From Escherichia coli (GTDB lineage: Bacteria; Pseudomonadota; Gammaproteobacteria; Enterobacterales; Enterobacteriaceae), in assembly GCF_024502345.1 (NCBI RefSeq), contig NZ_JALDNN010000001.1: a stretch of 64,000 bases of DNA, one strand, 5' to 3'. The position numbers and the translations under genes were made by a program. Position 1 is the stretch's first letter. Each line of letters starts with the position of its first letter. Positions 1-64,000 of this stretch are shown here, piece after piece. The notes beneath the pieces are model-generated. The model did not search any database. It saw only the letters and a list, made by a program, of their open reading frames with translations, and had not been told where the DNA came from.

Positions 1-10277: not shown

Positions 10278-11042
10278 CTAACTCAGGTTCATCTCCAGCG
10301 GCACCGCCGAGCGAATCAAATGGTGGCCTTCCAGCTCGATATCGTGGAGATTCTTTTTCACGGTCCGCACATGATCGCGTGCTGCGCGCTGGGCGACGTG
10401 CGGCAGCCGCTGCAACACCGCGTTGTAGATCCTCGCATGCTGGCGATCGATCTGCTTTTTTTGCTGTGGTCGATGGTAGAGATTATTTACGCTGGCAAAC
10501 ACTGAATTAAACATCAGATCGGTCAATGATTGCAGCGTAAACACCAGCACCTGATTGTGAGAAGCCTGACAAATGGCGAGATGGAAAGCGTGATCCAACT
10601 GCGCATGTTCAATCAGCGAAATCTCTTTGTTGTTCTCACTGGCGGCGAGCATTTTTTCATAACAGCGGGTTATCACAACAAAATCAGCCTGCGTTCCCAG
10701 CGTTGCCGCCAGCCTTGCCGATTCGCCCTCCAGTAATGCGCGAACGTCGAGCAGATCGTACAGCGTTCGCGGCTGTGTACTGAACAGATGGATCAGCGGG
10801 CTGGTGTCCTGCACCCGATTAAGCCGTGCGACACGAGAATCGCGACCCTGCGCCGTTTCAATAATCCCGCGCCCGCGCAGCACGGTCAGCCCTTCACGCA
10901 GTGCGGAGCGTGAGAAGCCGAGCTTTTCACACAGTCGACGTTCCGAGGGAAGTGGCTGACCGACCTTCAGTACGCCGTCGATAATTAACCGTTCGATACT
11001 CTCTGCAACCACTTCGCAAATAGGGCGACGTTCATCTTTCAT
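10278..11042 (-). CDS. glcC: Glycolate operon transcriptional activator GlcC (GntR family)
   Basis: 254 aa from MKDERRPICEVVAESIERLI; divergent from glcD. Confidence 0.9.
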   Translation of the reverse strand: MKDERRPICEVVAESIERLIIDGVLKVGQPLPSERRLCEKLGFSRSALREGLTVLRGRGIIETAQGRDSRVARLNRVQDTSPLIHLFSTQPRTLYDLLDVRALLEGESARLAATLGTQADFVVITRCYEKMLAASENNKEISLIEHAQLDHAFHLAICQASHNQVLVFTLQSLTDLMFNSVFASVNNLYHRPQQKKQIDRQHARIYNAVLQRLPHVAQRAARDHVRTVKKNLHDIELEGHHLIRSAVPLEMNLS

Positions 11043-11292
11043 TCCCGGACCTCGTGCACAGGTAGGACCAATTTTTCTGTTCTTAACTCGCAAAACACGC
11101 ACATCACGCAAGTGATTATGTTACATCAATTTAACATTGAGTTAACCAAGGCAAGGTCACAGAGCTGGAAAAAAAATGGTCTGACCGGTAGCTAAAGAGA
11201 TAGACGAAAACGAAAAGCCCGCTTAATAACTGTTCACAGAAGCAGCGCGCAAAAATCAGCTGCCACACAACACAACAAAGCGAAGCCTACTC
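11043..11292. promoter_or_regulatory. glcC-glcD divergent promoter region
   Basis: Non-coding region between divergent glcC and glcD starts; function inferred from E. coli knowledge. Confidence 0.5.
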
Positions 11293-12792
11293 ATGAGCAT
11301 CTTGTACGAAGAGCGTCTTGATGGCGCTTTACCCGATGTCGACCGCACATCGGTACTGATGGCACTGCGTGAGCATGTCCCTGGACTTGAGATCCTGCAT
11401 ACCGATGAGGAGATCATTCCTTACGAGTGTGACGGGTTGAGCGCGTATCGCACGCGTCCATTACTGGTTGTTCTGCCTAAGCAAATGGAACAGGTGACAG
11501 CGATTCTTGCTGTCTGCCATCGCCTGCGTGTACCGGTGGTGACCCGTGGTGCAGGCACCGGGCTTTCTGGTGGCGCGCTGCCGCTGGAAAAAGGTGTGTT
11601 GTTGGTGATGGCGCGCTTTAAAGAGATCCTCGACATTAACCCCGTTGGTCGCCGCGCGCGCGTGCAGCCAGGCGTGCGTAACCTGGCGATCTCCCAGGCC
11701 GTTGCACCGCATAATCTCTACTACGCACCGGACCCTTCCTCACAAATCGCCTGTTCCATTGGCGGCAACGTGGCAGAAAATGCCGGCGGCGTCCACTGCC
11801 TGAAATATGGTCTGACCGTACATAACCTGCTGAAAATTGAAGTGCAAACGCTGGACGGCGAGGCGCTGACGCTGGGATCGGACGCGCTGGATTCACCTGG
11901 TTTTGACCTGCTGGCGCTGTTCACCGGATCGGAAGGTATGCTCGGCGTGACCACCGAAGTGACGGTAAAACTGCTGCCGAAGCCGCCCGTGGCGCGGGTT
12001 CTGTTAGCCAGCTTTGACTCGGTAGAAAAAGCCGGACTTGCAGTTGGTGACATCATCGCCAATGGCATTATCCCCGGCGGGCTGGAGATGATGGATAACC
12101 TGTCGATCCGCGCGGCGGAAGATTTTATTCATGCCGGTTATCCCGTCGACGCCGAAGCAATTTTGTTATGCGAGCTGGACGGCGTGGAGTCTGACGTACA
12201 GGAAGACTGCGAGCGGGTTAACGACATCTTGTTGAAAGCGGGCGCGACTGACGTCCGTCTGGCACAGGACGAAGCAGAGCGCGTACGTTTCTGGGCCGGT
12301 CGCAAAAATGCGTTCCCGGCGGTAGGACGTATCTCCCCGGATTACTACTGCATGGATGGCACCATCCCGCGTCGCGCCCTGCCTGGCGTACTGGAAGGCA
12401 TTGCCCGTTTATCGCAGCAATATGATTTACGTGTTGCCAACGTCTTTCATGCCGGAGATGGCAACATGCACCCGTTAATCCTTTTCGATGCCAACGAACC
12501 CGGTGAATTTGCCCGCGCGGAAGAGCTGGGTGGGAAGATCCTCGAACTCTGCGTTGAAGTTGGCGGCAGCATCAGTGGGGAACATGGCATCGGGCGAGAA
12601 AAAATCAATCAAATGTGCGCCCAGTTCAACAGCGATGAAATCACGACCTTCCATGCGGTCAAGGCGGCGTTTGACCCCGATGGTTTGCTGAACCCTGGGA
12701 AAAACATTCCCACGCTACACCGCTGTGCTGAATTTGGTGCCATGCATGTGCATCACGGTCATTTACCTTTCCCTGAACTGGAGCGTTTCTGA
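11293..12792 (+). CDS. glcD: Glycolate oxidase FAD-binding subunit GlcD
   Basis: 499 aa, first gene of glcDEFGBA in conserved order. Confidence 0.95.
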   Translation: MSILYEERLDGALPDVDRTSVLMALREHVPGLEILHTDEEIIPYECDGLSAYRTRPLLVVLPKQMEQVTAILAVCHRLRVPVVTRGAGTGLSGGALPLEKGVLLVMARFKEILDINPVGRRARVQPGVRNLAISQAVAPHNLYYAPDPSSQIACSIGGNVAENAGGVHCLKYGLTVHNLLKIEVQTLDGEALTLGSDALDSPGFDLLALFTGSEGMLGVTTEVTVKLLPKPPVARVLLASFDSVEKAGLAVGDIIANGIIPGGLEMMDNLSIRAAEDFIHAGYPVDAEAILLCELDGVESDVQEDCERVNDILLKAGATDVRLAQDEAERVRFWAGRKNAFPAVGRISPDYYCMDGTIPRRALPGVLEGIARLSQQYDLRVANVFHAGDGNMHPLILFDANEPGEFARAEELGGKILELCVEVGGSISGEHGIGREKINQMCAQFNSDEITTFHAVKAAFDPDGLLNPGKNIPTLHRCAEFGAMHVHHGHLPFPELERF

Positions 12793-13844
12793 TGCTACGC
12801 GAGTGTGATTACAGCCAGGCGCTGCTGGAGCAGGTGAATCAGGCAATTAGCGATAAAACGCCGCTGGTGATTCAGGGCAGCAATAGCAAAGCCTTTTTAG
12901 GTCGCCCTGTCACCGGGCAAACGCTGGATGTGCGTTGTCATCGCGGCATTGTTAATTACGACCCGACCGAGCTGGTGATAACCGCGCGTGCCGGAACGCC
13001 GCTGGTGGCGATTGAAGCGGCGCTGGAGAGCGCCGGGCAAATGCTCCCCTGCGAGCCGCCGCATTATGGTGAAGAAGCCACCTGGGGCGGGATGGTCGCC
13101 TGCGGGCTGGCGGGGCCGCGTCGCCCGTGGAGCGGTTCGGTCCGCGATTTTGTCCTCGGCACGCGCATCATTACCGGCGCTGGAAAACATCTGCGTTTTG
13201 GTGGCGAAGTGATGAAAAACGTTGCCGGATACGATCTCTCACGGTTAATGGCCGGAAGCTACGGTTGTCTTGGCGTGCTCACTGAAATCTCGATGAAAGT
13301 GTTACCGCGACCGCGCGCCTCCCTGAGCCTGCGTCGGGAAATCAGCCTGCAAGAAGCCATGAACGAAATCGCCCAGTGGCAACTCCAGCCGCTACCCATT
13401 AGTGGCTTATGTTACTTCGACAATGCGTTGTGGATCCGCCTTGAGGGCGGCGAAGGATCGGTAAAAGCGGCGCGTGAACTGCTGGGGGGCGAAGAGGTTG
13501 CGGGTCAGTTCTGGCAGCAATTGCGTGAACAACAACTGCCGTTCTTCTCGTTACCAGGTACCTTATGGCGCATTTCATTACCCAGCGATGCGCCGATGAT
13601 GGATTTACCCGGCGAGCAACTGATCGACTGGGGCGGTGCGTTACGCTGGCTGAAATCGACAGCCGAGGACAATCAAATCCATCGCATCGCCCGCAACGCT
13701 GGCGGTCATGCGACCCGCTTTAGTGCCGGAGATGGTGGCTTTGCCCCGCTATCGGCTCCTTTATTCCGCTATCACCAGCAGCTTAAACAGCAGCTCGACC
13801 CTTGCGGCGTGTTTAACCCCGGTCGCATGTACGCGGAACTTTGA
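12792..13844 (+). CDS. glcE: Glycolate oxidase subunit GlcE
   Basis: 350 aa; start overlaps glcD stop. Confidence 0.95.
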   Translation: MLRECDYSQALLEQVNQAISDKTPLVIQGSNSKAFLGRPVTGQTLDVRCHRGIVNYDPTELVITARAGTPLVAIEAALESAGQMLPCEPPHYGEEATWGGMVACGLAGPRRPWSGSVRDFVLGTRIITGAGKHLRFGGEVMKNVAGYDLSRLMAGSYGCLGVLTEISMKVLPRPRASLSLRREISLQEAMNEIAQWQLQPLPISGLCYFDNALWIRLEGGEGSVKAARELLGGEEVAGQFWQQLREQQLPFFSLPGTLWRISLPSDAPMMDLPGEQLIDWGGALRWLKSTAEDNQIHRIARNAGGHATRFSAGDGGFAPLSAPLFRYHQQLKQQLDPCGVFNPGRMYAEL

Positions 13845-13854
13845 GGAGCAGGCT

Positions 13855-15078
13855 ATGCAAACCCAATTAACTGAAGAGATGCGGCAGAACGCGCGCGCGC
13901 TGGAAGCCGACAGCATCCTGCGCGCCTGTGTTCACTGCGGATTTTGTACCGCAACCTGCCCAACCTATCAGCTTCTGGGCGATGAACTGGACGGGCCGCG
14001 CGGGCGCATCTATCTGATTAAACAGGTGCTGGAAGGCAACGAAGTCACGCTTAAAACACAGGAGCATCTCGATCGCTGCCTCACTTGCCGCAATTGTGAA
14101 ACCACCTGTCCTTCTGGTGTGCGCTATCACAATTTGCTGGATATCGGGCGTGATATTGTCGAGCAGAAAGTGAAACGCCCACTGCCGGAGCGAATACTGC
14201 GCGAAGGATTGCGCCAGGTAGTGCCGCGTCCGGCTGTCTTCCGTGCGCTGACGCAGGTAGGGCTGGTGCTGCGACCGTTTTTACCGGAACAGGTCAGAGC
14301 AAAACTGCCTGCCGAAACGGTGAAAGCTAAACCGCGTCCGCCGCTGCGCCATAAGCGTCGGGTTTTAATGCTGGAAGGCTGCGCCCAGCCTACGCTTTCG
14401 CCCAACACCAACGCGGCAACTGCGCGAGTGCTGGATCGTCTGGGGATCAGCGTCATGTCAGCTAACGAAGCAGGCTGTTGTGGCGCGGTGGACTATCATC
14501 TTAATGCGCAGGAGAAAGGGCTGGCACGGGCGCGCAATAATATTGATGCCTGGTGGCCCGCGATTGAAGCAGGTGCCGAGGCAATTTTGCAAACCGCCAG
14601 CGGTTGCGGCGCGTTTGTCAAAGAGTACGGGCAGATGCTGAAAAACGATGCGTTATATGCCGATAAAGCGCGTCAAGTCAGTGAACTGGCGGTCGATTTA
14701 GTCGAGCTTCTGCGCGAGGAACCGCTGGAAAAAATGGCAATTCGCGGCGATAAAAAACTGGCCTTCCACTGCCCGTGTACCCTACAACATGCGCAAAAGC
14801 TGAACGGCGAAGTGGAAAAAGTGTTGCTTCGTCTTGGATTTACCTTAACGGACGTTCCCGACAGCCATCTGTGCTGCGGTTCAGCGGGAACATATGCGTT
14901 AACGCATCCCGATCTGGCACGCCAGCTGCGGGATAACAAAATGAATGCGCTGGAAAGCGGCAAACCGGAAATGATCGTCACCGCCAACATTGGTTGCCAG
15001 ACGCATCTGGCGAGCGCCGGTCGTACCTCTGTGCGTCACTGGATTGAAATTGTAGAACAAGCCCTTGAAAAGGAATAA
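13855..15078 (+). CDS. glcF: Glycolate oxidase iron-sulfur subunit GlcF
   Basis: 407 aa from MQTQLTEEM with CxxCxxCP cluster motifs; ORF-track start at 13708 is an upstream extension overlapping glcE. Confidence 0.9.
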   Translation: MQTQLTEEMRQNARALEADSILRACVHCGFCTATCPTYQLLGDELDGPRGRIYLIKQVLEGNEVTLKTQEHLDRCLTCRNCETTCPSGVRYHNLLDIGRDIVEQKVKRPLPERILREGLRQVVPRPAVFRALTQVGLVLRPFLPEQVRAKLPAETVKAKPRPPLRHKRRVLMLEGCAQPTLSPNTNAATARVLDRLGISVMSANEAGCCGAVDYHLNAQEKGLARARNNIDAWWPAIEAGAEAILQTASGCGAFVKEYGQMLKNDALYADKARQVSELAVDLVELLREEPLEKMAIRGDKKLAFHCPCTLQHAQKLNGEVEKVLLRLGFTLTDVPDSHLCCGSAGTYALTHPDLARQLRDNKMNALESGKPEMIVTANIGCQTHLASAGRTSVRHWIEIVEQALEKE

Positions 15079-15082
15079 CAAA

Positions 15083-15487
15083 ATGAAAACTAAAGTCATT
15101 CTTAGCCAGCAAATGGCGAGTGCAATTATTGCCGCAGGTCAGGAAGAGGCGCAGAAAAATAACTGGTCTGTTTCCATTGCTGTTGCCGATGACGGCGGTC
15201 ATCTGCTGGCGTTAAGTCGCATGGACGATTGCGCGCCGATTGCGGCTTACATCTCCCAGGAGAAAGCGCGTACCGCCGCGCTGGGGCGTCGTGAAACTAA
15301 GGGCTATGAAGAGATGGTGAACAACGGACGTACCGCGTTCGTGACTGCGCCGTTATTAACGTCGCTGGAAGGCGGCGTACCGGTTGTTGTTGATGGGCAA
15401 ATTATTGGTGCCGTGGGCGTTTCTGGTTTAACCGGAGCACAGGATGCGCAGGTCGCGAAAGCGGCAGCAGCGGTGTTGGCGAAATAA
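15083..15487 (+). CDS. glcG: GlcG (heme-binding-like protein)
   Basis: 134 aa from MKTKVILSQQ. Confidence 0.9.
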   Translation: MKTKVILSQQMASAIIAAGQEEAQKNNWSVSIAVADDGGHLLALSRMDDCAPIAAYISQEKARTAALGRRETKGYEEMVNNGRTAFVTAPLLTSLEGGVPVVVDGQIIGAVGVSGLTGAQDAQVAKAAAAVLAK

Positions 15488-15508
15488 GCGAAAACGAGGA
15501 GATAAACA

Positions 15509-17680
15509 ATGAGTCAAACCATAACCCAGGGCCGTTTACGCATTGACGCCAATTTTAAACGTTTTGTGGATGAAGAAGTTTTACCGGGAACAGGGCTGGA
15601 CGCTGCGGCGTTCTGGCGCAATTTTGATGAAATCGTTCACGATCTGGCACCAGAAAATCGTCAGTTGCTGGCAGAACGCGATCGCATTCAGGCGGCGCTT
15701 GATGAGTGGCATCGCAGCAATCCGGGGCCGGTAAAAGATAAAGCGGCCTATAAATCTTTCCTGCGTGAACTGGGCTACCTGGTGCCGCAACCGGAGCGCG
15801 TGACGGTGGAAACCACGGGCATTGACAGCGAAATCACCAGTCAGGCGGGGCCACAGCTGGTGGTTCCGGCAATGAACGCCCGCTACGCGCTGAACGCGGC
15901 GAACGCTCGCTGGGGCTCACTGTACGATGCGTTATACGGCAGCGACATCATCCCGCAGGAAGGGGCGATGGTCAGCGGCTACGATCCGCAACGCGGTGAG
16001 CAGGTTATCGCCTGGGTTCGGCGTTTCCTCGATGAATCTCTACCGCTGGAAAACGGCAGCTATCAGGATGTGGTGGCGTTTAAGGTGGTCGATAAACAAT
16101 TACGCATCCAGTTGAAAAATGGTAAAGAAACCACGTTACGTACCCCGGCGCAGTTTGTCGGTTACCGTGGCGATGCCGCTGCGCCGACCTGCATTTTGCT
16201 GAAAAATAACGGCCTGCATATTGAACTGCAAATTGATGCCAACGGGCGGATTGGCAAAGACGATCCGGCGCACATCAACGATGTTATCGTCGAAGCGGCC
16301 ATCAGTACCATTCTCGACTGCGAAGATTCGGTCGCGGCGGTTGATGCGGAAGATAAAATCCTGCTGTACCGCAATCTGCTGGGCCTGATGCAGGGGACTC
16401 TGCAAGAGAAAATGGAGAAAAACGGTCGACAAATCGTGCGTAAACTGAATGACGATCGTCATTACACCGCCGCCGATGGCTCTGAAATTTCTCTGCACGG
16501 ACGCTCGCTGCTGTTTATCCGCAACGTGGGTCATTTGATGACCATTCCTGTGATTTGGGACAGCGAAGGCAATGAAATCCCGGAAGGCATTCTTGATGGC
16601 GTCATGACTGGCGCGATTGCCCTCTATGATTTAAAAGTGCAGAAAAACTCGCGCACTGGCAGCGTCTATATTGTGAAACCGAAAATGCACGGTCCGCAGG
16701 AAGTGGCGTTCGCCAACAAACTGTTTACCCGCATTGAGACAATGCTCGGTATGGCACCGAATACCCTGAAAATGGGCATTATGGATGAAGAACGTCGGAC
16801 CTCGCTGAACTTGCGTAGCTGTATCGCTCAGGCGCGCAACCGCGTGGCGTTCATCAATACCGGTTTCCTCGACCGTACCGGCGATGAAATGCATTCGGTG
16901 ATGGAAGCTGGCCCGATGCTGCGTAAAAATCAGATGAAATCGACGCCGTGGATCAAAGCCTACGAGCGTAATAACGTGCTTTCCGGCCTGTTCTGTGGGC
17001 TGCGCGGTAAAGCGCAAATCGGTAAAGGCATGTGGGCAATGCCGGACCTGATGGCAGACATGTACAGCCAGAAGGGCGACCAACTGCGTGCCGGGGCAAA
17101 CACAGCCTGGGTTCCGTCACCAACCGCTGCTACGCTCCATGCGCTGCACTACCACCAAACCAACGTACAGAGCGTGCAAGCCAACATTGCCCAGACCGAG
17201 TTTAATGCTGAATTTGAACCGCTGCTGGACGATCTGCTGACTATTCCGGTTGCTGAAAACGCTAACTGGTCGGCGCAAGAGATCCAACAAGAGCTGGATA
17301 ACAACGTGCAGGGGATTCTGGGGTACGTGGTGCGCTGGGTGGAGCAGGGGATTGGTTGTTCAAAAGTGCCGGATATTCACAATGTGGCGCTGATGGAAGA
17401 CCGCGCAACGCTGCGTATCTCCAGCCAGCATATCGCCAACTGGTTACGTCACGGTATTCTGACCAAAGAACAGGTGCAGGCGTCGCTGGAGAATATGGCG
17501 AAAGTGGTTGATCAGCAAAACGCTGGCGATCCGGCTTATCGTCCGATGGCGGGGAATTTCGCTAACTCGTGTGCTTTTAAAGCTGCCAGCGATTTGATCT
17601 TCCTCGGCGTGAAACAGCCAAACGGTTATACCGAACCGTTATTACACGCCTGGCGTTTACGCGAAAAAGAAAGTCATTAA
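15509..17680 (+). CDS. glcB: Malate synthase G
   Basis: 723 aa, glc operon position. Confidence 0.95.
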
Positions 17681-18034
17681 TAGCGTCAAAAAAGCCCCGG
17701 CAAGTTTTATTGTCGGGGCTATGATAGTAACTGCGGTAGTACATTTATCCCGGAAATAACCGGAGCGATTATCAGGGTTTAACAATATTAAATACCCGTA
17801 GCGCATTACTAGCGGGCCTAAAACAACAATATGGACATCTTAACGATACTCTGCGCCTGCGTGTGCGGAACAGAAACCCTTACCCGATATACTTGTTATG
17901 CCAGAGGTAGCAATTGCGTTAGCGGCGTACTGTTGCTGTAAAGTATAACGCCTATATTTTACAGTTCAGTCCTCTTTTGCTTATTACAACCTTAAGTATA
18001 TCAAGCATATAAAGATAATAAGAGACTGAACAAT

Positions 18035-19717
18035 ATGGTTACCTGGACCCAAATGTATATGCCGATGGGAGGACTGGGGCTATCCGCTCTGGTCGCCCTG
18101 ATCCCGATAATATTCTTCTTCGTTGCACTCGCGGTATTACGTCTGAAAGGACATGTCGCTGGAGCAATAACCCTTATATTATCTATCCTGATTGCAATAT
18201 TCGCCTTTAAAATGCCGATTGATATGGCTTTTGCTGCTGCGGGCTATGGCTTTATTTATGGATTATGGCCTATTGCGTGGATTATTGTCGCGGCGGTGTT
18301 CCTCTATAAATTAACCGTTGCCAGCGGTCAGTTCGATATTATCCGCAGCTCGGTTATCTCCATCACCGACGATCAGCGTTTGCAGGTGTTACTGATTGGT
18401 TTCTCCTTTGGTGCGTTGCTGGAAGGAGCGGCTGGCTTTGGTGCGCCGGTGGCGATTACCGGTGCGCTGCTGGTGGGCCTGGGCTTCAAACCGTTATACG
18501 CGGCGGGGCTGTGTCTGATTGCCAACACTGCGCCAGTGGCGTTTGGTGCGTTGGGCGTGCCGATTCTGGTCGCCGGTCAGGTAACGGGAATCGATCCGTT
18601 CCACATTGGCGCAATGGCGGGACGTCAGTTACCGTTCCTGTCGGTTCTTGTGCCGTTCTGGCTGGTAGCAATGATGGACGGCTGGAAAGGGGTGAAAGAG
18701 ACGTGGCCAGCGGCGCTGGTTGCTGGGGGAAGCTTCGCTGTCACTCAGTTCTTTACCTCTAACTATATTGGTCCGGAACTGCCGGATATTACTTCGGCGC
18801 TGGTGAGTATCGTCTCACTCGCTTTATTCCTTAAAGTCTGGCGGCCGAAAAATACCGAAACGGCAATCAGCATGGGGCAATCCGCAGGTGCGATGGTGGT
18901 AAATAAGCCATCTTCTGGCGGTCCCGTGCCTTCAGAATATAGTCTGGGGCAAATCATTCGTGCGTGGTCACCGTTTTTAATCTTAACGGTGCTGGTCACC
19001 ATCTGGACCATGAAGCCGTTTAAAGCGTTATTTGCTCCGGGCGGCGCGTTTTATTCACTGGTGATTAATTTCCAGATCCCTCATTTGCATCAACAAGTGT
19101 TGAAAGCGGCACCCATTGTCGCCCAACCAACGCCAATGGATGCGGTGTTTAAATTCGACCCTCTCTCGGCTGGCGGCACCGCTATTTTTATTGCGGCGAT
19201 TATCTCTATCTTCATCCTCGGCGTGGGCATCAAGAAAGGGATTGGCGTCTTTGCCGAAACGCTAATTAGTCTGAAGTGGCCGATATTGTCGATTGGCATG
19301 GTGCTGGCGTTCGCCTTCGTCACCAACTATTCCGGCATGTCCACCACGCTGGCGCTGGTACTGGCAGGTACAGGCGTGATGTTCCCGTTTTTCTCACCGT
19401 TCCTCGGCTGGCTGGGGGTATTCCTTACCGGCTCGGACACTTCTTCAAACGCCCTGTTTGGTTCACTGCAATCGACCACGGCGCAGCAAATCAATGTCTC
19501 TGACACTCTGCTGGTGGCAGCAAATACCAGCGGCGGCGTAACTGGCAAGATGATCTCCCCGCAATCTATCGCCGTGGCCTGCGCCGCGACGGGCATGGTG
19601 GGCCGAGAATCTGAACTATTCCGCTACACCGTGAAGCACAGTCTGATTTTTGCCAGCGTTATCGGCGTTATCACGTTGTTGCAGGCGTATGTGTTTACTG
19701 GAATGTTGGTCTCGTAA
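18035..19717 (+). CDS. glcA: Glycolate/lactate permease GlcA (LctP family)
   Basis: 560-aa multi-TM protein at end of glc operon. Confidence 0.95.
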
Positions 19718-19726
19718 ATCAATAAT

Positions 19727-19760
19727 GCCGGATGATCGTTAATATCATCCGGCTTCATTT
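19727..19760 (+). terminator. Rho-independent terminator candidate after glcA
   Basis: Perfect 10-bp inverted repeat gccggatgat / atcatccggc with 7-nt loop, followed by T-rich tract. Confidence 0.5.
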
Positions 19761-20202
19761 ACATTATTCTGTCTTATTAATTGAAAATTATTTCTCGCTT
19801 TATTATCCATGCGGCAATAATGTTTTGTGTTCAGATAACCTGATAAATAATTAAGAGCGTGAGAACATCTATTTTTTTTATCACGCAAAACAAGTCTGTA
19901 TTAATTATGTTCGCTTGATGAGCAAACACCGTTCTATCTGTTGCTTTTGCAATCTTAATCGTTAAAACTACCAACGAATTTATATAGTTGCGTTGTGAAA
20001 TGTTGTTAATTTTTTGTTTATTGAAATTTCGTAAAAATAGCCAGCCAGACATCAAATAGGGGTTATTCTTATAAATTTCACCTGTTTTCTATCAATGATG
20101 TCGTTTTCTTAAGAATGGAGGAAATTATTAAAGAAGATAAAGCATAAAACTATTTCTCCCAGTTACGAATTTTTTAACATTGTTTTGTCACTTGCGTTAT
20201 TA

Positions 20203-21300
<1,098 letters not shown>

Positions 21301-21399
21301 TATTACTGTCGCCTGTAAATAACCGGCACAGTGCGAACACCATGCCGGGAGATTATGGCTGACAAAACGGGAACGACAGGATCCCGCTGTTGTCGGGGG

Positions 21400-23082
21400 T
21401 CAGAAGGTTTCCCAGTTCTCGCTGGCGTGTTGTTCCGTTTCACGAACGGACTTTACCGCTTTAACCTTACTCTGCGGGCTGGTGTTGCTGATTGTCGGTA
21501 CTATGGTATTTTTTCGTTCAGCATCGCGTTTTTTATTATCACGGAGACGAAATACGCTCACCTTCTCCTGCAGAATCCGTGACTGATTCTGCAACGAAGC
21601 GGCAGTGGCTGCAGACTGTTCCACCAGAGCTGCATTTTGTTGGGTGGTGCTGTCTATCTGGCCCATGGCGCTGTTAATCTGGGCAATACCATCTCCCTGC
21701 TCACGACTGGCCTTGGCTATTTCGTCAATCAGCCCTTCCATGCTCTGGACGTTACTGATGATATCCTCCATTCCCCTGTCTGCTTTTTCAACCAGGGTAC
21801 GGCCGGATGCAATGCGGGAAACGGAGTCATCAATGAGCTCTTTTATTTCCCGCGCGGCAGAAGCACTGCGCTGAGCCAGATTACGAACCTCTCCGGCCAC
21901 AACCGCAAATCCACGGCCGGACTCGCCGGCGCGTGCGGCTTCCACGGCAGCATTAAGCGCGAGAATGTTGGTCTGGAAGGCAATCCCGTCGATGACCTGG
22001 ATGATGGCTGTCATTTCAGACGAGGTGTCGTAAATCTCCTGCATCCGGGAAGACACCTCACTCATGACCACTCCATTCTGTTTCACAATGGCCGTTGTTT
22101 CTGTCACAAACTGGTAAACCTGTGCTGTATTGCCGGCAGTATTGTTTATGGTGGCCGTCAGTTGTTCCAGAGTGGCCGCCGTCTGTTCCACACCGGCAGC
22201 CTGCTCTTCGGTGCGGGCTGACAGGTCTGTATTACCACTGCTGATTTCTGCTGCAGTCAGCGCAATATTGTCCGCTCCCTGACGTACTTCCCGGACGGTG
22301 TTACTCAGACTCCCGCACATATCACGCAGTGCCTGCATCAGTTGCCCCAGCTGGTCCTGTGAGTCCACTTTAATCTCCACACACAGGTTACCTTCCGCCA
22401 CTTCCCGGGCAATCCGGACGGCTGAAATCAACGGACTGGTAATGCTTCTGGTGATCAGCCATGCCAGCACACCTCCCAGAAGAAGCGCCATACACCCAGT
22501 GATGATCAGTGTCAGTATGGCTGCCGTACCATTATCAGCGATAACTTCACCCGCTTTATCTATGCTTGTTTTTTCGTATTCCACCAGTGCCTGCAGACTG
22601 GCCATGTAGTCATTTATGATCGGTAATTGCTGTGACTCAATGAAGTGGTTCAGGGCTTCACGGTCCCCCTGCTCACTGATCTGAAGAGCTTTTACCAGGG
22701 TATCTGCATACACCTGACGCTTTTCACCAATGGTTTTCAGCAGCTTAATACCCTGCTCTGAAGTAAGCTCCCTGTTAAATTTATCCTGCAGTATATCCAC
22801 GCGAGCACGGGTTTTCTCTATCCGCTGCTGTGCATATGTCCTGATATCCGGGTCCCCCGACGTCAGCAGAACCAGTCCAAGCGCACCGTTTGATTCAATA
22901 CCGGTCTGCCATTCATTCGCCATACGCTCCTGCAGAAGATAATTATTCATCACGCGATCGGTGGAAGTGAGCATAGAGTTCAGGTACCCCACTCCGGTCA
23001 CTGTCATGATCATGATAAGAACCAGAATTAGGCTGAAGCTGCCAGCCAGCCTGATACCCACACTAAAGTCTTTGATTTTCAT
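21400..23082 (-). CDS. Methyl-accepting chemotaxis protein, four-helix-bundle sensor, HAMP, Tar/Tsr-like signalling domain, C-terminal NWETF
   Basis: 560 aa; signalling domain VIDGIAFQTNILALNAAVEAARAGESGRGFAVVAGEVRNLA, methylation-region motifs, NWETF pentapeptide. Confidence 0.85.
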   Translation of the reverse strand: MKIKDFSVGIRLAGSFSLILVLIMIMTVTGVGYLNSMLTSTDRVMNNYLLQERMANEWQTGIESNGALGLVLLTSGDPDIRTYAQQRIEKTRARVDILQDKFNRELTSEQGIKLLKTIGEKRQVYADTLVKALQISEQGDREALNHFIESQQLPIINDYMASLQALVEYEKTSIDKAGEVIADNGTAAILTLIITGCMALLLGGVLAWLITRSITSPLISAVRIAREVAEGNLCVEIKVDSQDQLGQLMQALRDMCGSLSNTVREVRQGADNIALTAAEISSGNTDLSARTEEQAAGVEQTAATLEQLTATINNTAGNTAQVYQFVTETTAIVKQNGVVMSEVSSRMQEIYDTSSEMTAIIQVIDGIAFQTNILALNAAVEAARAGESGRGFAVVAGEVRNLAQRSASAAREIKELIDDSVSRIASGRTLVEKADRGMEDIISNVQSMEGLIDEIAKASREQGDGIAQINSAMGQIDSTTQQNAALVEQSAATAASLQNQSRILQEKVSVFRLRDNKKRDAERKNTIVPTISNTSPQSKVKAVKSVRETEQHASENWETF

Positions 23083-23380
23083 TTTATTACCCGTGAATGA
23101 AGCTGGTTATTTCGGACCCCGGTGTCCCTGACAAATAACTGGTGCCTCCAGACTTATTTATGAGGAATCATATTTTGATTAACGAGATCTGTTATCGGTA
23201 TCAGTGTGCCTGAATGGAGTATGTCAGACACGACCACTTAATACCCCGAAGCGTCCTGCCAAAAAAGACCAGACGGTGAGGGCTGGTCTGAAATCTGACA
23301 ATGTCTATGGGGTCTACCGTTGCGTAGAGGGCTGTCACAACGTTAATAAGATTATCGGCAACAGTCCGGTAAACTTTAAC

Positions 23381-24028
23381 GGCACTGTTGCAAATAGTCG
23401 GTGGTGATAAACTTATCATCCCCTTTTGCTGATGGAGCTGCACATGAACCCATTCAAAGGCCGGCATTTTCAGCGTGACATCATTCTGTGGGCCGTACGC
23501 TGGTACTGCAAATACGGCATCAGTTACCGTGAGCTGCAGGAGATGCTGGCTGAACGCGGAGTGAATGTCGATCACTCCACGATTTACCGCTGGGTTCAGC
23601 GTTATGCGCCTGAAATGGAAAAACGGCTGCGCTGGTACTGGCGTAACCCTTCCGATCTTTGCCCGTGGCACATGGATGAAACCTACGTGAAGGTCAATGG
23701 CCGCTGGGCGTATCTGTACCGGGCCGTCGACAGCCGGGGCCGCACTGTCGATTTTTATCTCTCCTCCCGTCGTAACAGCAAAGCTGCATACCGGTTTCTG
23801 GGTAAAATCCTCAACAACGTGAAGAAGTGGCAGATCCCGCGATTCATCAACACGGATAAAGCGCCCGCCTATGGTCGCGCGCTTGCTCTGCTCAAACGCG
23901 AAGGCCGGTGCCCGTCTGACGTTGAACACCGACAGATTAAGTACCGGAACAACGTGATTGAATGCGATCATGGCAAACTGAAACGGATAATCGGCGCCAC
24001 GCTGGGATTTAAATCCATGAAGACGGCT
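23381..24028 (+). mobile_element. IS26, 3'-truncated (left IR plus ~648 bp)
   Basis: Left IR GGCACTGTTGCAAA at 23381-23394; transposase matches IS26 Tnp to ...ATLGFKSMKTA, then sequence diverges; right IR absent. Confidence 0.85.
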
Positions 24029-24031
24029 TAA
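23444..24031 (+). pseudogene. tnpA: IS26 transposase, C-terminally truncated (195 of ~234 aa)
   Basis: MNPFKGRHFQRDIILWAVRWYCKYGISYRELQEMLAERGVNVDHSTIYRWVQRYAPEMEKRL...; stop created at junction. Confidence 0.8.
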
Positions 24032-24531
24032 CGGACATAACCTACATCAGGACCCACGAAGGCTGGCTGTATCTTGCCGTGGTGGTTGATCTGTTCTCAC
24101 GCAAAATTATCGGCTGGTCCATGCAATCCCGGATGACAAAGGACATTGTCCTGAACGCACTGCTGATGGCCGTATGGCGGCGTAATCCCCAAAAACAGGT
24201 GCTGGTTCATTCGGATCAGGGCAGTCAGTACACAAGCCATGAGTGGCAGTCGTTCCTGAAATCACACGGCCTGGAGGGCAGCATGAGCCGTCGCGGTAAT
24301 TGCCATGATAATGTGGTTGCAGAAAGCTTTTTCCAGTTGTTGAAACGCGAACGGATAAAGAAAAAGATCTACGGAACGCGGGAAGAAGCCCGCAGCGATA
24401 TTTTTGATTACATCGAAATGTTTTATAACAGTAAGCGTCGGCATGGTTCCAGCGATCAGATGTCACCGACAGAATATGAAAACCAGTATTATCAACGGCT
24501 CGGAAGTGTCTAGATTATCTGTGGCGATTCA
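24029..24531 (+). mobile_element. IS3-family orfB 3' fragment (~160 C-terminal codons) abutting truncated IS26
   Basis: Translation LTDITYIRTHEGWLYLAVVVDLFSRKIIGWSM...HSDQGSQYTS...SMSRRGNCHDNVVAESFF (DDE integrase core). Confidence 0.65.
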
Positions 24532-24546
24532 TATCTTGGAATATAA

Positions 24547-25017
24547 ATGTTAAAAAAATTAATAACTTTTTCTGCCATCCTGTGTACGGGACAAGCATGG
24601 GCTGCATGTGTGGATGGTGCAGCTGGCCCAAACGGCGTAGATAGTGCCACCGAAGGTAGTACCTGCGATAACAGCGGTACGTCATATATAGGGAATAATA
24701 CCGCTTATGCGAGCGGGTCAGGTTCTGTTCTTAATTTCTTACCTGGAACTGTAATCAGTAGTAATGGTGTTGCTGCCGTTTATACGCTTGCCGTGGGAGG
24801 AGTCAATAGTGGCGGTTCGATCCCTGGAGCTGGAGCAACGGTTCATGCAAAAGGAGATTTAACAGTTAATGGGAATGCTCTGGGCAGTACTCGGAGTATT
24901 TTTATCTTTTCTGGTACAGATGCAGGGGGAAAACGTAACTCACTTCAGATAGATGGAAACCTGACTGCAACGAGGACTGGCGGTCTTTATGGGGCTGTTA
25001 TAGGTGATAATGCCTGA
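24547..25017 (+). pseudogene. Autotransporter/adhesin-like secreted protein, N-terminal fragment (signal peptide plus Gly/Ser/Thr-rich beta-helix-like region)
   Basis: Signal peptide MLKKLITFSAILCTGQAWA followed by G/S/T/N-rich repeats; ORF ends where the antisense integrase fragment begins. Confidence 0.4.
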
Positions 25018-25548
25018 CTGGGCAGCATAGCGCATGATTGCAGTGATACGCTGCTGAAGGCGCGCTGCAATCTCATAAATCTCTTTGGCTTCGGCTGCCT
25101 TTACTGGAACAAGTAAATCGGGAGTTCTGAGGGTGGTAATGTCACGTGAACCGATAAAGGGAAACACATGAGTTTCTAGGCTTTTCAGTATCTTCTCACT
25201 ATGTGAGGCTGACCATTTTTTGTTGCTCTTATGCCACTGCCTTGCGATGCCTTCAAATGTCTGAGCTGTTTCGGGTACCGACTTTTTGATTCGTTTCTGT
25301 TCGCACGGGTCAGTTCCTTCAGCTATCTGCTTTCTCGCCGCATCGCGTTTTTCCCTTGCTTCTGATAACGAGACTTCAGGATAGACACCCAGGGCGAGCG
25401 TTTTCTCTTTGCCCAGAAACCGGTAGCGGAGTCGCCAGTAGCGCGAGCCGTTAGGGTGAACGAGCAAAAACATGTTGCCGCTGTCGGCAAGTTTATAAGG
25501 TTTTTCATCCGGTTTAGCTGCACGGATTTTAGCGTCAGTGAGCGCCAT
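25018..25548 (-). pseudogene. P4-type tyrosine integrase, N-terminal ~175 codons only (catalytic domain missing)
   Basis: MALTDAKIRAAKPDEKPYKLADSGNMFLLVHPNGSRYWRLRYRFLGKEKTLALGVYPEVSLSEAREKRDAARK matches P4/CP4 integrase N-termini; ~195 bp downstream of the tRNA-Phe terminator. Confidence 0.75.
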
Positions 25549-25704
25549 TGGCGGTATCTCCTGATAGTAAAAGGGGCATAAATTTTATCGAATCAGACTA
25601 TACCCTCAGTTGTACCCTCGCAAGGGGCTTGATGCGGGTAGAAGTTGATTGAGCTGGGTGGAGTTAATGGATTGAAGAGGTGTTGATTTCTGCGGGATTA
25701 GAAT

Positions 25705-25732
25705 GCAAAAACGGACCTCCGTGGAGGTCCGT
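25705..25732 (-). terminator. Rho-independent terminator downstream of tRNA-Phe
   Basis: Perfect hairpin acggacctcc-gt-ggaggtccgt followed on the minus strand by TTTTT. Confidence 0.6.
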
Positions 25733-25743
25733 TGATATGAATT

Positions 25744-25792
25744 TGGTGCCCGGACTCGGAATCGAACCAAGGACACGGGGATTTTCAATCCC
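25744..25792 (-). tRNA. tRNA-Phe (pheV/pheU type), 3'-terminal 49 nt only; island attachment-site remnant
   Basis: TGGTGCCCGGACTCGGAATCGAACCAAGGACACGGGGATTTTCAATCCC is the reverse complement of the tRNA-Phe 3' end including CCA; homology stops inside the anticodon arm. Confidence 0.8.
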
Positions 25793-26069
25793 TTTAAAAG
25801 AGCCCAAACGATCCATCAGCACTAACAGTTTTTTACTGGTTTACCTTGAGAAAAATGTTTAAGTTTGGTTCTTCATGACTTAAGTATTGCTTAAATACGG
25901 CGTTTCGAAGCTACCAGAATCCTACCATTATGAGCCTATACCCATAGAAGAGAAATTATCTCCCGTTCTCGCGATTCAATGACTAAAAATCAGACGGTGC
26001 AGGCTTTTAGATACTGATATTATATCTTTTGGGTAAAGTATTAATCTCTGTTGAGATAGGCTCTTAGCC

Positions 26070-26414
26070 CTAAAATAGCCGAGCAGCAAACGCCAAAACA
26101 ACAATACTAACATTACCATTAACTGTCGCGATGGTTCTGAGTCGATCGTCTTTAAGTGTTTTACCATCAAATGTTGCGATGGTGCGGAGTCGATCGTCTT
26201 TCAGGGTCTTGCCATCAAAGGTAGCGATGGTGCGGAGTCGGTCGTCTTTCAGGGTTTTACCGTCAAAAGTTGAGATGGTTCTGAGCCGGTCGTCTTTCAG
26301 GGTTTTACCGTCAAACGTTGCGATGGTCCTGAGCCGGTCGTCTTTCAGGGTTTTACCGTCAAAGGTAGCGATGGTACGGAGTCGATCGTCTTTTATAGTT
26401 ACGCTCATAAGCAT
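26070..26414 (-). CDS. Small protein made almost entirely of ~5.5 tandem 16-aa repeats (DGKTLKDDRLRTIATF)
   Basis: ATG at 26414 preceded by AGGAG at 7-nt spacing; the overlapping plus-strand ORF lacks an SD. Confidence 0.5.
   Translation of the reverse strand: MLMSVTIKDDRLRTIATFDGKTLKDDRLRTIATFDGKTLKDDRLRTISTFDGKTLKDDRLRTIATFDGKTLKDDRLRTIATFDGKTLKDDRLRTIATVNGNVSIVVLAFAARLF
26127..26395. repeat. 48-bp direct tandem repeat array, ~5.5 copies, slightly degenerate
   Basis: Unit cgatggtNNNgagNcgNtcgtctttcagggttttaccNtcaaaNgtNg repeated head-to-tail. Confidence 0.85.
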
Positions 26415-26629
26415 TCTCCTGTGATACGTCCGTTCAGCACTTTACCATCCAAAATCAAGCACTGGTTTCTGTGAGTTCTGGACGCTAATTGTCTGAATCA
26501 GCGATTAAAACTCATCCAGTTAGCATTAACATTAACCAGCGCCTCATCGATCATAACAGGTCTGATGCAGGTTAAAAGATACAATCTTACCCATAAATTG
26601 CGGTAGCGCATTGTTCTTTTATCTGACAT

Positions 26630-29600
26630 CTAGAGGTGTCCTCCAACCCCTTTAAATTTTTCGATAAATGCCCCAATTTTCTGGAATACAGTCTGCTTTT
26701 TCGTTTTGTACTGAGGATTCAGCGGACTGAGCTTTGGTAGCGTCTCATTTAGCTCCGTCCCATTTTCGGTGGCATACTCCCGTTTTAGTGATGTGCGGAT
26801 ATAGCGCCTTGCAGCCTCTTCATTGAGGTTTTCTTCCTTAATCAACGCCTCTGCTTCCCGTTGCTGTTCACGCTGAGCATAGGTAAAGAATGCATCAATG
26901 ATACTGGCCTTGTCCGGCATGTCATCAAGGTTAGTTTGCTGAATAAAGTCAACAATCAGACCTTCTTTGGCACGGTTGCCCAGACTTGAGCGGATTAAGC
27001 GTCTGACCTCTTCAGTCAGGGCTTCTTTACCTTTTTTCTGACGATTGTGGTCGAAAATCAGACCAAGGATGTAATCCAGGTTAATTTCCTGCGACTTCAG
27101 CAGGTCAATTTCAAACACCACGTCATCCCAGTCTGTGGTTGATTTATCCCTGTCGTTTGATGCTTTTTCGCGTCGCTGCCAGTCCCGGATATCATTGTAT
27201 GCTGAGCGATAGTCCTGAACTTTACGTTCTGCCGGGAGACGAATGGTTTGTAATTCAGCAAATTTTTCATCATCCACATAGTGCTCTGCTTTAAAGGTTT
27301 CTACCGCTTCCGGGTCACTAATATCAACCTTCTGCAGGGCTTTCAGCGTGGCAAATTCATCATAGTTTTGCAGGATGTTTTCTGCCCGCAGATATTCACC
27401 AAACAGTTTGACGAAGGCTTTTTTCTCTTTTTCACTGTCGATACTGGCAGGGTCAGGGAAGCGCTGCTCCAGCTCAGAGACAACAGCCATAAAACCTCGT
27501 TTAGCCTCACCGGTTGCCGCATCGGTAAAGCCCTGCATGTACTCTTCGTAGCTTTTTTCCAGCACCACATTCTTGGTGTTTTTGTCGCCGAAAAGTGTGA
27601 TGGCATCAATGGTCGGACGCTCCAGGTCCCTGAAAGTCACGATATTGCCGAAGGTTTTGGTTGCATCATAGATACGGTTGGTGCGTGAGAATGCCTGCAT
27701 CAGACCGTGATAACGCAGGTTTTTGTCAACGAACAGAGTATTGAGCGTCGGAGCATCAAAGCCAGTCAAGAACATTCCCACCACGATGAGAAGGTCAATA
27801 TCCTGATTTTTCACTCGTTGAGCTAAATCGCGGTAGTAGTTCTGGAAACCGTTACTGTCGGTGCTGAAATTGGTTTTAAAGTGGTTGTTATAGTCATCAA
27901 TGGCTGAATCCAGGAATTCCTTTGCGCTGCTGTTCATTGCACTGGTATCAAAACTTTCGTCGGTAATATCACCAATAGCGCTTTGCTCTTCATTAGCAGC
28001 AAAAGAGAAGATGGTTGCCACACGAAGACGTTTATAGCTGCCAGATTTCTTCTCAGCTTCTTCCTGTAGCATTTTAAATGTCGTGTAATAAGCTTTTGCC
28101 GCGTCCACGCTGCTCACTGCTAACATGGCATTGAAGCCTTTTGCTCCCGGGAAGGTACGATGCGTTTTCTGGCGGAAGTTATTGAGAATGTATTGCGTTA
28201 TTTCCTGGATACGCAGTGGGTGCAGAAAGGCCTGGTGGTTTTCAGCCGCGCTGAGTTTTTTCTCATCAGTTTCCGTTTCAAGAGACTTAAACTGTGGGCG
28301 GACATCGTTATAGTCCACCTTAAACTTCAGCACTTTTTCATCACGAATCGCATCAGTAATGACGTAAGAATGTAATTCACGCCCGAAGACGCTGGCGGTG
28401 GTTTCTGCCCCCAGTGCGTTTTCCGGGAAAATAGGTGTACCGGTAAAACCAAACTGATAAAAGCTTCTGAATTTCTTTTTGAGGTTTTTCTGGGCCTCAC
28501 CAAACTGGCTGCGGTGACACTCATCAAAGATAAACACAACCTGCTGCTGATAGACGGGCAGGTCAGCTTCGGCTTTCATCAGGTTATTGAGTTTCTGAAT
28601 GGTTGTGACGATAATTTTGTTATCGTCCTTATCCAGGTTTCTTCTGAGGCCAGCTGTATTATCCGAACCATTCACACTGTCCGGAGAGAAGCGCTGATAC
28701 TCCTTCATGGTCTGGTAATCGAGGTCTTTCCTGTCGACCACGAAGAAGACTTTATCAATAAAGTCCAGCTCGGTTGCCAGACGTGCGGCCTTAAAACTGG
28801 TCAACGTTTTACCGCTACCTGTGGTATGCCAGATAAACCCGCCGCTTTCGGGTTTTGACCAGTTCTTCGCTTTAAATGAGCTGTTAATTTTCCAGAGGAT
28901 TCGCTCAGTGGCAGCAATCTGATAGGGGCGCATGACGAGCAGCGTCTGGCTGCTGTCAAACACGCTGTAATTAAACAGAACATTCAGCAGAGTATGCTTC
29001 TGGAAGAAAGTGGCGGTAAAGTCCTTCAGGTCCTTAATCAGAGTGTTATCCGACTTTGCCCAGTTCATGGTGAAATCAAAGCTATTTTTATCCCGTTTAG
29101 TGGTACTGGCAAAGTACCGGGTATCAGTCCCGTTGGAAATCACGAAGAGTTGCAGGTATTTAAACAGGGAGTTATCGCTGTTAAAGCTTTCCTTGCTGTA
29201 ACGGTGTATCTGGTTAAAGGCTTCACGAATCGCCACACCGCGTTTTTTGAGTTCGATTTGCACCAGTGGAAGGCCGTTGACCAGAATGGTGACGTCATAA
29301 CGGTTAGCGTGTGAGCCAGTCTGCTCAAACTGCTGAATGACCTGCACCTTATTGCGCAGCAGGTTCTTTTTATCTATCAGATAGATGTTTTCCAGACGAC
29401 CATCATCAAACGTAAAATCACAGATATAGTCGATATGGATTTTACGGGTTTTGTCCAGGCTGCTGTCACTGGGACTGTCCAGATACTGCTCTGCGAAGCG
29501 CCGCCATTCACTTTCGTTAAACACCACACCATTAAGACGCTGAAGCTGGTCTCGCACATTCGCCAGCATCGCAGCCGGTGACTTAACGGAGATAAACTCA

Positions 29601-29746
29601 TACCCCTGATTAAGAAGGTCTTGAATCAGCTCCCGCTCAAGGTCCGATTCGCTCTGGTAACTCTCACCAGTTTCCTGAGCTTTAGAGTACTTATCAAGGA
29701 CGATAAAGTTATTGGATTCAGCAATAGTATGTGTCTGTTGTGTCAT
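26630..29746 (-). CDS. hsdR: Type I restriction enzyme R subunit (HsdR)
   Basis: 1038 aa; DEAD/DEAH-type helicase motifs (TGSGKT, DECH) in an HsdR-like architecture. Confidence 0.9.
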
Positions 29747-29861
29747 GGTGCATCCTGTGCGTCATCTGGCAAAGTCCGGAAGGGTATCAGAAACATCATC
29801 CGGCACTCGTAAAGCCTGATACCGGTAGGTGAAAGCAGACACTGCCGGTATCAGTGGCCTG

Positions 29862-31087
<1,226 letters not shown>

Positions 31088-31091
<4 letters not shown>

Positions 31092-32644
31092 TTCTGCACC
31101 TCGCAGCCTTCAATTTCAGCCACAATCGCATCAATATCTTTGCGCAACTGGTCGATTTTGCTGACCGTGGTTTTCAGCTCTGCATTCAACTCAGCGATAT
31201 CGATAATTTCGCGAGTATCTTTCGCTTCCACATAGCTGCTCACCGACAGGTTATAGTCATTCGCGACAACAGTCTCAAACGCAACAGATTTCGCCAGATG
31301 AGCAACATCTTCCTTGCTGGCAAATACCTGCATAATTTGTTCGATATGGGCATCGGTCAGGATATTGTTGTTGGTCTCTTTTTTGAATAGTTCACTGGCG
31401 TCAATAAACTGAACTTTGGTATCGGTTTTATGTTTAGACAACACCAGAATATTGACGGCAATAGTGGTGCCAAAGAACAGGTTCGGTGCCAGTGAAATCA
31501 CGGTTTCGACATAGTTATTGTCAACCAGGTACTGTCGGATTTTCTGCTCTGCACCGCCACGGTAAAAAATACCGGGGAAGCAAACTATTGCTGCACGCCC
31601 TTTAGCAGACAGGTAGTTCAGCGCATGTAGGACAAATGCAAAGTCCGCTTTTGATTTCGGGGCCAGTACACCAGCTGGAGCAAAGCGCTCATCGTTAATC
31701 AGGGTCGGGTCGTCACTGCCAATCCACTTAACCGAGTACGGCGGGTTAGAGACAATCGCATCGAACGGTTTTTCATCGCCAAAGTGAGGCTCAGTCAGGG
31801 TATTCCCCAGTCTGATATCAAATTTGTCGTAGTTGATGTTGTGCAGGAACATGTTCATACGCGCCAGGTTAAAGGTTGTATGATTTATCTCCTGACCATA
31901 AAAACCTTCTTCAATGATATGGTTATCAAAGTGCTTCTTCGCCTGAAGCAGCAGTGAACCAGAGCCAGCGGCAGGGTCATAGATTTTGTTGACGTGAGTC
32001 TGACCGTGCATCGCAAGCTGAGCAATCAGCTTGGAGACGTGCTGAGGTGTGAAGAACTCCCCTCCAGACTTACCGGCATTTGCCGCATAGTTAGAAATCA
32101 GGAACTCGTAGGCATCACCAAACAGGTCAATCTGGTGCTCGTTAAAATTCCCCAGGTTAAGCCCTTCAACGCCTTTCAGAACGGCGGCAAGACGGCTGTT
32201 TTTGTCTTTAACTGTGTTACCCAGTCGATTGCTGGTCGTATCGAAATCGGCGAACAGGCCTTTGATGTCGGCCTCGGACGGATAGCCGTAGGCAGAGCTT
32301 TCTATAGCGACGAAGATACTATTTAAATCAGCATTCAGCCTGTCGTTGGTGTTCGCTTTAGCGGCAACGTTGCAGAACAGCTGGCTCGGGTAGATGAAAT
32401 AGCCTTTAGTCCTGATGGCATCGTCTTTGATGTCATCGGTAATGATGCTGTCATCAAGTGCTGCATAATGTATGCTCTCATCCCCTGCTTCCATGTAGCT
32501 GGAAAAATTCTCACTGATGAAGCGGTAGAAAAGTGCACCGAGTACATACTGTTTAAAATCCCATCCATCTACTGAGCCCCTGACATCATTGGCAATGGCC
32601 CAGATTTGACGGTGTAGCTCTGCACGCTGTTGAAGGCTTGTCAT
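31088..32644 (-). CDS. hsdM: Type I R-M N6-adenine DNA methyltransferase subunit (HsdM)
   Basis: 518 aa with NPPY catalytic motif ([10 protein letters not shown]); stop overlaps hsdS start. Confidence 0.9.
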
Positions 32645-32847
32645 TTTGTATCCTGTTGTATGATTCTTAAGTACTGTTATTGGCCCGATTTTATCGCAAT
32701 TTCATATGGATGACAGGCTTTGTATGTCATGCGTTGCACTGAGAGTTCGTTTGCCCGGTTGTGTAGCCAACACTCTTTCAGTCAGGCCAGTAGAAACGTT
32801 GCGCTGACGATAAATACTGAAGCCCCAATACCATCGGGGCTGAACGT

Positions 32848-34725
32848 TCAGTCGGTGAGAATTTCTTCATCCGTATCCATTGTGGATGGTGATGAATCTA
32901 TTTTTGTTGTAAGAAATACCCGATTCAGTAGTCTTTGCTTCAGGGCGTTTCTTCGCTCATTGTAGAATTCCGGGAAGTGACTGAACTCAATATTTTCATC
33001 TGAAACTAACAGCATTGATGGCGAATAGTTGTTTGATGGCTGAGATAGCCATTGTTTCAGGGAAGTATCCTGTTTACTTATATTCTGAGAGTGATTCAGT
33101 AAATGAAGATTCGGTATGGTGTCCCAGTATTCCGGATTTTCATAAAAGCTGAGCTTCTCAGGTGAATTCGCAATATAATCTAGTTTTTCAAGATATTTCT
33201 TTGAAAAATGATTTCTTGGGTGAAGGTGATCAATATGAAATACCTCGGTTGGATTCATTTCAGGGAACAGAAGATGCAATAGTGCGCGGCAACGACCTTC
33301 GCCATATCTGATATTGAGAAGGCTTTCGATGTATTCGTCGTCAAATCTGAGGTCTTTATTCGAGCCTTTATATCTGTCAATAATCTTTTCAAGAGGAAAG
33401 TGAATATCTGAAAGACTATTTTTCATTACCTCTCTGATACTCGTGAGTAGCGCATCTGCCTGGCTTCCAAAGATCCCTTTCAGAAGTACCATGTAAAACC
33501 ACTGGCTAATTACTGAGCGTTCATTGTGGTTTTTATTCAGGAGGTTAATCGTTGTATATAATGGATGTCCACTGGTTTGCTTTTTGTAAAGCCAGTAGAC
33601 CACAGGAATGACTGCATTTTTAGATATCAAAGACTGTGGATTGATGCCGAATCGCCTGATAAGAATAAAGGTCTCCTTGATACAGGATTTTATTTCAGAC
33701 CATTGTTGTTGTATCTTACCGACCTCCTCTGAAGTGAAGTTTTTTACTTTGAACCGGACGTCAGAGTCAATAAGCATCAGGCTGGTTTTTAAGAACCAGT
33801 CTCTTTCAATATAAAAACCCATTTCATTATTCTGATAAATGTTTTTTGTCAGTTCATCCAGTTCTCTTCTGAAATCCCCCTGCCAGTGCGCTACCGCTAT
33901 TGACATCAGTAAGTCTGAAAACTCAAGTTTTGTCCCCCCGCTGTTCGTGCGGATGAAAACATCCAGCACATGATCAATGTCCTGACTGCTCTCATTGAAG
34001 TAGTGGATAAGATTCTCAGTTCTTATCTTGGTATAAAGTTTAAGCAGAGTTTTTCTGGAAAATTCACTGGAAATGAGATCTCTTTTTTCAAGTTCTGGTA
34101 CGACAACGTTAAATAAAATATCATCAGGCGAATCATGTTGCTCGTATTTGAATATTTCGTGCAGGCAGAACCAGTGATGTTTGTTGTCTGTAAGTGAATC
34201 AGCGTATTGCTTGTCGGTCAGGAACCTGAAGTTATACTTCATCATGAGTTCGTCGTCTGACTTAAGTGGCGCGGTTAAATCGACGTAAAGCTTTCTGGGC
34301 GGCAGGATGCGATCATCCTGTGCCGAAGGCCACCACATCCGGGGCTGTTTATACGCATACGTTCCACACAATCCAATATATAATGATGTGAGACGCTGCT
34401 GACCATCAATCACCGCTTTGAAATCATGAAATCCAGCATTTGTTGCTACGCAGGGGTTTTCTTCATTAAATCGCTGACAGTATTCTTTCAGGAATTCATA
34501 GAATTTGTAATCATTTTTAATACTGGCACTACGGATATCCCACATCATGAAAGAGTTTATCGGGTAGTCTCGCATGATGGAATCAAACAGCAAACATATC
34601 TGACTGCTGCTCCAGACGAACTTCCTCTGAATTGCAGGCAGAAGATAGTGGCGTAAATTAATTGAATCTATCGCTTGTTTTATCGTTATTGCTTTTTCAT
34701 ACTGGCCAGCCATCATAAACCTCAT
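32848..34725 (-). CDS. DUF262 (ParB/GmrS-like) plus DUF1524 (His-Me finger, GmrD-like) two-domain protein; candidate Type IV (modification-dependent) restriction or defense nuclease
   Basis: 625 aa; N-terminal ...IQRKFVW...VIDGQQRLTSLYIGL; C-terminal HIDHLHPRNHFSKK; AT-rich coding sequence. Confidence 0.75.
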   Translation of the reverse strand: MRFMMAGQYEKAITIKQAIDSINLRHYLLPAIQRKFVWSSSQICLLFDSIMRDYPINSFMMWDIRSASIKNDYKFYEFLKEYCQRFNEENPCVATNAGFHDFKAVIDGQQRLTSLYIGLCGTYAYKQPRMWWPSAQDDRILPPRKLYVDLTAPLKSDDELMMKYNFRFLTDKQYADSLTDNKHHWFCLHEIFKYEQHDSPDDILFNVVVPELEKRDLISSEFSRKTLLKLYTKIRTENLIHYFNESSQDIDHVLDVFIRTNSGGTKLEFSDLLMSIAVAHWQGDFRRELDELTKNIYQNNEMGFYIERDWFLKTSLMLIDSDVRFKVKNFTSEEVGKIQQQWSEIKSCIKETFILIRRFGINPQSLISKNAVIPVVYWLYKKQTSGHPLYTTINLLNKNHNERSVISQWFYMVLLKGIFGSQADALLTSIREVMKNSLSDIHFPLEKIIDRYKGSNKDLRFDDEYIESLLNIRYGEGRCRALLHLLFPEMNPTEVFHIDHLHPRNHFSKKYLEKLDYIANSPEKLSFYENPEYWDTIPNLHLLNHSQNISKQDTSLKQWLSQPSNNYSPSMLLVSDENIEFSHFPEFYNERRNALKQRLLNRVFLTTKIDSSPSTMDTDEEILTD

Positions 34726-34786
34726 ATGTTATATTAGCTGGCCTATTTTAATTTATTGCGTGTCGGTAGTACAGTCTTTGCACAAA

Positions 34787-35116
34787 CTAATTTATGCAAT
34801 GGAAAAGCTGACGGCTCGGTTTGTGTTTTTCATTCGGGTAGACTCGCATTGCGGATGCACAAAGTGATGAAACCTGTCTTGCTATATTTTTACCGAAGTT
34901 AACAAGAAGGCCGTGCTTTATTTTTTCACCCTCTGCCCTGATGCTGATGATAAAGCTGAACTGATATACGATTACCTCAATGAGGTCATTGCCAAATGTT
35001 ATAATGGCGGCGTTGTTTATTTCATGTTCATAATCCCTCAGGTCAGTGTTAAGTCTTGCTGTTGCATCTACAAGTGCGTATTCTTTATCGATAATCATAA
35101 CTTTCTCACTTATCAT
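34787..35116 (-). CDS. Small hypothetical protein between the WYL regulator and the DUF262/DUF1524 gene
   Basis: ORF of 109 codons co-oriented with flanking genes; start uncertain (MISEKV or MIIDKEY); no family recognised. Confidence 0.3.
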   Translation of the reverse strand: MISEKVMIIDKEYALVDATARLNTDLRDYEHEINNAAIITFGNDLIEVIVYQFSFIISIRAEGEKIKHGLLVNFGKNIARQVSSLCASAMRVYPNEKHKPSRQLFHCIN

Positions 35117-35156
35117 GTTAATGTGATTTAATCATCACTAATAATATGTTGTGATT

Positions 35157-35870
35157 TTAATTACGATTATTCGTCTGTTTACTCCCGTAATGCATTATCT
35201 TATGAATAATGTTCATGTGGGGTAAGGCTTCCATAAAGTCAGACTGTTCAATCAGCGAAATGAGTGTGTTATCGATCTCAAACGTTGTATCCGGTAATAC
35301 CTCAACCAGCCTGATTCGGGACAGGGAAATAACGAACACGCCCGATGACGTACATCCGGCAAGAAACCACTCCGCATGGCTGCAAAGCAGACGGTAGGGA
35401 TGAACGGTATGGCTGACGTTTTCGTCGGTTCTGATACGCACCTGGGTCTGGTTAAGTATGGCGAGCGTCAGTCTGCTGAAATCACCGAAAAGGGTGGGTT
35501 TCTGGCGCGGCTCCGGTAGCATAATCCTGTATGGCGAGGGACGTTCCCCGTCAAGCATCAGGCTCAGTAGTTTGGCATCCATCGCGGGTAACAGACGGTC
35601 AAGATGCAGCAACCTCGCCAGTATCTTCATATCCCGTTCCGTGCGGCGACGAAAGTAATGTGAGGCAAGCTGATACACGCCGTTGCTCTGTTCAATATCA
35701 AGGTAGGTCAGACGGACGTTGAAATCCCGTCGCAGCGTTCGCGTCGTCACTCCAAATTCTTCTGCCAGCGTCCCGATATGCAGCTTTTCACCCTGAAACA
35801 AACGGCTCAGGATGATGGAAAGGCGGGTTGCCAGTCTGTCATGTTCGTTTTCTTGTGTTATCAGCGTCAT
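35157..35870 (-). CDS. HTH plus WYL-domain transcriptional regulator (YfjR / BrxR-like)
   Basis: 237 aa; N-terminal HTH LHIGTLAEEFGVTTRTLRRDFN, C-terminal ligand-binding-type region. Confidence 0.7.
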   Translation of the reverse strand: MTLITQENEHDRLATRLSIILSRLFQGEKLHIGTLAEEFGVTTRTLRRDFNVRLTYLDIEQSNGVYQLASHYFRRRTERDMKILARLLHLDRLLPAMDAKLLSLMLDGERPSPYRIMLPEPRQKPTLFGDFSRLTLAILNQTQVRIRTDENVSHTVHPYRLLCSHAEWFLAGCTSSGVFVISLSRIRLVEVLPDTTFEIDNTLISLIEQSDFMEALPHMNIIHKIMHYGSKQTNNRN

Positions 35871-35871
35871 A

Positions 35872-35930
35872 CATCATTTCCGAATTTAGCCGGGAAATGA
35901 TGCCAGCAGTAGCGGACAGGATTTGTCCGC
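35872..35930. promoter_or_regulatory. Two inverted repeats immediately upstream of the WYL regulator start (candidate operators)
   Basis: catcatttcc-N11-ggaaatgatg at 35872-35902 and gcggaca-ggatt-tgtccgc at 35911-35929. Confidence 0.4.
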
Positions 35931-35972
35931 CCTCTGAAGTTTTTTAAAGTCTGAATACCTTAAATGTAAGTG

Positions 35973-36266
35973 CTAAACGTCAGTATTCTCAGGTGAATAA
36001 AGATGCTTCTGGCGCATGTAGGCAATAAAAATGCAGGATGGTAGCGTCACCCGGTATGCGGGACCGGCTAAATCAATCAGCAGCCAGAGAGAACTGAGCA
36101 CCCAGCCCACGGGACCGGCAAAAGCGCCCATGGTACGCGTCAGCATGGCATTTCCTGCAACGGTCAGCCCTCTGCCTAACAGGGCTTTCGCCACACCATT
36201 TGTGACAACAAGTGCCATCTGATAGGCCGCAAACCCGGATGTTTTAATCCCCGCCTGGATTGCCAT
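35973..36266 (-). CDS. Hypothetical membrane-associated protein; possibly the 3' half of a frameshifted gene
   Basis: 97-aa ORF starting 2 nt after the stop of the upstream ORF, different frame. Confidence 0.3.
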   Translation of the reverse strand: MAIQAGIKTSGFAAYQMALVVTNGVAKALLGRGLTVAGNAMLTRTMGAFAGPVGWVLSSLWLLIDLAGPAYRVTLPSCIFIAYMRQKHLYSPENTDV

Positions 36267-36268
36267 GG

Positions 36269-36589
36269 TCAGCAGCTCCGGCGTGGGATTGCTGTATCGC
36301 AGACGATACCGAGCAGGAGATACCAGCCATCATCAAGTGCGGTGACGTATTCCGGGTTAGCCAGTGCCACTGCCAGCAGCGGGTCTTCGGGGAGTGTGTC
36401 ATCGTGGTTGAGATGCCAGAGCAGGGTTCCCGTTTCGTTCCAGAAGGCGGTAAACAGGTCGATATCATCGACAGGGCCAAGGATTTCATTGCTGAGGGCC
36501 ACCAGTGCGGAGGCGGGCAGGTTGAGAAGGGGAAGACTGGTGGGAGTCGTGAGTTTAAACATGATTATCTCCATAAGTAATTGATTCAT
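36269..36589 (-). CDS. Hypothetical protein; possibly the 5' half of a frameshifted gene
   Basis: 106-aa ORF immediately upstream of 35973-36266 on the same strand. Confidence 0.3.
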   Translation of the reverse strand: MNQLLMEIIMFKLTTPTSLPLLNLPASALVALSNEILGPVDDIDLFTAFWNETGTLLWHLNHDDTLPEDPLLAVALANPEYVTALDDGWYLLLGIVCDTAIPRRSC

Positions 36590-37081
36590 ATTGATAATAT
36601 GTTTTCAAATGACTTTTAGTTACATTTTTTTTACGTTGTTTGCTTATTTTGGATTATGTCCTTAAATTTAGTAGTGGGCTGGCGTTAAATCCCGTTTTTT
36701 TTCCGATTTGCAGCATTTTGTAAGCAAATTAGCATGAGCTGTTTTAACTGAAAATGAGAGAAGGCTTGCGCACAATTGCTATTGATTTTCTTACTTATTT
36801 TCTCAATCACAAAACGCCTTAAATAGTTCAAAAAACAATCAACACCCCATAATCGATATTATTTATGGGGAGAAACGACGTTTAAGCCTGAAAGTGGGGG
36901 AGTGGCACTTTCAGGAGATTAAGGAGGCAAACAGGCCTCTTTAACGCGTGTTTTTCTCACCAAAATGTCAGAGTCGGTGATTTGCACTTCAGTATTTCTG
37001 CCAATACTATTCGCTCCATGTGCTGGCCAGCATCTAACTCAATACCCTTAATCTGTATTAATTGAGCGAGATGTATGCATT

Positions 37082-38404
37082 ATGAAACCCGATAGTTCTT
37101 TAAACCAAATAACGCAGACAATGAAACGGAATGATGTTGATTCTGTGGATAGTCGCTTTTTTGAGTCAGCGCAAAACATGAAAACCAGCGTTGACGTTGA
37201 AGATTGCTGCGTTGAAGTGATGGTTCGACATCACAGCCCAAAGAATCAAAGAGAGGCATTCACTAAAGCTTTTTTTGATGAGTGTAAAATCCGTGCAGTA
37301 CAAACTGGCCGGACTATCGAAGCCAGCGATACAAAATGTACCGGGCTTAAGGCTATATTCCACTCATCCGGACGCATTAAGTTTATTGTCCGCAAAAGTA
37401 TTCGCGGAAAGAATGTTTACGTTGCAGTAGGAAGTTACCCTGAATTTTCCATTAATAACGCAAGGGAACATGCCTTTAAAATAATTCAGGAGCTTAAGGC
37501 TTCCGTTGAGACTTATGGTGAGCGTTTTCTTACGCACAGCAAAATAACGTTTAATGAACTTGTGGAACAGTATGTGAAATGCGTACTTAACACGGGCGTT
37601 AAGCGTTCAGCTAACACCGACCTTTCTAAGATCCGTAAATACCTGCGCCCTCTTCTCGGTGACAAAAAGCTGGCAGGTATGACGGAGGCAGATGTTCTGA
37701 GCTATCTACACGATCTCGATCTTAAGCCTGCCACACGCAACCGCCACCTGGCGCTCATTAAAGCGGTCTTTACCTGGGCTATACGCATGGGATACACCAG
37801 CCGCTCTCCGGCGCTTTATATCAAAGCGCTGCCTGAAGTGACGTCAGATCGCCGCGCCATGGATGACTCCCAGCTTCAGCGCTGGATGGAAGTCTGTGAG
37901 TGCTGGCGTAATGGTAAACCCGATCATGAAGCCCTTGCTCTGCTCATGTTCCTTGCCCTGACGGGGCTGCGTCTGGGGGAAACCCGTCACCTTCGTCTTG
38001 AAGATGTGGACTGGAGCCGCAAGGTTATCACCCTTCGCCATACCAAAAACGGCAAACTCCGCCGTGTACCGGTATGTGATAAGGCTTTCGTTCTTCTGAC
38101 AGAACAGCGTCAGCATCTGGGTGATGAAGGCTGGGTATTTCCGGGCAAGGGGACCGACAATCCGGTTTCTGAGCCGCGTCGCCTGCAAAAACGGCTTTGT
38201 GAGGCTGCGGGTATTCCACCGTTCACCATCCATGAGATGCGCCATACCTTTGCGACAAAACTCATTGAGAGCGGGGCCGACATTCACACCGTCAAAGACT
38301 TACTGGGCCACAGCACTATCAAAGTGACGGAGCTTTACTTGCACGCTTCCCCGGCGCGTTACCACGAAGCTGTTAACCGGGCGATGAATGTTTTTCCGGC
38401 CTAA
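37082..38404 (+). CDS. Tyrosine site-specific recombinase / integrase (not P4-type)
   Basis: 440 aa; C-terminal catalytic signature ...FTIHEMRHTFATKLIESGADIHTVKDLLGHSTIKVTELYLH. Confidence 0.8.
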   Translation: MKPDSSLNQITQTMKRNDVDSVDSRFFESAQNMKTSVDVEDCCVEVMVRHHSPKNQREAFTKAFFDECKIRAVQTGRTIEASDTKCTGLKAIFHSSGRIKFIVRKSIRGKNVYVAVGSYPEFSINNAREHAFKIIQELKASVETYGERFLTHSKITFNELVEQYVKCVLNTGVKRSANTDLSKIRKYLRPLLGDKKLAGMTEADVLSYLHDLDLKPATRNRHLALIKAVFTWAIRMGYTSRSPALYIKALPEVTSDRRAMDDSQLQRWMEVCECWRNGKPDHEALALLMFLALTGLRLGETRHLRLEDVDWSRKVITLRHTKNGKLRRVPVCDKAFVLLTEQRQHLGDEGWVFPGKGTDNPVSEPRRLQKRLCEAAGIPPFTIHEMRHTFATKLIESGADIHTVKDLLGHSTIKVTELYLHASPARYHEAVNRAMNVFPA

Positions 38405-38476
38405 ACAGAATTCCCCCTCAGGCAAGTGAGTTCTGCGCTTTACTGCCTGTGGTTCACATTCAAAAGGAACCTGTAA

Positions 38477-39172
38477 ATGAATAATAAATCAACACCATCC
38501 CCCTTGACTACAACGACCCCCGCTCGTTTTGCCTGCAGGAAATTAAATGCATTTCTGGCTCGTCGTGCTCTTCATATGAAGGTGGTAAGAAAAAACCTGA
38601 ACAAGGCTGCTGCAATCGACATCGATCTCGATGACATTTCTAAGTGCGGATGCCGTGATGGTCTGCCTGAAGGCTTTGTCAATACTGCAAAAGGGCTTTT
38701 CTATTATGAAGGAAAAAAATGGTACCAGTTAAGCTCGACCCCCATTCTCCCTGTCTACAGGCATTATTCTGATTGTAAAACGCGCAATATGGGCGTCGAG
38801 TTGATGACTATCAACCATGCTGGAGAGTTCGCCTGTGCTGATGTCTCATTAAGTGATGCAATGGTAAAACCTGATCACGTCATGGCTTCTCTGGCGGGCA
38901 AAGGTTTTGGTATCTCCCTGACGATAAAGTCTAAAGAGCTTCTGGTGCAATTCTTACAGGTGTGTATGAAGAAATCGCTGGAATTGCCTACTTATCTTGT
39001 CGCAGATTCGATGGGTTTTGTGCCTGGCAACAAAGCATTTCTTCACGGCAGTATACCTATCGCGCAGCACCTTTTGGAATTTGACTATTTGATTCCGGCT
39101 TCCCGTGTTCCACGAGGGCTTGTCGAGTCGGGAACGCTGGATGACTGGAAAACGATGGTACCTGTGAAATGA
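38477..39172 (+). CDS. Hypothetical protein downstream of the integrase
   Basis: 231-aa ORF with AAGGA-type SD; 3' end overlaps convergent ORF 39085-39468. Confidence 0.4.
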   Translation: MNNKSTPSPLTTTTPARFACRKLNAFLARRALHMKVVRKNLNKAAAIDIDLDDISKCGCRDGLPEGFVNTAKGLFYYEGKKWYQLSSTPILPVYRHYSDCKTRNMGVELMTINHAGEFACADVSLSDAMVKPDHVMASLAGKGFGISLTIKSKELLVQFLQVCMKKSLELPTYLVADSMGFVPGNKAFLHGSIPIAQHLLEFDYLIPASRVPRGLVESGTLDDWKTMVPVK

Positions 39173-39468
39173 ATCCATTCTGATTCACCGAAGTCACTGG
39201 TCTGGTGTGACAGCGAGTACAGCCAGGCGTTATCCTTTTCCGTGATATGTGCGGTACTGCAGCGTATGCCGGCAAGGGTTGCAAACGGTGGTAGTGTGCA
39301 GGTTGACTGTTGGTCGGATTCCTCCACCACGCGGAGTGAATAACCGTTTTCAGCGACCTTGTTAATCAGTTCAGTGAGATTAACACCATCGACATCAACG
39401 ACAATTCGCCCCATGTTCAGTGCCTGCACATTAATGCTGTCGGCTTCCAACGTCAGGGCCAGTTTCAT
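39085..39468 (-). CDS. Hypothetical small protein downstream of the WYL regulator
   Basis: ATG at 39468 preceded by GGAGG; C-terminal extent uncertain because of overlap with 38477-39172. Confidence 0.4.
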   Translation of the reverse strand: MKLALTLEADSINVQALNMGRIVVDVDGVNLTELINKVAENGYSLRVVEESDQQSTCTLPPFATLAGIRCSTAHITEKDNAWLYSLSHQTSDFGESEWIHFTGTIVFQSSSVPDSTSPRGTREAGIK

Positions 39469-39577
39469 TGTTTCGCCTCCGGATGCTTCCCCTGGGTAAT
39501 GTTATTTACCGTTCTGTAGTTATCGCGGGTCATCAGGCCGGTTGCCCTGCGAGCCCGGAGAATATCAATACTGTTTA

Positions 39578-40228
39578 TTAACTGAGAGCGGGTAAGGACT
39601 GAATAAATCCCGGGTCTTCAACAAGACGACACAGACTGTCGTTACGCCGGAAAGTCTCCTGCAGGGGCTGAACCAGATGGATTTCATCCAGGGAGAATAC
39701 GGCGATATGTCCGTCGTGCTCTGCCACCAGATACCAGGCCTGCTGGTGGATAAGTAACCGGCAGGGAGCCAGCCGCTCACAGCGCTGCCCCTCGGCAATC
39801 AGAGTCACCCGCCTGCGCCCGGTAATGGCCTGAATCAGTCGCCAGAAAGACAATGCGCCTGATGGCGAAGGAGCCGGACTGGCGGGTGCGATTACGCAGG
39901 GAGACTCATCGCACATCAGCAGTGCGTTTACCAGACGACGGTCAAAGCCAGGGAAAAGACCGGCCATCCCGCTGCGGTGGGCAAAGATAAGCACGTCGGG
40001 CACCATCTGCGTCTCACTGCCCGCAGTGCGTAAGCGGTAATATCCGGACTGATACTCCAGGTCCAGATACATCAGCCGCTCACGAAAATCACGCCGCAGC
40101 GTGCGCACCGACACACCAAACTCAGCGGCAAGCTTACGCACACTCAGCGTTTCCCCTGCCACCAGACGGCTGATTATCAGTGACAGCCTGACAGCCAGCC
40201 GGTCATGGCGGCGTTCTGCCTGTGTCAT
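39578..40228 (-). CDS. HTH plus WYL-domain transcriptional regulator (YfjR-like), paralog of 35157-35870
   Basis: 216 aa; [28 protein letters not shown]; same architecture as the first WYL regulator. Confidence 0.7.
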
Positions 40229-40444
40229 GAGACGTTCTCCGTGAAAGTTAACTGACTGAAAATGATGTGATTACTTTAAAGAGGGGGTCGGACAGGGTAT
40301 GGACACCACAGAAACTATTTTTCATTTCTGCAAAAGCCAGAGGCAGCGGGGGTTACAGGCCTTCCCTCGGTGAGTGAGGACCGTCAGCACGGTGCGATGC
40401 GGACAGGTGGTGTCCGATATTAACAAAGCAGCAACATTAAACGG

Positions 40445-41266
40445 TCACTGCAGTTGCGTGAGCAGGGCTTCCGCCATCACCCACAGTGCCCGGTTAAGTT
40501 TCACGTCCCCGTCGATACCGCGAACGGCACGGGTATGTGACCGTCCTCCTTTGGCATTACGGCCACTGAGCCCGCCCTTAATCAGGTTCTCCTGAATACG
40601 CTGGTACGTGGTCCACAGGTCATTGCTCTCATCCTGCCAGCGGCGAGGGGAGAGGATCTGCGATTCAGTCACCGGCTGGTGGTCTTCACCAAAGCGGTAT
40701 GTGAGGGCGGCTTTTGCCAGTGCCTGCTGTGCCGGGGGTGGCAACAGCAACGACTGCATGGCATCCCGTTTCTCCTCCACCCGGTCAAAAATCCCCAGCA
40801 CCTCATACGCGCCTTCAATCACCTGACTCACCACGTCCCCCTTGTGTGGCACCCGCACCTCGCCAAACGACTCACCGCAGACGAGCCCGTTCTGACAAAC
40901 CGCACGAAATAGTCCCGGCAACATCTGATACGAACTAGTGCCATCGTGGGAGTTGAGCAGGATAATTTCTGGTACCTGTTTACCGGTAATCTGCCCCTCA
41001 CGCCGCAGACGCAGCATATGCTTTGTATGTTCACGACGACCGGGGTCACGCACGCGGGTCTGACAGGCAAAGAATGGCTGGAAGCCTTCTCGCTGTAGGC
41101 TGTCGAGCAGGGAGATGGTAGGTATATAGGTATAACGCTCACTGCGGGATTCATGTTTGTCCTCGCTGAATACACTGGGCACCACGCGAAACAGCTCCTC
41201 ACGGGTTAACGGGCGGTCGCGACGGATAAGGTTTGCTGCGCCAAAGCGCGAAGCCAGACGGGTCAT
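40445..41266 (-). CDS. DUF932-family protein (YfjQ-like)
   Basis: 273 aa from MTRLASRFGAANLIRRDRPLTREELF; sits in the YfjP-YfjQ-YfjR order of CP4-type islands. Confidence 0.6.
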   Translation of the reverse strand: MTRLASRFGAANLIRRDRPLTREELFRVVPSVFSEDKHESRSERYTYIPTISLLDSLQREGFQPFFACQTRVRDPGRREHTKHMLRLRREGQITGKQVPEIILLNSHDGTSSYQMLPGLFRAVCQNGLVCGESFGEVRVPHKGDVVSQVIEGAYEVLGIFDRVEEKRDAMQSLLLPPPAQQALAKAALTYRFGEDHQPVTESQILSPRRWQDESNDLWTTYQRIQENLIKGGLSGRNAKGGRSHTRAVRGIDGDVKLNRALWVMAEALLTQLQ

Positions 41267-41357
41267 AAGCAGACTCCTCATAATGGGAAAACAAATAAAA
41301 GAAATCCCCGTCGCATCGGCGACAGGGTTAGGGAAATAACAGGGATGGGTTAAATAC

Positions 41358-42221
41358 TCAGAAGAAGAAATCCCAGACGGCACGGGCCACTGACACCACG
41401 GTGGTGCGCACGGCCTGAATGACGGCCCGCACCGGGGCGGGGATCAGGGGAAAGGCACTGATGCTATCGAGTACAGCACCGACGGTTTCACCAAAATCGC
41501 TACGCGCCTGTTCCCGGACTACCGTCGTGCGAAAGGAAGGCTGGAGTTGCGACACCACCGGGCTGGTGGCCTCACGTGGCAGGCACTTAATCATTCGCTC
41601 GGCCATCACCCGCAGTCCCCACTGAAGACGGACCGACACGGCACACACTGGATGTACGGGCTGGAACAGCTCATGCAGCAGGCAGATTTTGCGGCTGATA
41701 TTCTGCTTCTGCGCCGTGGACAACTGTCCCCCACCGCTGGTAGGTTCGGCCTTATCCGACTGGCTGATAACAAACAGCACCTTATGCCGGTATACCTCTC
41801 CAATCACCTGATGATAAAAATGTTCATCCACCGTCAGCGCCCGGTCATCGGCCTTAATCAGCCACAGTACCAGGTCGAGGCGAGGAAGCTGTTCGCGGTA
41901 CAGCGCAGCATACTCGGTATCGCGAGCACCACTTTCGCCCACGCCGGGCAGATCCATCAGCGTTATATAGCGGTCGCCAACCTGCAGGCGAAAGCGCAGT
42001 GGCTCACGTGTACAGGCCGCCACATCGCTGACCGGTGATACCTCACTGGCAAACAGGGCATTGCAGAGTGAGGATTTACCGGCACCGCTCTTACCCATAA
42101 TGCCGATCACTGGCTCGTAGCGGGTTAACTGATTTATCTGCTGCAATATACGTTCAGACACCCACTGTGGCAGACCAGCGAGCGATTGCTGAAACGGCTT
42201 CAATCCTTCAGAATTGTTCAT
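41358..42221 (-). CDS. YfjP/YeeP/YkfA-family GTPase
   Basis: 287 aa from MNNSEGLKPFQQ; P-loop GIMGKSGAGKSSL and DLPG motif. Confidence 0.7.
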   Translation of the reverse strand: MNNSEGLKPFQQSLAGLPQWVSERILQQINQLTRYEPVIGIMGKSGAGKSSLCNALFASEVSPVSDVAACTREPLRFRLQVGDRYITLMDLPGVGESGARDTEYAALYREQLPRLDLVLWLIKADDRALTVDEHFYHQVIGEVYRHKVLFVISQSDKAEPTSGGGQLSTAQKQNISRKICLLHELFQPVHPVCAVSVRLQWGLRVMAERMIKCLPREATSPVVSQLQPSFRTTVVREQARSDFGETVGAVLDSISAFPLIPAPVRAVIQAVRTTVVSVARAVWDFFF

Positions 42222-42327
42222 TACTACTCCTCTGAAAAATAATACAAAAACGGCAGAATCGTGAGATTCCACCGTTAATCTGGTATGTTCAAAGGGATGA
42301 TATATATCTGAAAATTATTAACTTGAT

Positions 42328-43254
42328 CTACTTTTTGTCTTTTTTACGTGATGAAACAGCCTGCAGCCAAGCATGCTTCATTTTCTGAATAAAGAAATAT
42401 TTTTCTTCAACTCCAGTGTCCCAACTATCCATGCATGCAATGATCATCTGTATTCTCATTGCAGTGTTATATGGTTTTAAATAAAAGGGGATCATATTTT
42501 TATTTCTCAGATACTCCCAGCAATAGATAGCTTGCTTTTCATCTTTTTTATCTAGCCAGTCATAATCAGTAAGAAATGTATTATATTGCTCTAGCCATTT
42601 ATCATGCAACTTACGAAAATAGGAAATTTTCTGACTTAAACTTACAGGAGCTAAATCAATAAACCTCATCAAAGTACAAATGCGTTCTTGTTCGGATGTT
42701 GTATTCGGGCTGTAGTTGTCGGGATCTGCGCCAGATGTTAAATAAAATCTACGCGAGTATTTTTCAGGTATATCTCTATTTTTTTCTTTATTGCTAGGGG
42801 AGGTTCCCACCTGCATTTCGGCTTGTACTTCATCAAGTGAGAAATTTTTAATTTCATCAATGTTTATAAATTCAAAAAAGGATGCAGGAGTTGAGTTCGG
42901 GTTGTAAATATTATCTTGTGCAAAGATATTCACGCTCGAGGAGGTTTCAGGACTGATTCTGTTGTTATATATATACATTAAGGCAAACCACGATCCTCTA
43001 TCAGAACCTTTGAAACAATCGAACTTCTCTTTGTCAATGATTTTGTAATGGAACTGTTTTTTCAAGTAAGTACGCGCACTTTGTATTGCTTCATTATTGA
43101 ATAGGAATTTAGTGTTCAATATATGATTAATGAGTTTTTGAAATTCCTCAGGCGTGTCGAAATTACTCGCCTGCTTAATGTAATCTTCGTTGTAATACAG
43201 ACTCAGAACGTAAAGGGAAAAGAACTCCTCTCTCACTTCGTCATACCTAAGCAT
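42328..43254 (-). CDS. Hypothetical low-GC 308-aa protein, Asn/Lys/Tyr/Phe-rich
   Basis: Long ORF in strongly AT-rich DNA, first gene of the co-oriented block containing the YfjP/YfjQ/WYL genes. Confidence 0.5.
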   Translation of the reverse strand: MLRYDEVREEFFSLYVLSLYYNEDYIKQASNFDTPEEFQKLINHILNTKFLFNNEAIQSARTYLKKQFHYKIIDKEKFDCFKGSDRGSWFALMYIYNNRISPETSSSVNIFAQDNIYNPNSTPASFFEFINIDEIKNFSLDEVQAEMQVGTSPSNKEKNRDIPEKYSRRFYLTSGADPDNYSPNTTSEQERICTLMRFIDLAPVSLSQKISYFRKLHDKWLEQYNTFLTDYDWLDKKDEKQAIYCWEYLRNKNMIPFYLKPYNTAMRIQMIIACMDSWDTGVEEKYFFIQKMKHAWLQAVSSRKKDKK

Positions 43255-43572
43255 GTACCCTCCAGTGTGATATCACATCTGTCCGATGCTTTCAAAAGTA
43301 TAAATGAACCATGATGATTTGGCATCTGCAAGGTGACTGTTGACTGGTTTTTTGCTGATTTTTTAATGATAAAGTAGTGATTACTAACTGATTAGTAAGT
43401 GATTAATGGCTGGTTGCCTCCTGTGATTTTTCTGCCTCTGGTAAATTGGGGGAGAGTACTGATCAACTCACCACTCTGAATAATTTTCATGATTGCACTC
43501 TACAAAGTTTCGACATCCGTCAAATTGTAACGGTCAGAGAACAGCGTTACACGAGGTTTTCCGTATCTATGC

Positions 43573-44629
43573 GGCTTTGTTGAATAAATCGAACTTTTGC
43601 TGAGTTGAAGGATCAGATCACGTATCTTCCCGACAACGCAGACCGTTCCGTGGCAAAGCAAAAGTTCAAAATCACCAACTGGCCCACCTACAATAAAGCC
43701 CTCATCAACCGTGGCTCCATAACTTTCTGGCTGGATGATGAAGCTATTCAGGCCTGGTATGAGTCAGCAACACCTTCTTCACGAGGCAGACCTCAGCGCT
43801 ATTCTGACCTTGCCATCACGACTGTGCTGGTCATTAAACGCGTATTCAGGCTGACCCTGCGCGCTGCGCAGGGCTTTATTGATTCCATTTTTTCTCTGAT
43901 GAACGTTCCGCTACGCTGCCCGGATTACAGCTGTGTCAGCAGGCGGGCAAAGTCGGTTAATGTCAGTTTCAAAACGCCCACCCGGGGTGAAATCGCACAC
44001 CTGGTAATTGATTCCACCGGGCTGAAGGTCTTCGGTGAAGGCGAGTGGAAAGTCAAAAAGCATGGCCAGGAACGCCGCCGTATCTGGCGTAAGCTGCATC
44101 TCGCCGTTGACAGTAAAACACATGAAATCATCTGCGCTGACCTGTCGCTGAACAACGTTACGGACTCAGAGGCCTTCCCCGGGTTAATCCGGCAAACCCA
44201 CCGGAAAATCAGGTCAGCCGCCGCCGATGGCGCTTACGATACCCGGCTATGTCACGATGAACTGCGGCGTAAGAAAATCAGCGCGCTTATCCCTCCCCGA
44301 AAAGGTGCGGGTTACTGGCCCGGTGAATATGCAGACCGTAACCGTGCAGTGGCTAATCAGCGAATGACCGGGAGTAATGCGCGGTGGAAATGGACAACAG
44401 ATTACAACCGTCGCTCGATAGCGGAAACGGCGATGTACCGGGTAAAACAGCTGTTCGGGGGTTCACTGACACTGCGTGACTACGATGGTCAGGTTGCAGA
44501 GGCTATGGCCCTGGTACGAGCGCTGAACAAAATGACGAAAGCAGGTATGCCTGAAAGCGTGCGTATTGCCTGAAAACACAACCCGCTACGGGGGAGACTT
44601 ACCCGAAATCTGATTTATTCAACAAAGCC
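43573..44629 (+). mobile_element. IS903-group (IS5 family) insertion sequence, complete, 1057 bp, no target-site duplication
   Basis: Terminal inverted repeats GGCTTTGTTGAATAAATC at 43573-43590 and 44612-44629; flanking 9-mers tatctatgc vs actgtgttt differ. Confidence 0.9.
43605..44573 (+). CDS. IS903-type transposase
   Basis: 322-aa ORF MKDQITYLPDNADRSVAKQKFKITNWPTYNKALINRGSITFWLDDEAIQAWY... with DDE motif region. Confidence 0.9.
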   Translation: MKDQITYLPDNADRSVAKQKFKITNWPTYNKALINRGSITFWLDDEAIQAWYESATPSSRGRPQRYSDLAITTVLVIKRVFRLTLRAAQGFIDSIFSLMNVPLRCPDYSCVSRRAKSVNVSFKTPTRGEIAHLVIDSTGLKVFGEGEWKVKKHGQERRRIWRKLHLAVDSKTHEIICADLSLNNVTDSEAFPGLIRQTHRKIRSAAADGAYDTRLCHDELRRKKISALIPPRKGAGYWPGEYADRNRAVANQRMTGSNARWKWTTDYNRRSIAETAMYRVKQLFGGSLTLRDYDGQVAEAMALVRALNKMTKAGMPESVRIA

Positions 44630-45024
44630 ACTGTGTTTATCAAATTCCATGCCCTTTTTGCTGCTTAATTTTAAATGACACTCTGATCATGCACCGTGAT
44701 TGAAATAAGTTATAGCCACCCCTTAATCATTTTTTTCAGACGACATTAACTTCGGAGTAAATAATTTAACACAATGAAATATCAAACCGCATCTGGCCTG
44801 AATGTTGAGTATTAATACGTGACGGATTGTTAATATATATCAGTACATAAACCCCAATATTCCAGTAATACACACCTACACAATACACACCAAGCAATTT
44901 AGTCAGCATCACCCAACTAACATCCAACACAAACTCAATAAGCCAGATTTGATACCACCTAATTACCTCAACCATCGCGGGTAAGGTTCCGTCCTGCCCG
45001 ATATTCAGATCACAGGAATCTATT

Positions 45025-45636
45025 ATGCTTAATGATATTTATCTTGACCAACGTCATGCCCCATTCAATACAACGTATTTGCAACGGATGCTGGGTGTAA
45101 TTGATAACGCTATAGCACAACACCCAAGGACAATGGCTGTCCGTGTCGATCTACGTCTGCCTGATGACAACTGTAATAGGAATAGTGGTCTGATATCCCG
45201 TTTCATTGAATCGCTTAATGCAAAAATCGATGCTCGGTACCGAAATAAAATAAAGAATGGCATCAGGAGCTACCCATGCCAGTTGCGTTACGCCTGGGTT
45301 CGGGAAGTGGGAGAAATAAACGAGAAGTCCCATTACCACATGGTACTTTTCGTGAACAAAGACACATTCAATGGACTTGGGAGCTATGGAGAAGGGGGAA
45401 CGGGATTAGCCAGCCTGATACGTGAAGCCTGGCTGAGCGCTTTGCAACTAGGCCCTTACCCCGAATACCGAACGTTGGTCCACATCCCGGACAACCCATT
45501 GTATTACCTGGACGTCAATAATTTAGACTACAAAACGGTTTACGATAAACTCACTTTCAGGCTGAGTTATTTTGCGAAAGAGCGCACCAAGTCATACAGC
45601 CGAGATGAACGCTCGTTTGGCTGCAGTCAGTCCTGA
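45025..45636 (+). CDS. YagK/YfjJ-family protein (inovirus Gp2-like), CP4-type island backbone
   Basis: 203 aa; MLNDIYLDQRHAPFNTTYLQRM...YHMVLFVNKDTF pattern recalled for YfjJ/YagK. Confidence 0.55.
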   Translation: MLNDIYLDQRHAPFNTTYLQRMLGVIDNAIAQHPRTMAVRVDLRLPDDNCNRNSGLISRFIESLNAKIDARYRNKIKNGIRSYPCQLRYAWVREVGEINEKSHYHMVLFVNKDTFNGLGSYGEGGTGLASLIREAWLSALQLGPYPEYRTLVHIPDNPLYYLDVNNLDYKTVYDKLTFRLSYFAKERTKSYSRDERSFGCSQS

Positions 45637-45871
45637 GGCAAAACAAACTAAGTCTATAAAGATTTTTTCAGCCTGGCTCTAATCGACTGAATCTCAGCAT
45701 ACTCCGCTTTTGAAGCCTTGACACGTCAGTTGTTCTTTCACCTCTGAGTGGCTACTCGCGACTGCCTGCAGGAGACTGATTATGTTATTGACCGCAAAAT
45801 CCATTAACTGACTTTTCGACTTAATCTCCTTAAGTTATGTGAGAAATTTGCCGATATGAAAACATGATCCT

Positions 45872-45908
45872 CCAGTCGCTACTGACATGCCCTGTCAGTA
45901 GCGACTGG
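45872..45908. promoter_or_regulatory. Perfect 16-bp inverted repeat with 5-nt spacer upstream of the HTH gene fragment
   Basis: ccagtcgctactgaca-tgccc-tgtcagtagcgactgg, ~35 bp upstream of the ATG at 45942. Confidence 0.4.
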
Positions 45909-45941
45909 TAATCTCAAGGAAAAATTACAAGGAGAACGCGC

Positions 45942-46176
45942 ATGAGCGGGCATGAGGTAATGGTACAAAGAATAACCGCTATTATTGCAGAACTTTACCA
46001 GTACGGTTTTGTATCACGTAAGAAGATGATGGACGAATTCAACATCAGTGAGCGTACTTTGTATCGTGATCTTAATCGTCTGGGCGACAGAATCGTCCCC
46101 GATGGTGATGGTATTTACAGGCTGGCTCCCGCTTACGCTAAACCTCAGGCTCTAAAAGAACAACAAAATCTCGGCC
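45942..46176 (+). pseudogene. HTH (DeoR-like) regulator gene, 5' fragment (~78 codons), joined without IS to appC
   Basis: MSGHEVMVQRITAIIAELYQYGFVSRKKMMDEFNISERTLYRDLNRL; frame runs into appC sequence at ~46175. Confidence 0.45.
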
Positions 46177-47133
46177 ATGTTTATTATGGCGATCAGCGCC
46201 TGGTATTTACTGCGCGGACGGGAGCGCGATGTCGCATTACGCTCGTTTGCCATCGGTTCCGTCTTCGGTACTCTGGCGATTATTGGCACGCTGCAACTCG
46301 GAGACAGTTCTGCGTATGAAGTCGCGCAAGTACAACCGGTAAAACTGGCGGCGATGGAAGGGGAGTGGCAAACGGAACCTGCACCTGCACCGTTCCATGT
46401 GGTTGCCTGGCCGGAACAGGATCAAGAGCGTAACGCCTTTGCCATCAAAATTCCCGCGCTGCTAGGGATCCTCGCCACTCACTCATTAGATAAACCCGTG
46501 CCGGGTCTGAAGAATTTGATGGCTGAAACCTACCCACGCTTGCAACGCGGACGTATGGCCTGGCTGTTAATGCAGGAAATATCGCAAGGCAATCGTGAGC
46601 CGCATGTGTTGCAGGCATTCCGGGAACTGGAAGGTGACCTGGGCTACGGCATGTTGCTCTCCCGCTATGCGCCGGATATGAATCATGTCACAGCCGCACA
46701 GTACCAGGCGGCGATGCGTGGTGCAATACCTCAGGTTGCGCCGGTATTCTGGAGTTTCCGCATCATGGTGGGCTGTGGTTCCCTGCTGCTACTGGTGATG
46801 CTGATTGCGCTTGTCCAGACGCTGCGTGGCAAAATCGACCAGCATCGCTGGGTGCTGAAAATGGCGCTCTGGAGTTTGCCGTTGCCGTGGATTGCGATTG
46901 AAGCCGGGTGGTTTATGACCGAGTTTGGTCGTCAGCCGTGGGCGATACAGGACATCTTACCGACATACTCCGCGCACTCCGCCTTAACCACAGGACAACT
47001 GGCTTTCTCACTGATCATGATCGTAGGGCTTTACACCCTGTTCTTAATCGCCGAAGTCTACCTGATGCAGAAATATGCCCGTCTGGGGCCGAGCGCGATG
47101 CAGAGTGAACAACCGACGCAGCAACAGGGGTAA
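46177..47133 (+). pseudogene. appC: Cytochrome bd-II oxidase subunit I (AppC/CbdA), 3' portion only (~318 of ~514 codons)
   Basis: C-terminal AppC sequence ...WIAIEAGWFMTEFGRQPWAIQDILPTYSAHS...; N-terminal heme-binding half absent. Confidence 0.8.
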
Positions 47134-47144
47134 AGGAGAAAATC

Positions 47145-48281
47145 ATGTTTGATTATGAAACATTGCGCTTCATCTGGTGGCTGCTGATTGGCGTGATCCT
47201 GGTGGTCTTTATGATCTCCGACGGATTTGACATGGGGATCGGCTGTTTGCTGCCGCTGGTGGCGCGTAATGATGATGAACGCCGGATAGTGATTAATAGC
47301 GTTGGTGCGCACTGGGAAGGCAATCAGGTCTGGTTGATCCTCGCAGGTGGGGCATTATTTGCCGCCTGGCCCAGAGTGTATGCAGCGGCGTTTTCCGGCT
47401 TTTATGTGGCGATGATCCTGGTGCTGTGCTCGCTGTTCTTCCGCCCGCTGGCCTTTGATTATCGCGGAAAAATCGCCGATGCACGCTGGCGTAAAATGTG
47501 GGATGCCGGTCTGGTCATCGGCAGTCTGGTGCCGCCGGTAGTCTTCGGTATCGCCTTCGGCAACTTGTTGCTCGGCGTGCCGTTTGCCTTCACACCGCAA
47601 TTACGCGTGGAGTATCTCGGCAGCTTCTGGCAACTGCTGACGCCATTCCCTTTATTGTGCGGATTGCTCAGCCTTGGGATGGTGATTTTGCAAGGTGGCG
47701 TCTGGTTACAACTGAAAACTGTTGGTGTGATTCATCTGCGTTCACAGCTGGCGACTAAACGCGCTGCACTGTTGGTGATGCTGTGCTTTTTGCTGGCGGG
47801 TTACTGGCTGTGGGTCGGTATTGATGGCTTTGTACTGCTCGCCCAGGATGCTAACGGTCCTTCCAATCCGTTAATGAAACTGGTGGCAGTGCTACCTGGT
47901 GCCTGGATGAATAATTTTGTCGAGTCGCCCGTTTTGTGGATCTTCCCGCTACTGGGGTTCTTCTGCCCATTGCTGACGGTGATGGCGATTTATCGTGGTC
48001 GCCCGGGTTGGGGATTTTTGATGGCATCATTGATGCAATTTGGCGTGATTTTCACGGCAGGCATCACGCTGTTCCCCTTTGTCATGCCGTCAAGCGTGAG
48101 TCCAATCTCCAGCCTGACGTTGTGGGACAGCACTTCCAGTCAGCTGACGCTGAGTATTATGTTGGTAATCGTGCTGATATTTTTGCCCATTGTGTTGCTC
48201 TACACTCTCTGGAGCTACTACAAAATGTGGGGGCGCATGACGACAGAAACTCTCCGCCGTAACGAAAACGAGCTGTACTAA
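47145..48281 (+). CDS. appB: Cytochrome bd-II oxidase subunit II (AppB/CbdB)
   Basis: 378-aa membrane protein [33 protein letters not shown]... Confidence 0.9.
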
Positions 48282-48293
48282 GGAGCAGGAACA

Positions 48294-48386
48294 ATGTGGT
48301 ATTTACTTTGGTTCGTCGGCATTTTGTTGATGTGTTCGCTCTCCACCCTTGTGTTGGTATGGCTGGACCCGCGATTGAAAAGTTAA
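48294..48386 (+). CDS. appX: Cytochrome bd-II accessory small membrane protein AppX
   Basis: 30-codon ORF MWYLLWFVGILLMCSLSTLVLVWLDPRLKS with SD AGGAGCAGG upstream. Confidence 0.7.
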   Translation: MWYLLWFVGILLMCSLSTLVLVWLDPRLKS

Positions 48387-48465
48387 CGAACGTAAGTCTG
48401 ATGCGGCGCATTAGCGTCGTATCAGGCAATCAATAATGTCGGATATGAAAAGCGGAAACATATCG

Positions 48466-49764
48466 ATGAAAGCGATCTTGATCCCATTTTTATCTCTTCT
48501 GATTCCGTTAACCCCGCAATCTGCATTCGCTCAGAGTGAGCCGGAGCTGAAGCTGGAAAGTGTGGTGATTGTCAGTCGTCATGGTGTGCGTGCCCCAACC
48601 AAGGCCACGCAACTGATGCAGGATGTCACCCCAGACGCATGGCCAACCTGGCCGGTAAAACTGGGTTGGCTGACACCGCGCGGTGGTGAGCTAATCGCTT
48701 ATCTCGGACATTACCAACGCCAGCGTCTGGTAGCCGACGGATTGCTGACGAAAAAGGGCTGCCCGCAGCCTGGTCAGGTCGCGATTATTGCTGATGTCGA
48801 CGAGCGTACCCGTAAAACAGGCGAAGCCTTCGCCGCCGGGCTGGCACCTGACTGTGCAATAACCGTACATACCCAGGCAGATACGTCCAGTCCCGATCCG
48901 TTATTTAATCCTCTAAAAACTGGCGTTTGCCAACTGGATAACGCGAACGTGACTGACGCGATCCTCAGCAGGGCTGGAGGGTCAATTGCTGACTTTACCG
49001 GGCATCGGCAAACGGCGTTTCGCGAACTGGAACGGGTGCTTAATTTTCCGCAATCAAACTTGTGCCTTAACCGTGAGAAACAGGACGAAAGCTGTTCATT
49101 AACGCAGGCATTACCATCGGAACTCAAGGTGAGCGCCGACAATGTCTCATTAACCGGTGCGGTAAGCCTCGCATCAATGCTGACGGAGATATTTCTCCTG
49201 CAACAGGCACAGGGAATGCCGGAGCCGGGGTGGGGAAGGATCACTGATTCACACCAGTGGAACACGTTGCTAAGTTTGCATAACGCGCAATTTTATTTAC
49301 TACAACGCACGCCGGAGGTTGCCCGCAGCCGCGCCACCCCGTTGTTGGATTTGATCATGACAGCGTTGACGCCCCATCCACCGCAAAAACAGGCGTATGG
49401 TGTGATATTACCCACTTCAGTGCTGTTTATCGCCGGACACGATACTAATCTGGCAAATCTCGGCGGCGCACTGGAGCTCAACTGGACGCTTCCAGGTCAG
49501 CCGGATAACACGCCGCCAGGTGGTGAACTGGTGTTTGAACGCTGGCGTCGGCTAAGCGATAACAGCCAGTGGATTCAGGTTTCGCTGGTCTTCCAGACTT
49601 TACAGCAGATGCGTGATAAAACGCCGCTGTCATTAAATACGCCGCCCGGAGAGGTGAAACTGACCCTGGCAGGATGTGAAGAGCGAAATGCGCAGGGCAT
49701 GTGTTCGTTGGCCGGTTTTACGCAAATCGTGAATGAAGCACGCATACCGGCGTGCAGTTTGTAA
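48466..49764 (+). CDS. appA: Periplasmic acid phosphatase / phytase AppA
   Basis: 432 aa from MKAILIPFLSLLIPLTPQSAFA; histidine acid phosphatase motif RHGVRAP. Confidence 0.9.
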   Translation: MKAILIPFLSLLIPLTPQSAFAQSEPELKLESVVIVSRHGVRAPTKATQLMQDVTPDAWPTWPVKLGWLTPRGGELIAYLGHYQRQRLVADGLLTKKGCPQPGQVAIIADVDERTRKTGEAFAAGLAPDCAITVHTQADTSSPDPLFNPLKTGVCQLDNANVTDAILSRAGGSIADFTGHRQTAFRELERVLNFPQSNLCLNREKQDESCSLTQALPSELKVSADNVSLTGAVSLASMLTEIFLLQQAQGMPEPGWGRITDSHQWNTLLSLHNAQFYLLQRTPEVARSRATPLLDLIMTALTPHPPQKQAYGVILPTSVLFIAGHDTNLANLGGALELNWTLPGQPDNTPPGGELVFERWRRLSDNSQWIQVSLVFQTLQQMRDKTPLSLNTPPGEVKLTLAGCEERNAQGMCSLAGFTQIVNEARIPACSL

Positions 49765-49774
49765 TGCATAAAAA

Positions 49775-49800
49775 AGAGCATTCAGCTACCTGAATGCTCT
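49775..49800. terminator. Hairpin between convergent appA and etk ends
   Basis: Perfect 11-bp inverted repeat agagcattcag-ctac-ctgaatgctct. Confidence 0.45.
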
Positions 49801-49830
49801 GAGGCTGATGACAAACGAAGAACTGTCTAA

Positions 49831-49870
49831 TGCGTAGACCGGAAAAGGCGTTCACGCCGCATCCGGTCAC
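49831..49870. repeat. REP (repetitive extragenic palindromic) element
   Basis: tgcgtagaccggaaaaggcgttcacgccgcatccggtcac resembles the E. coli REP consensus. Confidence 0.5.
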
Positions 49871-49883
49871 TTTACCTTCAGTT

Positions 49884-50578
49884 TTACTCTTTCTCGGAGT
49901 AACTATAACCGTAATAGTTATAGCCGTAACTGTAAGCGGTGCTGGCGCGTTTAATCACACCATTGAGGATAGCGCCTTTAATATTGACGCCTGCCTGTTC
50001 CAGACGCTGCATTGACAAGCTCACCTCTTTGGCGGTGTTCAGGCCAAAACGCGCAACCAGCAGGCTGGTGCCGACAGAGCGCCCCACGACCGCAGCATCG
50101 CTCACCGCCAGCATCGGCGGCGTATCGACAATCACCAGATCGTAATGGTCGTTCGCCCATTCCAGTAATTGACGCATCCGATCGCGCATCAGCAGTTCAG
50201 ACGGGTTAGGTGGCATCTGACCGCGAGTAATCACATCAAAGCCTCCTTTGCCAAAATGCTGGATCACTTTGTTGAGCTCATCTTTACCTGCCAGATATTC
50301 CGACAAGCCATGTGCATTACTCACGGTAAACAGGTTATGCGAATAACCATGGCGTAAGTCGGCATCAATAAATAACACTTTTTGATCGGACTGGGCGATC
50401 ACCGCTGCCAGAGTTGAACTGACAAATGTTTTACCACTGTCTGGCGTCGCACCGGTGATCATCAGAATGTTATTCTCAGTCTCCATCATAGCGAAATGCA
50501 GACTGGTTCGTAGCGCACGTACGGCTTCCACAGCAGAATCCGCCGGGTTATCCACCGCCAGGAAGGGGATATTTTTAG
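49884..50578 (-). pseudogene. etk: Tyrosine-protein kinase Etk/Wzc family, C-terminal ~230 codons only; 5' part removed at the IS5 junction
   Basis: Walker A/B kinase domain (GATPDSGKTFVSSTLAAV, DLVIVDTPP) and Tyr-rich tail YSYGYNYYGYSYSEKE; reading frame runs into the IS5 end at 50579. Confidence 0.75.
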
Positions 50579-51773
<1,195 letters not shown>

Positions 51774-52368
51774 CAAGAGAACGCAACAGCGCACTTGCTT
51801 TGCCACAGTTGAATTTTGTGCCGTAACGATGTGCAAGCATGTAAGCATAAGGAGTCAAGGTATAGCGTGTTACTTAGTTACTCGGATTAACAATCCCAAC
51901 GTACAGAGCGGCGGATTTACAGAGTCAGCGCAGTCCCTGCTCCGGCAGTCAGTGGCAGGCGGCGTACTGAAGCAAACCATTATCGATACCGGCATCGGCG
52001 ATACCATCGGCATGCTGATGTCACACGGCAATATTTCTCCCTACATCATGGCGTGGTTGATAACCGTGCTGATCCGTCTGGCAACGGGTCAGGGCGTGGT
52101 CTCAGCCATGACGGCGGCGGGGATTATTAGCGCAGCAATCCTCGACCCGGCAACCGGTCAACTGGTGGGCGTCGACCCGGCGTTGCTGGTGCTGGCAACA
52201 GCGGCTGGCTCCAACACGCTGACCCATATCAACGATGCTTCGTTCTGGCTGTTCAAAGGCTACTTTGATCTGTCGGTGAAGGATACGCTGAAAACCTGGG
52301 GTCTGCTGGAGCTGGTAAACTCCGTGGTTGGCCTGATAATCGTGTTGATCATCAGCATGATTGCATAA
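51774..52368 (+). pseudogene. GntP-family permease, C-terminal fragment
   Basis: ...[44 protein letters not shown]...[27 protein letters not shown]; 5' boundary not resolved, upstream frame runs into IS5. Confidence 0.55.
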
Positions 52369-52417
52369 CGTTGATACCGCTCTGGCCCACAGCGCCAGAG
52401 CGGTTTTCCATCCTGCC

Positions 52418-53113
52418 TCAACAATCCTCAATAATCAGATATACCGCCTTCACCGGACCATGCACCCCAACCACCTTGATAAGCTCAATATCCGCCGTCG
52501 AGCTGGGTCCACTGATGATATTAATGCACGATGGCATACGCTCACCGGCCTGTGCTTTCTGATGCAGTTTTTCTGCCAGCTGCGCCACGCGCGGCAGGAT
52601 GGTGCTTTTACGCAGCACGAAAATAGAGGACTCCGGCAACAGGCTCAGGGAGCGCCCGCGCTCCGGTGCGGAAAACAGCACCACGCCGCCGGACTCGGTC
52701 AGGCCATATTCGGCATACACCACGCCGACTTTCGCCTGCTCGGCCTGGGTAATATTTTCGCTACCACGCGCCGGATCCCAGACCACGGCGTTGCATTCCT
52801 GCTGCAAGCGTTCGGTGATGCCCAGCTCCACCAGCCGGCTGTCGCCGCTCAGCACCACCGGCTGCTGACCCAATTCTTCGCACAGGCGCAGTGCCGCGTC
52901 TGCGGCCTGGTCCTCGCTGGTCAGTTCGCAGCGGGCCAGCATCACTTCGCTGGCAAACTGGATAAACGCAGAGCAGCGCTGCTCGGGGCTAAGCTCGGTC
53001 AGGCGCTCGTTGGCATAGTTGTTAACCGGTGCGGCATCCGCTTGCGGTTCGAAGCGCAGCGGGCGACCCAGCGCCTGGGCGATGGTGTTTAAAAACGCGG
53101 TACGGTTATCCAT
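52418..53113 (-). CDS. ykgG: LutC-like lactate utilization protein YkgG
   Basis: 231 aa from MDNRTAFLNTIAQALGRPL; overlaps ykgF stop. Confidence 0.85.
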   Translation of the reverse strand: MDNRTAFLNTIAQALGRPLRFEPQADAAPVNNYANERLTELSPEQRCSAFIQFASEVMLARCELTSEDQAADAALRLCEELGQQPVVLSGDSRLVELGITERLQQECNAVVWDPARGSENITQAEQAKVGVVYAEYGLTESGGVVLFSAPERGRSLSLLPESSIFVLRKSTILPRVAQLAEKLHQKAQAGERMPSCINIISGPSSTADIELIKVVGVHGPVKAVYLIIEDC

Positions 53114-54533
53114 TCTTTTTCTCCTGCGCCTGATGTTTCTTAAACCAGCTGCGGAAGCTCTCGCCGTCAGCATCAGGCAGATCGCGCGCCTCCATCCAGT
53201 CACCAATCGCGCCAACCTTGAGCGGGGTTTTGCCGCCATTGATAAACCAGCTCGCCGCATGCGCGCCCGCCATCATCCCGACTTTCCACAGCCCCGGATG
53301 GCTATTGGCATAGGCGAACATCTTGATCGCCCGTCGCTCGGCTTTCGGCGTAATGCCCTCCTCGGCCATCACCCGGCGATGACGCAGGATCAGTTTTGAC
53401 AACGGAATACGCACCGGGCAGACGCTGTCACAAGCCGTGCACAAAGAACAGGCGTACGGCAGGTCTTTAAAATCTTTATAGCCGCCGAGCAGCGGAGAAA
53501 TCACCGCGCCGATAGGGCCGGGATAGATAGAGCCATAGCCGTGCCCGCCGATGTGGCGGTACGCCGGACAGGTGTTCATACAGGCTCCGCAGCGGATGCA
53601 GCGCAGCACATCGCGAAACTCTGAGCCCAGCACCTGCGAGCGACCGTTATCGACAATCACCAGATGGAACTCTTCCGGTCCGTCAACGTTGTCCGCCTCA
53701 CGCGGGCCGGTCAGCCAGGTGTTGTAGCCCGTCAGACGTGCGCCCACGGCGCTGCGCGCCAGCATGGTAATCAGCACATCCACCTCGGCAAAGGTCGGCG
53801 CGATACGCTCCATGCCCATCACCGCAATGTGCGTTTTCGGTAGCGTGGTGCACATGCGCGCGTTGCCTTCGTTGGTCACCAGACACACCGAGCCGGTTTC
53901 CGCCACGGCAAAGTTACAGCCAGTAATACCGATTTCGGCACTGAGGAAATCCTCGCGGATCTTCTGACGAATGAACAAGGTCATAGCTTCCGGGGTTTCC
54001 GGGCCGTCGTACCCCAGACGTTCGTTCAGCACGCGGCGGATCTGGTAGCGATCTTTATGAATCGCCGGAACCACGACGTGCGAAGGCGGATCCTGATCCA
54101 ACTGCAGGATATATTCCCCGAGATCGGTTTCGATCACCTGGATTCCGGCATCCTGCAACACATGGTTGACGCTGATTTCTTCGGTCACCATCGACTTGGA
54201 CTTCACCACCTTCTGCGCATTTTTACTCTGCGCGACCTGCAAAATGTAGCGAGTGGCATCTTCTTTGGTTTTGGCGAAATAGACGTGTCCGCCGTTTTCC
54301 GTCACTTTCTCGGAGAGTTGGTACAGGTAAGCGTCGAGGTTGCTCAGAACGTGATCGCGGATCTGGCTGGCACGATCGCGCCATTCTTCCCAGTGGCCTA
54401 ACTCATCGACCATTTTTTGCCGATTCGCGCCGATACGCTCCTGCGCATTAGCCACGGCTTTGCGCATAATCGGATCTTCTATCTGCTGACGAATACGCAG
54501 TTTAAATTCTACATCGCTGGTTTTTATCGACAT
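53106..54533 (-). CDS. ykgF: LutB-like iron-sulfur lactate utilization protein YkgF
   Basis: 475 aa with two CxxCxxCxxxCP ferredoxin motifs. Confidence 0.85.
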   Translation of the reverse strand: MSIKTSDVEFKLRIRQQIEDPIMRKAVANAQERIGANRQKMVDELGHWEEWRDRASQIRDHVLSNLDAYLYQLSEKVTENGGHVYFAKTKEDATRYILQVAQSKNAQKVVKSKSMVTEEISVNHVLQDAGIQVIETDLGEYILQLDQDPPSHVVVPAIHKDRYQIRRVLNERLGYDGPETPEAMTLFIRQKIREDFLSAEIGITGCNFAVAETGSVCLVTNEGNARMCTTLPKTHIAVMGMERIAPTFAEVDVLITMLARSAVGARLTGYNTWLTGPREADNVDGPEEFHLVIVDNGRSQVLGSEFRDVLRCIRCGACMNTCPAYRHIGGHGYGSIYPGPIGAVISPLLGGYKDFKDLPYACSLCTACDSVCPVRIPLSKLILRHRRVMAEEGITPKAERRAIKMFAYANSHPGLWKVGMMAGAHAASWFINGGKTPLKVGAIGDWMEARDLPDADGESFRSWFKKHQAQEKKNG

Positions 54534-54543
54534 CTCTTTCCCC

Positions 54544-55263
54544 TCAGCGGCTCATCAGCACTTCAGCAATATGCATCACTTTGACCGGCTGGCCTTCCCG
54601 TTGCAGTCGACCGCCAATGTTCAGCAGGCAGCTAACGTCTGCGCCAATCAAAAATTCCGGCTTTGCGTCCATCAGATGTAATACTTTCTCTTTCACCATC
54701 TCACCGGATATCTCGGCCATCTTGACCGAGAACGTCCCGCCAAAGCCGCAACAGGTATCCTGATCGGCAAACGTCAACAGCTCCAGTCCGCGCACGTTTT
54801 TCAGCAGCGTAAGCGGCTCTTCCTTCACTCCCAGTTTGCGGGTCAGGCTACAGGAAGGATGATACACAGCGCGGCCCTGCAGGCTGGCACCAACGTCCAC
54901 CACACCCAGTTTGTTGACGATAAAGGAGGTGAGATCCTGCATACGCGCGGAAACTTTCTCAGCACGCAGCGCCCATTCCGGTTCATCGGCCAGATACGTC
55001 GGGTAGCTTTTAACCGCGTAGGTGCAGGAGCCCGCCGGGGAGATAATCGGATCGTCGTTGTCTTCCAGCGCGGCGATCAGGTTTTTCATCCCGGGGATCG
55101 CCTCTTTGATGTAACCGCTGTTGATGGCTGGCTGACCGCAACACCCTTGCTTCTCGGGGAAATTAACGCGACAACCCAGTTTTTCCAGCAGCAATACGGA
55201 GTCTCGTGCCATCCGTGATTTCAGTGCGTCACCAATACAGGTGACAAAGAAATTTACATTCAC
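54544..55263 (-). CDS. ykgE: LutA-like Fe-S oxidoreductase YkgE (cysteine-rich domain)
   Basis: 239 aa MNVNFFVTCIGDALKSRMARDSVLLLEKLGCRV... with CCG motifs. Confidence 0.85.
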   Translation of the reverse strand: MNVNFFVTCIGDALKSRMARDSVLLLEKLGCRVNFPEKQGCCGQPAINSGYIKEAIPGMKNLIAALEDNDDPIISPAGSCTYAVKSYPTYLADEPEWALRAEKVSARMQDLTSFIVNKLGVVDVGASLQGRAVYHPSCSLTRKLGVKEEPLTLLKNVRGLELLTFADQDTCCGFGGTFSVKMAEISGEMVKEKVLHLMDAKPEFLIGADVSCLLNIGGRLQREGQPVKVMHIAEVLMSR

Positions 55264-55337
55264 AATAACTACTCCATTGCTTCATTTCTGTTTATTGCGC
55301 TTGATATCGCGATATCAAACAAATGTTCATTCGTATT

Positions 55338-57035
55338 TCATGCCCAGTTTTTATGTTTGCTGGTTTTACCAATACCTGGGTTCATAGTGTTGGTCGGATC
55401 ATTTTCCTGATAAAAACGTGCCAAATTTTCCGGCGCTTTATACAGATGGCCGACATTGTGTTCCGCCGGATATTGCGCTCCGCGTTGGCGCAGTAATTCC
55501 AGCATCTGTTCTTTTAACGCGTGGGCATCTACGCCTTTTTTAACGATATAATCCTGATGGAATACATGGCACATAAAATGGCCGTAATAGAGTTTATGCA
55601 CCAACTGACTGTCAATTTCCGCCGGTAAATGCTCATACCATTCGGTATCATTGCGGCGTAATGCAATATCCAGCGCGAGAATATCCTCAACCTCGTCAGA
55701 ATGAACGGCCTGATAACGAATGGCAGCACCCGCGGCGGCAAAACGATGCAGAAACGCCTTACTGCCCTCTTCCGCGGTACAGGTAAAGAACGCGCCCTCG
55801 GCCGATTTAAAATAGTCCGTTAACCATGCCTGGGCTTCGGCCACACCCTCACCGGACATTTTCAACATCAGATGGTGTTCATAGTTATCGCGCCAGGTCT
55901 TCATCCGCGCCGGGAGATGGCTCGGGAACAGATGGCTAAAAGCCTGCATCGCGCGGTCGGTAAAGTGCGGGCGAAAGATCTTCACCTTCTCAAGTATGGC
56001 CTCGGTACGCCCCTTCAGGTTGAAGAAGAACGGCATTTTGTCCGTGCCAAGTTTGTCGATCATCAGGAAGGTATCTTTGCTGTATTTCTCTGCAATATCA
56101 TAGATATCGCGGTGCATATACTCCCCAGCAACCGGCAGGTTTGTAAAATTCGCCAGGATGTGGCGGCGAATCTCAGTCAGGACATCAGTCTGATTGGTAC
56201 CGATATAAAAGACCTGCTGGTTCTTCTCGGCTTCAAAGGTATCCAGACGTACGGCAAACACCGCTAACTTGCCCGCACAGCCAGAGGATTCAAACAGGCG
56301 ATCCGGGTCAGCGTTGTAACGTGCTGGCGTGTCGGCATTGATGTCCCGCACGCGGCTAACATAGTCGTGATCGTGCGCGTGACGCCCGTCATGGTTGACG
56401 AGCACGGCTTCAATCGCATTGTTATCCAGCCGGGCAAGGATTTGCTCTGGCGTCTGACCTAGCTCAATGCCGAGGTGATTGACCAGCTGCAAGCGTCCCT
56501 GTTCATCAATACGGGCAAACAGCGACATCTCGGTATAAGCCGGGCCACGCTGGACCAGAGAACCGCCGGAGTTATTACAGATACCGCCGATAACCGACGC
56601 GCCGATGCACGAAGAGCCAATCACCGAATGCGGCTCACGGCCAAACGGCTTCAGCGCCTTTTCCAGCGAATACAGCGTGGTGCCCGGATAAGCCAGCACC
56701 TGCTTACCCTCATCCAGCACATGCAGACTGTCCAGCCGCAGCGTGCTGATAATGACGATCTCGCGGTCGTAATCATTACCATTGGGCGTCGAACCCTCAG
56801 TCAGGCCAGTGTTCGACGCCTGCATCAGGATTATTTTATCGGCCTCAACGCAGGCGCTAAGGACTTTCCAGAGTTCAAGCAAAGAGCCGGGGATAACCAC
56901 CGCCAGAGCATCACCCTGACCCGAGCGAAAACCCTTACGGTAACGCGCAGTTTTTGACGGTTCGGTGAGGATATGAGCAGGGCCAACCAATTGGGTAAGA
57001 GTTGTCAAAAAGGTCTTATTATCAGTATGTTTCAT
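55338..57035 (-). CDS. FAD-dependent D-lactate dehydrogenase, Dld paralog
   Basis: ~565 aa from MKHTDNKTFLTTLTQLVGPAHILTEPSKTARYRKGFRSGQGDALAVV; ORF-track start at 57083 is probably an extension. Confidence 0.8.
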   Translation of the reverse strand: MKHTDNKTFLTTLTQLVGPAHILTEPSKTARYRKGFRSGQGDALAVVIPGSLLELWKVLSACVEADKIILMQASNTGLTEGSTPNGNDYDREIVIISTLRLDSLHVLDEGKQVLAYPGTTLYSLEKALKPFGREPHSVIGSSCIGASVIGGICNNSGGSLVQRGPAYTEMSLFARIDEQGRLQLVNHLGIELGQTPEQILARLDNNAIEAVLVNHDGRHAHDHDYVSRVRDINADTPARYNADPDRLFESSGCAGKLAVFAVRLDTFEAEKNQQVFYIGTNQTDVLTEIRRHILANFTNLPVAGEYMHRDIYDIAEKYSKDTFLMIDKLGTDKMPFFFNLKGRTEAILEKVKIFRPHFTDRAMQAFSHLFPSHLPARMKTWRDNYEHHLMLKMSGEGVAEAQAWLTDYFKSAEGAFFTCTAEEGSKAFLHRFAAAGAAIRYQAVHSDEVEDILALDIALRRNDTEWYEHLPAEIDSQLVHKLYYGHFMCHVFHQDYIVKKGVDAHALKEQMLELLRQRGAQYPAEHNVGHLYKAPENLARFYQENDPTNTMNPGIGKTSKHKNWA

Positions 57036-57470
57036 GGAGGGCGGCTCTCCGCTCCTTATATCAGGGCCAGTGAAAATGGCCATAAGTTCATTTGTACGAC
57101 AAAACAGAATATTCCCTCAATCAATATCCACATGCAATACCCCATTTTATTTCTTTCGGCACCGCTCACATTTTTTAATGAAATTACCACTACCACATAA
57201 TTCATACTCCGTTCTTTTACTGGATGCCAAAACGCTTATTTCATTTATTGCAAAGACCATTTCATACCTATTAATGATTAACTCTAATGGGTATTATTAT
57301 ATTTAGTGGTTATTCATGTTTAATAAAAAAATAACATTATTTATACAATTATTAACCTTTGTAACTTTATTTCACTGAAGCGATTCAGTTTGCATTTTTT
57401 ATTTTATTATTAAGGTAGCCTCCTTCCCCCTAAATATAGTTAAGTCTAAAAAAGTAAATCGGGAATTGTA

Positions 57471-59024
57471 ATGCACGAATATTTAATGTTTGCTCTGGCA
57501 CTCTCTCCTTTGCTGCTGATGGTATTTTTAATACTGAAATTAAAAATGCCCATCCATTATTCCGTACTGATCTCTTTGGTATTCACTGCTGCACTATCGG
57601 CAATATTCTGGGAAATGCCCACACAGAATCTGAAAGCCGCGATAGGCTATGGTGCACTGAAGGGACTATGGCCGATCGTAATTGTTATCCTCGGCGCTAT
57701 CTTCAGTTATAACGTCATGCAGGCGACCAAAGCGCTGGATATTCTGCGCGATATTCTCGCCAGCATTAGCGAAGATAAGCGTATTCAGGTGCTGCTGATT
57801 TCATGGTGTTTTGGTGGATTTCTTGAAGCCGCTGCGGGCTATGGCACGGCGGTCGCTATTCCGATCGGTATTCTCATTGCGCTGGGATTCAACCCGTTGA
57901 AGGCGGCGATTGCTTCCCTCGTAGCAAATACCGTTCCGACCGCATTTGGCGCGGTTGGGATCCCGGTTTCTATTCTGGCAGAGCAGGTTAATCTGCCGGT
58001 TTATACCTTAGGCGGAACCATTATTTTGCAGCTCGCGCTGTTTAATATCCTGCTGCCGTTTGTGATTGTCTGCATTATTGGCGGTGGCCTGAAAGCCATT
58101 CGCGGCGTATTTCTGATCACGTTGATTTGCGGCATTTCCACGCTGGTTCCGCAATATTTTGTCGCCATCCATCTTGGCGCGGAATTACCCGCCTTTGCCG
58201 GTAGCCTGGTCAGCCTGTTTGCCGTGGCGATGGTCAGTCGCCTGCGCAAAGGGAAAACCGATCCCGAGTGGCGCATTGAGGTCAGCCATACCCGCGAAAC
58301 CACGCCGCGCTCGGCAAAAGTGTTGTTCCGGGTTGGCTCTATTTATCTGTTTATTTTTGTGTTTATCCTGCTGTGTTCGCCGCTGTTCCCGACAATAAAA
58401 GGCGCGGCATCCCAACTGGCTTCGGTGCTGCATTTCCCGTTGGCTGACGGCAAAACGATGGCGCTGAAAGTTGAATGGGCGACCACACCGGGGATGCTGA
58501 TCATCTTTGCGACCATTATCGGCGGTTTTATTCAGGGAGCGTCCGCACGTGGGATGCTGGAAGTATTTATCAAAACGATTTTCCAGCTTAAAAACTCTAT
58601 CGTCGCAATTATGGCGATCGTCGCGCTGGCCACGGTGATGGATCTCAGCGGGATTATCTCCACGCTGGCCCAGTCGATTGTCGATCTGACCGGCAGCTCG
58701 TACGTCTTCCTCGCCCCGGTGATTGGCGCGCTGGGCACGTTCGTGACCGGCAGCGATACCAACTCGAACATTCTGTTCGGCAAGCTGCAAACCATTGCCG
58801 CCAGCAAGTTACATATCGATCCTAACTGGCTGGCGGCGGCCAATACCTCTGGCGCTACGGGGGGGAAAATGATTTCGCCGCAAAGCATCGCCATCGCAGT
58901 TTCTGCCACCAAAATGGACGGTCAGGCCAACCAGATTATGTCTGGCACCATGAAATACTGCTGCGCCTACATTGTGATCCTCGGCCTGAAAGTCGGTCTG
59001 TTTTATTACTGGTTTATGGCGTAA
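57471..59024 (+). CDS. L-lactate permease family transporter (LctP)
   Basis: 517-aa multi-TM protein with LctP-family C-terminal block TGSDTNSNILFGKLQ...[13 protein letters not shown]; divergent from the dld-like gene. Confidence 0.8.
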   Translation: MHEYLMFALALSPLLLMVFLILKLKMPIHYSVLISLVFTAALSAIFWEMPTQNLKAAIGYGALKGLWPIVIVILGAIFSYNVMQATKALDILRDILASISEDKRIQVLLISWCFGGFLEAAAGYGTAVAIPIGILIALGFNPLKAAIASLVANTVPTAFGAVGIPVSILAEQVNLPVYTLGGTIILQLALFNILLPFVIVCIIGGGLKAIRGVFLITLICGISTLVPQYFVAIHLGAELPAFAGSLVSLFAVAMVSRLRKGKTDPEWRIEVSHTRETTPRSAKVLFRVGSIYLFIFVFILLCSPLFPTIKGAASQLASVLHFPLADGKTMALKVEWATTPGMLIIFATIIGGFIQGASARGMLEVFIKTIFQLKNSIVAIMAIVALATVMDLSGIISTLAQSIVDLTGSSYVFLAPVIGALGTFVTGSDTNSNILFGKLQTIAASKLHIDPNWLAAANTSGATGGKMISPQSIAIAVSATKMDGQANQIMSGTMKYCCAYIVILGLKVGLFYYWFMA

Positions 59025-59281
59025 ACCATTGTCAACCCCGTCAAATTCGCGGCAATCGAATTTGACGACATAGTGACCAAAAAGGTTTGCACCGCCCCGG
59101 GAACGGAACGAGGCAACAGACTTTACGATTTGTCGGCGCTGACTAAAATAGCGCCGATGTTTCAAATCGAGGATTGTTGTTATGTTGTTCTGGAAAAAGA
59201 TGGTGAAGAAGTTCGACGCCTTTTCCGGTGATGCTGCCAACTTACTGATTTAGTGTATGATGGTGTTTTTGAGGTGCTCCA

Positions 59282-59557
59282 GTGGCTTCTGTTTCTATCA
59301 GCTGTCCCTCCTGTTCAGCTACTGACGGGGTGGTGCGTAACGGCAAAAGCACCGCCGGACATCAGCGCTATCTCTGCTCTCACTGCCGTAAAACATGGCA
59401 ACTGCAGTTCACTTACACCGCTTCTCAACCCGGTACGCACCAGAAAATCATTGATATGGCCATGAATGGCGTTGGATGCCGGGCAACCGCCCGCATTATG
59501 GGCGTTGGCCTCAACACGATTTTCCGCCATTTAAAAAACTCAGGCCGCAGTCGGTAA
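59282..59557 (+). CDS. insA: IS1 InsA
   Basis: 91 aa [43 protein letters not shown]... Confidence 0.85.
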
Positions 59558-59979
59558 CCTCGCGCATACAGCCGGGCAGTGACGTCATCGTCTGCGCGGA
59601 AATGGACGAACAGTGGGGATACGTCGGGGCTAAATCGCGCCAGCGCTGGCTGTTTTACGCGTATGACAGGCTCCGGAAGACGGTTGTTGCGCACGTATTC
59701 GGTGAACGCACTATGGCGACGCTGGGGCGTCTTATGAGCCTGCTGTCACCCTTTGACGTGGTGATATGGATGACGGATGGCTGGCCGCTGTATGAATCCC
59801 GCCTGAAGGGAAAGCTGCACGTAATCAGCAAGCGATATACGCAGCGAATTGAGCGGCATAACCTGAATCTGAGGCAGCACCTGGCACGGCTGGGACGGAA
59901 GTCGCTGTCGTTCTCAAAATCGGTGGAGCTGCATGACAAAGTCATCGGGCATTATCTGAACATAAAACACTATCAATAA
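59476..59979 (+). CDS. insB: IS1 InsB (made as InsAB' by programmed frameshift)
   Basis: 167-aa overlapping ORF, typical IS1 organisation. Confidence 0.8.
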
Positions 59980-60253
59980 GTTGGAGTCATTACCGACCGG
60001 GTTAAACCGGAAATGCGACACCTCGGAAGTGTCTCCTGAAAACCTTTCATCAGTACGCTCATCATGCTGTTCATAGAGTAGTCCAAATACAGTACCGTAC
60101 AGTACGGTACGTTTTATATCTTGACTTCTGAGCGCCGTCAAATGAAAATGTACTCGTCAGTACGATTACGAACCCTACTATCTGACGTGATTCCGAAATC
60201 TGAGAACAAAAAGTGTTGGCCCCGGCCAGACACCTAAACTAACGAGGAAACAT

Positions 60254-60898
60254 ATGGATAAAAGAGCGCTTAAACGGCAACAGATCCTGGAGGTCGCATC
60301 CGGACTGTTTCGACAAAAGGGATTTGATGCCACGTCTATCTCAGAAATTAACGCGATTGTTGGTGGCTCAAAATCGACAATTTACAGTCACTTTTCTTCG
60401 AAAGAAGAGCTATTTGTAGAATGCATGTCTTCAGAAACTGAACAGTATATAAAAAGCATGACTATTGAAACTGCGGGGCAGGTGCGCCTTTTCAGAAAAT
60501 CACCACAGCTGGTCATCGAGCAATTTGCCGTTGCCTTTTTACGCTATATTTGCTCTCCGGATATTGTGGATTTGCAAAGATTAATGATTTCCGAGGCCGG
60601 AAGATCGGGTATCGGAGAATTATATTATGCGCGAATGCAAAAACTGCGTTCAAATGTTTCGGCGCTTTTTACCGATTTAATGAATCAAAATATTTTAAGA
60701 AAAGATGATCCTGTGTTGGCGGCTGAGTATTTTCGTTCTCTTCTCCAGGCCGACATACTGGAACCCTTGCTTTTAAAAGCAAGAAAGGATCAGCCTGACG
60801 AAAGTGAAATCGTCATGAAAGCGCAGGCCTCCGTTAATGCGTTTATGAAACTGTATGGTCCTGAAAAAATTGAGGATGTAGCAAAGACATCTTTCTAA
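60254..60898 (+). CDS. TetR/AcrR-family transcriptional regulator
   Basis: 214 aa; N-terminal HTH LEVASGLFRQKGFDATSISEINAIVGGSKSTIYSHFSSKEELF; AT-rich gene. Confidence 0.75.
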   Translation: MDKRALKRQQILEVASGLFRQKGFDATSISEINAIVGGSKSTIYSHFSSKEELFVECMSSETEQYIKSMTIETAGQVRLFRKSPQLVIEQFAVAFLRYICSPDIVDLQRLMISEAGRSGIGELYYARMQKLRSNVSALFTDLMNQNILRKDDPVLAAEYFRSLLQADILEPLLLKARKDQPDESEIVMKAQASVNAFMKLYGPEKIEDVAKTSF

Positions 60899-60916
60899 AA
60901 TACAGTAAGCGTTCTT

Positions 60917-60946
60917 TCACCCTATTATTAGGGTGATTTTTCTTTT
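60917..60946 (+). terminator. Rho-independent terminator after the TetR-family gene
   Basis: tcaccct-attatt-agggtga hairpin followed by TTTTTCTTTT. Confidence 0.55.
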
Positions 60947-61021
60947 AGGAATATTTATTTTCAATTGTCATTGGATGACTTTGCCAACGGCCTTCTTGTA
61001 AATAAAATTTCGTGGATACTT

Positions 61022-61426
61022 ATGTGTATAAAGTTTACTCTCTTAAAAGATCGTGAAGCTGTAATTAAGTCTCTTACTCACTGGATTGACTCGAATTTAT
61101 ACCGGCCCATTACCGTTTTAGATGTGGCGCGGAAATCCGGTTATTCATTGGCTTACATTCAGCGTAACTTTCGCCAGGAGTGTGGCATAAGTATAGGTCT
61201 CTATATCCGAAGCCGGAAACTCGAAAAAGCCGCGCATATGCTCAGACATACGCAGCTCTCTGTTTCAGATATATTCACGATGTTAGGGTACGAGGAGCCG
61301 TCAACGTTCAGCAGAGCGTTCTCGAATCAATATGGGCTCTCCCCAACCAAATACCGCGAGCTGGCTAAAAAAAGTCACTACATGAATGGATTGTCGATGT
61401 TGATTACTGAGGTAACGCGCGAATAA
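61022..61426 (+). CDS. Small AraC-family (MarA/SoxS-like) transcriptional regulator
   Basis: Twin HTH pattern ...WIDSNLYRPITVLDVARKSGYSLAYIQRNFRQECGISIGLYIRSRKLEKAAHML...; start uncertain (ATG 61022, or TTG 60965). Confidence 0.65.
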   Translation: MCIKFTLLKDREAVIKSLTHWIDSNLYRPITVLDVARKSGYSLAYIQRNFRQECGISIGLYIRSRKLEKAAHMLRHTQLSVSDIFTMLGYEEPSTFSRAFSNQYGLSPTKYRELAKKSHYMNGLSMLITEVTRE

Positions 61427-61438
61427 AGCGATAATCCG

Positions 61439-63223
61439 CTAACCCGCCTCCAGCATCCCAAAGCTCACAATCCGCGCGCGGCCCAGCTCTTTCGCCCGGT
61501 ACAAGGCCACATCCGCGGCGCGCAGCAGGTTGTCAGTCTGGGCATGTTGCGGGTAGCTGGCAATGCCAATCGACACGTCCACCGGCCCAATCTCGGTCAG
61601 CCCGTAGCGAATCGACAGCTCATGTACGCCGGTGTAAATCGTCTGCACGCAGGCGTGCGCCTCTGGTTCATCGGCACCGGGAAGCAGCACCAGAAACTCC
61701 TCGCCCCCGTAGCGGAATGCGAGTCCGTTGTCATGGGCAGCCCGCTGGACAATTGACGCCACGCTTTTAATCACCTGATCGCCCGCTTCATGGCCGAATC
61801 GGTCGTTGATGCTCTTGAAGTGATCGATGTCGATCATCATGCAGCTTAACGGCTCGCCGGTGCGCAACGCCTGTGCCGTTTGGGTTTGCAGGGTATCTTC
61901 CAGATGATGACGATTACGCAGGCCGGTGAGCGGGTCGAACAAGGCTTTTTCCAGCAACGCGTCGCGCAGACGCTGGTTGGCCAGCGCCAGACCGAGCGCT
62001 TCGGCCATCAGTTCCAGATAGGCGCGGGATGGGGCGTTGTCCGCCGTAATATTCTGGAAGGAGAGCAGGCCAATGGCCTCGCCCTGGGCGATAAGCGGCA
62101 CGCACAGCGAACTATCCGCCTGGGGGGCCGGAAGATGATAGCAGGCGATATCCGGCTCACCGTTTACCGGCGGGTGGCTCTGCCCGCGACGCACGGCCCA
62201 GCACTCGTCAGGGTGGAAGCTCGTCTCTTCCCCAACCGGTGAAAGCCATTGCGCGACGCAGCGCATCTGCCACGGCTCCCGGTCAAGGACGTAAAGTCGG
62301 CCCGCGATCCCCGGTGCGATATTAGGCGCAAACAGCTCCGCCACGTTAATCACATCGTTAAAGTTCTCACACCCCTGCAGCCGCTGGGTCATGCGCGCCA
62401 GCAGTTCGCGGATGGCCCAGTCGGCATCGCGTTCTCTTTCCAGACGCTGTCGCGCCAGGCCGTTTTCGCGGAAGATGCGGATGGCCTGGGCCATATCGCC
62501 AATCTCATCAATCTGGTTGAAATTGGGCGTTTCAACCGCGTAATCCTGGGACGCCAGACGGTGCACCACGTCGCTCAGGCGCACCACGGGACGCAGCACG
62601 CGGCGCTTTAATATAAAGCCGAGAACAAACAGGAACAGCAGGGCGGTCAGGCCGACCATCAGCTCAGAGGCCGTACGCAGCGCTTTCGATTTTTTTGTCG
62701 CATCCTGAACGGAGGCGATGACGCGTTTGTCGAGTATCTGGCGGAAGTGATCGAGCTGGCTCTGCGCGCGCTCCAGCTCCTGCTCATAGGGCGCACCGTA
62801 GAGCAGCGCAACGGCCTGCGCGTCTTCTCCCTGCGTCGCGCTCGTTAGTGCCGTTTGCTGCTCGTCCTGTAGCTCATCGACGATCTTTATCCCTTCATGC
62901 AGCAGGGCCAGTTCTTCATCCGATGCGCCGTTATCCTGCAACTTTTCCAGCCGAAGCTCGATGCTCTTCAGGCTGTTTTCCGCCTGGTTATATTCCTTGA
63001 GAACCTGAGGATCTTTTTTAATGACGTACAGTCGTGCTAAATCAGACTGGGCCCAGATATCGGTTTCGATATCTTCCGTGAGCTGATCAAATTTCTGCCG
63101 TTGTTCAACGGCCTGACGCTCGAGGGTATCAGCACTGGACGCCATCAGCATGATGATGCCGGAGGCGATGGTCAGGCAGACCGTGGCCCCATAGGCCCAG
63201 TTTGTTATCGTTGCGATTCGCAC
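61439..63223 (-). CDS. Membrane-anchored diguanylate cyclase with N-terminal sensor/coiled-coil, GAF-like region and C-terminal GGDEF domain
   Basis: 594 aa; GGDEF-domain motifs RYGGEEF and DPLTGLRNRHHLED; GC-rich relative to neighbours. Confidence 0.8.
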   Translation of the reverse strand: MRIATITNWAYGATVCLTIASGIIMLMASSADTLERQAVEQRQKFDQLTEDIETDIWAQSDLARLYVIKKDPQVLKEYNQAENSLKSIELRLEKLQDNGASDEELALLHEGIKIVDELQDEQQTALTSATQGEDAQAVALLYGAPYEQELERAQSQLDHFRQILDKRVIASVQDATKKSKALRTASELMVGLTALLFLFVLGFILKRRVLRPVVRLSDVVHRLASQDYAVETPNFNQIDEIGDMAQAIRIFRENGLARQRLERERDADWAIRELLARMTQRLQGCENFNDVINVAELFAPNIAPGIAGRLYVLDREPWQMRCVAQWLSPVGEETSFHPDECWAVRRGQSHPPVNGEPDIACYHLPAPQADSSLCVPLIAQGEAIGLLSFQNITADNAPSRAYLELMAEALGLALANQRLRDALLEKALFDPLTGLRNRHHLEDTLQTQTAQALRTGEPLSCMMIDIDHFKSINDRFGHEAGDQVIKSVASIVQRAAHDNGLAFRYGGEEFLVLLPGADEPEAHACVQTIYTGVHELSIRYGLTEIGPVDVSIGIASYPQHAQTDNLLRAADVALYRAKELGRARIVSFGMLEAG

Positions 63224-63342
63224 CTGATGATCCTTTTACGACATGAGTAGGATGGCGTTCTTCAAATTATAGAAAACGTCTGATTTAAGGCGAAAAAAAA
63301 GGCGGCACATCGCCGCCTGGTGTGGTCTATATCGTCACATCC

Positions 63343-64000
63343 TCACAATTCTGGAGGATTTTTTCCTTCTTCGATGAAGTCGGGGTCCAGCTCTTCGGCG
63401 TTACCTTCGTGATCGCGCCCTGAGAAGAGGTTCCAGCAGGCGATAAACAGCGCGGCAATGAGCGGCCCAATCACAAAGCCGTTAATGCCGTACAGCTCCA
63501 TGCCGCCGAGGGTGGAGATCAGTATCAGGTAGTCCGGCATTTTGGTGTCTTTCCCGACCAGCAGCGGGCGCAGGATATTGTCCACCAGCCCGACGATAAT
63601 CACGAAGAAGCCGACAATAAACAGCCCTTGCCAAAGCTGATGGGTGGCGAACAGGAAGATGGCGGCGGGCACCCAGACAATCGCCGAGCCGATGGCGGGC
63701 ACCAGCGAGAGGAAGGCCATCAGCGCGCCCCAGAGCACGCTGCCGTCAATACCGGCAATCGCAAACGCAATCCCGCCGAGGATGCCCTGAACCACCGCCA
63801 CCGCCGCCGTACCTTTTACCGTGGCGCGCGACACGCCGACGAATTTGGCGAACAGGTGTTGCTTGGCGAAATCAGACAGCGGCAGGGAGTCGAGGATCTG
63901 GCGCACCAGATACGGGCCGTCTTTCAGCAGGAAGAACAGCAGATAAAGCATGATGCCGAAGCTTATCGCAAAGCCAAACGTGCCCTTGCCAATCAGAAAC
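63343..64000 (-). CDS. AI-2E-family (PerM/UPF0118) transporter, 3' part; gene continues beyond window end
   Basis: Multi-TM C-terminal region ending ...DPDFIEEGKNPPEL; ORF open to position 64000. Confidence 0.6.
   Translation of the reverse strand, partial: FLIGKGTFGFAISFGIMLYLLFFLLKDGPYLVRQILDSLPLSDFAKQHLFAKFVGVSRATVKGTAAVAVVQGILGGIAFAIAGIDGSVLWGALMAFLSLVPAIGSAIVWVPAAIFLFATHQLWQGLFIVGFFVIIVGLVDNILRPLLVGKDTKMPDYLILISTLGGMELYGINGFVIGPLIAALFIACWNLFSGRDHEGNAEELDPDFIEEGKNPPEL

What the first reader, a model, noticed from the sequence alone, without database searches (positions are those of the whole stretch)
60254..61426. AT-rich TetR-family and MarA-like regulator pair
A TetR-family repressor gene with its own terminator is followed by a small MarA/SoxS-class activator. 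Both genes are AT-rich compared with the adjacent GGDEF gene. The arrangement resembles repressor/activator pairs that control efflux and stress regulons, so this may be an acquired regulatory module.
Basis: inference. Interest (0 to 1): 0.3.

Follow-up and report, generated by a model that had tools for sequence, protein, structure and literature searches.

The report
Orphaned regulators of a lost efflux pump
The TetR-type and MarA-like regulator genes are real and AT-rich, but they are the leftover control half of a five-gene Enterobacter efflux-pump module whose pump genes were cut off by an IS1 element when the DNA ended up in an E. coli genomic island, so this is an ordinary, uncharacterised member of a known kind of system.

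Summary
A TetR-family gene lies at 60254-60898, followed by a terminator hairpin. A small two-HTH MarA/SoxS-class gene follows, and its real start is 61022, not 60965. GC is 0.42 and 0.44, against 0.60 for the GGDEF gene.

The pair is not a self-contained module. In Enterobacter (E. asburiae-like DNA is 99.2-99.4% identical) the TetR gene faces an operon for an outer-membrane factor, an EmrA-like adaptor and an EmrB-like MFS pump. These five genes move as one 5.6-kb unit. In the window, IS1 (59227-59994, no target duplication) leaves only 23 codons of the first pump gene. None of 5426 complete E. coli genomes has the pump; 19 have the orphan pair.

A GTAC-rich palindrome (60092-60110) sits between overlapping divergent promoters. 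TetR homologues only 47-53% identical keep this layout next to similar pumps. The TetR is therefore most likely the pump's local, self-regulating repressor.

The MarA-like protein falls below the RamA, SoxS, MarA and Rob cut-offs. It lacks their conserved SKW and SQQT recognition residues, and it has almost no close relatives. Its role as a pump activator is inferred only.

Verdict: an uncharacterised new member of a known kind, of low to moderate interest.

The parts
59227..59994 (+). IS1 element (768 bp, insA/insB). It forms the left boundary of the Enterobacter-derived DNA. Its 9-bp flanks differ (GCCTTTTCC vs GACCGGGTT), so this is not a simple insertion.
   Evidence: Pfam InsA/IS1 transposase domains. 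RefSeq annotates it as IS1B. Ends were read from the sequence. Homology to Enterobacter starts exactly at 59995.
59995..60065 (-). Remnant of the first pump gene (NodT-type outer-membrane factor). Only 23 codons are left (MMSVLMKGFQETLPRCRISGLTR), and they run into IS1.
   Evidence: The translation matches the N-terminus of the 494-aa OMF of E. sichuanensis. The BLAST breakpoint is given.
60092..60110 (.). Perfect 9-1-9 palindrome GTACCGTAC-A-GTACGGTAC, made of four GTACN pentamers. Predicted main TetR operator (O1), overlapping the predicted start of the pump transcript.
   Evidence: It is the only such site in 64 kb (expected 0.03). It is invariant in L002 and L003. Related palindromes occupy the same position in distant TetR/pump loci.
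60113..60141 (-). Predicted pump-operon promoter: TTGACG, 17 nt, TATAAA. It is still intact and reads into the 23-codon remnant and IS1.
   Evidence: Read by eye. The scan tool does not list it because the last base of the -10 is A. The same layout is conserved in L008, L009 and L011.
60121..60149 (+). Predicted tetR promoter: TTGACT, 17 nt, GAAAAT. It overlaps the pump promoter back to back.
   Evidence: Promoter scan. The layout is conserved in distant loci.
60150..60163 (.). Degenerate second palindrome GTACT-CGTC-AGTAC at the predicted tetR transcript start (possible O2).
   Evidence: Distant loci have a full GTACCGTACGGT motif at this position. Here only the outer GTAC arms remain (5 mismatches to the 14-mer).
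60254..60898 (+). TetR-family regulator gene (214 aa, TetR_N + TetR_C_7), preceded by a GAGGA ribosome-binding site.
60917..60946 (+). Intrinsic-terminator-like hairpin plus T-run after tetR.
60981..61008 (+). Candidate promoter for the araC-like gene: TTGCCA, 16 nt, TAAAAT. The -10 is conserved in L003 and the -35 is not. It would leave a leader of only about 7 nt.
   Evidence: Consensus match only.
61022..61426 (+). Small single-domain AraC/XylS-family gene of the MarA/SoxS/Rob/RamA class (134 aa, two HTH motifs).

Best explanation
The two genes are the regulatory half of a five-gene accessory efflux module of the Enterobacter cloacae complex. The module is an operon for an outer-membrane factor, an EmrA-like adaptor and an EmrB-like 14-TMS MFS pump, transcribed divergently from tetR, with the small MarA-like gene downstream of tetR. 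An E. asburiae-like chromosomal segment carrying this module was captured in an IS-rich mosaic island of E. coli. An IS1-mediated rearrangement then removed the pump operon after codon 23 of its first gene.

Mechanism (inferred). The TetR protein binds the GTAC-rich palindrome at 60092-60110, and perhaps the weaker one at 60150-63. These flank two overlapping back-to-back promoters. Binding represses both the pump operon and tetR itself until a pump substrate binds the C-terminal domain, as in VceR/VceCAB and other TetR-controlled pumps.

The MarA-like protein is a monomeric two-HTH activator. It has been added to this module in Enterobacter and most likely boosts pump and/or envelope gene expression. 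It is expressed from its own weak promoter or by read-through of the tetR terminator.

In this E. coli the repressor has lost its structural target, so the pair is an orphan. TetR can still autoregulate and shut the truncated promoter. The activator could act only in trans.
For: Shown:
- Domain content.
- In E. sichuanensis, genomosp. O, MGH 24, E. asburiae-like loci and a 79%-identical locus, tetR is always divergent from OMF(494-498)-MFP(380)-MFS(514), with the araC-like gene downstream.
- The pump proteins fit the EmrB/DHA2, EmrA and NodT subfamily models.
- The five genes are one 5.6-kb homology block with unrelated flanks, and an integrase lies nearby in L003.
- Window homology to these loci starts at the IS1 end and keeps 23 OMF codons.
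- The window is 99.2-99.4% identical to loci with an intact pump whose proteins are named E. asburiae.
- IS1 lacks a target duplication.
- The pump is absent from all 5426 complete E. coli genomes. The pair is present in 19, with the same IS1 junction in the rows shown.
- The operator palindrome is unique in the window and invariant in L002 and L003.
- The whole layout (palindrome, TTTATA, TTGAC, about 13 nt, GTCAA, -10, palindrome) recurs in four loci whose TetRs are only 47-53% identical and also sit next to OMF-MFP-MFS operons.
- Both genes are under purifying selection.
- A 48%-identical small AraC protein sits directly upstream of an RND pump.

From established knowledge: TetR-type local repressors of pumps, including VceR/VceCAB (PMC6780985), and RarA/OqxAB, RamR/RamA and TetC/TetD (PMC7355843).
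Against: No binding, induction or expression data exist. Nothing was found in the literature for this module or its operator sequence.

The pump promoter has an atypical -10 (TATAAA) and was not called by the scan.

The activator's target is unknown. No marbox-like site with 2 or fewer mismatches lies in 59995-61030. Its recognition helices differ from MarA, SoxS, Rob and RamA.

The second operator is degenerate in the araC-bearing modules.

Distant TetR homologues have a second TetR, not an AraC, at the downstream position. The activator's link to the pump therefore rests on co-inheritance in one narrow lineage.
Confidence: 0.72

Rival explanations
1. A RamR-RamA / TetC-TetD type cascade. The TetR's main job is to repress the MarA-like gene, which in turn switches on a global efflux and stress regulon (acrAB-tolC, micF and others). 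Under this reading the pair would still be fully functional in E. coli without the pump.
For: The two genes are adjacent and co-oriented in every locus that has the araC-like gene, and both are under purifying selection. The protein's best matches are RamA, SoxS, MarA and Rob. Read-through of the tetR terminator would place it under the TetR-controlled promoter. TetC/TetD shows that a mobile TetR-type plus MarA-like pair exists (PMC7355843).
Against: The conserved operator motif occurs only at the pump/tetR promoters and not in the 123-bp spacer before the araC-like gene. A conserved terminator separates the genes. TetR homologues keep the pump linkage without any AraC partner. The protein has SLA and EPST where the marbox binders have the invariant SKW and SQQT, and it is below all equivalog cut-offs.
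Confidence: 0.15
2. Inert cargo. In E. coli the pair does nothing of consequence. It persists only because the island spread recently, and it will decay.
For: The structural target is gone in every complete E. coli genome that has the pair. The copies shown are 100% identical, which implies recent spread and no time for decay. The same pump is found in other states of IS-mediated erosion.
Against: Both ORFs, the promoters, the operator and the terminator are intact. The exact alleles are very widespread (at least 1000 contigs, 4157 index blocks). A free MarA-class activator could act in trans. None of this proves function.
Confidence: 0.3
3. The MarA-like protein regulates the convergent neighbouring diguanylate cyclase/AI-2E transporter genes (c-di-GMP control) rather than efflux.
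For: It lies immediately next to the GGDEF gene in the window and in the E. asburiae-like, MGH 24 and genomosp. O loci.
Against: The neighbour is not conserved. E. sichuanensis has two other genes in between. L003 has a different AraC and unrelated genes there. The module's homology block ends at the araC-like gene. The GGDEF gene is convergent and has native Enterobacter GC content.
Confidence: 0.05

Closest known systems
VceR / VceCAB of Vibrio cholerae (TetR-type repressor of an OMF-MFP-MFS, EmrAB-like, tripartite pump)
   Same: The native gene order and logic match: a TetR-family gene beside an operon for an outer-membrane factor, an EmrA-like adaptor and an EmrB-like DHA2 pump (PMC6780985). 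A palindromic operator lies at the promoter.
   Different: Sequence relatedness to VceR was not tested. This module carries an extra MarA-like gene. In the window the pump is deleted.
RamR-RamA (Salmonella, Klebsiella, Enterobacter)
   Same: A TetR-family gene lies next to a small MarA-class activator gene. RamA is the best-scoring named family and solved structure.
   Different: The score of 93 bits is below the 180-bit RamA cut-off, at about 43% identity over the aligned part. The genes here are co-oriented with a terminator between them. The operator is at the pump promoter, not at the activator gene. The TetR is of the TetR_C_7 type and tied to its own pump.
TetC-TetD of Tn10
   Same: A horizontally moving pair of a TetR-type repressor and a MarA-like activator (PMC7355843).
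   Different: The TetC model scores 24 bits against a cut-off of 425. No tetracycline genes are present. Similarity to TetD was not tested directly.
rarA-oqxAB-oqxR locus of Klebsiella and Enterobacter
   Same: A pump locus that carries both a local repressor and a small AraC-type activator (PMC7355843). A 48%-identical small AraC sits directly upstream of an MFP+RND pair.
   Different: That pump is RND, not MFS. Its repressor is GntR-type, not TetR-type. The gene order differs.
EmrR-EmrAB of E. coli
   Same: The lost pump's MFS and adaptor proteins belong to the EmrB/EmrA subfamilies.
   Different: They score below the EmrA and EmrB equivalog cut-offs. The module has its own OMF instead of using TolC. 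The regulator is TetR-type, not MarR-type.

Membership tests
TetR family of transcriptional regulators | N-terminal TetR-type helix-turn-helix domain | tested here: met
   PF00440 matches residues 11-57, E 1.4e-14, 54 bits against a cut-off of 24.
TetR family of transcriptional regulators | All-helical C-terminal ligand-binding/dimerisation domain | tested here: met
   PF14246 TetR_C_7 (AefR-like) matches residues 89-203, E 9.3e-20. There is a full-length match to the solved TetR 3bhq (E 1.6e-21) and weaker matches to CmeR, AefR and NalC.
TetR family of transcriptional regulators | Palindromic operator at its own or its target's promoter | tested here: met
   Sequence evidence only. The 9-1-9 palindrome at 60092-60110 is unique in the window, invariant in L002 and L003, and has related motifs at the same position in four distant loci. 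Binding itself was not tested.
TetR family of transcriptional regulators | Ligand-induced release from DNA | not testable with these tools
   Needs EMSA/ITC with candidate pump substrates.
VceR/VceCAB-type locus (TetR + OMF-MFP-MFS pump) | TetR gene adjacent and divergent to an OMF-MFP-DHA2 MFS operon | tested here: not met
   Met in the native Enterobacter loci and in the distant homologues. In the window only 23 codons of the OMF gene remain.
VceR/VceCAB-type locus (TetR + OMF-MFP-MFS pump) | Sequence orthology to VceR | not tested
   No VceR sequence or model was available in the tools used.
MarA/SoxS/Rob/RamA subfamily of AraC/XylS activators | Small single-domain protein made of two helix-turn-helix motifs, with no sensor domain | tested here: met
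   134 aa. PF12833 and PF00165 cover residues equivalent to 36-113. It aligns end to end with RamA, SoxS and MarA structures.
MarA/SoxS/Rob/RamA subfamily of AraC/XylS activators | Score above the curated equivalog cut-off of a named member | tested here: not met
   RamA 93.1/180, SoxS 91/174, MarA 73.7/202, Rob 83.8/380 bits.
MarA/SoxS/Rob/RamA subfamily of AraC/XylS activators | Conserved base-contacting residues of the two recognition helices (MarA W42, Q45, R46; Q91, Q92, T93, R96; roles recalled from the 1BL0 structure) | tested here: not met
   Q47, R48, T95 and R98 are kept, but W42 is Ala and Q91/Q92 are Pro/Ser. The motifs are SLA and EPST, against SKW and SQQT in MarA, SoxS and RamA. 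Among the 143 nearest representatives W is the commonest residue at that site (56), and Ala is not among the six commonest.
MarA/SoxS/Rob/RamA subfamily of AraC/XylS activators | Marbox-like site at a local target promoter | tested here: not met
   No match to AYNGCACNNWNNRYYAAAY with 2 or fewer mismatches in 59995-61030. The window-wide count (18) equals chance (16.9). The test has low power.
RamR-RamA / TetC-TetD type repressor-activator pair | The repressor's operator overlaps the promoter of the activator gene | tested here: not met
   The operator motif is found only at 60087-60110, and weakly at 60150-60163. None lies in 60899-61021 or upstream of the araC-like gene in L002, L003 or L024. 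A terminator lies between the genes.
RamR-RamA / TetC-TetD type repressor-activator pair | Orthology of the repressor to TetC | tested here: not met
   TetC model scores 24.1 bits against a cut-off of 425. RamR was not tested: no RamR model appears among the listed NCBIfam matches, and whether the library holds one was not checked.

The most novel reading that the evidence does not exclude
The MarA-like protein founds a very rare subfamily: one 50%-identity cluster among 1.84 billion representatives. Its recognition helices are altered (Ala for the invariant Trp, EPST for SQQT), so it would read a DNA site other than the marbox. Freed from its pump in E. coli, the imported pair would act as a free-standing xenogeneic regulator that rewires envelope, efflux or stress gene expression in the many E. 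coli strains carrying this island.
Probability: 0.12. Interest if true: 0.45.

Novelty: new member of a known kind. Interest (0 to 1): 0.25.

Why it matters
The practical value is mainly in annotation and interpretation. Genome screens that flag "TetR + MarA-like" pairs as acquired resistance regulators would over-read this locus in E. coli, because the pump they belong to is gone.

In Enterobacter (E. asburiae, E. roggenkampii, E. sichuanensis and relatives) the intact five-gene module is an uncharacterised accessory tripartite MFS efflux system. It has dual control (repressor plus activator) and a clearly predictable operator. That makes it an easy target for experiments on intrinsic drug, bile or biocide tolerance in a clinically relevant species complex.

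The locus also gives a clean example of two processes. One is the capture of chromosomal fragments of one enterobacterial genus in an IS-rich island of another. The other is stepwise IS-mediated erosion of a pump operon while its regulators stay intact.

Tried and rejected
- Orthology to RamA, SoxS, MarA, Rob, TetC or AcrR: rejected, because all are far below the curated cut-offs.
- Plasmid origin: no plasmid in PLSDB carries the pair or the module. The best plasmid hits are distant EmrAB-like genes at 64% identity and 25% coverage.
- Marbox search in the local promoters: nothing with 2 or fewer mismatches, and the window-wide count equals chance.
- TetR operator copy in front of the araC-like gene: none in the window or in L002, L003 or L024. 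A 10-nt similarity (AAATACAGTA at 60897-60906 vs 60084-60093) covers only flank and a half-site, and I treated it as chance.
- Structured RNA or riboswitch in 59000-61600: no Rfam match at E up to 0.1.
- Simple IS1 insertion: rejected, because the 9-bp flanks differ and the left flank is unrelated DNA (lctP 3' region).
- Literature: nothing specific was found for this module or for the operator sequence.
- Context of the nearest small AraC relatives (46-48% identity): mixed. One is next to an RND pump, one is in a fimbrial/Wzy region, and one contig was too short to tell. This gives only weak support for the activator's role.
- The genome-collection scan for the araC-like protein used only N-terminal peptide patterns and returned 3 species representatives. 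It therefore understates the distribution shown by cluster membership.
- Structure prediction was not run. The sequence matches to solved RamA, SoxS and MarA structures are unambiguous, so a model would not have changed the conclusion.

Full report
**Observation**

- An ORF at 60254..60898 (+, 214 aa) has TetR_N and TetR_C_7 domains and is preceded by a GAGGA ribosome-binding site.
- A hairpin with an 8-bp stem at 60917-60936 is followed by TTTTTCTTTT. It folds at -12.6 kcal/mol, z = -2.97.
- An ORF ending at 61426 has the two AraC-type HTH motifs. RefSeq starts it at ATG 61022. In a locus 79% identical, conservation and reading frame begin at that ATG. The protein is therefore 134 aa.
- GC is 0.416 for tetR, 0.442 for the araC-like gene and 0.317 for the spacer. 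The GGDEF gene is 0.597.
- dN/dS between lineages is 0.03-0.07 for both genes, so they encode working proteins.

**Where the DNA comes from**

The first 20 kb of the window is E. coli core DNA, the glc region. The rest is an IS-rich island with an integrase, a type I R-M system, and CP4-like backbone genes. It also holds a mosaic of second copies of housekeeping genes joined by ISKpn26 and IS1.

The pair occurs in only 19 of 5426 complete E. coli genomes. It is always chromosomal, and the rows shown are 100% identical with the same IS1 junction. It is on no PLSDB plasmid. The exact protein alleles are nevertheless common in draft assemblies (at least 1000 contigs).

Close relatives of both proteins come from the Enterobacter cloacae complex and carry only generic names.

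**The natural unit has five genes**

The same layout was found in E. sichuanensis (L002), Enterobacter genomosp. O (L005), Enterobacter sp. MGH 24 (L004) and two loci 99.2-99.4% identical to the window (L017, L024). The pump proteins of L024 are named E. asburiae. In all of them tetR is transcribed divergently from an operon of three genes:
- a NodT-type outer-membrane factor (494-498 aa);
- an EmrA-like adaptor (380 aa);
- an EmrB-like DHA2 MFS transporter (514 aa).

The araC-like gene follows tetR.

A more distant copy (L003; 79% nucleotide and 87% AraC identity) has the same five genes beside an integrase, in otherwise unrelated surroundings. The homology block runs from just past the MFS stop to the 3' end of the araC-like gene, about 5.6 kb.

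The module's GC (pump 0.49-0.51, regulators 0.41-0.43) is below that of its Enterobacter neighbours (0.57-0.62). It is therefore accessory DNA in Enterobacter as well.

**What happened in the window**

Homology to all these loci begins at 59995, the base after the right end of IS1 (59227-59994). Only 23 codons of the OMF gene survive. The 9-bp flanks of IS1 differ (GCCTTTTCC vs GACCGGGTT), and the left flank is the 3' region of an unrelated lctP gene. The junction therefore arose by an IS1-mediated deletion or recombination, not by a simple insertion.

The pump operon is absent from every complete E. coli genome. Other decay states exist. In L019 and L021 an IS5-family element cuts the adaptor gene. 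In L018 and L023 the same IS1 junction is joined to a different left flank.

**Regulatory anatomy**

The 188 bp between the OMF start (60065) and the tetR start (60254) hold these features:
- A perfect palindrome, GTACCGTAC-A-GTACGGTAC (60092-60110). It is the only such site in 64 kb (expected 0.03) and is invariant in L002 and L003.
- Two overlapping back-to-back promoters. On the + strand, TTGACT-17-GAAAAT (60121-60149). On the - strand, TTGACG-17-TATAAA (60141-60113). I read the second by eye; the scan did not call it because the -10 ends in A.
- A degenerate palindrome, GTACT-CGTC-AGTAC (60150-60163), at the predicted tetR transcript start.

The strongest argument is phylogenetic. Four loci whose TetRs are only 47-53% identical (beta- and gammaproteobacterial metagenome genomes) also place the TetR next to an OMF-MFP-MFS operon. 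Three of them (L008, L009, L011) keep the same string: palindrome, TTTATA, TTGAC, about 13 nt, GTCAA, -10, palindrome. The fourth (L010, with a longer 317-bp intergenic region) keeps only the pump-proximal palindrome. GTACCGTACGGTAC-type motifs appear in the intergenic region at up to 2 mismatches in L009, L010 and L011 and at 3 mismatches in L008. The only matches elsewhere in the scanned loci are isolated 3-mismatch hits in L002, L003 and L010.

This makes it very likely that the TetR is the local repressor of the pump operon and of itself. No copy of the motif lies before the araC-like gene.

**The MarA-like protein**

Its best matches are RamA, SoxS, MarA and Rob (E 1e-20 to 1e-18; 31-43% identity). 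It is below every curated equivalog cut-off.

In an exhaustive HMMER scan of 1.84 billion representatives, only its own 50%-identity cluster and fragments reach E of 1e-30 or better. The next hit has 104 bits against 254, at 50% identity or less.

Where MarA, SoxS and RamA have SKW in helix 3 and SQQT in helix 6, it has SLA and EPST. The roles of these residues as base contacts are recalled from the MarA-DNA structure 1BL0. Q47, R48, T95 and R98 are kept. Among the 143 nearest representatives Trp is the commonest residue at that site and Ala is rare.

It is therefore MarA-class in architecture, not an orthologue of a named member, and may not read a marbox. No marbox-like site was found locally.

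In two distant TetR loci the downstream slot holds a second TetR paralogue instead. The activator is thus a lineage-specific addition. One 48%-identical relative sits directly upstream of an RND pump, in a RarA-like position. Another sits in an unrelated context.

**Mechanism, and what is shown or inferred**

Shown: gene content, the module structure, the IS1 truncation, the donor lineage, the conserved promoter/operator layout, and purifying selection.

Inferred:
- TetR binding at the palindromes and ligand-induced de-repression, by analogy with VceR/VceCAB and other TetR-controlled pumps (PMC6780985, PMC7355843).
- Activation of the pump and/or other envelope genes by the MarA-like protein.
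- Its expression from the weak promoter at 60981-61008 or by terminator read-through.

In this E. coli the repressor's structural target is gone, so the pair is an orphan. At most the TetR autoregulates and silences a promoter that now reads into IS1, and the activator could act only in trans.

**Rivals**

- A RamR-RamA-type cascade is disfavoured by the operator's position, the terminator, the pump linkage of distant TetRs and the altered recognition residues.
- "Inert cargo" cannot be excluded for E. coli and is compatible with the main reading.
- Control of the neighbouring GGDEF gene is unlikely, because that neighbourhood is not conserved.

**Comparison and verdict**

The native module works like VceR/VceCAB with an added RarA/RamA-like activator, which also recalls the rarA-oqxAB-oqxR logic. 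It is not a member of the RamR-RamA or TetC-TetD pairs. Nothing specific was found in the literature.

It is an uncharacterised new member of a known kind of system. In this window it is only the regulatory stump. Interest is low to moderate.

Noticed in passing
window 26630-34725 (- strand) and 37082-38404 (+): A type I restriction-modification system: hsdR 1038 aa, hsdS 409 aa, hsdM 518 aa. Next to it lies a GmrSD_N-domain protein (625 aa), and a tyrosine integrase lies nearby. This looks like the defence cargo of the same island.
   Followed up: partly
window 46177-59024 and L001 (E. coli G3/10) 10746-35299: The island holds second copies or fragments of housekeeping genes: appCBA, a wzc fragment, a gntP fragment, ykgEFG, dld, lctP, then DGC, AI-2E, mmuPM, tauABCD and hemB. 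They are joined by ISKpn26 (window 50725-51705) and IS1. In G3/10 two ISKpn26 copies in the same orientation bracket about 24.5 kb, like a composite transposon built from chromosomal DNA of another genus.
   Followed up: partly
L019, L021, L018, L023: These are other erosion states of the same module. In L019 and L021 an IS5-family element truncates the adaptor gene (299 of 380 aa) and the MFS gene is lost. In the E. coli loci L018 and L023 the tetR-side IS1 junction is identical, but the left flank is the island backbone (GTPase/DUF932) instead of lctP. This implies repeated IS1-mediated deletions.
   Followed up: partly
L008 6260-7624 and L010 7001-8313: In distant relatives of the module the slot downstream of the pump-facing TetR holds a second TetR_C_7 paralogue, where Enterobacter has the MarA-like gene. 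This looks like a swap of the second regulator.
   Followed up: no
window 60164-60253 vs L008, L009, L011: The tetR leader between the second palindrome and the start codon is about 87 bp in modules with the MarA-like gene. It is only 18-21 bp in three of the four distant loci without it; L010 has a much longer intergenic region and was not measured. The extra roughly 70 bp lies upstream of the pump promoter and could hold the activator's site. This is untested and there are too few diverged sequences to judge.
   Followed up: no
L002 11170-13396: E. sichuanensis has two extra high-GC genes (an SGL/gluconolactonase-like gene and a LysR gene) between the araC-like gene and the GGDEF gene. They are absent from the window, E. 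asburiae-like loci, MGH 24 and genomosp. O.
   Followed up: no
window 21400-23082 (-): A methyl-accepting chemotaxis protein gene (560 aa; 4HB_MCP, HAMP and MCPsignal domains) lies just after the 20-kb stretch that matched most E. coli genomes.
   Followed up: no
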